Positions 1 to 64,000 of a stretch of DNA of 64,000 nucleotides are shown here, piece by piece. The notes below the pieces were generated by a model, which was given only the letters and a program-made list of their open reading frames with translations, did not search any database and had not been told where the DNA came from. The translations under genes were made by a program, and so were the position numbers. The stretch comes from Carcharhinus longimanus (Eukaryota), in the NCBI GenBank assembly GCA_030264375.1, contig JASCQW010000027.1:63321372-63385371 (forward strand), written 5' to 3'. Each line of letters opens with the position of its first letter. The stretch's first letter is position 1.

Positions 1-74
1 ATTGAATGGCGGGGCAGGCTCAAAGGGCTAGATGGCCTACTCCTGCTCCTATTTCTTATGTTCTTATGTTCTTA
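1..74 (+). mobile_element. CR1/HER1-type LINE 3' tail
   Basis: ...GATGGCCTACTCCTGCTCCTAT followed by (TTCTTATG)n octamer tail. Confidence 0.85.
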
Positions 75-559
75 CCTATACCTAAGTTGTAATCTAAATC
101 CCCACAGTTTTGAAATGAATTAGTGGTCTTGTATGGAGAACTGTCAGGCAGCAGAAGAAAAGCCATGTGTAACATTTCATAATGGCTTGCTACAGTGCAT
201 CTGGGATATCATCTGAAACAATGTATTTATGCTTTCAGAGAATTTAACTGTTGGAAAATTTTTGTCTTTTAGATTTTGTTAGAGAATATTACCAAAATAA
301 TAAGAGCTATGAAATTTAAAAGGTTCTCCTAATTTTAGTTTCAAGTATTTAAAGCAAATTTGTAGACTGTTAGTTGTATGGAATTTTGTACTAGGCTGTA
401 GGCTAATTCAGCTATCGTGCACTACCACTGGAGTACGAGTTGGGATCAGAATCATAACATGCACCACTAATTTGCAAAGCCAGTTGTTCTGATTGAATGC
501 AGTTCATTGCTGAAAGAATTAAGAAAGCACTCATATATAATACCCACATGCTCAGGTTT

Positions 560-957
560 GCCTCAAATGTTTCGCAGCAAGCAAAATACTTATGGAGTAT
601 AGTCACTGTGGCAATATGTAAAAATGCTGCAACCAATTGAAGCATAGCAAGGTCCCACAAATAGCAATGATTGTCAATTCGCATTTTGTGATTTTGCCTG
701 AAGGACAAATGTTGGTCAGAATATCAGGGGAACCTCTGTAATCATCTTCAAATAAGGCCATTGAATCATTAATGTCCATGAGAGAGCACAGATTGGTCTC
801 AGTTTTACATCTTGTGAAAGAGGGCACTCCTGACACTGCCACAATCCTTTGTCATGACACTAATGTGCCAGTATGGACTGTATACTCATGTCTTCCAAGT
901 GGAGCTTCACCCTGAAATCTTCTCACTCAGAGTCAAGTATTACCACTCAGTCAACCA
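560..957 (-). mobile_element. Deu-domain SINE (SacSINE1/AmnSINE1-like), diverged
   Basis: Reverse complement resembles the recalled Deu core (CCTGACCAACATTTGTCCTTCA...ATTGCTATTTGTGGGACCTTGCT) with a tRNA-like head near 900-957. Confidence 0.7.
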
Positions 958-1496
958 TGTGTGAATATATGTACTTTAAAGCTTAGCCGATAAGTCAGTA
1001 CCAAATGGGTTAAAAGAAACGTGGAATATTATTTGAAGAATCAGTTTTCTTTTATAAATGCTTAATGTTAGCATGTGTACTAAATGAGATTTCCAAAATG
1101 ATTGTTATAGAGAATCTGAATGCTTTAACTGATTTGGCTTTCAACCAGCAGCATTGTGGTAGAGGCAGATTCAATTGTAGCTTTCAAAAGATTGGATAAT
1201 TGGATAATTATCTGAAGAGTAAAAGTCTGCAAGGCTATGCGGGGAAGGCAGGGAAATGGAATTGGTTGTTGCAGAGGGCCAGCATAGATACAATGGGCTG
1301 ACTGGTTTCCTCTGTATTGTAAACATTTTATGATTATATATAGTGGTTAATATGCATGCTTTAAGAAGCATTTTGCATTGCTATGTCTGAAGATTTTGCA
1401 TTTAATTACACATATTACCTTCTTTGGAATACAATAAATGAAAGTTTTACTGTGGTTCCTAAAGTAGCCTTCAACTTTGGTACTATTATTCAACAG

Positions 1497-1630
1497 ACTG
1501 ATTTCTTAGCAATTGAGATGCGAAAAGGCAAAGTTAACTTCCTCTGGGATGTAGGATCTGGTGTTGGACGTGTTGAATATCCGGACTTGGTTATTAATGA
1601 CGAATACTGGCATAGAATTGAAGCCTCTAG
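1497..1630 (+). CDS. LAMA2: LAMA2 exon (LG1; ~human exon 47), 134 nt
   Basis: caacag|ACT...TCTAG|gtaagt; TDFLAIEMRKGKVNFLWDVGSGVGRVEYPDLVINDEYWHRIEASR. Confidence 0.96.
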
Positions 1631-4600
1631 GTAAGTTTCACACTTATGCATATATATCTGTTGACTAAATTTGATGCAGTAATCATTAGAAATGTAACTG
1701 TGAATCGGCATTCATTTGTTCACACCTATCTATGGGCATTTCAAGATAGATTTTTACAAAGTTCCGCTCTTGATGGGCAAACTCTCCCCCTCATCAAGAG
1801 TATGCATTAATAATATCCTGCCTTCAATTTATTCATTACTGGTTTTCATTCACAGACTTTTAAGGTAGTTGGTCAATGTAACAAAGTAACTCTGTACTAG
1901 TACATCAGGGCTTGGTGTTAGGGACAGCAAGGGGATTAATTTAATCAGCGTGAAGATCTCGCTCACCAAAAGGCTATCCGTAAACAGAAAGGCGCTTTGA
2001 CTTGTTTCTCTCTTTATCAGTGGTAGAGTATTTCCCAACCCTTCAAGTATTGGGGTGATTTAAATTCCTATTAACAAATTCCAGGCTGGATGAACTCAAA
2101 GTGTTAGTTTACTTGCACACACTGAAAACATAAAAAGAGAGTTTGCAATGTTCCTCTCACATTGAGATAGAAAGGAAAGGGATAGAGAAAACAAAGATTC
2201 AGAGTACAGAGACCACAGAAAAAATACAGGTGGTTTCAAATAAGTCCCAGAGTCCAGAATCAAAGTCCAATAAGATTTTCATGCACCCGAGGTCAATAAG
2301 CTGAAAATTGACGCTGGATAATTCACCTTTGCGGTGATGTTCACTTCACATGATGAGATAGACATGCAGAGATGAATCATTCCTGTAGGTGAAGCAGAGT
2401 AGATGGGGCCAGGTATTTCACTTGCTCACAGTTCTTTGTCTGCGAGGTTGTTGGTTAGATGGCAAACAGCAAACTGAGTTCAGCAAAGCAATATTATTTG
2501 TTCCAAAAGCCAGAGGCCCATGTCACATGACTTCCACCTCTCCATTAGGTCTTTGACAAAGGATGTGCATCCATCTAATAAACACCACAGTCATTTGGAA
2601 TTGAAAGGAAGGTTTCAGAGCATTTTTCTTAACAGTTGCTCCACCTCTTTCTGGCCATCTTGGGTTATTAATTGCAAGATGGTATTTGTGTAGCTCTCTT
2701 TGGGTTGGACAGTCTACAAGTGGTCATTAGTGACTCCTTAGAGAAAACAAGGTCACAGAATCATAGACTAATACAGCCCAATGGGTCCATGCTGATCATG
2801 GTGCCCTCCCAGCTAGTCCCAATTGCTCACATTCGGCCCATATCCCTCTAATCCTTTCCCATCCATGTACTAATCCAAATGCTTTTTACATGTTGCTTGT
2901 ACCTGCCTCAACTACTTTCCCTGGCTGCTCATTCCATATACGTACCATCCTCTGTTTGAAGAAGTTGCCTGTCAGGTCCCTTTTAAATCTTTCCCCTTAA
3001 CCTTAAATCTGTGCCCTCTAATTTTCAATTCCCTTCTCTGAAAAAAAAAAGATTGCGTGTTTATCCTCTCTATGTCCCTCATGTTTTTATACACTTCAAT
3101 AAGCTCACCCCTCATTCGTCTACATTCCAGGAAATAAAGTACGAGCCTTGGCCAACCTTTCCCTATAATTCATTATCTCTGGCAACATCCTCGTAAATTT
3201 TCTTTGCACTCTTTCCAGTATAATAAAGTGACCACAACTTTTCTATAATAATGTGTATACAGTACTCCAAGTGCGGCCTCATCTAATGACTGATACAACT
3301 ATAACATAATGTCCCAATTCCTATACTCAGTGCCCTGACTGGTGAAGACCAGTGTGCTAAATGCCTTCTTCATCACCCTGTTTACCTATGATGCCGCTTT
3401 CTACTAGCTATGTTCTTATACTCCTAGGTCCCTTTGTTCCTCAAATCTCTCCAGGGCCCTACCATTCACTGTATAAGTCCTACCCTGGTTTGACATTGTG
3501 AAATGTAACACGTCACACTTATTTGTATTGAAATCCATTTGACAATCCCAGTCCACTTCCCTAACCATTCAAGATCCTCCTGTAATTTTTGATAACCTTC
3601 TTGGCTGTGGATTTTTTGTTGGGGTGTCACAGACTACAGAGATTCACATATGTTAAAGGCCTTTGTTCAGTTTTAAATTTTTAAAAAGAGCAACGAGCAT
3701 ATCTATATCTGTATTGTATGTGAAAGCTTAGTTCCTTGCATTAGGTACAAATCATCCACATTTACCTTGCATTGCAATTTTGATGAAAAATAAAACATTA
3801 AACAGGTAGAACCCATGGGTACACGTGAACCAATCAGTTAATGAAAAAAAGTAAATTCACTCCCTTGTTTGGAAAATGATGGCTTCAATTTTCATCCCTA
3901 TATTTGAGTGGAAATGCACTGGAAATCCTGAAACAGAATGATCGCACTGTTCCTGCTGTGTTTCCACCCACCATCATTTTAACTGGAGCCTACAAATAGA
4001 AACACAAGACTGCCTTTGTTTTAAGTACTAGAGAGACTAAATGTAGAGTTGTCTAATTGGCAGTCCTCAGAGTTACTCCTGCAGACTGCGCTAAAATGGA
4101 GTTTTTTTTNNNNNNNNNNTGTACTTGTGAGACCAAGTGGAGCCTTCATGTCTCTCTTAATGCTCTGCTTGACCCAACAAACATTGACCTGCAGGATACC
4201 CAACATGTATCTCTCTCTCTTCAAATTTAATCTTAAATTTAAAGATGGTCTTTTCAAGTCTACTGATCCCCTTTCCTGGGGGGAATTGTTTTCAGAAAGT
4301 GTCTGTCAATGAATTTGTTATTAAAAGAAAACACACTCAATGATTTTACCCATTCATTGCATTTAACTGCCTTCAACTACTTAATCCATGATAAAAACAA
4401 GCATTATATTCCGAGCCCCATTTCAAGCAGTTGGAGCTGTCACTCAAACTGTGAACTGACAGTCACCTCACTCTGATAATGATAGGTTGTGAAATAGTTA
4501 TGCAGCACAAATCCTATAATGTTAGTCCTTAGCCTCTTATCGACCAAGTGAGATAGCAAACATCAATTTATTTTTAAATTGCAATGTTTTCAAAAAAAAA

Positions 4601-7600
4601 AGAAATGCCGGACATTTGAATGCCTTGACAGCTTGTCATTTCCTTTGACAACTTGACAATTCCAATGAGCTTGATATTTCCCTTGACAACTTGAAAGTTC
4701 CAACAAGCTTGGCAGATCCATTGAGTTTATTAACTTTTTACAAACATGCATGAACAGTCGGAAAAAGCATTTGGCCTCTCCCACAGACCACCTGACCTCT
4801 CAAAAAGGGCAATGCACCTCTCAAAAATATGTCCCTGGACCAACCAAAAAAAGGTACCCATCTCTCCAAAGATCTCTAGCAGTTTTAGACCCCTTTCCTG
4901 TAAATTCTAAAACTCATAAATTGTGTTTTGGTCATCCCACTAATGAAAATTGGATCTAATTGAAGGCAGCTTATCTGTAATCCACAGATGTGCAAACTAC
5001 AACCTGGCATGTTGCCCCAGGCACTCTACCCCAACCTACCCAAAAATGGTGGAGACTTTGGAGCATGATTTCTGGATGCAGGCCTCTGGCAGCATTTTGT
5101 TTAAGCTATAAAACCTTCCAGCCTGTGCAAAAATTCAGGCCTCAGGGTCTACTTGTAGTATACGCAGGCATTGTACTTGGGTCATTGTCCCCAATGTGCT
5201 CAGAGAGTAGTAAGGGTGTGGAATGCCTTGCCTGCAACAGTAGTGGACATTAAGGGCATTTAAGTGGTCATTGGATNNNNNNNNNNNNNNNNNNNNNNNN
5301 NNNNNNNNNNNNNNNNNNNNNNNNNNNNNNNNNNNNNNNCGAAGGGCCTGTGCTGCGCTATAATGTTCTGTGTTCTATGTTCTATGTTCTGAGCTTAAAT
5401 ATCTTGCACCTTTCTCACAATATAACAATCTGGGTGGGATTTTCCAGCTGTGCTCATCCCAATACCCCAAAATTGCAAAACCCCATCCTAGGTCAGCGGA
5501 TCTTTGCATGGTCTGCCCCTTCACCTACCATGATTTCCATGGTGGGTGGGATGGGAAAATTCCCCCCACTGTGTCTTCCTTTGATCTCGAACAATCAAAC
5601 CACTCAGACTCACTGTCAGGCAGTCCGCTGCACAGGATATTTATCCGCTATTTAAGCGTACAGTCCCAAAATAATATAATCTTCTAAACCTCATAATTCT
5701 AACAATGTAGATAAACTTTGGGTTCTCATATAATCTAAGCAAAGTAGTTAAAAGAAACCTAACGAAGCAAGGATGCATTGCACCCTGCTTGCGTGCAGGA
5801 GGAATTAAGAATTGTTTCAGAGAGGTTCAGAGGAGATTTATAAGGATGCCACCAAGAATGGTGAACATTAGCTCTAAGAAAAAATTGAATAGGCTGGAGC
5901 TATTTTCCTTTGTAACTGAGAAAGCTGAGGTGATATTTCATTGAGATGTATATTATTATGTGGAGCTGAGATGGGAAGAGATTACTTCCATTAACAAAGA
6001 GGTCAGTAACTATGGAGCAATGGTTTAAAGTAAGGGGAAATTCTTTTTACCCAGAGGACGGTCAGGAACTGAAAGGTGGTAGAAACGGAAACCTTCATCT
6101 CTAGGACCTAGCTTTAAAGTGCCGTAACTCACAGAGTCACGGATGAAGAGCTATAAAGTGCGATTCAGCTGGACATCTCATTTTTGGCCAGTGCGGACAT
6201 AAATGGCCGAAATGATATCCTTCTGTGCCACAGACACTCTGGCTGGGATTTTACAAACTCACTCAGGCGAGGCTTGTAATATCCCGCCCGAGGCCTGGGA
6301 TGGGCGAGCGGTAAAATTCTGGCCTCTCTGTTTCTATGTAAAAGCATGAGAAAATAAGTTAATGGGATGGAATGATTAAAAATAATCCTTACATTGTTCA
6401 CCATTTCATTTTCTCATAGCCTACTCTTCATTTTCATTATGACAGTAATTACTTTCTTATCTCTCCATCTTCCTATATTGGAAAAATCATTGTACATTGA
6501 CTATTGAAGCCTGACCCCCAAGAAATAAATTTCACTTGAATTAAATTTAATTTTATTCTGCAAAACCCTGTCTTTAATTATTTCTTTAATTTGTAAACTG
6601 TAACAGTAATCGATCATCTCTTTTACAATAAAAAGGTTTAGAAGAAATGGTACAATTTCTGTACGTGCACTAGATGGTCCGAGGGCAAGCATCATGCCAG
6701 CCACCTATAGCGCAGTATCACCTGAAGGCTATACAATTCTTGATGTGGATGAAAATGCTTACCTGTTTGTTGGTGGTCTAACAGGAGAAGTGAGGGTATG
6801 GTATGAAATTTATTCAAATAAATCATTGTTTGATCTATCATATTAATAATCCAGTAGAAATATCATCAAGTGTCAATTTACATAAATAATCAGTTCCATA
6901 AGTATCGGTATATTTGTTTCAAAATCTATTTTTTTCACAATTACATAACTAGATAATTTAATGAGCAGCAAGGAAGAAGAAGAAATTGCATCGATCAGGC
7001 ACTTTTCACAACATTAATAATGTAGGAACATGGGAACTAAACCATACAGAGCAACATATCCTTTACTGGGTTACTGGCCTGGACAGGATGCTCTTCAGAG
7101 GGAGTGCAGACTCGATGGACGGAATGGCCTCCTTTTGCATTGTATAGATTCTAAGAACTAAAAAGAACATTGCCAAAACCAGCAATTTTATAATGACTAT
7201 ATAATCCATTGTAGCAATATTGTTCAAGGGATAAATGTTAGTCAGGATAGTGGGGAAAACTCACCTGCTGTTCCTCAAAATCCGACCATGTGATCATTTA
7301 CAACCAGCTGAGGGTACAGAAAGGACCTTGGTTCAACACCTGAAAGCAGCAGCTCCAATAATGTAGCACTCCTTCAGTCCTACATTGCAGTGTCATTGAG
7401 TACAAAAGCCTTCTGACCCAGAAGCAAAAATACTCAACGTTGAGTCACAATTGACACTATTCTACTTCAGGTCTTTAAGAATTAATACTCTTGAATGTTA
7501 TTAACCGTTCGCTTGTGTTGCTTCATGGAGGACTGGTGCTTGCATTTGTGAACATTTGTGGTATGATGCTGATTGGAAGCCAAGCACTTCTCCATTGGAA

Positions 7601-10600
7601 AGGGAAAATAGAGGAAAAGCATAGGAAGAATCCAAACTAAAGTCACCTCTGGATCACTGTTATGCTACCTCTTAGCCAACTTTGCAAAGCAGCATTGTTG
7701 GATGTGTGGCTGCAGGTCTACCACCAATCAATCTGATGCATGGCACAGGAGACAAGGGAAGATCAGAAAAATAATTGAAAATGAAGGGAAGTCTTTCATG
7801 CAATTCAGACTATTTTCCACCACTTGTGTTTGTGTTCACAAATGGAAGCAATTTCCATCAGCAGACACATTATCAGAGAAAGTATACAATGCTCACTAAA
7901 TTCTCCCAGGTCCTTCATAGAAAAATTGTGAAAAGTAACTTTGCCGGAACAATGTACATGGTATAAAACTACCTTTTCAAAAGTGTTTATTTTAGTTTTT
8001 TTTGTCTTCTTGCTTCTGTCTAACATGTCAGCACAATATTTACTATCAGTTAGAACTGATGCAAGTCTACATGGAACTAACATACATTTTTCGGGAAGTG
8101 TTTTTTGCAGAGTTGAGATGCAGATCAAGCATGACCTAATTAAATGACAGAAGAATCCTGAGGGGTTGAATGGCTAATTCCTTTTTCGCTGTAAACCCAT
8201 AAGTGAAAAAAAACACTGAAATGTTATGTAAAAATATGCTATATAAAATGCCTACAAAAACTTGTGAGATTAATAATAGGCTCTTGAAGCACTTAAATAT
8301 AATACAAGATAAGTAGATATTAGTAGCAAATATATTGAGTACAGTCCATCTTGAAAGGAATAACTGATTCTTCTTATTTTGCCTGACCTGTTAAGACTTG
8401 GAGAAGATCCTTACATGCAGCCATTTGAGGATTAGCAGAAATGACACTTAATGCCATTGCCACCTCTCTGCACTTTGCCTGGTAGTTTTTTTGAATGGCC
8501 CACTCCACTGCATCTCAAACTGGTCCTCCCTTCTCCAGCTGATATAGGCAAGCAGCATTTTGACCAATTCTTCTGAAAGTGCGGAGGAAATCAGGCCTAC
8601 AGATAAACTTTCATGTAATTTTTCTAATTAGTCATTCTGCTTACCACAAAAGTAAAATTGTTGGTAATGATACCTGATACTTGAAGGTTCAAGTATTAAA
8701 TCTGGAGGACTGTGTCATTTCACATATCTCAATGCCAAGCTTCTGTTTGGAGACAGTTTTACTGATGAGGCATGTCTTTCTTTCTCGAGTTGATTTGACA
8801 TCTATTTGCTTTAGCATCATAAAGGAAAATAATAACTTATGCATCAGTTGGGCGTGTCTTACATATTGTTCTATTTCTACTGAGTCTCTGCATGTAACTG
8901 GAATCACACTTTACAGGCTGGCAAAACACAAGTGATGTAATTGATTGCATCAGTACTGTAATTATACATCTTATTCTCTAATCCTTTAAGAAATCAGATG
9001 TGGTCAAGACAACCACTTTCTCTGGCTGCATGGGAGAAACTTCCTTGGATCGCAAACCTATTGGATTGTGGAATTATAGAGACAGACAGGGAGAATGCAA
9101 AGGCTGTGTTGTGAGGTATGTACTCCTACCTTTCACAGGTAAAGTTTCTAGTCCCAAATATCACTGCATTTCTATTCCTTTTAGAATTGGGATAAAGAAT
9201 TCTGTGATTTTGTGTTCCTGATGAGTTTCTCCAACTAGAAGACAATGGCATAATTGTAATATTGCTGGATCCCACCAGGGCAGTTGGGGAAATTTAAATA
9301 CAATTGTCTCATGAAATCTTGGTAATCTAGAAAGCTTTGGATTGTAACTGAAAACCCAACCAGTACACTGATGTATCTGTTTTCTATGTAACTTCAGACC
9401 CACAGCAGTGGAGTTCACTCTTAACTGCTGCTGTAATGACCTAACAAACCACTCAGTTCAAGGGTAATAAGGATTTGGGCATTAAATGCATGCCTTATCT
9501 GAATGAGAGTATAAAATGCAGGGACCTCTGGATGCTGCTTATTTGCTGGAGTGCAGAGAATGTGGAGCTGGGAATTTGGTGAATGAGAGATTTCAGTGAA
9601 GAGGGAAACTATAAATTAATTAAGAAAAATAAATTTAATGAATAAAATTCTTTATGTTTCCCTCTCTTTAAAGCCCACAACCCACTGACACTGAAGGCAC
9701 TGTACAGTTTGATGGTGAAGGCTATGCAGCTGTGGGTCGACCAACTCGCTGGAATCCAAATGTGTCGGCGATTGTATTCAAATTCAGGACTTTTACATCA
9801 GATGCGCTGCTCATGTACCTTGCCACAAAGGATCTGGTAAATGCAGTGTCAATATTTTGACAGCAAACTATTTTTTCAGTCTCATGCCTGAGCAGAACTC
9901 TGATTAATTTTTTGCCTATTTTTAAATGTTGCTAAATTTTAACAGAGAGATTTCATGAGCGTTGAATTGGCTGATGGACGAATAAAGGTTAGGTATGACC
10001 TTGGCTCAGGTGCAGTTAATGTCACCAGTAGAGGACGCCACAATGATGGGAAATGGAAATCTTTCACATTGTCAAGAATTCTGAAACAAGGTGTGCTTTT
10101 TACAGTAATATTTTCGCTGCACAAAAGTTTTCTGATTAAATTTGATGATTAATCAAATACTTTCTATGTTGGCAGCAAATATTTCCATACGTGATATAAT
10201 AAACAATAAAGAAGAAAGCCTGGTTGTAATTTCCCCAGGAACAAACTTTGGTCTTAATCTGAAAGCGGACGAGAAGATATATTTTGGTGGCTTGCCTATA
10301 TTACAAAATTTAAGGTACATCTTTCTTCAGTAATACATTTTTGATGACAAGTGGTTCATATTCTTGTTTTCTGAAATGGAAAAAAATTGTGCTTTTTTAA
10401 TTTGTGACAAGTATATACATACCCAGTACATAGATAAAAAAATTAGGTCATTCAGCCCTTTGAGCCAGCTCTTCCATTCAATATAATCATAGCTGATCCT
10501 CCATCTCAATGCCATATTCCTATCCCCGTCTACCATGACATATTTAGAGTCTAGAAATCTATCTATTTCCTTTTAAAGTATACTCAGTGATTTAACATTT

Positions 10601-13600
10601 ACAACCTTCATGGTAGAGAATTCCATTGGTTCACCATTCTCTATTAAGAAGTTTCTTCTCATCTCAGTCTTAAATGACTTACCCGGTATCCTGAGACTGT
10701 CACCCCTTGTTCTAAACCCACCAGCCAGAGGAAGTAGTATCCCTGCATCCAGTCTGTCCAGCCCTGTCAGAGCTTTATACATTTCAATGAGGTCAACTCC
10801 CTTTCTTCTAAACTCCAGTGAGTACAGGTCGAGTCAACTCAATCTCTCCTCATCCAATGATCCTGCCATCCCAGGAATTAGTCTGGTGAACCTTTGCTGA
10901 ACTTCCTCTACGGCAAGTATATCATTTCTGAGGTAAGGAGACCAAAACTGCACATATTACACCAAGTGTGGTCTCACACAAGGCCTTGTACAGCCACAGT
11001 AAGATATCCGAGCTCCTGTACTTGTGTCCTCGTGCAATGAAAGCCTTCTTAACTGCTTGCTGTACCTGCATGCTTGCTTTCAGTGATGGGTTTACTTAGA
11101 CACCCAGGTCCTCGTGTACATTATGAAATTGCACACAATATGGAAGCAGGCTAAAATTACACTCAGACCCTCTCCACTAAAAATCACAAAGTAACAGACA
11201 CAGATTAGCAGGCAAGAACATGGTTTTAGAATGCAAATGAGGGCTAGCACACAGGGGAAGCTGGACAGGATGGCACCTACAGGAACTAAATTAAAAAACA
11301 CATCCCCACCCCACCAAATCAGCACTTCTAANNNNNNNNNNNNNNNNNNNNNNNNNNNNNNNNNNNNNNNNNNNNNNNNNNNNNNNNNNNNNNNNNNNNN
11401 NNNNNNNNNNNNNNNNNNNNNNNNNNNNNNNTGATTGTATGTCCTGACTGCACCTCCGTCGACATAAAAAAAAATAAAGCTGTGCCGTTATTGAACTACA
11501 CCCTGAGTCCGTAGTGGTCGTTTCGCCCACTCGCGTTAACACTGTTCTTCCTAATGAAGTAGATAACTTCACGTTTATCCATGTTGTACTGCATCCACCA
11601 TGTATTTGTCCACTCACTCAACTTGTCTAAATTACGTTGAAGCCTCTTAATATCCTCCTCACCATTCCTATCAGTTAATCAACTCTCAGCCAATATATTA
11701 TCCCCAATCCCTGTGTGCTTTAATTTTGCACACTGACCTCTTACGTGGAACTTTATCAAACGATTTCAGAAAATCCAAATACACCATATCCACTGATTCT
11801 CCCTTATTTATTCTGCTAGTTACATCCTCAAAAAGTTCCAGTAAGTTTGTCAAACCTGATTTCTCTTTGATAAATACACGTTGACTGTCTAATCATGTTG
11901 ATATTTTCTAAGTGTCTGTACCCCAATAGAATATATCAGTTTCCCAACCACTGATGTTAGGCTAACCATTCTGAAATTCCCTGTTTTCTCCTTTTTCTCC
12001 TTTTTAAATAGATAGGGTTATGTTTGCCACCCTCCAATCTGCCAGGATTGTTCCAAAATCTTCAGAACTTTGGAAGAGGAGAGCCAACAGATCAAATATT
12101 TCCATGATCATCTTGTTTAGTACTCTGGGATGTAGATTATCAGGCCCTTGGGATTTATCGGCTTTCATTCCATCGATTTCTTTAGCACTTTTTTAGTAAT
12201 ACTAATTTCCTTCCATTATTCCTTCTCACTCGACCCTCGGTTCCCTAACATTTCTGGGAAGTTATTTGTGTCTGCCTCCATGAAGGTAGAACGAAAGTAA
12301 TTGTTTAATTGCCATTTCCTTGTTCTCTGAGGATGGCACGGGGGTACAGTGGATAACACTGCTGCCTCACAATGCCAAGGACCTGGGTTCGAATCCTGGC
12401 TAGGGCCACTGTCTGTGCGGAGTTTGCATATTCTCCTTGTGTCTGCATGGATTTCTCCTGGGTACACCGGTTTCCTCTCACAGTCCAAAGGATGTGCTGG
12501 TTAAGTGCATTGGCCATGCTACATTCTCCCTCAGTGTATCCGAACAAGCACCAGAGTGTGGCGCCAAACGGATTTTCACAGTAACTTCATTGCAGTATTA
12601 ATCCAAGCCTACCTGTGACACTGATAAGTGACTTAAAGTTAAATTATAAATTCTCCAGTTTTGGGCTGTAAGGGACCTACATGTGTCTTTACTGATCTAA
12701 TTCTTTTTACATACTTGTAGAAACTTTTACAGTCCACTTTTAATGTTCCTTGCAACTTTACTCCCGTACTCCATTTTCCCTTTTTAACCAATTTCTTGGT
12801 CCTCCTTGGCTGAATTCTAAACTTCTCCCAAACCTCAGGTTTGCTATTTTTTCTAGCAACTTTATATGACTTATGTTTGGATCCAATACTATTCTTAATT
12901 TATATTTAAGTAATGGATGGGTTTCTTTTCTTGTTGAGTTTTTGTGCCAGACAGGAATGTTTAAATAATATATACACTTAATATTATGGCAATCTAATAG
13001 TTACAGTACTGGGTTAATAACCCAGGGATCATGAGTTTAAATGCCACCTGGGCTAAATTTGCTCATTTATGGCCTGACATCATGGGTGGAAGTTTTTGAG
13101 AAGATTTCTAATTCTCCAGCTAGCGTGAAAATGGGAAAGTTTCAGACCCAAGTTTTGGGTAAGTTTTTATGCCCAATCTTGTGCATATAGGGCATAAAAA
13201 TATGGGCTAGTCTCTTTCTAACATCTCCAGGCAGTGAGTGGGGCTTAATTCAGCAACCAGCAGCAAAGGGAGATATTGCAGATGTGCAGACCTCTGTGTC
13301 TGCACATGTGCAATTCCAGCAGCAGAGGGAGCTTTGCACATCTGCAGACCTTTGTGGCTGTGCATGTACAACTCCACCAGCAGAGTCCTGACAGAGAGAG
13401 AGAGAGAACTGTCAAGCCTGTGCTTCGCAGCCAGCCTTAATACAGCAGCACCCCCCCGCAATCATGGGGAACCATGGCCAATCACTAGCCCCCAGCACCC
13501 AGACCGATTGTGCCCCACCTCCATCCACCCCATCGATCGCCTACAGAGTGGCAGCAGGCACCCCATTCCTCCCCCATACCAATCGCAACTGCAGAGTGCA

Positions 13601-16600
13601 CAGCAGCAACTCACNNNNNNNNNNNNNNNNNNNNNNNNNNNNNNNNNNNNNNNNNNNNNNNNNNNNNNNNNNNNNNNNNNNNNNNNNNNNNNNNNNNNNN
13701 NNNNNNNNNCTGATGGGCTGTGCCAAGGTGCCTAGTGGGCATTGCCAAGCTGCCAGGCTGAAGGTGTCAAGGTGCTATGTTGGCACTGCCAGGTTGGAAC
13801 TGCCCATAGTACACCCCCTTGTATTCAGCCTCCCTGGAGGCCTTAATGGCCTCTGCTTCTACAAGTGATGCCAACATGACTGTTCTCCATTCATGAGGAG
13901 CAGGTGATTTCCACGTCGGAAAGAAACTCTGGTGGTGAAGCCATAAAGACAAGTGAGCCCAGAAGATGCAGTTTGCACATTCTCCCCGGGTCTGCATGGA
14001 TTTCCTCCGGGCTCTCTGGTTTCCTCCCACAGTCCAAAGATGTGCAGGTTAGGTGCATTGGCCACGCTAAATTGCCCCTTAGTGTCCCGGGATGTGTAGG
14101 TTAGAGGGATTAGCAGGGTAAATATGTGAGGTACAGGGATGGGGCCTAGGTGGGATTGTTGTTGATGCAGACCCGATAGACCAAATGGCCTCCTTCTGTA
14201 CTGTAAGGACTCTGTAATTGAGCGCTGGCCTCATGTATGCTGTGTAAATCAACCTATACAATATTGAAATAATTTATTGTGCCTCTCGCTGGAAATGGAT
14301 GAGAGGCTGACCTTGTTGGAAATCTGATTCTGATAAGATTAGGAGAGCCAAAAAATCGGGCACGATTCTGATTTCTCAGCTCTCTCACAATTTTACTGGC
14401 GCATTCCGCCCACTTATGGACAAAACAAACCAGTATAATTTGTTAGATAGGACCAGATAGGCTCTCTCCTTCCATTCCGTCAAGGACAACTGTCAAACAT
14501 CTCAGAAATTAGACTCTATGATACTTTGGAAAACCATTTGGGGAAGGATAGGACAAATTCAATCTTTATACTTTTAAGAGCGCTTATTTGCAGAGATACA
14601 CATTACGAATATGCATCTCCTAACCCAACCACTGCAGCACAAATGAATCCCCAGTTGATGCACACCACCTGCAAGCAATCTAATATCATTAATACAGTTA
14701 ACAGATTTCTTCCTCTCTTTAAATAAAAGTTAGTTTATATGTGCGATCAAAATTTCGAAACAAATTTAATGAAAGACCTCAATATTCTGTTCAAAGCATT
14801 ACATTGTGAGATATCCGCTGCTGACTTGTAAAATTACCTCAGTTAGTTTAATTCCAAAATCTAGTGATGAGAGCATAAAATGTTGGAAACACTCAGCTTC
14901 TGTTGGAAAAGAAAAACATAGGAGTAGCATTTCAAGATGACAACCTTTTGTCGGAATCCTTTCCATCAGTTCTGATAAAAGATCATCGCATCTAAATTGT
15001 TGACCTGATAATTCCATTTTCACAGATGCTACCTCAGCTGCTGAATGTTCCCAGAACTTTCTCTTTCTATTCCAGATTTTCAGCTCCACAGGGTTTTGTT
15101 TTATCCAGCAACCAAGTGACATTAGTGCTACTTACATTTCCTCCAAGTTAAATTCTAGCAGTTGAGACGGTTGGAGAAATAACCTTTCACAGAATTTAAA
15201 TATGCAACTTTCAAAATTTACCAAGAAATTATGTTGGCAGAATCTGTGGAATTGTATGTTATCAGATGGCCATTTCTCTTGACACAGTAGTGTATGATAT
15301 GGTGTTAAAGAGGGAGGAAAATAATCCAAATTGTAAAGATACTTGTTTGGATCATATTCTAATGAAAAAGACTTATTCTCTGAGACACCTGTAATGAATA
15401 TTTGAAACAATGGTAAATTTATCTTGTTTATAGGGTATATTAGTAGAGAAATCTTGCATTGACTGTGAAAATCTCTCACTTTATGCAAAAGTATTCTGCA
15501 AAACAAAAAGTAGGTTGATTCCAAACTATCTTTTAACTGATTGACTACTAAAAAAGATGAATGAAAAAAAATCATTGATTAATCTTGTAGAATAACAAAA
15601 ATTATGAAAAAGCCTTGTTTCCAAAAGAATATAGAATAAACTCATCACATTTTAGGATACAAAAGCAAAATAGCACAGATGCTGGAAATCTGAAATAGTA
15701 AAAAGAAATGAGAACTCAAGAAAAACCTAGCAACACCAATGGAGAAAGGTCTGATGAAAGGTCACAGATCTGAAAAGTTAACTCTCTTTCACTCTCTACG
15801 AATGTTGCTTAGTATTTTCAGCATCTTCAGTTTATGTTTCAGGAAATTTTGATTTTCTAATAACTATTTAGAAATCATATTAACATAATCATTTTGTTTT
15901 CCTTTTGCACTTTTTTTGAATCCAGTATGAAGGCCAGGTAAGGAGTGTTTCAGTGCATGTCTTTTTCAGTGCATCATGTTGATATTTGCAATTGAGGTGC
16001 TTGATTTTGTTGCAATTGCTGTTCTTCACTTTTTGTGAAGCTCGTATTTCATATCCTTTATGCCATAGGTTGCAAGCTTTATGCCTGCTAGCCAGTCAAA
16101 CTGCTTATTGCTGTTGCACCCTGGCAAACAATGCAACTCAAATGTTATAATACCAGTATGCTTGTGCAAAACAGACTGATGCTATTTTTAAATGACTCAT
16201 ATTTGGGAAGGAAGTGCGATGTGATCATTGAGTATTGGTAAAATCTGCCCACCTGTTCTAATAAGGTGGTATGTGCATAATGCACTGACGATGTTTACAG
16301 AACACACAGGTATAAGTTCCAATTTTAGTTTGTAATCTGTAAACCAGAAATTAAGAAAAGATTAGCTACAGTTGAAGGCATGGCACTTTGCAAGGTATGA
16401 TTCTGAATTTGGTGTCATGAAAGACGGCATATTATTAACTTCTTATAGATTGCTTCAGAACTTCAAATGAATTGGTTGTTTATTGATCCACTCATAGATG
16501 AGAGTTTGATCTGAGGAGTGATTTCTGATTCTGAGATAAGATATAGGGGCCAGTAATACAATAATTATTTGTGATATCTCGAAGACAATGCATTACACAT

Positions 16601-19600
16601 TGGAATTTTCCCATCTCGTCTATCATGGGAATCATAGTGGGTGGGACACAGATCATGCAAAGGTCCGTTGACCTTGGGTGGAATTTTCCAACTTTGGGGT
16701 GAGCATGGCTAGAAAACCCTGCCCATTGTGTGTCCTCATGTCACTTTGGTTCTTTTGTCATTCACCTTAAATTGGTGTTCTAGGCTTTCTGCCAGTGGGA
16801 ACTACTTTTCATATCTACTCTGTCTACTCATCATGATTTTAAACACTTCTATCATTTCCTCTTAAGATTCAGCAGGAATTCAATGATTCTAAGGGAATGG
16901 CCCTCATTTCTTCATTCTGTCTGCATAATTGAAATCCATGTTCCTGGTTTGTACTCTAAAACTTTTACATCCTCACAAAAGTATTATCCCCAGAATGGGA
17001 CACAGTCCTCCAATTGAGGTCAAACCAATGTTTTATAAACACTATAACTTCCTTGCTTTTGTACTGTATGCCTCTACGAACTCTCATTAACCACTATCTC
17101 AACTTACCCTGGCATTTTCAATTGTTTGTGCACATATGCCCCAGATCCTTCTGCACCTATCCCCCCTCCTCTATTTTATGTTGTTTCCCCTCATTCTTCC
17201 CACCAAAATGCTTTACTTTACACAGGGAAGATAACCATAAGCTTGGTCAAAGAAGTGGGTTTTAAGAAGGACAGGGAGGCAGAGAAGTTCAGGAGGGTTT
17301 TTGAGAGCTTCAAGCCAAGCAGCTGAAGGCATGACCACTGGTGGTGAAGTACCTTCTGCTCCTCCTGGCCCATAAGGAAACCCAATAATATATCTTTACA
17401 CTTGCCTTGTTGGACCTCTTGTGACAAACACTCTGGTTTTGCCAAGGGGAAAGCCATCACTGCTGTCCCATACAATGTTTTAAGTAAAATTACAGATTGG
17501 GTCCTAATGGCTTCATCAGACACCATTGTTTTTTTTGAGATGACCCATGTGCCTTTCTTATAGGTGTCCCTCTCGCTTGCTCAAAAGAATAGGTTAAGAT
17601 CAAGACATGGCAGAATGGTATTGGAATTAGAGAGGTTAATTGGCTTAACCCAATGGTAACTGATATCTGATTGGTTTCTATTTGGTGGAAGTGTTCAAAA
17701 TGGTGCCTGTGGTTCATCAGGGAAGCTGTGAGACATTATATAGTCTTCTGCAGCAGAACATAGACTCTGAAGGAGCAATTCTTGAAGTGATTCTATCAAG
17801 GTGTCAGCTACTTTGAATTTTCCTGCCTCTCAGCTCTTCCAAACAACAGCAGGAGATATCTTTCAGATCTCTCAGCTGAATCATGCAGATAACAGATGCA
17901 TTGTTTTCCCGGACCAGTGATTTAATTAACTTCTTATGGAAACCGGCCAACTAAGAAAGCAGATCTGTACTTTTACCATCTGCTTTCCACCATCACCAGC
18001 TCTCTCAACAAAAAACAGATTATCAATGGCACACATAGACCCCTCACTCACTATGGAACAGAAAAGGGTTCCAATTACTTAATATACTGCTGTGACCTTA
18101 GATACAAAATCACAAGTTAATGTCCACCACCCTGGTTGTTGTCAGGATTCTTTTTTGCAGCAGAAATGCATGGAGTCATCATTCTTCAAAGGGTAGGAAG
18201 AACTGATTTTATTCTTCTGTGGGATTTGAGCATCACTGGCAAGGCAAGCATTTGTTGCCCAATAAATTGCCCTTAAGAAGATGATGGTAAGCTGCCACCA
18301 TTAACTGCTGTAGTCCACCTGGTGTAGGGTCACCTACACTACTGTTGTGGAGGGAGTTCCAGGATTTTGGCACAGTGACAATGAAGGAACGTTAATATAA
18401 TTCCAAGTCAGGGTGATGGAATGGCTGTTTGGATATCAAGACTGAGTTTATGATCCCTTTGAAACATTCTTGCAGAAGACAAAATAAGTATATAGTGAAG
18501 CACATGCAACCACTCAGGTTGTGATTGAGCAAACTATCATGATGTTAAAGTAAACTATCTGATGTCTTGACTGTTTATAGCAGAGCCTGTCTAAGGTATC
18601 TAAAATTATTGTAAACTGCTGTCTCTTATGCCACTTCTTCTCATAAAGGGATTTTTCTATAGAGCAGGTTGAAGAAGAGAGCTAGCTTCAACTAAGAGAA
18701 CAATGAACAGGAACAAGAAGCAATGTCCCCAGAAGGAAATTACATAAAATGTACAGTGCAAAACAAGCCATTCAGCCCTATTATTCCATTTGTAGGCTGT
18801 TGATCCACAGGACCCCACCCCTCCAACCCCTTTCTATTTAACCCTATCAGCAAAGCCTTTTATTCATTTTTCCTTCATGTATTTATAGACTTAAATAAGT
18901 TTACGCTATTTGCTTCAACTGCTCCTTATGGGATTAAGTTCCACATTTTCACCCACCTTTGGATAAAGAAGTTTCTCTTGAACTCCCTATTAGATTTATT
19001 AGTAACCATACCATATTGACTCACCAAGAGATTTAAGTCAGCATTTAATGGAAACATGCGTGTATCATCCATGGCACAATGATCACCTGCATGTGTGCCC
19101 AATATCTTATTAAAACACAGAATTCCTGCAAAATATTCAAACTTACATCAAGATTACGAATAACTGTTCAGTTTTCCATAAGAATTATAATCACTCCATC
19201 CTAAAGGAATCTCACGACATATTACTACAGCTGTTATATCATAATTCATTCATCATAACAATGAATCTCCTATTTATAACCAAGCGCTCCTTCTAAATGT
19301 TTCCATAGTGGGTTAAAGAAGTAAGGAGAAATATTTTTGTCAGTTTAATGATATATTAATATCTCTTTTATCACCAATGTTTTTATTTTATTTCTTGAAC
19401 ATTATTTCAGTAAAGTGTCTACTATTTTAGAAAAAGCGCTGACAAACTTAAATTGAATTTTGTTTATATATATTACAGGCCTGAAGTCAATTTAAAGAAA
19501 TATAGTGGCTGTCTCAGAGATATAGAAATTTCACAGTCGCCATATAATTTGTTGAGTGGTGCAGATTATCTGGGATTAACAAAAGGCTGCATATTGGAGG

Positions 19601-22600
19601 TTTGATATCTAAAACTTTATGATATTGTACATTTTATAGCAACTTGCTTTGTTTTTAAAACATTGGATTTTGACACTATACAATACATACTCATGTTTTT
19701 GAGGTTGTCTGTGTTTTGCGTGATGTTCACTACTGTGCTCTTCTTGATAGAATGTCTACACTGTTAGCTTCCATAAACCTGGATTTGTCGAGCTTCAGCC
19801 ACACTCACTGAACATTGGTACAGAAATATCTTTTTCCTTCAGTACAAAAAATGAGACTGGAATGATACTTTATGGAAGTGGAAAAGCTTCAGCTCAAATC
19901 AGGAGAAAACGCCGCCAAACTGGACAGGTGTTGCTGACTATAAATTATTTTGTTGTATTGCTCGCTTTTACAAGTTTTGGGTAGTAATTTTATGCTCCTC
20001 GGCATTTAATATTTACATATTGAAGCAGTGTAAATAATAGACATGTGAAATACTAAGTATGTTAAGTATTTGTGTTATTCTGATTAAGTATACAGAATTT
20101 TAAAACATTCTCATCCTCTGTTCGGTATCTGTTATTCATTATTTTCAAAGACATCTAACTTCCAGTGGTATCCCTATAACCAAGAAAACCCAACAAATAA
20201 CTTGCTGTAGGAAATTATATTTTGTATCATGTTTATTTTAAAATGCTCTTTGTTATAAGCAATGGGTCACTGCCAATAATGTCAATGTGGTCTGCACTGT
20301 AAGTTTGTGCTTGAACTTTGTGATTTATACAAACAGGTATATTATGCAGTTTTCCTAAACAGAGGACGTTTGGAAGTACATATTAGTACTGGCATGCGGG
20401 AACATCGGCGCGTCACAATCAAACCAGAATCTGGAGTGTACAATGATGGAAAGGAACATAGTGTTAGACTGCAAAGATCTAAAGGGTATGATGGTTTCTA
20501 AATGGTTTACCCATGCCTCAGACTGAATTTTCACATTTTATTGTGCGTACTGATATCTTCACTGTTAACAAAAGTTTGTAAATTCACCCAGTGAGCCTGC
20601 CATTGAAATTTAGCAGGCTAGTCAAGTAATGTGCTTTGTATAAATTAATCACTATTAAATTTGGATAAAATGAGAGGACAGTGCTTAGATCTTGCTCTCT
20701 CCCCTCGTGCAGTTTGCAGTGTGAATGTTGAACAGAAACTCCATTTGATTTAAACTCCCTGATGCTAATCCTTATTTCTCTGATGTTGGAGATTCTGACG
20801 TCACTAACTACCTGAGTACTATGCACCCATAGCTGCCCCAGCTGACAACTATGTGCCCCACTGCTGTCTCAGTTCACTAGTGTACCTGCAATGCTGTCCA
20901 GCTGACTGCTAAGTACCCCCAATTAAGTCCCAGCTGCCTGCAATGTGCCATAACGTTGTCCTGGCAGTTTACTATGTATTGTAGTGCTGTCCTAGGTGAT
21001 TATCATGTACCCCCATGCTCCCCTGCCTGATTATTATGTATCTGTCCTTTATTTCATTACAGCAACTAAAACTGAACTTAGCAGCTATCTGGGAAGGACA
21101 CAGTTAACACATTTATAAACCTGAGGAAATCTTCCTCCTCATTTGTATGAATTTAACATAATCCCTTATGTGCAATTTTTGTTGGAATATACAGTTCAGC
21201 ATGTATTTTAATTATTTCTATTGTCTTGTATTTAAAAGTCTTAAATATGCCGATAACATGAGGTTCTTTCTGTTGTCAGGTTGCTCATAGTGCAAGTGAA
21301 TGAAGAAAGAGCTCAAAGACAACGGCTACCCAGTGATCTTCCTCTCAACATTAAAAGGCTGTTTGTAGGAGGTGTTCCTGTCTCATTCCAAGTCAGTCAG
21401 TTAAGAAGCATCACACATTTTGAAGGATGTATATGGAACTTAGTGATTAATTCAGTGTAAGTAAGACTCCAAAAAAAAATTGGAGAAAGGGAAGAATTAA
21501 TAGGGTTATTTCTAAATCAGCTACTCCAAGTCAGTGCGTGTTACAAAAGAACGTAGTTGAACATGAAACCAAGTTAAGATTCAGGGCAGCCATCCATACA
21601 TTTTCATTCATTAAAACTGGAGAGAAAGTCACAGGCAGTGGGCTCATGATTTCGTAGCATGTGATATTTTAAACTGTTCAACTGGTAAATTACCCTTATA
21701 ACAAAATCCTGAAATTAATTGAATGGAGCACATTTCTCTATGGAGATTGACTTAGCAATTCCTGTGCCCATTAATGTAATGTATTAATTCTCTTTGTAAA
21801 ATGTTTGCTTTCATGTTAAATTATTTTATCCATTGAATATACTTCCACCAATATAGTCTCGGATGTAGTTTGCTTTCACCGCACACATCATGCTGAATTA
21901 CATGCGAATGTTACAATGTCAACACTAGGATTACCAGAGCAATTTTGCAGAAGAATGTCAATTTTAAAACACTTGGACTGAATTTTCATTTTTTTTTTCT
22001 GTACATCTGGCAGAGGAGCTGCAGAAATTCCACAAAAGGTGGAGACAGTGGTTGCTGTGTTTCATAATTTCCACAGCTATTCCACAAAGTCACAGACAAT
22101 GAGTGAGAAAACTCTAAAGAACTCCATCCCTTTTTAATTCTACTCAAGCTGCCGCCCCTATTGTCTCCTGTTCTTTAGAGTCAATGGGTGGATTTTCCAG
22201 CCCTTTCCACCAGCAGTCTAGCCGAACCACACAAAATGTTGTAGACATCAGCAGGACTGGAAGATCCTGCTGGGTGCCAGTGGATCTGTCGCTGAAAAAA
22301 ATGCCACGGGGGGAATCCGACCCTTATATCTATTTTTATCTATATCTAATCTGTCATCATTTATTATTTATTTTTTCCTGGGAAAAAAACTTTAAAACCT
22401 TTGTTTATTTTGTCTTTCTCCCCCTATCCTTCGAATTTGTAATAAGTTTGTGTTGGTTGAAAACTGTACAGTTCCTAATCCAGGGAGAAGTTAAGATATT
22501 GAATGAAACCTGCGGTAGGAGGTTCACTGCCACTGGGATCGGACAATCCCAACGGCTTGAACGGCGAAAGATTTCCCCCTGATGTCTTATTATCTGGCTC

Positions 22601-25600
22601 TCCAGAGATGCTGCCAGACCTGCAGAGTATTTTAAGCATTTTCTGATTTCATTTCACTTTCCTTTGTAAATAGTTGTTCATTTCTTACAGTGCTGCATAT
22701 AGTACGATTTACATCAGTCATGCAATTATTCTTCCACCTATTTGTTACCTTCTTTTTTAGACCACTGGATTTTGCCCAACCAGTATCCTTTGAACATGCA
22801 GACATTGGAAGGTGCCCGACCCTAAAACATTCAAAACGACCTCCTGATGAGGAGACTGAGACAGCTGAAATCACAGTCAAACCTATCACTGAATTGAAAA
22901 TAATTCCTACTCCTGCTCCAGTAAGTTCCTTCTTTTTCCAAATTAGCATAAATTGTATGAAGCATTAATGAAAGTTCCGCCCACTTCTAAATCAAAGAGA
23001 ATTGATTGATCATATTTGAACTTAATAGGTAATCTCATGAATTTCTGCTTTCTTGATAGCAGCATTAAGTGCAAATAGAGATGAACTCAGCCTATTAAAA
23101 GATCTGAAAATCATGCTGCCTGCATACAGATTTCAGGAATTGCATTGACGAAGTCAAGGCTCCTGACTGGCATCAGGAACCCTAAAGTTCTCCTGTAATG
23201 ATGCCTTTCTGGGAGATCAAATTCAATAAATGCTGCTTTAACTCTGGAAATCAATAATATAAATCACACAGTGCTTGATATAATGGAGCCTCAAGTCTCA
23301 ATTATAATGGCAAATATTTTCTAACTTAGTCATTGGCACCAACTGAAAATTCTCACAGATCAAAAGACAAAATACTATTTTTAACAGGTTATAAAAATTG
23401 CTTACACTATTGCGAATTGCCTCTTTATACTGCTATTGTGTATCAATTCCAACCAAAATATTTATGTCAGTAAAATACCACATTTTATTTCCTCTGCAGC
23501 ATGAGTGGCCAATGAAACATTTATTTCACTATTGTTAGTTAAATGACTTCATAGAAGCAAAAGTATGATGTGGGACACTTATGGCATAACATTGGTGGAA
23601 ATGTGTTTGGGTTCCTAATATTTTGTTTTTTACGGACAAGTTGGCAACTACTTTCTCTGTTATCACCATCTACCATCAGGATTTGTTAGGGGATCATAAA
23701 CATTTTGAGGAGATTGGAAAAATAGGAAGCACACACTGGATATATTAACATTCCTTTCTTATTGGTTGAAATTGCCTACTTTTGTAAAATGTAGGTAATT
23801 ACAATTGCCTAAATTGGTTTGGTCGTGCTCTCTTGACCTCGCCCTCAGGATCCTCCTGAATAGCTCAGTTGCCAGTGGAAGTGCAATATTTAGAGTTAGG
23901 TATGGTTGCAGCACATTTAAGGGGAAGTTGAATGAACATATGAGAAAGAAACAAATTGTAGATTATGCTGTTCGGGTTAGATGAGGGATAGGAGGAAGCT
24001 TGTGTGGAGCATAAAGATAAAGTCGCTATCGTAGTCCCAAATGGTAGGCTGGGAGAGGAAGAGCTGACTGGTGATGACTTTAATCTGAGGGTCACCTCAC
24101 CTCAGGAAAGGGGCAAGATTGAGAAGGCAGGGCCTTCATGAATAACCTCAGCTGGTACGGGAATTGAACCCATGCTATTGCTGTTACTCTGCATCACAAA
24201 CCAGCTGCCCAGCCAACTGAGGTAAACTGACCCTCAGTGGGAGAAAACATCACAGAGCTTGTCCAGGATTTGTACCCAGGACCTCTTTCAAACTTGTAGA
24301 TGGCATCACCCAAAGCAAAAGTTATACCCTTAACCCAGCAAGCCACCACTAAGCATACAGCAGCATGGTCTGGTTGGGCTGTATCATTTTTTTCTGCGGG
24401 CTTTTATATGTAGTTCAGCATTTTTGATTAATAATAATAACATGGATTATCAAATTTAAAATATATTGAGCTTATTGAGACCATTATAATTTGCCTTTTC
24501 AATATTTTCAGTTATACATTAGTTACTAATGCAAGAGTCCAGCATCAGAATGTTATTCTAATGGAGCTCAATTTAATTCATTATTATCAATAAGGCTTCT
24601 GATATGTGCAGCATTAACAGCATTTTAAAATCCTTTACTGGAATTGGCTGATATATGATCTTATTCTTTGCTTCAATTGCTAACATATTTTACTTGCATT
24701 TGCTGCTTCTTAGGATGTGCATCTCTCTGAACTGCGGAACAGCAAGCTTGCTACTGACCATGGCCCCATTCTGGTATCTTTTGTCATCCAATAACTATGT
24801 TTAAGTAGATTTCATAATCTTTAGGAAATGTTCATGTGACCTTCTATTCCCCATTCCTTAAAAATCATTGTTCTCAAACAAGTTCCTTTTAATCATTTTA
24901 CAAAATGTCCAAACATTGAAGTCTTCATTTAAAAAGAAAGATCAATTTGGACTTTTACTGGTTCATTACAGAAAAATCTAAAATCACTAACAGATGGGAA
25001 AGCGTTCAGAATGAAAGCTTTTCGTTTCTTGCACTATGTCAAATAGATTGGAATAAAATAGAATTTTTATACGTTTTTATATAATTGGCCATGGAACGAT
25101 AGAGTATATAGGTGGCCATATGCTTTGAAAGGGTTATCCAGTTCATCCCACTCCTTGCTCTTAGCTGTGCAAGATTTTCTCCTTACTTTTTGCAAGTTAT
25201 TATTGAAGTTGCTGCCATCATTCTTTCAGATAATACATTCCAAATCAAAACAACTCTCTGTGTAAAAAAAGCTGTTCATCTTTTCTTTGATTCTTTGCCA
25301 ATTATCTTATATCTCTGGTTACCTACATTTCTGCCAGTGGATAGAATCTTCTCAGACCCACAGACATACATTTAAAGGCAAGACCAATTTGCAGATTAGG
25401 GTGTATTTCCTCCTCCAGGAAATCATGCATGGACAATGGAAGTGACTACCCATTCATCAGCTGCAGTAGCCAATAATTAGCAATTAGGAGAACAGTGGGG
25501 AATGAGGAGGACTCTGTCAGGACCTTCCCAGCTTCAGAGCAGCCTCCCACTGAATGCTGAGCCCTGTAGCTCTGTGGAGGTGAACGCCTGGCTACAGGCC

Positions 25601-28600
25601 AGATGGACATGGAAAGGTGGACACCATACCCTAATAATGGGGCCATGGGCAGGCATGGCAACTGCCACGGCACCTATGACTCCTCCAGAGGGATTTACCT
25701 CTGCGTCTACTGCCTTCACCCTTCATCATGCATGAAATTATTGCTCATCTCCCATGGCACCTCCTTGTTGAAAGGCCCTCATGCTCTCCTGCCTGAGGCG
25801 CATATGCCTCTCCCAGTTGCTGTCTGCCTTCCAAAACTGCAGGTCTTCTGAATGGGTCTACAGTCTCAGGAAATCTCTGGGTTATGTGACTTGCAAACCA
25901 TTGAAGATGGGCCCCAAATTTGTTCCCCATGAAAGAATATTTTCAAAAGTGGTAATGTTCCACCCCGCACTTTTTCTACTGAATCGCTTCATGATTTTCA
26001 ATTATATTATATCTCCCTTTAACCTTCTCTGCTTTAAGGAGATAAAATTCAGCTTCTCTACTTGTTTCACATAATTGAATTCCCACATCCCTGCTGCCAT
26101 TGTAGTAATTTCCATCTGCACCATCTCTGAGGCCTTAAATCTTGCCTGAAGTGTGATGCCCTGTACTCTAACTAGGGTCGAACTAGTGATTTCTGAAGTT
26201 TAGCCACAAGTCAATGTATGCTTATACAGGGAAATCATGGTAAAACAAATAAAAACAGAATAGTTTTGCTTCTATTCCAAATATACTAATGTAATTATAT
26301 ACTAATGTATACTAAGATATATAATATATATAATATATACTAATGTAATAACTAATGTAATTATAATAGTCACAAAAAGAAGATTCAAATCACAGACTTT
26401 TTTTATAATAACATTTGTAGGCAAACTTAAAAGTTCTCCACCTAGCCTTTCCAATGTTTTGAATGGACGTGATTCTTCAGCATTTTTGATTGACATAACA
26501 ATGCATGATTTTATAACCTTTGATCTTTCCACAGCTCAAATTAACAAATGACTGCTAGAAATACAACTTGGTATTCTCATATACCATGCTGGTATCAGGA
26601 ACCACAAAAAATACCTTACACTAAAAGAAACCAAAATATAACTACAGAAGTGTCTTTGCTATCCATCAGAATGGAAGGTTTCCCCTTGGTAGATATAGGA
26701 AATTAATAAATACTTGAGAGGTTCTAAACTTTATACAACACACTTGGCAAAGGAATTGTACAATTTGCAAAAAAAAACTTGCGTAGTTTTTAAGAAAATG
26801 CAATGCAGATAAAAGAAGTTGTTCACGTGATCGGGTCTTGAGGAAAGTTTCTTTCTGTGAAAATTCTGGCAGATAATTTGGTGGGTATTTAATGTGAGAT
26901 GGATAATGGGATTTTCAATGGAGCTTGATAAAATTGGACCTTTATATTTTTAATGTTCAACCATGCTACTCAGTTACAGCATTGTATAACTTGTGGAGTT
27001 GACTGAGATTTTTCCAAAACACAGCTGCTTTCCTTGTTTTGTCAATGGTCTGTTTATATTTTAGTGACAATACATTACTGTCATCTGAATCTTGAATCTT
27101 TATTTTTGCTGATTTATTGGTAGAATGCATGTGCTGTGGACTTACCCCCAGTTACACTGCTGAAAGCGAAGCGCTTTGGACTCTCCAAAAATAGTCATGT
27201 TGCCATGGAGTTTGATGATACCAAAGTCAAAACTAGGTAACAATTGAAATTTTACACAATATCAGCATTGTGTGATAGTCTATTCTATTTGACACCCAAG
27301 GCTGAATGATAAGTCAAGAGAACACCTTTCATTTTTGCACATTTTAAAAATATTTATCTTGGCATGAAACATACTAATGCATATTATTGCAGGTAATTTA
27401 CCAATTAAAACAGAGAGAACAAGAGGGTCATCTTCTATGGGAAGAATTAGATTATAGAATGTAATTCAGGAACACGTCACAATGACTTTTTCAACTTCTG
27501 ATTTTTGTTTATTATGCTTGGAAATTTGTTTTTAGAGTAAATAGGACTTGTTTCTGTACCAATTTGTTGGATAAATAAATAATAATGTTAGATAAAATAA
27601 GATGTCCTCTTGTTTAAATATTGCATTACTTTGTATATCTTGTTACGAATATAGCTTTACCATGTTGACATAAGTTGAATTGCCACAATTTGAAATATTT
27701 GACACATTCGATGTTGTAACTTTTTTTTACGAAACAACAAAAATTATGGCTGATATTCTCCCAAAAATTCCATGTCCCCAGTATGACTGAAAACGGGAGT
27801 AACTCCCACTAGTTTCTCTAACGAGATTTTCAGAATGATTCTCCAACACTGTGAGCATTGCAGAGTGCATCAGCGTGACACTCTGAAAATCAGGGGGCGT
27901 GCCCTATACCCACTGGAGAGGCCAGCAGCATAGTGCTGAGCAGGCCATTGCACATAAGCAGGTCTGTCAGCACCAAGATCGGTGCATGCACAGTGGCTCC
28001 TCATTGCCGGCCTTTCAATTGCTGGCCAGCCTGATCACCCCAACACCTCCACCTTGATAGCCCCAATCGCCACCTTCCATCCCTCTGCTCATGATCCCGA
28101 TTGTAGAGTGGCAGTGGGGCCTCCCCAGTAGGCTCCATACACTCTGGCCCTGCATCTTTGGCACAGCTTAATGCCTGGTGGGCAGTGCCAAGGTGCCCTT
28201 TGGGCTTTGCCAGTTTGTCCCTTGGGCAGTGCCTGCAGGGCCAGGCTGTCACTGCCCAGGGGCAACCCTGTTACTCTCCGACCTCCTGTTCTCTCCTGCG
28301 GAGTTGAGCCGCCTGTTCCCTTTTGTGGGGAGCGGTAGTAAACCTCACTGGAGTGAACCACTCCTCGCCAGGAGTGGGCTGGGAGACATGCAGAGGCCGT
28401 TGTGCCCAGCAGGAAGCCCCCAGAACAACCTCCCATTGATCTCTCCCATCTATTGTGCCACTAGATATTTTTGTCTTTGCATTGTAGGGCACTTGCAGAA
28501 AGGGAAAGCTAGCAGTGAGTATCTGCTCTATTAATAAAACTCAGTTGATTTTATTTTCATTGAATTTAACAGATAAATTCATTAGATTCTGATAGGGGTG

Positions 28601-31600
28601 TGCATAGGTATCTGATAGGGGATTCTGATAGGGCAATGCTCCTGGACAGTTTTTTTCCTTCCTGCACTGTGCCTAGGTGATGCTTAAGGTCCATAAATAT
28701 GAAATCAACCCCATTTTACATTGCAGTGGTAGCCTCTATTTATTTGTTATTAATTCAATTTTGATTTAAACCTTCTCACGGAGACATGCAGTTGAGGATT
28801 TGCTGTTTAATACATATATAAATGAAAATTTATTAAAGGTTGCATTGCAAATGTGTGATGAAACCAATCAAGAAAATTTAGTTCCTGAAAGGCGTTTAGT
28901 GCAATGTTCATGACAAACTATTGGATATTGATTAAAGCTTTTGGCTTGTTTACAGGCTAATAATTGAGTTTGAAATTCAAACCAAAGCAGAATCTGGTCT
29001 GGTATTTTATATGGCCAGAATTAACCATGCAGACTTTGCAACAATTCAGATAAAAGATGGAATGGCTCATTTCAGCTATGACCTTGGAAGTGGAAATGCA
29101 AGTACTGTTGTTCAAAAGAAGATAAATGATGGTGAATGGCATAAGGTAATAAATACAAAACAAATTCCATTAACAATTTAATTAAGTGGAGTTCTATTAC
29201 AACACGCATAAAGCATCAATGTCTTAAAAATATATTGTAGTTGCACATGCCAAGGAATGGCACCTAGGGATGATGCTGTGTACACAATGTTACACAACAT
29301 TTCATCACATGACAGAGCTAATTAAAGCAAATATTAGGAACCAACTTTTGGAATCAGCTATAAGAGGAAAAGTATTATGCAAGCGTAGGCAGCTTGCCTG
29401 ACTGATTAGACCCCCCTTTCACTCCACCGAAGCCCCCACCCCACCCCATAACATGTTTTCTTCCCAGAGATGTCAAATGACATATCAAGTCCCACTCTCA
29501 CTGGTCCAGTTTCTTTATAAGTGATTTTGGAACTTTTGGAACAGGTTAGGAGGTCTCTAAAAGACATTTAAGCCACTTGGTTCTGGAAAGGTAAAAGTGA
29601 CACAGCCTTTCCCTGCATCTGTTCTATAATTCCTGCTATTCTGCNNNNNNNNNNAGGTCTCTGAATTTTGAGATAAAATATTTCCATATCAGAGAACATG
29701 ATTAATGGTCATTGATATTGAATAAAAATAGAAATTGGTGGTCTTTCAGTACCAAAGAAGCAGTTTCAATCACATGATCGAAGGTCATTGATGTTCAATA
29801 TAAGATAAATAGTCATCTTCTGCAATTAGCTTGTGGTAACTGATCATGTTAGCTCTATTCTCAAATGGAAGCAGTGTCGACAGCAGGCAGTTAACTGCCT
29901 GATAAACATGCAGTCATGTTGGATCTTCTGACAGTTGCTTTGGTTTTCTGGCTGGCAGAGCGGGCCACCACAATCCAAAAGTCGCAGAGTTCCAGCATAA
30001 AAGACAAGGGCAAGAATAATATTTACACCACCACAAATTGGTGACGAGGCTGAGATGAGTGACTTCAGGAACTGATAACAAATGGGAAGATTAATCAACA
30101 ATTTTAAAGCTGCTTTATATCCAACAGTATAATTTGTGTTAAAATATTTAACATTGGACATGACCATAAAAATTAGTAAAACATGCAATAGCTTGTGAAA
30201 ATGAAGGAAAATTCCTGCAATTGTTATTCTGGTAATCAATAATGAGTAATTTACAGATTATGTCAGCAGGCTAAATACCTTAATAATTGGGCAATGTATT
30301 CCAGTGATTGACACCTCTTTGTAGTACTACAACTTTCAGAGAGCACATTTTAACAAGGTTCCATCTGCCTTTTCGGGTGGATAGATGTAACCCCTTCGCA
30401 CTATTTCAAAGTAGGAGTTCTCCTGGTTTCCAGACAATTTTTGCACCTCAACCAACACTGCCAAACCAGTTTCTCTAATCACTCATTGCTGTTTGTGATG
30501 TACACATGGGCTGCCACACTGGTCTGCAGAGGATCAATGACCACATGTCAAAAGAGTTTTGGGATGTCCTGAGAATGTGAATGGTACAACATGTCAATCT
30601 TTTTTTAAAATTTTTACTTGTTGATCAGGCTTGCTCATTTACAATTGTATTTAAGTGAAATAAAACCTACAGTAACAGTTTTAAGTTGATTGGTAGAAGG
30701 ATGAGAGAGGAAACGTGAGGAAAACATTTTTGCCCAGAGGGTGGTGGGCCTCGAGACTTCACTGCCTAAGTTGAGTGATTGAGGCTGGAAGGCTTGACTC
30801 CTTTAAAAGGTACCTGGATCTGCACTTGAAGTGCTGCAACCTGCAAGACGAAGGACTAAGAGCTGGAAAATTGAATTAAAATGAACGGCTAGTTTCTTTT
30901 TTTGGCTGTCACAAACATAGTAGGCTGAATGGCCTAATTCTACACTGTGTTTCATGTTTTAATAAATCTGTTTTTATTTTTTGTAGGTCAGAATTGTCCG
31001 AGAAAGGAAGAGAGTAACCGTTACAATTGGCCTCAATGTGGCAACGACAGTTAGTCCTAAAACTGCAGATATTCTGGATGTTGTGGGTATGATTTATATT
31101 GGAGGATTGCCAAAGAACTACACAACAAGAAGAATTGGCCGTGTAAGTTGTGACTATAAGTAACTATGTTACAAATCAGGCAAGGAGGACATAATGCCAA
31201 GTCACAATACCTCTCGTTGTCAGAAAATCAACTGCATCTTAAGTTAGATATAGTTACCTTCATACCCCAGTGTCTGAACTTAACTCCCATTGCAATCATT
31301 TATGCTGGGAACCTAACTATTAAAGAACTTGCAGCTCTTCAGTCAGTACAGCAATAGATTATTTTCATTTGTCTCACTCAAAACTGCTTTCGTTTTCCCC
31401 TCTTTGGGGGAAGTTGATTCAGACATTTTACATTCTCATTAATATAGGCCATGTCACTATAAAGGAATATTTTGATACTGGTGCTAATTTGGTCAAAGGG
31501 CAAGTTGGTACATACTGCATAATTTTGTTGGATCAGATCATTTAAATTTCCATCAGAGAAAGAGACTGACCAGCCCTTTTCTCGAACAGTCTAAACTATA

Positions 31601-34600
31601 CCCAGAACATTTCTGTCTCCTCTCTGCTTCAGGTATATGTCTAATCCTCTTAAAATCTATAATGATCTCCATCTTAGCTTCTTCATATGGCAAGGCATTC
31701 CAGTGCTTCAATCTTCAACCCTCTGTAAAGAAATTTCTCCCAACCCCTCTCCTTGCCCTCTTCATGACCGTTTTAAATTGATTTGCCTACCATCTACCAC
31801 CAACAGCAGAGAAAATTTCCCTTTGCTTTCAAATCAGTCAGTTCTTCAAGGAAATTCTAATAAGTTAGTCAAACATGCCACTACTGGTATCCTTATTGAT
31901 CTACACATTTATAAATGCAGTGGGACTGCATTTTATAGGAAGGGTAATGTGCTAAACCCCAGAATGAAAGTTGGCCAACATTCGACATGTCAGAAAGAAT
32001 CCATCCCGCACCAATAACACACTGGGAGGGGGCTAAGTCAGCTGAGAATGGGAGGAAGCCCCATCCTCCAAAGCTACTGGCCAATCTGATTGGGCTGGTA
32101 GTGTCAGACTTCAGTAATGAACCTCGCTGGGATTGCAGATAGAAACATGAAGGAAGAGGATGGCTGTTGCAGAAAGGTAGATTCCGGGCATTTACACTGG
32201 CCAGGGATCCAAGAGTCCAGGGGAGAGTGGGGGATGGGAGTGGTTCATAGGGCAGGCAGTGAATAAGGAAGTGGGGTGGGGCGGTGGTGAGGAGGACATC
32301 TTGGGAAGGGGAAGTGCATCTGATGCACTGAGGGCAGCTGCTAAATGTGATGCCTCCCTTCTGTCTTGTCATTTTTAAAAATCTAGGCCATTAAAAAATA
32401 GTCTGTGCATTCCTGTCCTACTGCTAACCGTATTATAGTGTGGGCAGCATATTATTCTAGTAAACAGGCTTGCCGACCAGCCTAATTGACCTTTAATTAT
32501 TCATTTAGATATGGCAGGTGGGCTGCTGACTTCTGGAGCCTTTGACTTACAGTAGCACAGTGGTTGGCACTGCTGCCTGTCAGCGCCAGTGACCCGGGAA
32601 AATTCGCAGCTTGTCTGTGCGGACTCTGCATGTTTTCCCAGTGTCTGTGTGGGTTTCCTCCGAGTGCTCAGGTTTCTTCTCACAGTCTGAAAGATGTGCT
32701 GGTTAGGTGCATTCGCCATGCTAAATACTCCCTCAGTGTACCCAAACAGGCGCCAGAGTGTGGCAACTCGGGGATTTTCACAGCAACTTCATTGCAGTGT
32801 TAATCTAAGCCTACTTGTGACACTAATAAATTAATTTTAACTTTAAACTCTAAAAAAAATTTTGGAATACGGTCGGGATTGACAAGAAGCACTGGACTAG
32901 CCAACTGACATACTTCACGTGCCCACCTGCTGAACAAGGTTTGCCCACAATGAACATTAGACTAACTGGTCCATACTTGCCATGTATCTCGAGCAAAAGT
33001 GTGGATTTGCCTACTTTTTAATCTCAAAGCATAATATTCATTCATAAGGAGAATTAAAAAGTTGCATCTAAATCTGTTTTATTTCCTTGCTTCATTTTAA
33101 AGCCTATGGACTTTTACTTTGCCCATATTTTTATGACACAGAGTTCACCCAGTTCCAACCCAACAGTATAATTATGATCTTATTTATGTCATAGGATACC
33201 AATTTCGACACCAAAAGAGATCTAGTGCTTGAAACAGGCAGGAGCTTTGCATGCATGGCATTGGCTCCTCCTAAAATAGCACTAGCTGCTTCATCAGAAT
33301 TAATGAGGCAGGGAGGCAATTGGCTTCATTTTGAGGACATTACAGCCCATGCAACACCAGGCCAAGGTGATCAAAATTGACCCCAGTTTGATGCAGTTAA
33401 ACTGAACTCAAACCTTTTCAATACTATTCCAGCCTGGTTTAAAAAATGAGTTAGCTATGAAGACTTTGAAAGTTAGCTGTCTCAACTTAGTGATTGCATT
33501 TATACTCGCATTAATCTGTTGTTCGCTCATGTTTTAAACACAGGTAGTCTACAGTATAGATGCTTGCATCCGTAACTTTAAGTTGAACAACAAAACTTTT
33601 GATCTGGATGAACCAACTTCTAGCCTTGACGTTGGAGTCTGTTTCCTTAACAGTCAAAGTGGAAATTATTTTGATGGAACAGGATTTGCTAAAGCAGGTA
33701 AAAAGTATTTGATTACTTTGGCAATGAAATTCTTTGCAGCTTCTTTATTATTATCAGCCAAATTTTAGTTAACCACCATCTTAAAACACAGTTCCTGCAA
33801 GAAAATAGCACCGTGCCACTTAAAATTACTGGATATACTTTGATATGGGTTTTGGCCCATACATAAGACAAACTCCAAAGTTTCTGGAGGCTTTCATTTC
33901 TAGACTTATGAATGAGTGTATTCAGTAAAATAAGTCTGTAATCAGGCAAATTATTTTTAAACAGTAAAACGTAAATATATTTTTGCCAGCTAAGCATTTT
34001 AGGTAGTTGAAAGCATTGGGAAAATAATTGATATAAACCTATGTAAATTTGTGAGATAACTCGTTTTTATTTAAAAGATGGATATAAAAGATTTTATTTG
34101 TAAGTGGGTAGATGAGAACTCAATGTGGTTGGGAATTGTGATTGAATAGAAAATGAGGCCTTACTCTAGATGATCAAACATTGCCAAAACTTTGCTGCTT
34201 AAAGCTCCTCAATTCCTCCAGACTTGTCATCCATCAGTAGGAGCCGGAAAACCTTCAACAACAAAAAGAACTAGCATTTTTATAGCACCTTTCATGGCCA
34301 CTGACATCCCAAGGCATTTTGTTAATTACAGAAATTTTGACGGGCAATCATTGTTCTAATAACGGAACAACAGCAACAGATTTGCATGCAGCAAGGTCCT
34401 ACAAATAACAACGAGCCAATGACCAAATAGTCTGTATTAATCATGATTGTTGAGGGATCAATATTGGCAAGAGCACCGACGTTTGTCAAAGGCTAATAAA
34501 CACATAGCTGAAATTAGCTCAGTGAAATACAGTCAGAAGGGAAGGCGGTGGTGTAGTGGTATTGTTGNNNNNNNNNNNNNNNNNNNNNNNNNNNNNNNNN

Positions 34601-37600
34601 NNNNNNNNNNNNNNNNNNNNNNNNNNNNNNNNNNNNNNNNNNNNNNNNNNNNNNNNNNNNNNNNNNNNNNNNNNNNNNNNNNNNNNNNNNNNNNNNNNNN
34701 NNNNNNNNNNNNNNNNNNNNNNNNNNNNNNNNNNNNNNNNNNNNNNNNNNNNNNNNNNNNNNNNNNNNNNNNNNNNNNNNNNNNNNNNNNNNNNNNNNNN
34801 NNNNNNNNNNNNNNNNNNNNNNNNNNNNNNNNCAACCTTCATGGATTTGTGAACCTGCACTCCCAGGTCCCTCTGTATTTCTATACTCCTAATCTGTCTA
34901 CCTTTTATCCCAGAGAAAACAAGAACTTTAAAAAGAAATTCGAACCTCCAGTTAATAGCTGAGCATTTAGACAGAAACATGGATAGGAAATGTTTAGAGG
35001 GATATGGGCCAAATGCAGGCAAATGGAGTTAGCTTAAGTGGGCTTTTTGGTTGGCATGACCAGTTTGGGTTGAAGGGCCTGCCTCCATGCTGTACATTCT
35101 ACGATTCTATGATTCAATATTCTCATTAGTTACTTTCCAATACTAACATACCTCTGAATTTCCTAACTATTCCTGACCTATATTTAAGCAAATGATTTAT
35201 TTGAGATATTTCAGGATATCTGAAAAGAACATGTAGCAAATAAAATTTTAATGAAGCAAAATGTCAATGTGAGAAGGGCTGAACTGGCTCCCCTCTATTC
35301 ATCCTCCTCAAAAAGTCAGAGTTGAGGTTTATCTTTCCTTTTCACGAGGATATGCACTTTTGCAAATCAGAATGTATTCACTGATTTTTAAGCTGTGAAC
35401 AATAAGCAGCTAATCAAACAAGGTTTTTACAAGCCAAAGAAAGAGCAAATTTATGAACTGTTAAACCTGAGAAACATAATAAAAATGTAATGTCAAGTGT
35501 GAAATTCTCATGTAGTCATTCGGAGACACTGACATATGTACACATGTGCATGCAGACAGCCATATCTTGGACTCCAATAAATAGGTGGCAAAATAATGTA
35601 TGGTTAAGTGTCCTTTGGTTGTCCTTGAGAAATAGATTTTGAATGCTCAGGCTGATTTAAGCTTAGCTGCTTTTGTGGATGTAGTCAGATGTAGAAGATG
35701 TTGCAATTATTACAAGATCTTGGTTTGCTGGGAAGTTCTGGTTTCTTGAACTGGCGACAGTCTTATTCCAAATGAGAGACAGAGAGGGTGGCCCTCAATT
35801 TTTTTCCTCTGCTTAAGAATTTCTAGATACCGTCTGCGTCACTTGCCAGCTCTCTGTAGTGATTAGCAGTTTTGCTTTGAAATACTTCACCCATTGTGTA
35901 CTTCCTTGAGGTTTTGGGTGTTCCTGTCTGTGGCATTCATTGTTTCAATATTCAGTACTTTGCATTTTTAATACATCTTGCTTAGACAATCTTGAGTTTC
36001 AGTGAATGTCTGGATTTTTGCAAATGTTTCTCTCTTCACAACCTTCAGGGTGATTTATTGGTTTCTCAACTTCACCTTTTAATGTGGTTTTGCATTTTTA
36101 AGCAATTTCCTCTTTCTATGTTCAAAATGCAACATGTATATAGCCTGTTGAAAGTTGAAAACTCAATGTCAAAACAAAAGGTCTATAGCCCTGTAACAAT
36201 CAACATTCACTCGAGTGCTTAAAATCCAATGTAGCTGAACATGTGTCCTTTAAACATGGCAAAATAAAAGATTACCATTGTTGTTTGCATCCTTACATAA
36301 AAACAGCAGTTCTTCCCAACTATTTTAATTTGACTCATGCTGGAGAGGCACATTGTGCTGGAGGGTACCACATCAATGAAGAAAGGATGAATTGGCCGTT
36401 TTTTCCCTCTTGGAAAGAGAATGCTGGGGGGGAGGGGTGACCTAATAGAATTCTTTAAAGTTACAAAAGGTTTTAATCTTGTAGACACAGAGAAAATGTT
36501 TCCATTTTTGGAGAAGAGCAAAACCAGAGGCCTTCAATAAGAAAACAAATAAACTTCTCTATCCATGCACATTAGAATGCGAAACTCACTACCACTTGAA
36601 ATAGTTAAGGAAAATAGTGTTGATACATTTTATGCTGGATAACCACATGTCGAAAAATGAAATACAAGATTGCTGTTAGAGTTAGACAAGGAAGGGTGGA
36701 AGGAGATTTGAGTGGAATACAAATACTGGACACACTCGGCTAAATGGATTGTTTCTTTGATTTGTTTTATTTTTGTCAAATGTATTGGGATACAGTGAAA
36801 AGTATTGTTTTGTGCACTATAAAGACAAAACATGCCGTTCATAGAGTATATTGGGGAGAAGGAATGGAGAGAGTGCAGAATATAGCGTTTATGTTACAGC
36901 AAAAGATCAGCTTAAATATAAGATAGGTCCATTCAAAAGTCTAATGGCAGCAGGGAAGAAGCTGTTCTTGAGTTGGTTGATATATGATCTCAGACTTTTG
37001 TATCTTTTTCCCGATGCAAGAAGGTAGNNNNNNNNNNNNNNNNNNNNNNNNNNNNNNNNNNNNNNNNNNNNNNNNNNNNNNNNNNNNNNNNNNNNNNNNN
37101 NNNNNNNNNNNNNNNNNNNNNNNNNNNNNNNNNNNNNNNNNNATTCACAATCCTTTGTAGTTTCTTGGTTAGGGCAGGAGCCGTAACAAGATGTAATAAA
37201 TCCAGAAAGGATGCTTTCTATGGTGCATCTGTAAAATTGGCTAGAGTCATAGCAGATATGCAGAATTCCCTTAGCTTTCTGAGAAAGTAGAGGCATTGCT
37301 GGGCTTTCTTAACTGTAGCATCAGTGTGCAGGGACCAGGACAGGTTGGTGATCTGGATGCCAAGAAACTTGAAGCTCTCGACCATTTTCACTTCGTCCCC
37401 ATTGGTGTAGACAGGGCACGTCCTCGCTACATATTCCATGTATGGATCAGTGTTGCCAGTATCTCTGTGCCAGGACCACATTATCAACTTGCGGACCCAA
37501 CAATTATTTTTTAAGATTAGTTGGCATAGTGGGTAGCGCCGTAATCATTGCCTTCCCATTTACATTGGAATTTTACCACGGTGGGGTATAGGTGTTGGGC

Positions 37601-40600
37601 AGCCTGCACCCTGTCCTTGGGTAAACTAAAGTTCCTAAGTAGGGCCACTTAAAGGCCTTTTACCCCTACCACTAGTATTTTATGCAGTGAAGATGCCCAA
37701 GCCACAGGGCAATGTGAGGTTGCTCAATAAACCCTAGTGATCTGGTAATAGACTAAGGAGCAGGCACTCTGGTGAGCATCCTGTGCCAATGGCAGCACCC
37801 CACCCTAATGGAAAGGCACACTCCTGATTGTTTCCCCACCTTCCACTGGTAAGTCTCCCAATCATAGCCCCTGCACCACAATCACCACACAACCCCATCC
37901 CCCATGTATTTCTATTACTGAAGTGCTTCAAATCATCCGATCGTGGAGTAACTCTTAAAAGTGGGACATCTTCCCATGTACTGGTGGAAGTCACAGCCTC
38001 AAGCCATGAATTGTCTGAGGGCTATAACATACGGCTGTAGCTTCCTCACCTCTGACTTTCCAACTAGTGAGTGGGGCCATCAACTCCACAGAAAACTCTA
38101 GCCTGAAAGAGATTTGGGATCAAACTTTGAGGTAGCAGTAAAGAACCCCATAATTCCAGTATCACCCTGATGTTCTTTTCTGGTCCTTCCCTAATGCACA
38201 GATGTTCTTTTGATGTAGCCCAAACTTTTCCCTTGTGGCCTCACTGATGCCCAAAGTTAAGAATAACTGATTTTGGTTTGGCTCAAGTGTCTTTTAAATA
38301 AATGCAAATTTATAGTTAGCTCTGTGTACAATCTACTGCTTGAGGCTTATTCCATTACAGCAATTAATATTTGTCCACAGTGCACATATTAGTTTGATGA
38401 TTGCTCCATGCGAACTGACAACATGCTGAGCCTCTTACTGCTCTATGTTCTCTTGTATCATTTCAGTTGCACGTTATAGGGTTGGAACAGATTTACGAAT
38501 CGAGTTTGATTTCCGTACTTCTCAAAGAGATGCTGTGTTGCTGGGGATCAGCAGTCAGAGTGTGGATGGACTGGGCATTGAATTAGTCAATGGAAAAGTA
38601 AGTTCTAACTACAATAGAAAATGCTTTGATTGATTGTACGATGAGGAGGATTATATTGATGCATTACATGACCTGTTGGAACACAATGGGAAATGTTTAA
38701 TTATTGCAACAAAAGTGCTCAAAATATCTTTTTTAAATGATGATGTCAGTGACTTTCGAAAAGATCTCATGGAATTTTCTACCCAAAAAATATTAAGTGT
38801 CATAATGTCAAGAATACCAGAACGATACATACCATTATGTCAGACACGCTCTGGACTGCAATCAGCCCATACTCAGTCACTTTTTGGGAGAGTAGTGACT
38901 TATGCACCAGAACTGAGGGGGCCTAAACATGCCAGTGAGCCTGGCTGCAGAGCGCATGGATGCCATTTCACAAGGGGGCCTGAATCTCTCCAGTGCATTG
39001 GGAGACATCCCCCGCCCCCACCACTGACATCAGAAATCCTCCTCATTGGTGGCNNNNNNNNNNNNNNNNNNNNNNNNNNNNNNNNNNNNNNNNNNNNNNN
39101 NNNNNNNNNNNNNNNNNNNNNNNNNNNNNNNNNNNNNNNNNNNNNNNNNNNNNNNNNNNNNNNNNNNNNNNNNNNNNNNNNNNNNNNNNNNNNNNNNNNN
39201 NNNNNNNNNNNNNNNNNNNNNNNNNNNNNNNNNNNNNNNNNNNNNCCCATTTAGGCCCCTCCTCCACTCAGGTCCCACCTCCTTGGCACTGCCCTGGCTC
39301 ACTGGCAGTGCCCAACTGGTTTGCACCATTAGAAAGGGATTAGGATGATTGCAAACTGTTTGGTGCCAGATGCAAAGTTGATTTTTAGATCCACACGCTA
39401 TATTCTGGGAATCAGTGTGATCTGCACCAGGAACGGCGAAGGCCAGAAATTTGTTCCCTCCCCCATCAATGTTTTGCTGATACTTTATCTTTTCATTTTA
39501 CAATGCAGATATATGTTTACGTTGACAATGGAGCTGGTATATTTTCAGCTGTCTATGACCCTCCACACTTCAATGGGTTGTGTCAAAGACATTGGCACAG
39601 TGTTGTGGTCAATAAAATTAAATACCGTTTGGAGCTGATAGTTGATGGAGAGAAGGTAGAAAGCAGAAGCGCAAGTGTAACCTCCACTGCAACTGACACC
39701 AATGATCCTATCTTTGTTGGAGGATATCCAGGTATGCACCAACTGACTGCATCGTGGATATGTAACACAGAAGTGATTAAGAAATGTGGACATCACTTCC
39801 AATGAGTAAAACCAATGTTAGGACTGATAGCAGGGTGTAGTTTTTCACTCAGAAGGTCATCAATGCATGAAGAAATCTCCTTGATAGAGCAATGAAGGCA
39901 AAACTCAGGGATCATTTTGGCAATTATTGAATACTGCACTGGAGTCTGGATGAGTGGACTGAAAAGCCTTTTTCATTTAGAATTATCTTCCGATTTAAAA
40001 AGGTCTTAGATTAATACACATTGTTTTGTTTAAAATTAAAGTTTAAAAGAGAAATATAAGTATAATAACAATCTGAGGAAGGTGATGGAATTGTGGTAAT
40101 GTCACTGGACCAGTGATCCAGATGCCCAGGCTAAAGCTCAGGGAGTACGGGTTCAATTCATAAATCTGGAATTAAAAAGCTAGTCTCAGTAACAATGACC
40201 ATGAAATCTTTGTTGATTGAAACCCATCCGGTTCACAAATATCTTTCAGGAAAGGAAATCTGCCCTCTTTACCTAGTCTGGCCTACATGTGACTCCTGCA
40301 ATGTAGTTGACTCATAAATGCCCTCTGAAACAACCCAGCAAACTATCCAGTTGTATCGGACTGCTACAAAGTCTACTAAGGAGAATTAAAACAAATGTGT
40401 CACCCAGCATCGACCCGGGAACTGAAAAAAACAATGGCCAACCCAGCCTTGCCGACCCTGCAAAGTCCTTCATAGTAACATCTGGGGGTTTGAAGTCTTA
40501 CAGCACCAGTTCAAAAATGGGCAAGGAAACTTCCTGCTGGTTATCATCCTCAGCTGATGAATCAATACTCCTCCATATTTAACACAAGTTGGAGGAAGCA

Positions 40601-42354
40601 CCAAGAGTGACTGGGGCACAGAATGTATTCTGGGTAGGGGACTTCAATGTCCGTCAGTAAGAGTGACTTAGCACCACTACTGATTGAGCTGACATAGCTG
40701 CTAGACTGAGTCCGAGGCAAGTGGTGTGGGAGCCAAAATGAGGGAAAAATCTACTTGATCCTATCCTCACCGATCTACTTTTTGCAGGTGTCCAGTGCAG
40801 TATTAGTAGGAGTGACCACTGTGCAGTCCTTTTGGCCTCAAAGTCCCATATTTATATTGAAAATACCCTCAATTGTGCTGTGTGGCGTTAGCATGGAATC
40901 TCTACAGTGCAAAAGGATAGGATAGTGAATCTTCCTCTTATACATAACTACAGGATGCATAATTGTTGTATGGTTTTAAGTAGCACTGCCAAAACGGGCT
41001 ACCTCATACGAAAGGCATTGCATTGTGGTGTATTGATTACTTGAGCAAATCAAGGTCCAGATTTTGCAATCAATGACAAAGCATGGGCACTCACCACTGA
41101 AGAAAACTGCAGCATGTGATCTAGCGAGCCCTATGTTGAGATTTTTTACCCCTCTTAATATGCAATTGATTGTAGCCTTGTTTAATGGGGAATCCCAGCA
41201 TCATGCTGCAGTAAATTCACCAACTAATCACATTAACATATTCTTACAGACAAAAAAAATAGAAAGCACTAATAATCAAGTTATCTTTCCAGGGAGCAGA
41301 ATAGATGTTGGGATTTACATATTGGGTTAATATAGAAACTGAAATACCATGAACCAGCTTTCATTATTTAAAACAGCTGATTTAAAAATCTGGTAGTTAA
41401 TTATGACAGAGACTTTTAGTAACATTCCACAAATCTAAAATTAAAAACCAAGTTACACCTCGTTGGACAAAGCTTTACATTTTATATTGTTTCCAACAGT
41501 AACATGAAAGCAGCCAAAATGAAGTTCTGATTGGATCAATTAATTTTGCCGATTGTCATCTCCGAGGGGGTCACAAGCACAGCAGTGACAGTAATGAATA
41601 ACAGACTGCAACCTCTATTTCTGCATTAGGCTGATCTTGTGCTAAATCCTGATGTTTCTGAAAGATTTAGAAAGGCAATGGTGGTGAATGCTGGCAGTTA
41701 GCCATCAAAGACCCACAAATCAAGCGCCCATATGTTTGCTTTGACTGAGTCAAGAAATTCCAGTGAATCTGGACAAACTTCACTGAAGTTAATGGCACAT
41801 TATATTAGGGATATCTGCATAATACGTCACAATTAGTGGTGAATGGCAGTGCTATAAACAGAGAGGCAAATTGATCAGTCATTCAAACATTTGTGATAAT
41901 ATAGATTCCCTTCAGTGTTGTACTGCCTAACATAAATAAAATAGAAAACAAGACAAATAAGAGCATAATAACAAGAATACACTTTCCCTGGCTTGCCTAT
42001 TGATCTGTTGAAATATTAACTTCCCTGCTCTCTCTACAGATTTTGACTAACCTTCATCCAGCACTTTACACATATTGTCCTTGTTCATTGTCAGATTTCT
42101 AGCAAGTGCAATTCATTTTTTTTGCCTTAATCATGACAAGTTGTCTTTTGCAGTGACTTCCCTGCATACATACCAAGTAACATGTTTTTAAATCAATTTC
42201 AGATGACATGAAACAGTTGGCATTGACCATTAATACTCCTTTCAAGGGTTGCATACGTAATCTGAAACTGACAAAAGGAACACAGACTCTAGAAGTTGAC
42301 TTCAGCAAAGCAGTCGAGCTACAAGGAGTTCAACCTCTTACCTGTCCTGCATAA
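1497..42354 (+). CDS. LAMA2: Laminin subunit alpha-2, 3' part (end of LG1 to LG5), 19 coding exons, 5'-partial
   Basis: Manually spliced exons have GT-AG ends and compatible phases, giving 2781 nt open to TAA. Peptides match recalled vertebrate LAMA2 (FLWDVGSGVGRVEYPDL, RRKRRQTGQ, ARINHADFAT, GVQP.TCPA). Most exon lengths equal recalled human exons 47-65. Confidence 0.97.
1877..3771. mobile_element. LTR-like segment (begins TGTAACA) interrupted by a CR1 insertion
   Basis: TGT start and noncoding composition similar to 35268-36297. Boundaries and TSD not confirmed. Confidence 0.3.
2753..3605 (-). mobile_element. CR1 LINE 3' fragment (ORF2 C-terminus plus tail)
   Basis: Minus strand encodes a decayed RPHLEY motif (3262-3280); tail repeat cacagaatcataga at the left end. 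Confidence 0.85.
4631..4711. repeat. 38-bp tandem duplication (about 2.1 copies)
   Basis: GCTTG recurs at 4631, 4669 and 4707; shared unit GCTTG..ATTTCC.TTGACAACTTGA.A.TTCCAA. Confidence 0.8.
5432..5567. mobile_element. PIF/Harbinger-type MITE
   Basis: TIRs GGGTGGGATTTTCC / GGAAAATTCCCCCC; flanks TCT / ACT. Confidence 0.7.
5740..6340 (+). mobile_element. Old CR1 LINE 3' fragment with a MITE inserted in its tail
   Basis: ERVQRRF.R and LNRLELFS-like remnants; tail ATGGCCGAAATG..CCTTCTGTGC. Confidence 0.75.
6241..6324. mobile_element. 84-bp PIF/Harbinger-type MITE with 3-bp TSD (TCT)
   Basis: TIRs GGCTGGGATTTTAC / GTAAAATTCTGGCC; TCT on both flanks. Confidence 0.75.
6636..6795 (+). CDS. LAMA2: LAMA2 exon (LG1; ~exon 48), 160 nt
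   Basis: aaaag|G...GTGAGG|gtatgg; FRRNGTISVRALDGPRASIMPATYSAVSPEGYTILDVDENAYLFVGGLTGEVR. An alternative in-frame AG lies 6 nt downstream. Confidence 0.93.
6975..7450 (-). mobile_element. Deu-domain SINE interrupted by a + strand CR1 tail (~7080-7157)
   Basis: AAGGGATAAATGTTAGTCAGGA..GGGGAAAACTC is the reverse complement of the Deu core; SINE tail at 6975-7010. Confidence 0.7.
8991..9115 (+). CDS. LAMA2: LAMA2 exon (end of LG1; ~exon 49), 125 nt
   Basis: tttaag|AAA...GTGAG|gtatgt; KSDVVKTTTFSGCMGETSLDRKPIGLWNYRDRQGECKGCVVS. Confidence 0.96.
9235..9510 (+). mobile_element. Old copy of the tRNA-headed SINE (family of 63457-63800)
   Basis: Shares CAGACCCACAGCA..G..ACTCTTAACTG...CCACTCAGTTCAAGGG.AAT with the other copies. 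Confidence 0.7.
9674..9836 (+). CDS. LAMA2: LAMA2 exon (start of LG2; ~exon 50), 163 nt
   Basis: taaag|C...GATCTG|gtaaat; PQPTDTEGTVQFDGEGYAAVGRPTRWNPNVSAIVFKFRTFTSDALLMYLATKDL. Confidence 0.96.
9946..10090 (+). CDS. LAMA2: LAMA2 exon (LG2; ~exon 51), 145 nt
   Basis: aacag|AGA...CAAG|gtgtgc; RDFMSVELADGRIKVRYDLGSGAVNVTSRGRHNDGKWKSFTLSRILKQ. Confidence 0.96.
10176..10314 (+). CDS. LAMA2: LAMA2 exon (LG2; ~exon 52), 139 nt
   Basis: ggcag|CA...TTAAG|gtacat; ANISIRDIINNKEESLVVISPGTNFGLNLKADEKIYFGGLPILQNL. Confidence 0.96.
11432..11541 (+). mobile_element. 3' part of a probable LTR nested in CR1
   Basis: AATAAA, then a CpG-retaining U5-like segment ending GTTAACA. The 5' part is lost in the N gap. 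Confidence 0.4.
12331..12642 (+). mobile_element. V-SINE (HE1-like head and body, non-CR1 tail)
   Basis: tRNA-like A/B boxes (GGTTCGAATCC), V-domain GGAGTTTGCATATTCTCC..GTGTCTGC, tail GTAACTTCATTGCAG...TGTGACACT. Confidence 0.85.
13050..14410. mobile_element. GC-rich non-autonomous Harbinger-like element with nested HE1 SINE
   Basis: Shares GTGCCAAGGTGCC..GGGCA and GAGCATTGC/CATGTGCA-type blocks with 27748-28450 and 38770-39465. Boundaries approximate. Confidence 0.55.
13966..14216 (+). mobile_element. HE1 SINE (5'-truncated) with CR1/HER1 tail
   Basis: V-domain, GGCCACGCTAAATTGCCCCTTAGTGTC, tail CCAAATGGCCTCCTTCTGTACTGTA. Confidence 0.9.
14865..15105. mobile_element. Penelope-like palindromic terminal-repeat element
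   Basis: Inverted arms AAAATGTTGGAAACACTCAGC / GCTGAATGTTCCCAGAACTTT around a degenerate CTGATAA core. Confidence 0.65.
15658..15845. mobile_element. Penelope-like palindromic element with hammerhead-like core
   Basis: GCAAAATAGCACAGATGCTGGAAATCTGAAA ... CTGATGAAAGGTCACAGATCTGAAAAGTTAACTC ... TTTTCAGCATCTTCAGTTTATGTTTCAG. Confidence 0.7.
15926..15937 (+). CDS. LAMA2: LAMA2 12-nt microexon (S-M-K-A-R; ~exon 53)
   Basis: Long pyrimidine tract, then tccag|TATGAAGGCCAG|gtaagg. Phase 2-2; restores the LSMKARPEV peptide recalled for human LAMA2. Confidence 0.9.
16598..16724. mobile_element. PIF/Harbinger-type MITE
   Basis: TGGAATTTTCC ... AGAAAACCCTGCCC; internal GTTGACCTTGGGTGGAATTTT matches the reverse of 47584-47707. 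Confidence 0.65.
16730..17215 (-). mobile_element. Old CR1 fragment
   Basis: Decayed CR1 ORF2 C-terminal sequence on the minus strand (CCCCAGAATGGGACACAGTCCTCCAATTGAGGTC). Confidence 0.6.
18205..18425 (-). mobile_element. LINE 3' end whose tail matches the tRNA-headed SINE
   Basis: Minus strand reads SFIVTVPKSWNSLHNSSVGDPTPGGLQQLMVAAYHHLLKGN, overlapping the tail AAGGGCAAT..TGGGCAACAAATGCTTGCCTTGCCAGTGATGCTCAAATCCCA. Confidence 0.75.
18430..18730 (+). pseudogene. PIF/Harbinger transposase remnant (C-terminal DDE region)
   Basis: YSEAHATTQVVIEQTIMMLK...CLD...KVSKIIVNCC then an acidic tail; contains stops and frameshifts. Confidence 0.75.
19479..19599 (+). CDS. LAMA2: LAMA2 exon (end of LG2; ~exon 54), 121 nt
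   Basis: tacag|G...TTGGAG|gtttga; PEVNLKKYSGCLRDIEISQSPYNLLSGADYLGLTKGCILE. Confidence 0.96.
19751..19927 (+). CDS. LAMA2: LAMA2 exon (LG3 with RRKRR furin site; ~exon 55), 177 nt
   Basis: gatag|AAT...GGACAG|gtgttg; NVYTVSFHKPGFVELQPHSLNIGTEISFSFSTKNETGMILYGSGKASAQIRRKRRQTGQ. Confidence 0.96.
20337..20485 (+). CDS. LAMA2: LAMA2 exon (LG3; ~exon 56), 149 nt
   Basis: aacag|GTA...AAAGG|gtatga; VYYAVFLNRGRLEVHISTGMREHRRVTIKPESGVYNDGKEHSVRLQRSKG. Confidence 0.96.
20808..21045. repeat. Degenerate ~31-bp minisatellite, about 8 units
   Basis: Recurring CCCAGCTGAC.ACTATGT.CCCCA.TGCTGT. Confidence 0.8.
21280..21456 (+). CDS. LAMA2: LAMA2 exon (LG3; ~exon 57), 177 nt
   Basis: gtcag|G...TCAGT|gtaagt; LLIVQVNEERAQRQRLPSDLPLNIKRLFVGGVPVSFQVSQLRSITHFEGCIWNLVINSV. 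Confidence 0.96.
22186..22323. mobile_element. PIF/Harbinger-type MITE
   Basis: TIR-like ends GGGTGGATTTTCC / GGGGAATCCGACCC. Confidence 0.55.
22761..22920 (+). CDS. LAMA2: LAMA2 exon (end of LG3 plus hinge; ~exon 58), 160 nt
   Basis: tttag|A...GCTCCA|gtaagt; PLDFAQPVSFEHADIGRCPTLKHSKRPPDEETETAEITVKPITELKIIPTPAP. Confidence 0.94.
24012..24235 (-). mobile_element. tRNA-derived SINE (separate family)
   Basis: Minus-strand head GGGTCAGTTTACCTCAGTTGGCTGG...GGTTCAATTCCCGTACCAGC (A/B boxes); tail GGGACTACGATAGCGACTTTATCTTTAT. Confidence 0.75.
24714..24773 (+). CDS. LAMA2: Candidate additional/alternative 60-nt LAMA2 hinge exon
   Basis: Branch-point-like GCTAAC at 24679-24684, pyrimidine tract, then ttag|GAT...CTG|gtatct. 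Phase 0-0 and stop-free: DVHLSELRNSKLATDHGPIL. No homology support available. Confidence 0.5.
26281..26370. repeat. AT-rich degenerate tandem repeat
   Basis: Recurring ATATACTAATGTAA units. Confidence 0.8.
27124..27236 (+). CDS. LAMA2: LAMA2 exon (start of LG4; ~exon 59), 113 nt
   Basis: ggtag|AAT...ACTAG|gtaaca; NACAVDLPPVTLLKAKRFGLSKNSHVAMEFDDTKVKTR. Confidence 0.95.
27748..28450. mobile_element. GC-rich non-autonomous Harbinger-like element
   Basis: Starts GGCTGATATTCTCCCAAAAA; shares internal blocks with 13050-14410 and 38770-39465. Confidence 0.55.
28956..29145 (+). CDS. LAMA2: LAMA2 exon (LG4; ~exon 60), 190 nt
   Basis: tacag|G...CATAAG|gtaata; LIIEFEIQTKAESGLVFYMARINHADFATIQIKDGMAHFSYDLGSGNASTVVQKKINDGEWHK. 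Confidence 0.96.
30335..30605 (+). mobile_element. Deu-domain SINE
   Basis: GCACTATTTCAAAG..GGAGTTCTCCTGG...CCTCAACCAACAC...CATTGCTGTTTGTG...TTTGGGATGTCCTGAG. Confidence 0.75.
30660..30955 (+). mobile_element. CR1 3' fragment
   Basis: GAGGAAAACATTTTTGCCCAGAGGGTGGTG...GGCTGAATGGCCTAATTCT tail. Confidence 0.7.
30987..31142 (+). CDS. LAMA2: LAMA2 exon (LG4; ~exon 61), 156 nt
   Basis: tgtag|GTC...GGCCGT|gtaagt; VRIVRERKRVTVTIGLNVATTVSPKTADILDVVGMIYIGGLPKNYTTRRIGR. Confidence 0.96.
32550..32850 (+). mobile_element. V-SINE (same tail subfamily as 12331-12642)
   Basis: CAGTAGCACAGTGGTTGGCACTGCTGCC head, V-domain, tail CAACTTCATTGCAGTGTTAATCTAAGCCTACTTGTGACACTAATAAA. Confidence 0.85.
33544..33697 (+). 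CDS. LAMA2: LAMA2 exon (LG4/LG5; ~exon 62), 154 nt
   Basis: cacag|GTA...GCAG|gtaaaa; VVYSIDACIRNFKLNNKTFDLDEPTSSLDVGVCFLNSQSGNYFDGTGFAKA. Confidence 0.96.
34262..34480 (-). mobile_element. Deu-domain SINE, 3' half
   Basis: GCATTTTTATAGCACCTTTCA...CATCCCAAGGC...GCAAGGTCCTACAAA...GTTGAGGGATCAATATTGGC. Confidence 0.75.
35268..36297. mobile_element. Solo-LTR-like element
   Basis: Termini TGTGAGAAGG...CCTTACA, flanks TCAA/TAAA (imperfect 4-bp TSD), about 1 kb, noncoding. Confidence 0.4.
36750..37425 (-). mobile_element. Rex1/Babar-like LINE 3' fragment
   Basis: Minus-strand ORFs: VESFKFLGIQIT.NLSWSLHTDATVKKAQQCLYFLRKLREF; FYRCTIESILSGFITSCYG; LKNSFFPAAIRLLN. Confidence 0.85.
38467..38597 (+). 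CDS. LAMA2: LAMA2 exon (LG5; ~exon 63), 131 nt
   Basis: ttcag|TT...GGAAAA|gtaagt; VARYRVGTDLRIEFDFRTSQRDAVLLGISSQSVDGLGIELVNGK. Confidence 0.96.
38770..39465. mobile_element. GC-rich non-autonomous Harbinger-like element (gap inside)
   Basis: TGGAATTTTCTACCCAAAAAA start; ends near GGCCAGAAATTTGTTCCC; similar to 27748-28450. Confidence 0.55.
39509..39731 (+). CDS. LAMA2: LAMA2 exon (LG5; ~exon 64), 223 nt
   Basis: tgcag|ATA...CCAG|gtatgc; IYVYVDNGAGIFSAVYDPPHFNGLCQRHWHSVVVNKIKYRLELIVDGEKVESRSASVTSTATDTNDPIFVGGYP. Confidence 0.96.
40075..40890 (+). mobile_element. LINE 5' fragment: tRNA-like head and SINE body fused to an APE endonuclease remnant
   Basis: 40075-40352 matches the SINE at 63457. 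It is followed by CKVLHSNIWG (40459), AQNVFWVGDFNV (GDFNV 40637-40651), GKNLLDPILTDL (40742) and SDH (40811). Confidence 0.8.
42203..42354 (+). CDS. LAMA2: LAMA2 terminal coding exon (end of LG5; ~exon 65)
   Basis: ttcag|AT; DMKQLALTINTPFKGCIRNLKLTKGTQTLEVDFSKAVELQGVQPLTCPA*, TAA at 42352-42354. Confidence 0.96.
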
Positions 42355-42580
42355 TGGAATCCACTGGTGTGTTTCAAGCAAAGATGAAAGTATATGATTC
42401 AAAATAAGCCTATATATCTTGTACATGGCAGAAATATTTTTAATGAGGCAAATTAAACAGTACCTTCATGTTATGGTAGTACTATTTTTTCCATTGTACG
42501 AATGAAACCTTATCACTATAAATATTTTTTCCATTTTCAATTATTCATCAAAATTAAAATCAGTGCTCTTTTTGTCTTGC
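42355..42580 (+). terminator. LAMA2 3'UTR with candidate ATTAAA poly(A) signals (42452-42457, 42553-42558)
   Basis: AT-rich sequence after the stop. The second ATTAAA is followed by T/GT-rich sequence. True cleavage site unknown. Confidence 0.5.
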
Positions 42581-43869
42581 AGAAGACCCTTATTATTTGC
42601 ATTATGTAGAGTCCCCACTGAACTTGCTTCTTTTGTGTGTGTAAGAATGTAATGCATGGCGTGAAATACAGTACAAATACTACAGTAAATGCCTCTTTAA
42701 AGTGAAAGTATTACTTCTTCTGTTTGGGGGAGACTTGGAATTTGCAGGAACCGTTATTTATCACCCTTAAGACAATGTCTTTAACATGACCAGAAAAGGT
42801 TCTTAAATGTAGCCCTATTAGAGTCATTTCCATCTGACTTCATTTAAAAAAAAAATGTTATTTAGGTACCATAGGGACTACTAATTCTTTGGAATCTGAA
42901 AATTATGTGGATGTAGTATGCAATGAAATACTACTTCAGGAGACAATGCATACCATCTAAATTTTAGCCCAATTTAAGTTTACTAGGGATAATGACCTCT
43001 GTGCAATGCTCTATTATTAATAATTTGCAAGACATCCATTTGTTTTCAAAAAATCCATTCACTGATAAACAAGCAACAAACCCTTGGCAACACTGACAAA
43101 AACATCTGCGTTTGGGATAATTAGGAAGACAAAAATGTGGGGAATAAACTAGAGCACAAGCTGTCAGCAGAAGATTATGCTTTCGGCACACCAGTGAGAA
43201 GCATCCATGATCCCTTGCAACAGTGACAGCGGCTGTAGTCTCTGAGAGACAGAACAAATTAGGCAACTAGATGCAGAAAGAACAACTATAGATGCTGGCA
43301 TGTGATAGCATTATGGGCATCTGAATGAGATCAAATGCTGCAGGATTCTAGGAATGACTGCCAGGAGGAACTGGTGGGATCATTTTGGAGATATGCCAAT
43401 ATAAAATGGAGATGTATACAGGGAAGGCCAGGGCTGGTACATCTGTCGCTCGAGACTTCAGATCATGGAAGGACCCTTGCAGAGGTGAGTGACGGTGGGA
43501 GGGGGTGTAGGGGATAAGCATCAAAGGCTGTACACTGGGGGCACTGGGAATGATTCACTTGCTCTTGTTCAAATTATTGCCATGTGATCTTACATGTCCA
43601 TCCAAGTAGACAATTAGGGCCTCATCACAACTGAAAGATAATGGGCAGAATTTGATGGTGGCACCAGTAATGGGAACAAAAGTTAGTGCCAGGTTCCTGG
43701 TGTCGGGATGAAAATTCCAAATTAAATCGGCACTGGCTTGGAGATAGATTAGAGTTTCTATCAGTAAGTGAGCAATCAACTTATAATATATTAACATGTC
43801 ATGAATGCTCAATTAAAAAAAAAGTTTGCCAGATTAAATGGTAACTTTCCAATTAAGGCAGTGGTACGC

Positions 43870-44295
43870 TTGAAAGACAAATTGACGTGGACAAATAATA
43901 TCTGAGAGGCAGTGTCAGAGACAGCGGAGGCTATTAAGGAAGTCAACCCATGTCAGGTCCTTCATTAAGACCCATTTCCCCTCATGGAATGAGAGATGAT
44001 CCTATTTCCCTCATGAAAAAAGAGATGATCCTATTTCCCTCATGGAATGAGAGATGATGCTATGCCAATATCCTTAAAAGTCAGCACAATATTAAAGTTC
44101 TCAGCCCTCACATTGTTCTAGGGCTTCACGGCACATGNNNNNNNNNNCTGATGCGCTGTTTAAGAGAGCAGACGAATTTGTGCGATTCGCCATGGACCTC
44201 TGAGCCTGGCAGCCAGAGCTGTGGGATTTGGTAACATTGCAGGCTTCTCCCAAGTATACAAGGTTATCAATTACACACATGTTGCTGAAAGCTGC
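43870..44295 (+). pseudogene. PIF/Harbinger transposase remnant (N-terminal to central region)
   Basis: AMPISLKVSTILKFSA; DALFKRADEFVRFAMD; ARAVGFGNIAGFSQVYKVINYTHVA (cf. IAGFPxVQGxIDCTHV). Confidence 0.75.
43973..44060. repeat. 29-bp tandem repeat, 3 copies
   Basis: CTATTTCCCTCATGGAATGAGAGATGATC units at about 43973, 44002 and 44031. Confidence 0.9.
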
Positions 44296-44329
44296 CTGAA
44301 AACAGCCTACAGCATTGATAAGATTTCAT

Positions 44330-45450
44330 TCCATTAATATGCAATTTTTCTTTCTAAATGCCTGTCAAAATTCTTATTGTTTTTCATATTTTTAGCTAAT
44401 TTACTCTAAATTCTCCTTCCTTATTAGTCATCCAGGTAATTTTTGTTGTTCTTTATATTCTGTCCAATCTTCTGATCTGCTACTCATCTTTGCAGAATTG
44501 TACGTTCTTTTAATTTGATACCATCTTCAACTTCTTTAATTAGCCACAAATGATGTATCTTTCCCTTAGAATCCTCCTTTCTCACTGGAATGCATATTTC
44601 CTCAGTAAAATAAGATATCCTCCTTCACCCTCAGCTCCCACAAGTATGTGAAACTTTTGCATTTCTTTTCATTAGGGCTGAAACAGTCCATTCAGCTGTG
44701 TCTTCCAATTCTTTCCCCTCATCATACTTTGTTTAGCCTCCTCCTACACTAACCCTGCACTTACGTCTTTCTCAAGTTTCCTGTCTTCCTGCATGTCCTC
44801 TCCCGTCTCTCCTCATGGTTTGTTCACCAAGTCCTGCTTTGCCCCAAATCCCTAAATACCTGTTGGTCAACCAAAATTTATCAACCTCAGATTTTAAATA
44901 GTAGTTGATATAACATCAATTGCTGCTTGAAAACATGTTCCAAACTTCGATCACCATTTGTGGAATATCGTTCCCAAATTTCACTGAAAGATCTGGCTGT
45001 TATTATTAGACTGCACACATTAGCTCTAGCCTTTTCCAACTAACATTAACAGCTTCTCTCTATCTACCCTATCAGTTTCCTTAACACCTTGAAAACATTG
45101 ATGAAATTACCCGTAAGCTTCAAAATTACAGAAGTCTGGCCCTGGTTTGCATAATCTTTCCTCGTAATTTAAGCCTTGGAGTTCAGGTATCATCTGGTAA
45201 ATGTATACTGTGCTCCCTCAAAAGCTAATATTTTCTAAGATTTAATGTCCAGGTGTATTCTAACAAGGGCTTTATACAGCTGAGGCATAACTTCTACATG
45301 TTATATTCTAACCTTCCAGAATAAAAGGCCAGCATTCCATTAGGCTTTTTGATTATTTTGTGCGTGTTCAGGACATTTTAATGATCAGTGTGCCTCAAGT
45401 CTCTTCGATGTTCATTATTTCTAGCTTTTCACCATTTAGAAAATATTTTT
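44330..45450 (-). mobile_element. Old CR1 fragments
   Basis: Decayed CR1 ORF2 sequence, e.g. ATAAAAGGCCAGCATTCCATTAGGC (minus strand: PNGMLAF). Confidence 0.6.
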
Positions 45451-46359
45451 GGAACCAAAGCAGCACCCACAGTGATCAAATTATGAGCATTATGTAACCA
45501 AACCTTATGACCATCTACTTGGGGATGAGCAACAAAGTGTGGCCTTGCCAGTGACATCCACAAACATGAAAAAAAACTGCCTGTCCAAACAGCCACATCA
45601 GAGGAGCACAAATACCTGTCCCCTTCCATCAGATTTCGGCTTTAATGGTAGGTGGTGACCTGTAGTTTAATTGAAATTAGATTGCTGGTGACACACCATA
45701 ACAGTGATACAACATGGCAAATTCCACCCAGGACTGAAGATTTCCTAGCTGCCAGCTCTCTCACTGTGTGCTCTATGTGTGCATTTTCTCATAGGGATCA
45801 TCAGTAACCATCAAGGTTGGTAACCTTCGCTGAATTGTTCTGTCCTGACAATCCGAACAGTGAGACAAATTGTAGCATCTTTAGTCTTTCTCTGCCTAGT
45901 ATGAGATAAGTCAGCACGCTCAAATAATCAAATCCAGGTTTTATGGCTGAGCATTACACAATGAAACTATTTTTTACTGCTAAGCCATATTGGAAGAGAG
46001 AAAATTGAGATGATATAAGATTTTGTAGGATCTCTACTTCTATGTTGATTCAAGTGGAAATCTATCACAGCAGGAAAGGATGAGAGAAAAAGGCAACCAT
46101 CTGGCCGCATTTCAATTCTGATATTTGATATGAAGGTTAACAAGTCAAATCACAGAGGAGGTTTGCCTTCAATGAAGTTCTCCTATTTTCATTGTTCTCA
46201 ATTAAAGTAAAATAAAATTAACAAGCAAATTTATCATTTCTGTATAAATTTAAATACTTAAATTAGTCATTAATTATTGTGTACTATTAGCATCAATAGT
46301 GTAAATGGTACTCTTTTTTAAAAAAAGTGGATCTTTTTTTCAAAATGCCAGTGGTTCAT

Positions 46360-46900
46360 ATTCTGTAGGAAGTTAAGGACAGGTGGAAGGTGGCTCTGTT
46401 AATTAATGGTGATATTAGCACATCAGAGAGGGATGATCTAAATTCAGGAAACCAGAATGCAGAAACAGTCTGGTTTGAGATGATAAATTGTAATAGTAAC
46501 AAGTCACTTGTGGGATTGATGCACATTGTAACTACATGATAGGACAGAGTGTAAAATAGATAATGGGAGCTGTCAGGTACTGCTATAGCCATCTTTTGGG
46601 CAAATTATATGGACAAAGATGGCTCAGATGAGGAGATCATCAAATATTTCCAGGATAGTTTCTTAGAACAGCACATTCTGGTGCCAACAAAAGGGCATTA
46701 TTAAACTTAAGGAAAAAATATATGTTTGTGTAAAGACAAGTGGCAGGTCAGAAGATTGGAAAGAATAAAAGAACATCAAAAATTTAAAAAGAGATTGATA
46801 AGGAGGGAAAAACTGGAGTATGGGTGAAAGTTATCTAGTAATATAAAAATGGATAATAAGAGTTTCCATGCATATTTAAGTAAGAGAAGTGTTAAAGTGA
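46360..46900 (+). mobile_element. CR1 ORF2 endonuclease-region fragment
   Basis: GGVALLI-like, ETVWFE, FQDSFLEQHI and NIK..NKSF..YL remnants. Confidence 0.65.
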
Positions 46901-47209
46901 GCAGAGGGAACAATTCATTTCTGATCTAGAGCCTCCCACCCTGTTGCTGATTGGGATCTGGAGTTTGAAATTGCTTCTGGCACACTGGTGCCATCCTCCT
47001 TGGCCTCCCTTCCATCCAGCATAGACAAAATTTATCCCCATTTGCCATCCTCAAACTCCTCCCCATCTTTTCCTTTTCTCTTTGAAGACAGCTTCAGTTC
47101 CACTTAATATGCAAATAACACGAATAACACGTCAATGCCACTATCATCTTGCTTCCAGAACCTCAATACGTTGAGGACAGTGGGTGTGGTCAGCAAGTCA
47201 TGTCCTCTT

Positions 47210-47465
47210 AGAACATAAGAACATAAGAAATAGGAGCAGGAGTAGGCCATCTGGCCCTTCGAGCCTGCCCCACCATTCAATAAGNNNNNNNNNNNNNNNN
47301 NNNNNNNNNNNNNNNNNNNNNNNNNNNNNNNNNNNNNNNNNNNNNNNNNNNNNNNNNNNNNNNNNNNNNNNNNNNNNNNNNNNNCTTTGAGTGAAGAAGT
47401 TCCTCCTCAACTCCGTTCTAAAACGCCCCCCCTTTATCTTGAGGCTGTGCCCCCTAGTCCTCTTG
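47210..47465 (-). mobile_element. Young CR1 3' end (gap inside)
   Basis: (AGAACATA)n tail; minus strand RTRGHSLKIKGGRFRTELRRNFFTQ. Confidence 0.9.
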
Positions 47466-47583
47466 TACTGGTGAGCCCTGCAGGCTGCACTGATATCATT
47501 CCTCTCAGCATGCTTTGCCCTCATTCTTTGTTTAGTCTCTTTCTCAGACCAGAGTTCACACTGCTGTAGATTATAGACTCATT

Positions 47584-47707
47584 GGGTGGGATTTTACAGC
47601 TTTGCTTGAGCGAGACTGAAATTCCCACCCGAGGTCAAAGGTCATTTTGATTGTCTGCCCCGCGCCCGCTCCAATTCCATGGCGGGCAGGGTGATAGAAT
47701 TCTGCTG
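47584..47707. mobile_element. PIF/Harbinger-type MITE with 3-bp TSD (ATT)
   Basis: GGGTGGGATTTTAC ... TAGAATTCTGCTG; ATT on both flanks; internal sequence related to 6241-6324. Confidence 0.7.
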
Positions 47708-47994
47708 ATTGATTCTCTCGATGTTCTGTCTTACTTATCCATCTCTCCACTTCTCTAACCTGATCCTCTCTCTCTCTTTGTTTCTCTTCCTTGCCTGTCC
47801 TAACTGTTCCATAGTTTTGCTGATCAGTCTTTGTTGTCTTTTCTCAATTTAATGGAGTTTGCCTCCATTTCTGTGCACTTCCTTGGACAGGCCATCAACC
47901 AGGTTTTCCTTGTGATTGATTACGTGTGGATCCCTCTGACCACTGATCAGCTTCTACTAGGGGATCACCTGCCACCAGAATCACCCTAACTCGC

Positions 47995-48208
47995 ACACAA
48001 AAACTGAAAATATTTGAAAACTTCAGCAGGTCTGACAGTATCTGAGGAGAGGGAATAGAGCGACATTTCAAGTCTGGGTGATTTTTGTTATCAGATTCAA
48101 AACGTTGGCTCTGTTCTCTCTCCACAAAAGGTATCAGACCTGCTGAGATTTTCCAGCATTTTCTGTTTTTGTTTCGGATTCCAGCATCCACAGTATTTTG
48201 CTTTTATT
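47995..48208. mobile_element. Penelope-like palindromic element
   Basis: Arms CAGCAGGTCTGACAGTATCTG / ATCAGACCTGCTGAG, ending TTCCAGCATCCACAGTATTTTGCTTTT. Confidence 0.75.
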
Positions 48209-48858
48209 GCCCTAACTCACCCCTCATTCAGCAGCAGCCTCCCCACCACATTAGTTGTGATTAACTCATCTATAGTTGGTTTTGTCATTTCTCTGTCCTT
48301 CAAGGGTTCCAGTTTGTGATCACCAAAAATCTGCAAGATTATTAACCAGGGATCTCACTAGCCTCTAAGTTCCTTATTCTGTATTTCGGTATCAATGATA
48401 TGAAACAAACTTTCACTTTTAACTGGAAAATCTTTGTGAACCCACTGGGCAAACATATGTACTGACATCACCAGTTGCTTTGTAAAACCTGCATGTAGGA
48501 GTTCATATCTGGGTGGTTGGTGCACTGAATAAATTTTTCCACATGACTTCTAGTGACTGATCAAGTTATCCTTGTATCTGCAGGCCCATTGTCCTTGTGA
48601 GTTGTGACTCTGGTCTCTCAGCATATAAGATAAAGTCTTAAATCACGTCATCTGACAGGATTTTGGATATCTCACCCTGGCCATGCAAAAACATTTTGCA
48701 TTTGGTCTTTCCCTGCAGGTGTTTCCAGTTACCTGCCCGTAATGGATTGGTTGGTAAGGCAGGAAGAAAGCCATTCATACATATCAGAGAGACTGTTGAT
48801 TAGGTCAGTTTCTGTAATCAAGGTGTCTGCTGGTTTACCATCACTCCAATGGAATGTC

Positions 48859-48864
<6 letters not shown>

Positions 48865-48894
<30 letters not shown>
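48865..48894. repeat. (TG)15 microsatellite
   Basis: Direct reading of the sequence. Confidence 0.95.
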
Positions 48895-48897
<3 letters not shown>

Positions 48898-51800
48898 CAT
48901 TGTCTGGTCTCCATNNNNNNNNNNNNNNNNNNNNNNNNNNNNNNNNNNNNNNNNNNNNNNNNNNNNNNNNNNNNNNNNNNNNNNNNNNNNNNNNNNNNNN
49001 NNNNNNNNNNNNNNATTCAGAAGTTCCATATAAGCCTCAGCATTGGTGTCTTTGGTCTGAAATCTTCATCCAATATCCACCACGCTTCATGTTCCTACAA
49101 CCTGGTTCTGAGCTCAAGATGTTGGCCCTCTTCACAACTGGTTACATTTTAACACAAGTATAAACATAATACATATTAAAAAGAAACAAAATGGAGCCAG
49201 CATCTCAGAAAGATACAACATACCAAAATGCCTTACACAACATGCTGTAATTCTCTATGTTCTCAGTGACACTGGATGCCGGGGACCTAGTCACATGCAG
49301 TCCCATTCTGCTGAAAGCCATCTTCCCTTTACGGCTCAGGAGATGCAGATATCCTACTCTCCTTCCAGACTCTATTTTGCTCCATTTTACTGTGGTGATC
49401 TAGTCTGACAAGAGGGCAGAATGTCAGTAATTATGTTGCACTGTGTTTGGGTGATGAGCATGTCACAGCTGAATAGTTGCAGGACTGTGGGGGCAGCAAG
49501 AGGTGAGTGTGTGAGGTTGGTGCCTTTGAATGGTGTGTGAGGGTGAGGTGGGGAATTTGGATGTCAGGTGTGAGTCCTGATGATGAGGGAATGCTTCAGG
49601 TTAAATGATAGGAATGTAGTACATTTAACAATCACACAGAAGTCTTGTGGAGAGTAGGAGATGTCACATGATCAATACACTCACTGATGTTGACCACATA
49701 TATGAGGTCAGTGGCCTCATGTGACACAGTTAGATCCTCGGATCCAAACTCCAGGAGTTGATCTTCTGGCCAATTGTTCTCATTTCCTTCTTGAGGGTCT
49801 CTGTCTCTACAGAATCACACAATTGTTACAGCATAGAAAGAGACCATTAAGTCCATCATGCCTGTTGTTATGCCAGTTTTGCTTTTAATATCTTAAGTGA
49901 GGAGACTCTTGAGGGAATAAAGTGCATTAAGCAATTTAAGACCAGTGCGTATTTCGGTACATATCAGTTGACCGGTCTGACCTTATATTGTTCTCTTGCT
50001 CAGTGAAACTGCTTCCTTTTTGGAGACCAGTGATAATGATTCACGTGCCATTGAAGGTACAGTGAAGTATGTGGTTTAGTCAGTGTAGTGAAACATGTTC
50101 CTTGACAATGAAATGATCCATGTGCCTTTGGCATTTTACTGATCTATATTTCATTGGTGGTTTGATGATTAAAAGAGAGAAAGAAAGATTTATTGTAAAT
50201 TGCTTTGAGATGTGCAGTTATCATGAAAAGCGCTATCTAAATACAAATCCTTTTTTAATCATTCCACCGTGAATGACATGTGGATCATTACATTGTCAAT
50301 GGTAACTGGTTGTGTAATGAATCACATGCCTGTGGCAATTTAATGTTAAATGTGTCATTAACAGTGAAATGAAGCATACAAATGTTTACATTTAGAAACA
50401 TATAAAACATGCTGAAATTTGATGCAAATTTGAGTAGATAAATGTAAGGGGCTCACAGTAAAATCTTCTTGTATTCTTGAGGAGAGCACTGCTTTTCAAG
50501 GTGGACAACTCCTGTTTACATGTCAAGCTGGCAATTACTACTTTGCAGCTGAACTCTGACACCCAGGCTGGATTTCCAGTCTGTGGTCAGAAACACGAAT
50601 ATTCAGAATATTTCCGAATCCTGACTCCATGTTCCATCAGCGCTAGTGCTGCAACTCAATTTCAAAAGGTGAGGAGCCTACTTGACCCGGGAGTGAGTTC
50701 AGCACCTGATTAGCTGTGGCCTGGAGGTGGGACCCAGTAACCAAGGCCCTTTTGAAAAGATGAACAGCAAACATAACTGGGCTTGCAGAGGACCAGCATT
50801 GGCAAGGCAGGCATCCACAGGCAGTTTCTCAGCTGCCTCCCTGAGGCATGAGCCGTTGCTGAGAGGTGAGAAATAATGTTCATGGCCTCCAGCTGAGCAA
50901 ATTCATCCAGAGACACCAAAAGGTGCTAATAGTGGTCAGCTGTAGAGGAGTGACCAGGGTAACTGGTATCTGTATCAGGAAAGATCTGATAAGGTCTGGA
51001 AAGCTGAGTGGAAAGTGACCCTCATGAGTGACTATCCATGTTGCAAGGCCCTATGACAAATGCAGGTGCAACAGCCTGTGGATGACCATTCACAGGTACC
51101 CCTAGGCAGCTCACTTGGAGGCAAAGACAATGGAGTAGACTGCCTCAGCCACATGCCTCAGCACACCATCCTAGTGGATGTGAACACAAAGTGCAATGCC
51201 ATTAGTTGTACTTTTTGGGTTACCTGGGCAAAGTTGTCTCAATTTGTTTGGTCATTTATGCCACCTTTAATAATCATTGGTGATCATCTTGTCAGATTTT
51301 TGTGTCAGTACTACTTGATGTCAACACTAAAATACAAGTTGTTGTGCAGAGGAGGAAGGTGTGATCTGAGTCTGTGGTTACATGGCCTGTGATGCGGGAA
51401 AATGTTGGCAGGTGGAGACTCCATTCTTAGGTTTATGGATAGCAATGAGATTCTTCAAATTGTGTTTGTTGGACAATTTCTCTCTCTGATGGAAGTTGAG
51501 TTTGAGTCATCTGTCATAGAGCAGAGGCACCAAAATGAAATATTGATTGATTAATGTGGTTCTTATAGCTATGCCAACTTGCTGATGACCATGAGGCTTG
51601 GGGCTGGGCTCCTCTGGGTTATCCCTTCATCCTCCTGTTCCTCTATTTAGATCTCATCCCCATCCTTCTCACTGATGCTCTAGATCCTCTTCTTTAACCA
51701 TCTCTGGGGAAATGGTGGTGTAACAGTAATGTTACCAGACTACTAATTTAGGAGCCCAGGACAACTGGGTTCAATTCCCACCATAGCATGTGCTGATGCT

Positions 51801-52269
51801 CCTCCTCACTACTCTGCCAATGTTTGAGTGGCCTGTTCTTTATCCGAAATTCTTCTGCTGGTGCTTGTTATTTCTACTGATCAAACCTTCCCAAGTGATG
51901 CCAGTAACCTTATATCTCTTGCAAAAATTCTGCCACACACTTCATAAATACAAGTCTCTTTTCTCCTAAATACGTTCACTATTGCATCGATGAGCGCTCT
52001 TGGCTCCATGCTCCATTCACAACAGCTGCACCCTGACATGTCCCATGCATTACAATTTCGCCCTGCCTCACAATTGAAAATTGCAAACTGCTCCTCTGAA
52101 GCCTATTGATGAGCTTGTCAACTTGTTAACTGGAGGTGTGTGTGTGTCTTCTCCCTCCACCCTCCACTTCTGCCTTCTCTTTGAAAATTGTGTCATGTTC
52201 TGGAGGTGTCAGGATCCAGTGACACTCTCCAGGAACACAATTTTCATTACACATCTGCACGCAAGGTTT

Positions 52270-52565
52270 CTATGGTGGCAAGTGGTAAGCGCTGCTGCCT
52301 CACAGTGCCAGAGACCTGGGTTCAATTCCGAACTGTGTGGAGTTTTGCTGCACATTCTCCCAGTGTCTGTGTGGGTTTCCTCCGGGTGTGCTGGTTTCCT
52401 CTCACAGTCCAAAGGTGTTCGGTTTAGGTGCATTGGCCATGCTAAATTGCCCCTTAGTGTTCTTGGATGCATAAGTTAGCGGGATAAATATGTGGGGTTA
52501 CAGAGATAGGGCCGAGGTGGAATTGTTATTGGTGCAGACTTGATGGGCTGAATTGCCTCCTTCTN
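52270..52565 (+). mobile_element. HE1 SINE, near full length
   Basis: tRNA-like head, V-domain, CR1-type tail GATGGGCTGAATTGCCTCCTTCT. Confidence 0.9.
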
Positions 52566-53439
52566 NNNNNNNNNNNNNNNNNNNNNNNNNNNNNNNNNCT
52601 AGCAATTAAAAATCATGCCCCAGTATAAATACTCTAGCAGAAGTGAAAGAAAAAGTACTACTGACTTTAATGTACATGGAAATCAGCTCACCCTTCCGAG
52701 TTAAATTTCCTTTTTTTTGTATTAATGTCTATGAACATTGCCAAATACACAGGTCCTAAAATTTCTGCTTGTCCTCTCTATTGTCACAAGTGTCAGCAAG
52801 TTGTCTGTCCTGGCCATAATGTTGTTCCAATCTCATGGCTGAGGTAATTTGCACAAAGCTGTCGGCATATGCAACACTTAGCGTAAGCTGGATATGGACC
52901 CACGGGGGTTGAGGATCCTGGATGTAGGATCCTGGTACTTAGTTTGTGAGGCAACACTCTAGCCCTATTTTGACCAAAGGGTTCTGCAATAAGTGTGTAG
53001 ACACACTTTATCTTGACTGCTCTAAAGGCAGATCAGTCTCTACCCTCTTGGTCCCCCAACTTAAGCAGCCTGCTTCTATCTCCTTCCCAAAATGCATAAA
53101 CAAGACTACCCTGGTTGACTCATAATTTCAGTTTGGCCTTGTCTCACTTATTTTTCCAACTTTGATTCTATTTTTTCCCCTTGTCCAGCCTCTTCCCACT
53201 TACGTCCATTATTCTTCCAATACTCTATATATCACTAAATATAAGCTTGGTATTTTGGAAATCTAAGCAGTAATAATAGTGTGATGCAAGTTTATAACAA
53301 GGTAGCATTGAAGCAAGAAATTTTGCATTTGGAATTAGGGAATTGTCACTTACATTACCTAGAGGAATGTAACTTTAACCCAGGACTCATGACTGCTTAA
53401 CATGGTAATATTTTAAACCAATTTCCTGGCCTGAATCAC

Positions 53440-53970
53440 TTTCCTCTTAAACACATATCTCTTCAGACCACACCCCCACCTCCAGCAGGATAGTCTGTGA
53501 GCTCACCACTTCTGCATTGAATTGAAGGCCAACCAATTCCCATCCACTCTGCTATACTGAATCATTTCTCACGTTGAACAACTTCTCCTTCAGCTCATTC
53601 ATTTCCTTCAAACAGAAGGTGTTGTTATGGGTACTTACAGGGTTTCCTAGCCATGCCTGTATTTTTGTGGAATATATGGGACAGTCATTATTCCAGTTCT
53701 ACTCAGGCCCCTCCCTCAACTCTTTTTTGAGACATTGATGACAGTATCAGTCTGTTCCTGTTCTGACCCCCGAACTGGAAAATTTAATTGACCTTTTTTC
53801 CAATTTCCACCCTTCCCCTGCATTCATCTGATCCACCTCTGAATCCTTTCCTTCCTGGACATCAGTGTCTCCATTTCTGGGGATAGGCTATCAACTAAAA
53901 TGGATAATAAAGTCAATGGACTGCCAAAGCTACTGTGACTACACTTCCTTACAGCCCACTTCTTACAAGA
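53440..53970 (+). mobile_element. Penelope-like reverse transcriptase remnant
   Basis: LTLNNFSF; HFLQTEGVVMGT; PSHACIFVEYMGQSLF; HIDD; SNFHPS; FLDISVSISGDRLST. Confidence 0.8.
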
Positions 53971-54039
53971 AGTGGGACAGGATGTCCCACCAGGCAGTGG
54001 GATCTGGAGTACCAGAATAACTTACTCTTCTTTCCTCCT

Positions 54040-55084
54040 CTGCTGCCATTCTGCCTCAATGAGTGATGCAGCTTGAAGACAAGTTGTCACCATTTTGAAT
54101 GATTAGTAGCAAGCTTCTCCCAGTCAATGCTGCTGCATTTTAAAGCGAGATTCAGAATGTCTTTGAAACATTTCCTTGGTCCTCACCTGGAATGTTGGCC
54201 GTCTGAGAGTTGATGAAACAGGTCTTGGTGGAGGTAAGTGGTTTTCAGCCACTTGGATACAATGTCAGTCCAACAATGTTGAGTTTTACCTGAATACTTG
54301 TGGAGTTGGCTTCAAGTCAGACATTAGCATTTTTTTAACAGTGCTCCCATTGAATCTGGAGAGTGCAGCTGAGGCATTGTAGATGGAATTTCTCTGATGC
54401 TCTTGCGTGTCACTGATACACAATCCAGATCTGTCTACAGGAAGGTCTGTGTTGTTGGACACTCACTGCTGCATTTTGCCATAGTGCTATAGCTGGTGCA
54501 GCTAATCCAGTGTTGAATCTCCTTGTCAATGTTAGCCTTTTAAGACAGATGTATGCCAAGATATGTGATGTGCTTAATATAGTCCAGCCTCTCCTTTGAT
54601 ATATATATAGGGTGTGGTTTGACTGACTAGATATGGGTTGATGTATGAGTTTTGTTTTGGCAACATTCAGGAACAGATCAAATTGCCTTTATGCAGAATT
54701 AAAGAGGCTGAGGATTGTTTGCAAATCCACAAGCTGGAGATCACGCATGTCTCTGATGATCAGTTTTGTTTTGGCACAGTGACAACTGAGGGTAAAGTGT
54801 TTTCAATCTAGAGGGCATGCAATGCAAATGCCAGAGGGCAGTTGATATTTGATGAGGCGAAGAACCATTGTCAGATTGATTGTAAATTGTATGGGGGCTG
54901 TCACACAACCTAGATTTTGAAGGAATCTGTTTCAGATCTCCCACTGAAGATGACTGCATTCATACCATCAGGAAGCAGCTGCTGGATTGTGATGAAGTTT
55001 CTTGAATATTCAAATCTCTCAGCACAATCCACAGACCCTTGCTATTTACTGAGCCAAACGCTTTGGTCAGATTGATGAATGTTA
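54040..55084 (-). mobile_element. RTE-clade LINE remnant
   Basis: Minus strand: FINLTKAFGSVNSKGLWIVL; YLGIHLS.KANIDKEIQH; C-terminal KRHSE/FKD-like segment. Confidence 0.75.
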
Positions 55085-55290
55085 TGATGTGGAGATGCCA
55101 GTGTTGGACTGGGGTATGCATGGTAAGACGTCTCACAACACCAGGTTAAAGTCCAACAGGTTTATTTGGTAGCACAAGCTTTTNNNNNNNNNNNNNNNNN
55201 NNNNNNNNNNNNNNNNNNNNNNNNNNNNNNNNNNNNNNNNNNNNNNNNNNNNNNNNNNNNNNNNNNNNNNNNNNNNNNNNNGAATGTATT
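55085..55290. mobile_element. Penelope-derived short repeat (gap inside)
   Basis: GATGTGGAGATGCCAGTGTTGGACTGGGGT...CAACACCAGGTTAAAGTCCAACAGGTTTATTTGG, recalled as an abundant shark repeat. Confidence 0.6.
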
Positions 55291-55939
55291 GAAGAGTTCC
55301 TGATGTTGTGCTCAATACATTCCTTAGAGTTACTGGCAACAAAGACTTTTATCAGCCATTCCTCTGAAAGATTTAAAGCCACACAATGGACCCAATTTTA
55401 CCATCGCTTTGCACCCGTTTTCAGATGCGAAAACTTGATAAAGTTGGGCGCGAGGCGAGTCGCACAATCCGTACAAATGTATTATAGTGGAATCACTCTA
55501 TCAGACAGATATTGAAACTTGAGTTACTGATCAGTAATGTCAAACTGGTGGTGAAAAGAATCCCATGTTTTGAGGCCTGGGCTTCATTTCAATCATGTCT
55601 GCAAGTCCAACAGACATCCTGAGCCCTTTCCCTGCAGCCTTCTCCACAGAAAGCTAGCAACCTTCCACCAGCCATTCTGCAGCCACTGGGGTAGAACTGT
55701 GTGGAAGTACTAGGAAAGACCAAAGCATCCACAAAACACACATTAAAGCAAGGTAAAGTGCAGAGAATTGTATTTATTACTGGGAGTTTTGTTGAATTAA
55801 AGTGTTGTGTTGGTTTTGTGATGTCTTCAAGACTTTGACAAAGAGGATTTCTGAATGATCCATAACAGAGAGATAGAACAGTGCTGATGTCCAGAACAAC
55901 ATTGATCTGTGGATTTATTTGAGATGGGAATCTCATGAG

Positions 55940-56950
55940 ATACACACTGATGATGATGTTGCAGATTTATTCTTCTCTTCATCCTCTTTCTCAGGTGGTC
56001 AACAGATTCTAGCTGTCATGACGTGCACTCTCACACTGACCTGAACAATGGAGTGCAGAAAACTACCAGTAATCATGAGATACGCTCCAATAAGTATTGT
56101 AGCTCTTCCCTGGAGTGGTCAAGGCAGTATGTGGATCTGTTGATTGAAGTCACCAATGGTCTGCTCCATGACATTCCTGATTGTAGCAGTGCTTTTGTTG
56201 TTGGAACACAGTTCACATCTGGTTGGGTAGTAGAGAGGGAGTCATTAGCCACATGAGGAGCTGTTAGAGCCTGTAGAGCAAAATGACTCTGAGTTGGCAC
56301 GGTGGTTCAAAGATGGTGGGAATAGTTGACTGTTGCAGAATAAAAGTATCATAATGACCACCAGGCTAGGAATATTCAACAGTTTGGTGAGCTGCACTTA
56401 GTCAAGCACCTATTCAGGAAGCAGAATCCTTTGCGCTTCTGGTACACCTCCCTATTGGAATGTATCAACTAAATAGTCATGTGCTTGCAGTCTGAGAGTC
56501 CTTGCGCATTTGGAATCCCATCAAAACCACATGTTCAGTCCTCCTGCCTCTATCTGCTTCCAGAGAAGACAATGGAGTGCCTGCACCTTGCAAACAGAAC
56601 TTCAGTAACTTCCCTTATCTAGCAGTATATGGTAACCTGAAGAATGCTGGTGATGTCACCACCTCTGGAGTGGAAGGATCTAAGAAATAGAAATTATGAG
56701 CGTCAGTGACCTAGGTAGCCACTGACTGAACCATCCTTGCTGCACTTTGTGGCTGTAGGTCCATGTGGAAGAGGTGACACAGTTCACTGACCACCTCCTT
56801 GTAAAGTGTAACCACCAAAGTTATTGATTCAGGCTGAAGCAGATGCCAGGGAAAAATGTCTGGATGCCCTTGGTACTTATTGGGAGGCTTCCTCCTCCCT
56901 CCTATGTGAGCAACTTCCCTTCTCTGCTGTGCTCCATCTTCATGTTAAGC
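55940..56950 (-). pseudogene. PIF/Harbinger (HARBI1-like) transposase pseudogene, nearly full length
   Basis: Minus strand: EVVSELCHLFHMDLQP; VA..VT.A.NF; WLMTP; TIRNVMEQTIG; CLDHSREELQYLLERIS; acidic tail. Many disruptions. Confidence 0.8.
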
Positions 56951-57419
56951 TGTAGCCCATGAGGGTCTGCAAATATAGCACCCATGACTGAAAGCAAATT
57001 GTCTGTTCAAAGCTACACTGCTCCTTCCAGCATCACTCCCTTCTGACTGAAGGAGGTTGCATGAGCTATGCCAACAACACAGTACATAGTATTTTCACTC
57101 ATTCTACAGCAGTAAAAGTCAAAAGCACCTTATCTGATAATTGCCTGATGTTGCTTTTAACGGCAACTGCGGTCATTCCTCGTGTAACTGAACACATGTT
57201 CAACTGCCAGTCACGTCAGGTTTAGATGCTGACTGACATCACGATCTACCTACTGTACATGCAGATGTGCTATCGCCCTAAAAATGGCAGTTGGCACAAG
57301 TTGTTCTGAAAAGTCAGTGGTGGAGTCAAATTTTGCTGCCTTAATTCTCCATTGGACAGCATACCTCACAATCACTCCAGTCCATCCTCTCACACTACTC
57401 TGATTTTCATTGTATTAAG

Positions 57420-58490
57420 CTTAGGGAGTTTTGAAGGAATATTTATTTTAAGATCGTGTAGATGGAAAAGGATTGAGGTTTCTTCTGCATTCTGGGACAT
57501 TGGCATCAGTGCTGGGGAGGAAGAGACCTGTTCCAAGGAGACAGTCTTCATCTAAATCATGCTGGGACCAGAGTCCTAGCAAATAACATAACTAGGGCTG
57601 TAGATACGGCTTTAAACTAAATAGTTGGGGGGTGGGGTCACTTGTATGGCAAATTAGAAAACCCAAATTGAAGGAAGCGGTAAGAGTGCAGGTTAGCGAT
57701 GCGGCAGAGTTACCATTACAGTAAAAGAGAGAGACAGAACAGGTGATGTTGTGCGCGTTCGTCAGAAAAATGGGAAGGTGACATTATCTAAATGGGGAGA
57801 GACTTCCAGGTGCACCAGTGCAGAGGGATCAAGGTGTCCTTGTATTTGAGTCACAGAGAACTAGCCTGCAGGTATGGTAGATAATAAAGCAAATGGAATG
57901 TTGGCATTTATAGCTAAAGGAATAGAATATAAAGGTAAGGAAGTATTGTTGCAATCATACAAGGCATTGGTGAGGCCACATCTGGAATATTGTGCACTGT
58001 TTTGGTCCCCTTATTTGAGGAAAGATGTAGTGGCATTGGAGGCAGTTCAGAGGAGTTCACTGGATTGATTTCAGAGATGAGAAGTTTGTCGTATGAAGAG
58101 AGATTGAACAGTTTAGACGTATACTCGCTGGAATTTAGAAGAATGAGGGGAGATCAAGTTGACGTATACAAAACAATAAAAAGGTATGGATAAATTAGAC
58201 ATGGAGTGAATGCTCTCACTGGTGGAGCATTCGAGGATGAGAGTCTTAGGATAAGGGGTAGCAAATTTAAAACAAATTGAGGAGAAATTCACTACCCCAA
58301 AGTGTGGTGGATGCTCGGACAATAAGTAAATTTAAGGAGGAGTTAGACAGATTTTTACTTGGTGATAGCTTGAAGGATTATGAGGAGAAAGCAGGAAAAT
58401 GGGGATGAGAAGCATATCAGCCATGATCAAATGATGGAGCAGACTCGATGGGCCGAATGGCCAATTCTGCTTCTATATTTTGTGAACTTA
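57420..58490 (+). mobile_element. Internally deleted CR1: ORF1 esterase C-terminus joined to ORF2 3' end
   Basis: GHWHQ.WG..DLF..D.LHLNHAGTRVLANNITRAVDTALN* (57495-57620), then KANGMLAFIAKGIEYKGKEVLLQSYKALVRPHLEYC and a CR1 tail. Confidence 0.85.
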
Positions 58491-59374
58491 TTCTGAGCAT
58501 TTTATATGACTTGGAGATCAGAAAAGGAACAGCAACACCAGGAAAAGGACCATGGGCCAAGTAATTCCTCAGATCTCCACCAGATGGTGTGACAGAAGCA
58601 AGATTGTGTGAGCAATGCTGAGTGTTGAACAATGTTGAAGACTGCAGAGTAGGTAGAATTGTTTTCCAAATCTAAAGGGCCTATGTACTTAAAATGGCAT
58701 TTGGCTAGTCAGTCACCATAAACAAAGCCACCCTATACCAGAATTAAAAATAGATGTAGGAAAATTATTGCACAGATCATCAACATAAATGAAGATCACC
58801 TCACACCGCCCTCAGCTGCCCCACCACCTCAATGTTGGAAGGAATGTGAAATTCTATTAATTGCACATGCTTAGAATACATGGATATGTTTGGTAACTCT
58901 CCTCAATTGTTCAGAGGCCACCTAATAGAAATATTAATAAATACAATTGAAAGGAACAAAAGGGAAAAATAATGGGTAAACTTAATAATTATTGAGAAAT
59001 AGATACTTTTTGATGGTTTGGGGTCAATACCTTATTTTGGACACTAAAAATTTCAGTTACTGAGGAAAAAAAATGGTTGCACGACCTATAATGTTTGGTT
59101 CATTAACATTAGTGCATGGAAATCACGAGCTCTATATATGGTATGTATGTTCTATGGGTACTGGCACATGGAATCAACTCTATGAAGTTTAAACAAAAAA
59201 CCACTTGCAATTTAGAAACTTTGTAATCAGTTGGTACATAATGGGGAGATATATTCTGACATGTTGCTGGGAAGCAAGGTCCCTTACCATTAGTGTGTCC
59301 TCAGAAAATTAGTTTTGACAGAGAAATGCTGTATTTTTATTATACCAATTTATAACATAGCATTTGATAGCATT

Positions 59375-59792
59375 GTGGCCTAGGAACCAAAATGTTGCAA
59401 GTTTAAACCCCACTACTGATAGAAGGACATAATTGATAAAAAAAAATTGAGGGCAATACTGAACAACAGCTTTGTTGTCATTTAGAATGATATATTAAAT
59501 AGAGGCTCAACCAACTGCTTGCATGGATGCATATGAACCAATGGCACTATTTGAAAAACAGCAAGAAACTCACCCCACGTCCTTGACAAATTTATCCCTC
59601 AGCCGATATCACTGAAGCAGATTATCTAATCATTCTATAATATGCTGTTTGTGATTCTTATTGTGGACAAATGGGCTCCTGCACTTAACTGCATAGCGAC
59701 AGTGATAGAATTTCAAATATAATAGTGCTGTAAAAGCCTAGAGGACATTCCAGGATCCGATAAGGTACTTTATACATGCAAATATTTTATTT
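59375..59792 (+). mobile_element. Deu-domain SINE, near full length, diverged
   Basis: ATGGCACTATTTGAAAAACAGCA...AAATTTATCCCTCAGCC...GCAGATTATCT..TCATT...TGCTGTTTGTG; tail TATACATGCAAAT. Confidence 0.75.
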
Positions 59793-59809
59793 ATTATAAT
59801 AATACTGTT

Positions 59810-60715
59810 GAGAATGTGCTAACAATTTTGCGAAGATTAAAAGAGGGGTTAGACAGGATGTGTTTTCTCCCCAGAACTATTCAATTTGAATAGTGAAAAT
59901 ATTCTTAGAGAGATTGAAAATCTTCCTAAATTATTTTTGGAATAAATGACAAAGTTCTTATTGTTGACTCTTATGAGAAACTGCAAAAAAGGATTTGGAT
60001 AGAGTGCTGAGTGAAAATGAGAAGAAAAGCATGAGCATAAATTGTAAGAAAATAAATGCCTAGTAATGTCCAAAAGAAAATACCAGAAATTTAAGATCAC
60101 AATGAAGAATGAAAAGGTCAAACAGATGGACAAATTCTGTTTCTAGGAAATATGTTAAGATTGGACAGGAAGTGTGACCAAGGAATAAGACCAAGGATTG
60201 GAATGGCCAAAAAATTCAGAAAAGATAATAATCAACACAAAATTAACCATGAAAACAAAGCTGAAAATCCAGGAATGCTCTATCACACCAATTCTGACAT
60301 ACAGAGCATTGGACAATCAATGAAGCAATGCACAGAAGAATTGGGGCTGCAGAGTTATGGTTTTTGAGGCAAACAATAGAAGATATCTTGGGTCAAGTCA
60401 CATTACCAATTAGGAGGTACCAGTAAGATCTGAGACCAAAAGAGCTCAACTGACCAAGATCAGGAAGAGGCAGCTGGTATTCCTTAGACATGTAATAAAA
60501 AATAATCATTTAGAAAGTCTGATGCTGATGGGAAAGATCAACGGTAAAAGTGATTGAAGTAGACAAAAAGCAATATTTCTAAACAGCCTGGCAAACTGGA
60601 TGAATGGACTACCATTAAAGATAACCCATGCATTCAGAACAAGATTAACATGGAAGACCAAGTTCACCAACACCCTCTTTGGGCATGGTACCTGAAGAGA
60701 GATTGCTGAAAAGAG
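59810..60715 (+). mobile_element. RTE-clade LINE 3' remnant
   Basis: [63 protein letters not shown]; ends GHGT* with a GA-rich tail. Confidence 0.8.
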
Positions 60716-60748
60716 AGACATGTTACCCAAGCTTTATTTTGCACTCCA

Positions 60749-60934
60749 AGGCCAGAATTTTCTAGCTCTTCTTGCCAGCTGGATCTTCCAATCCTGCCGA
60801 CAGCACACGCCCACCATGGGCTCCAAGCGGTGAGCAGTGCATCTAATGGAAACCATGTCAACCCACTACCGGCCAATGGCGGGCCACTTCCGCCGCCACA
60901 AAACACACAGTGAGTTGCATAGATATTCCTGCCC
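60749..60934. mobile_element. PIF/Harbinger-type MITE
   Basis: TIR-like ends GGCCAGAATTTTCTA / TAGATATTCCTGCCC. Confidence 0.55.
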
Positions 60935-61267
60935 ATAAGGACAAATGTAAAATTGTGAAATATCAAACAAACATTACTAATAGTAATTAAGACAAAATGT
61001 TTCAGCAACCTGTTTCTTTTCAGAAATATTCAAATTCTGTGCTACCAAGCGACTGTTTATTATCATGATATCAAAAGAGATGCAAGGAAAAAGATTTCCT
61101 TTGTTTACTAATAGAAAAATCAAGTATAAAGAATAAGATTAGGGTTTTACTGTAGTAGATAGGGAATTGTTCTCCCTTATGTAGACACAGACTGCAATTC
61201 TGAGTGTTTAATGATGTTATAAACTGGAAATGCAAAATCTGATAGGGGAGATGGTGACACAATGGTA

Positions 61268-61580
61268 TTATCATAGAATCCCTACAATGCAGAAGGAGGC
61301 CATTTGGCCCATTGAGTCTGTACTGACAACAATCCCACTCAGGCCCTATCCCCCTAACCCTACTAATCCCCCTGACTCTAAGGGGCAATTTAGCATGGCC
61401 TATCAACCTAACCCGCACACCTCTGGACTGTGGGAGGAAACTGGAGCATCCAGAGGAAAGCCATACAGACACGGAGAGAACGTGTAAACTTCATACACAA
61501 TCACCCAAAGTTGGAATTGAACCCAGGTCCCTGACACTGTAAGGTGGCAGTGCTAACCACTGCATCACTGCATCACTGCC
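61268..61580 (-). mobile_element. HE1 SINE, full length
   Basis: Minus strand: tRNA-like head (GTGGTTAGCACTGCC...GGGTTCAATTCC), V-domain, CR1 tail ending GGGATTCTATGAT. Confidence 0.9.
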
Positions 61581-61586
61581 CACAAA

Positions 61587-61868
61587 ACTGGACTAGTAAT
61601 CCAGAGACCTAATGCAAGGTCTGGGGACCCATGTTTCCACCATGGCAGATGGTGGAATTAAAGGTCTAATGATGACCATGAAATGATTGTTCTAAAAACC
61701 CATCTGGCTCACTAGTGTTCTTTAGAAAAGGAAATCTGTCATCCTTACCTTGTCTGGCCTATGTGTGATTCCAGAGCCACAGTAATGTGGTTGACTCTCA
61801 AATGTCCTCTTAAATGGAGGGTAGTTGATACCGGGCAATAAATGCTGGCCCAACCATCAACACAAAAA
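61587..61868 (+). mobile_element. tRNA-headed SINE (5'-truncated)
   Basis: GGACTAGTAATCCAGAGACC...AAGGAAATCTG...GGGCAATAAATGCTGGCC; aligns with 63457-63800. Confidence 0.85.
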
Positions 61869-63456
61869 AATTAATATTAATATCCGGTGACTAAATACTC
61901 AGTTGGATGTATCGTTATTGTATTATACAATACTTTATTCTAATATGTGCAGTGCATTTATTCGGATGATGCATTATTATTGTCTTTTGGGTTGTTGAAA
62001 CTGAAAGGGAACAATGCTATGAGACAAAATACTGTAGGTTTGTTTGAGTCAGTGATAATTACATTATACCCTATAGAAATATTTTCCACATACAAGCCTT
62101 CCTTACTAAAACAAAATTAAATGACAACTGCAATATCATTGCAACAAATAGATCATATATATCTTTATTTACAGAACTAGAAAATGTAACTGTACAGTTT
62201 AAAAACTGAAAATTTATTAAAACAGTATAGATATTTGTATATAAAACAAACATTTTATTTTGAATACATTCAACAAAAGAAAAATCTTAAACAATTTGAT
62301 AATTTGTTTGTTTTTAAAAATCACATAAACCCTCGTAAAAGCAGTACCATTGAATCAGTTTGATGGAAACTCTTTAAAGCATGCTGTTTTTTGGAACAAA
62401 TATTGTAGAATATTTACTAAATTCTACATGGCATTGGTATTGCAGCACAGGGAGACCATTTCGACAAATCAGTTGAGTTACTTCATTTTTATTTAATCTG
62501 CCTCCCTTTTCTATTATTCTGAAACTTCTATCTCATTTAATTTTGCTGCAACTTTTAATTAAAATGTTTAAGCTTTAGGTTGCATGGAAATAAGTTGCGA
62601 TATTATTGTTTGCAATACGAACACGGCATCTTGATGTAAAATTTTGTTGCTATTTTAATGGACATTAACCTGGTTATTTATGTGTGTTAATGCTGCTGAA
62701 TGAAAAAGTGCTAAAAGTACAAAGCCATATTAGCTGCCTGCTGGCTTACTAAAATCAAGGGCAGAAGCAAGCCATTCAACCCAACAAGTTCAGGTTAAGA
62801 GCTATGCTCTACTTGTGCATAAAGTTAAGTCTTGCATATCCATCGCTTTGTGGAATTATGGTGCTGCAGTCTAAAGCCCAGTTCAGCAAGTGCCTTTAGC
62901 CTCCATCTTATGGAACATGCATGATAATGGGCCTAATCCAAAGTCCGAAGCATTTCAAAATATCTGAAGAAAAATCATATGGATTCAAAAAATGAACTGT
63001 TTCTCGCTCTACAGATGCTACCAGACCTGCTGGGTTCCTCTATATGAGAGAATTTGTTTTACCTAATTGCTCTGAATTTATCTGTGATACAACTTGTAAA
63101 GTATTTTCAAGCTTGTTCTTAGAACGTGATGTTAATTTGTTTTCTGGTGATATGCTACATGATCGACTGACAGTTTTACTATGAAGCAATGTTCCCTCTA
63201 ATTTGTCTATCCATGTGCATAATGAATTTTGAATTATGTGCCAACATTTAGGTACAGTACAGATGTGCACCACCAGTACAAACAAAAGACCTATATATAT
63301 TTTCAACAAGTTACCTTAGGTATGGTTGAAGAAGGAAGAATCACCTGCAGCCACTAGATCAGCAATATGCTAGACCACAAATCACCTGATTTACTAAGTT
63401 TAGTTTTAAATTTACTGTTGTGGCATTTCAACCATGTCATCTAAGTTTTATGTTCA

Positions 63457-63800
63457 GGGGAGGTAGTGGTGTAGCGGTATTGTCACTGGACTAGTAATCC
63501 AGAGATCCAGAGTAATGCTTTGGGGATGTAAGTTCAAATTCCACTATGGCAGAGGGCGAAATTTGAAATTAATAAAGATCTGGAATTAAAAGTCTAATGA
63601 TGATCACAAAACCATTGTCGATTGTTGTAAAAATCCATCTGATTCACTAATGTCCTTTAGGGAAGAAAATCTTACCTGGTCTGGCCTATCAGACCACAGT
63701 AAATATGGTTGACTCTTAAAATGTCCCCTCAAGGGCAATGAGAAATGGGCAATAAATGCTGGCACAGCCAGCAACACCCACATCCTTTTGAATGAATTGA
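63457..63800 (+). mobile_element. tRNA-headed SINE, full length
   Basis: A box TGGTGTAGCGG (63467), B box GTTCAAATTCC (63532), body, tail CAAGGGCAAT..ATGGGCAATAAATGCTGGC..GCCAGCAACACCCACATCC..TGAATGAA. Confidence 0.85.
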
Positions 63801-64000
63801 AGAAAGTACCATATCCACTACACTACCATATATAAGAGGCATTTGTTAGCTATTATATTGTAGCTTGTATTTTGTTCATTTAATGGAAGAGTTGAATGAC
63901 TCAGGACAAGTATCTTTTCTTTTAATTTGACGAGCTCAAAATAGAAACAGCTAGATAGAAAATGTGCCAAAGGCAACTTCTACTTCTAAAACTTATTGGG

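Follow-up and report, generated by a model that had tools for sequence, protein, structure and literature searches.

By a working division, LINEs use RNA polymerase II and SINEs use RNA polymerase III, and a SINE is assembled by the addition of a small-RNA head to a piece of a LINE (PMC10886601, PMC5786205). A bipartite architecture is known from Bov-A, Bov-tA and RIME, which belong to the derivatives of RTE, Ingi, Vingi and R2 elements and, like the SINE described here, consist of the 5' part of a LINE joined to its 3' end (PMC5786205). However, the deletion products of these four clades lack a small-RNA head, which is added afterwards, whereas in the system analysed in this work the head already resides on the autonomous LINE. 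As sources of bipartite elements without an ORF, the part of the same article that was covered names RTE, Ingi, Vingi and R2 and no others; Zenon, the annotation of the parent LINE in our case (PMC13343379), is absent from the list. LINEs with a tRNA-like or SINE-like sequence, comparable to the one reported here, do have a precedent in RTE-1_DAn and related elements and in Ingi-3_AC, which limits any claim to novelty for a headed LINE; however, these elements belong to other clades and hosts, and the source mentions them in passing, with no position or role for the tRNA-like piece in the part available (PMC5786205).

Among the cartilaginous fishes, tRNA-headed SINEs are known as the Deu-SINEs SacSINE1 and LmeSINE1 (PMC5499810, PMC3747384, PMC4824008). 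By their description they are set apart from the SINE studied here, as they measure 463 bp, carry an L2-derived tail and are present in chimaera and coelacanth, whereas ours measures about 340 bp and has a Zenon-type poly(A) tail. The elasmobranch Zenon LINEs have been reported as a family of sharks and rays (PMC13343379), and they share with the copy analysed here the head, the body, the linker, the start of the endonuclease at NIWG and the lack of ORF1. The main text of that report contains no match for "tRNA", "promoter", "polymerase" or "non-autonomous" and a single one for "SINE", which stands in the reference list; it describes neither the head nor the SINE derivatives. Neither a shark LINE with a tRNA head nor the SINE in question is described in the literature searched, which covers few subscription papers; Repbase or Dfam may contain these elements. 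A head on a coding LINE across sharks and rays would provide a one-step route to the birth of a SINE, and would add the Zenon clade of the CR1 group to the sources of ORF-less bipartite elements. It also bears on annotation, since the library used will decide whether this 5' sequence is classed as SINE or as LINE.

The headed LINE copy at 40 kb

The window, i.e. the whole 64,000-nucleotide stretch of Carcharhinus longimanus DNA that we analysed, is animal DNA with assembly gaps; its relevant features are collected in Table 1. The segment 40075-40890 is a dead, 3'-truncated copy of an elasmobranch Zenon LINE. The Zenon LINE is a single-ORF element of the CR1 group, and we base the assignment of the copy on its sequence identity to the elasmobranch consensuses over head, body and linker (within the first 400 bases of the consensus rows) and on the APE endonuclease, which opens the single ORF with no ORF1 before it. 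Because an exon coding for a laminin G domain lies at 39512-39731, the copy is intronic; a further likely exon is located at about 42200-42350. Contigs from four runs of four organisms bridge 40269-40577 with 0-6 differences each, therefore the locus is real and predates the split of those organisms, and the head-to-APE junction is not an assembly artefact at this locus. The nearest named protein matches to the endonuclease are gene models of whale shark and horn shark. No target-site duplication is evident by eye around the copy, and a profile search detected no further piece of Zenon downstream; the copy contains no RT.

Table 1. Features of the window discussed in the text
Position	Strand	Feature	Basis or remark
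9235..9510	+	older SINE copy with the longest 5' part (to CAGTT), head partly deleted	
18205..18425	-	5'-truncated Zenon-type LINE 3' end: ORF C-terminus (RSFI, WNSL, HHLLKGN), 3' UTR, A-rich end	
40076..40165	+	tRNA-like head of the LINE copy, with a short deletion after the B box	same head opens 7 of 7 elasmobranch Zenon consensuses
40166..40352	+	body (5' UTR) common to the SINE copies	SINEs depart at about 40322, 40333 and 40352
40351..40476	+	"linker": decayed basic N-terminal extension of the ORF	in frame with NIWG
40477..40893	+	APE endonuclease remnant in two frames with several stops, cut off at about 40893	motifs and profile match
40893..40920	-	antisense 3'-tail piece of another retroposon family (that at 61275-61585)	aligns with 61263-61297
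51703..51795	+	further copy of the head alone	nhmmer E 9.5e-10
61244..61274	+	head start (5') belonging to the 61587 SINE copy, detached from it when an antisense element inserted later	
61587..61870	+	SINE copy with the intermediate 5' part	first 30 bases at 61244-61274
63457..63800	+	SINE copy with the shortest 5' part	head and body meet the LINE tail at 63727/63728

According to the initial annotation, about 280 bp of head and body are shared with the SINE copies at 63457, 61587 and 9235, and local alignment of 40060-40470 against each of them (300 shuffles) bears this out: 182 of 243 matched columns are equal for 63457 (z 31), 163 of 215 for 61587 (z 38) and 113 of 155 for 9235 (z 8.7). 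The first two copies align with 40077-40330 and the third reaches 40352; blastn recovered the first two and missed the third. In the LINE copy a B box is found at 40150-40159 and a degenerate A box at 40086-40096; a short stretch just 3' of the B box has been lost. ARAGORN with default settings makes no tRNA call in the whole window, and with relaxed settings it makes 33, mostly noise; at gathering scores Rfam likewise has no match in the window. The better preserved head of the 63457 copy gives a full-length, albeit weak, match to the Rfam tRNA model (13.8 bits, E 8.9, below the gathering score) and its fold, in which the anticodon and T arms are accompanied by a long variable arm, is no better than those of its shuffles (z -0.8); none of the RNA folds computed for the heads and tails surpasses shuffled sequences. 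Another copy of the head begins at 34538-34567 and runs into a 265-base assembly gap.

The APE motifs follow one another on the forward strand: NIWG at 40477-40488, GDFNV at 40637-40651, LDPI at 40754-40765 and SDH at 40811-40819. In the initial annotation the body was described as running within about 110 bp into the endonuclease. All four motifs are indeed present and NIWG begins 125 bp beyond the last base in common with the longest SINE copy, near the estimated distance, but the presumed spacer is coding sequence and forms the N-terminal part of the ORF; its counterpart in the relatives is a basic N-terminal extension, and about 88 of 120 bases equal those of the great white CarCar_Zenon-1 row by a hand count. 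It was also correctly observed that no ORF1 lies between head and APE, but this is not the result of head capture: it is a trait of the clade, since all Zenon elements lack ORF1 according to PMC13343379. Pfam alone gives a non-significant match for the endonuclease (E 0.24), while a profile built from 16 intact relatives matches 40547-40891 at E 8e-13. Profile positions 9 and 114 are just 70 bp apart, so that about 245 bp are gone between NIWG and the RPPS region.

Beyond 40893 the Zenon remainder is absent, and past 40924 the read depth drops to the single-copy level; the loss may be due to a deletion made during the insertion of the antisense retroposon. The Zenon copies at 61244-61587 and 40883-40920 are each broken by the antisense 3' end of one and the same other retroposon family, and both insertions sit at similar target sequences (TGG..TTA.CA, then the tail).

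A word-index protein search with the APE of the LINE copy returned no match, and a search with an alignment of three APE sequences returned four weak CR1-like matches; the C-termini of two of these were compared with the tail found in the window and did not match it. Among the seven phmmer matches, P0003, P0004 and P0006 are false and driven by repeats, and save where noted they do not enter the counts. None of the searches yielded a protein that could be recognised as an intact shark Zenon.

Head, body and linker in the Zenon clade

The supplement of PMC13343379 contains 10 Zenon consensuses, of which we compared the first 400 bases of each row by eye. All seven elasmobranch rows (CarCar, RhiTyp, ScyCan and HypSab Zenon-1, and SquAca Zenon-1 to -3, i.e. 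five species, with consensus lengths of 2.9-3.3 kb) open with head, body and linker, and none of the other three (two hagfish, one coelacanth) does so. Among the first 400 bases of about 1,000 consensus rows, a 21-base motif of the body from the window occurs exactly in three rows, all of them Zenon, and three motifs of the window occur exactly in Zenon rows only. A motif of the body was not found in viral, metagenome or prokaryote contigs, in the texts of papers or in the supplements on bivalve SINEs. Where the table of PMC13343379 is legible, the long copies of the elasmobranch families number between 59 and 2,313, and the intact ORFs between 0 and 3. The consensus rows thus answer the question whether the head-to-APE junction is unique to the locus: it is not, and they show that in sharks and rays head and body are fused to the ORF start throughout the family and that the remaining Zenon elements examined lack them. 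The structure is thus real and extends across a LINE family that was named recently. We regard the headed architecture as well supported, and the connection with the tail and the derivation by deletion, discussed below, as likely.

The claim that a LINE acquired a tRNA-derived head is likewise upheld by the outgroups, as the head is absent from the first 400 bases of the hagfish and coelacanth rows and from 78 metagenomic relatives, in which the best nhmmer match has an E of 6.8. A strict B box upstream of the ORF was found in none of 16 chosen long relatives, whose 161-750 upstream bases may fall short of the 5' ends. In view of these results, and within the reach of the outgroups, the head was likely gained in the elasmobranch lineage. 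Rfam at gathering scores had no match in the 14 of the 78 loci searched, and a tRNA-Ser call made upstream of L028 by relaxed ARAGORN was rejected, as Rfam does not support it. L001, the closest non-shark relative, has at 540-750 a 5' region of its own. Translated in another frame, this region is similar to the N-terminus predicted for P0018, and it may represent a 5' UTR element conserved among these relatives.

One might suppose that the 40-kb junction is the chance juxtaposition of a SINE and an unrelated fragment of a LINE, limited to this locus. The copy is old and rearranged, and no paralogous contig bridges head and linker: paralogous contigs over 40348-40469, with 24 differences, occur in runs X1 and X7, the two listed for the linker end short of the head, and the 40-kb copy lies near the 80% cut-off. 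Read depth over the linker amounts to no more than about 10 times the single-copy level (70-105 in runs X1 and X2). However, the same junction opens seven published consensuses, for each of which between 59 and over 2,000 long copies were used, and this refutes the coincidence unless every one of the seven arose as an extension artefact with an identical join; we regard this explanation as extremely improbable.

The LINE 3' end and the origin of the SINEs

At 18 kb the window contains the other end of a Zenon-type LINE. On the minus strand WNSL is read at 18361-18350 and HHLLKGN at 18286-18266, and the last 65 bp or so of the segment align with the SINE tails (z 10 for 63457, 5.4 for 9235 and 4.9 for 61587, the last of these below the best shuffle). 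The initial reading of this segment as a LINE C-terminus that ends in the SINE tail therefore holds. In four of four runs the commonest sequence before the SINE tail encodes QFKKAAHHHL, the counterpart of QLMVAAYHHL in the window, and in four of four runs the tail family ends in poly(A); the 40-kb copy itself has lost its 3' end. Poly(A) tails are described as common to all Zenon elements and, among the elements of the CR1 group, as unique to them (PMC13343379).

The 40-kb endonuclease and the 18-kb tail probably belong to one LINE, as judged from the behaviour of the two sequences in relatives. Across 124 APE-RT proteins the scores of the window APE and of the window C-terminus are correlated (Spearman 0.41, rising to 0.55 when the shark-like fragment P0008 is included), P0018 and P0019 are within the top four for both, and among 78 loci L001 ranks first for both ends. 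No single sequence joining a 40-kb-type APE to an 18-kb-type tail was obtained, and the tail motifs were not found in the consensus rows, of which the first 400 bases alone were compared.

The SINE of the window is about 280-340 bp long, i.e. shorter than the 700 bp allowed for SINE2, is present in many copies, and shares its 3' tail with the LINE end at 18 kb. Its head can be regarded as tRNA-derived on the basis of the A and B boxes and the tRNA-like arms, the Rfam tRNA match being the weak one of 13.8 bits, and we place it in SINE2. An assignment to SacSINE1 with its Deu domain was considered and dropped, because the tail of SacSINE1 is of the L2 type, whereas that of the window SINE follows a Zenon-like C-terminus and ends in poly(A). 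Per run, 18,701-27,788 contigs match a 301-base stretch, which is not a copy number.

The three SINE copies leave the 5' part of the LINE at different points, at about 40322 (63457), 40333 (61587) and 40352 (9235), and the tail is joined within the last codons of the ORF; joints of all three types are found in single contigs of other runs. Therefore, the view that the SINE is an internal-deletion product must be amended: it does combine the 5' part and the 3' end of the LINE, but as at least three junction variants rather than one product. By eye and at few sites, the 9235 head resembles the dogfish type, the 63457 and 61587 heads resemble the great white type and the 40-kb head is mixed, so that both head variants of the LINE consensuses are present among the SINEs of the window. 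A CTTAACTG/CTTAAATG difference was discarded as a subfamily marker, because it is combined with the other head type in the row of the whale shark.

On this basis we consider it likely that the window SINEs are internal-deletion products, with the head and what is probably the proper 3' end retained, of the elasmobranch Zenon element whose dead copy, with its tRNA-like head and body of about 190 bases, lies at 40 kb. The three different departure points lead us to favour repeated internal deletion from the LINE as the origin of the SINEs, with fair confidence. We propose that the ancestral Zenon gained the head once, before the split of sharks and rays, by switching templates to an RNA of tRNA origin, which would have been either a tRNA or an older SINE. 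The internal A and B boxes would then have become the promoter of the element and would have been kept through the retrotransposition of full-length copies. Deletions during reverse transcription, some at short microhomologies, would have fused the 5' UTR to the last codons and the 3' UTR. Each deletion product would possess both a promoter and a tail recognised by the Zenon enzyme, and thus would be a finished SINE in one step, which would have happened more than once.

The order of events could also have been the opposite, with a tRNA-headed SINE of the 9235 type, equipped with a Zenon tail, preceding the LINE; the shorter SINEs would then be deletions of the long one, and a Zenon LINE would have taken over the 5' part of the SINE by a template switch at CAGTT. 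The longest SINE ends exactly where the reading frame of the LINE starts (40348-40352), so that head and body make a clean module, and the nested breakpoints also fit one long SINE shortened twice. The 5' region of L001, the closest relative outside the sharks, is unrelated (score 26, shuffle mean 23), Zenon elements are known as tail donors of bivalve tRNA SINEs (PMC11481361), and the exchange of modules is well described (PMC5499810, PMC4824008). On the other hand, both head variants occur in the LINE consensuses as well as in the SINE copies (by eye, at few sites), which would require later exchange, and CAGTT is present not only at the 9235 breakpoint but also in the 3' end of the LINE, as a deletion would use. 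Furthermore, no SINE with such a head was found outside elasmobranchs in the collections searched, which are without vertebrate genomes. We therefore consider the SINE-first order and the template switch that it involves unlikely as the origin of the SINEs; nonetheless, the donation of the head by a SINE and the origin of the present SINEs by deletion can be compatible if placed at different times.

Promoter, translation and neighbouring repeats

If the head works as a promoter, a protein-coding element would be made by RNA polymerase III. Tentatively, and with somewhat less than even confidence, we regard this polymerase as the simplest reader of the putative promoter in the elasmobranch Zenon head. 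The A and B boxes are retained at the very 5' end of the Zenon consensuses of sharks and of a ray, and by eye no run of four T occurs in the first 400 bases of the seven elasmobranch rows, unlike those of hagfish and coelacanth, which do have such runs in this interval. Runs of four or more T number 7-31 per ORF in 16 relatives. The 40-kb copy has two in 817 bases and, being decayed, cannot show avoidance of terminators. Polymerase III is disfavoured by the length of Zenon, which reaches 3.3 kb and is long beside the 100-700 bp of SINEs, a range tied to the weak processivity of this polymerase (PMC10886601).

It is quite possible, if short of probable, that a LINE of the structure described above is transcribed by polymerase II, either from a promoter in the head or body or by read-through from the host, in which case the A and B boxes would be of importance to the SINE derivatives alone or would act as an auxiliary signal. 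LINEs are held to be polymerase II transcripts (PMC10886601, PMC5786205), and a capped RNA would solve the problem of translation. Polymerase II leaves unexplained why the boxes are kept at the 5' ends of the LINE consensuses and why the first 400 bases are free of T4 runs. In addition, in the HypSab (stingray) row the APE frame is open for 47 codons before NIW with no AUG (hand reading), which a capped mRNA would not favour; in six of the seven elasmobranch rows an AUG occurs in another frame.

Transcripts of polymerase III have no cap, which also speaks against this polymerase, and a 3.3-kb protein-coding retrotransposon on a tRNA promoter would raise the question of its own translation. R2 elements are translated without a cap or an AUG. 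They offer a loose analogy, as single-ORF LINEs with an RNA that differs from an ordinary polymerase II mRNA, but R2 RNA is an rRNA co-transcript excised by a ribozyme, and R2 uses another endonuclease and belongs to another clade than Zenon (PMC5786205).

Several other repeats were noted in the course of the analysis. A second SINE family, which looks like V-SINE HE1, is present in five copies with 70-83% identity (12347-12650, 13966-14213, 32558-32854, 52281-52564 and 61275-61585); the last of these is younger than the 61587 SINE, as it lies inside the head of that copy. Fragments of a CR1-like LINE of a family other than Zenon are found at 10639-12900 (-), 57889-58143 (+), 3293-3538 (-) and 18890-19009 (-). 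The horn shark gene model P0007 (XP_067908591.1), named "CWC25 homolog", starts with about 120 residues made up of pieces of Zenon APE and RT, which are probably an annotation artefact. Finally, the segments 1-72 and 47210-47281 form an inverted pair, 96% identical and situated beside a gap, which represents either a recent repeat or an assembly duplication.
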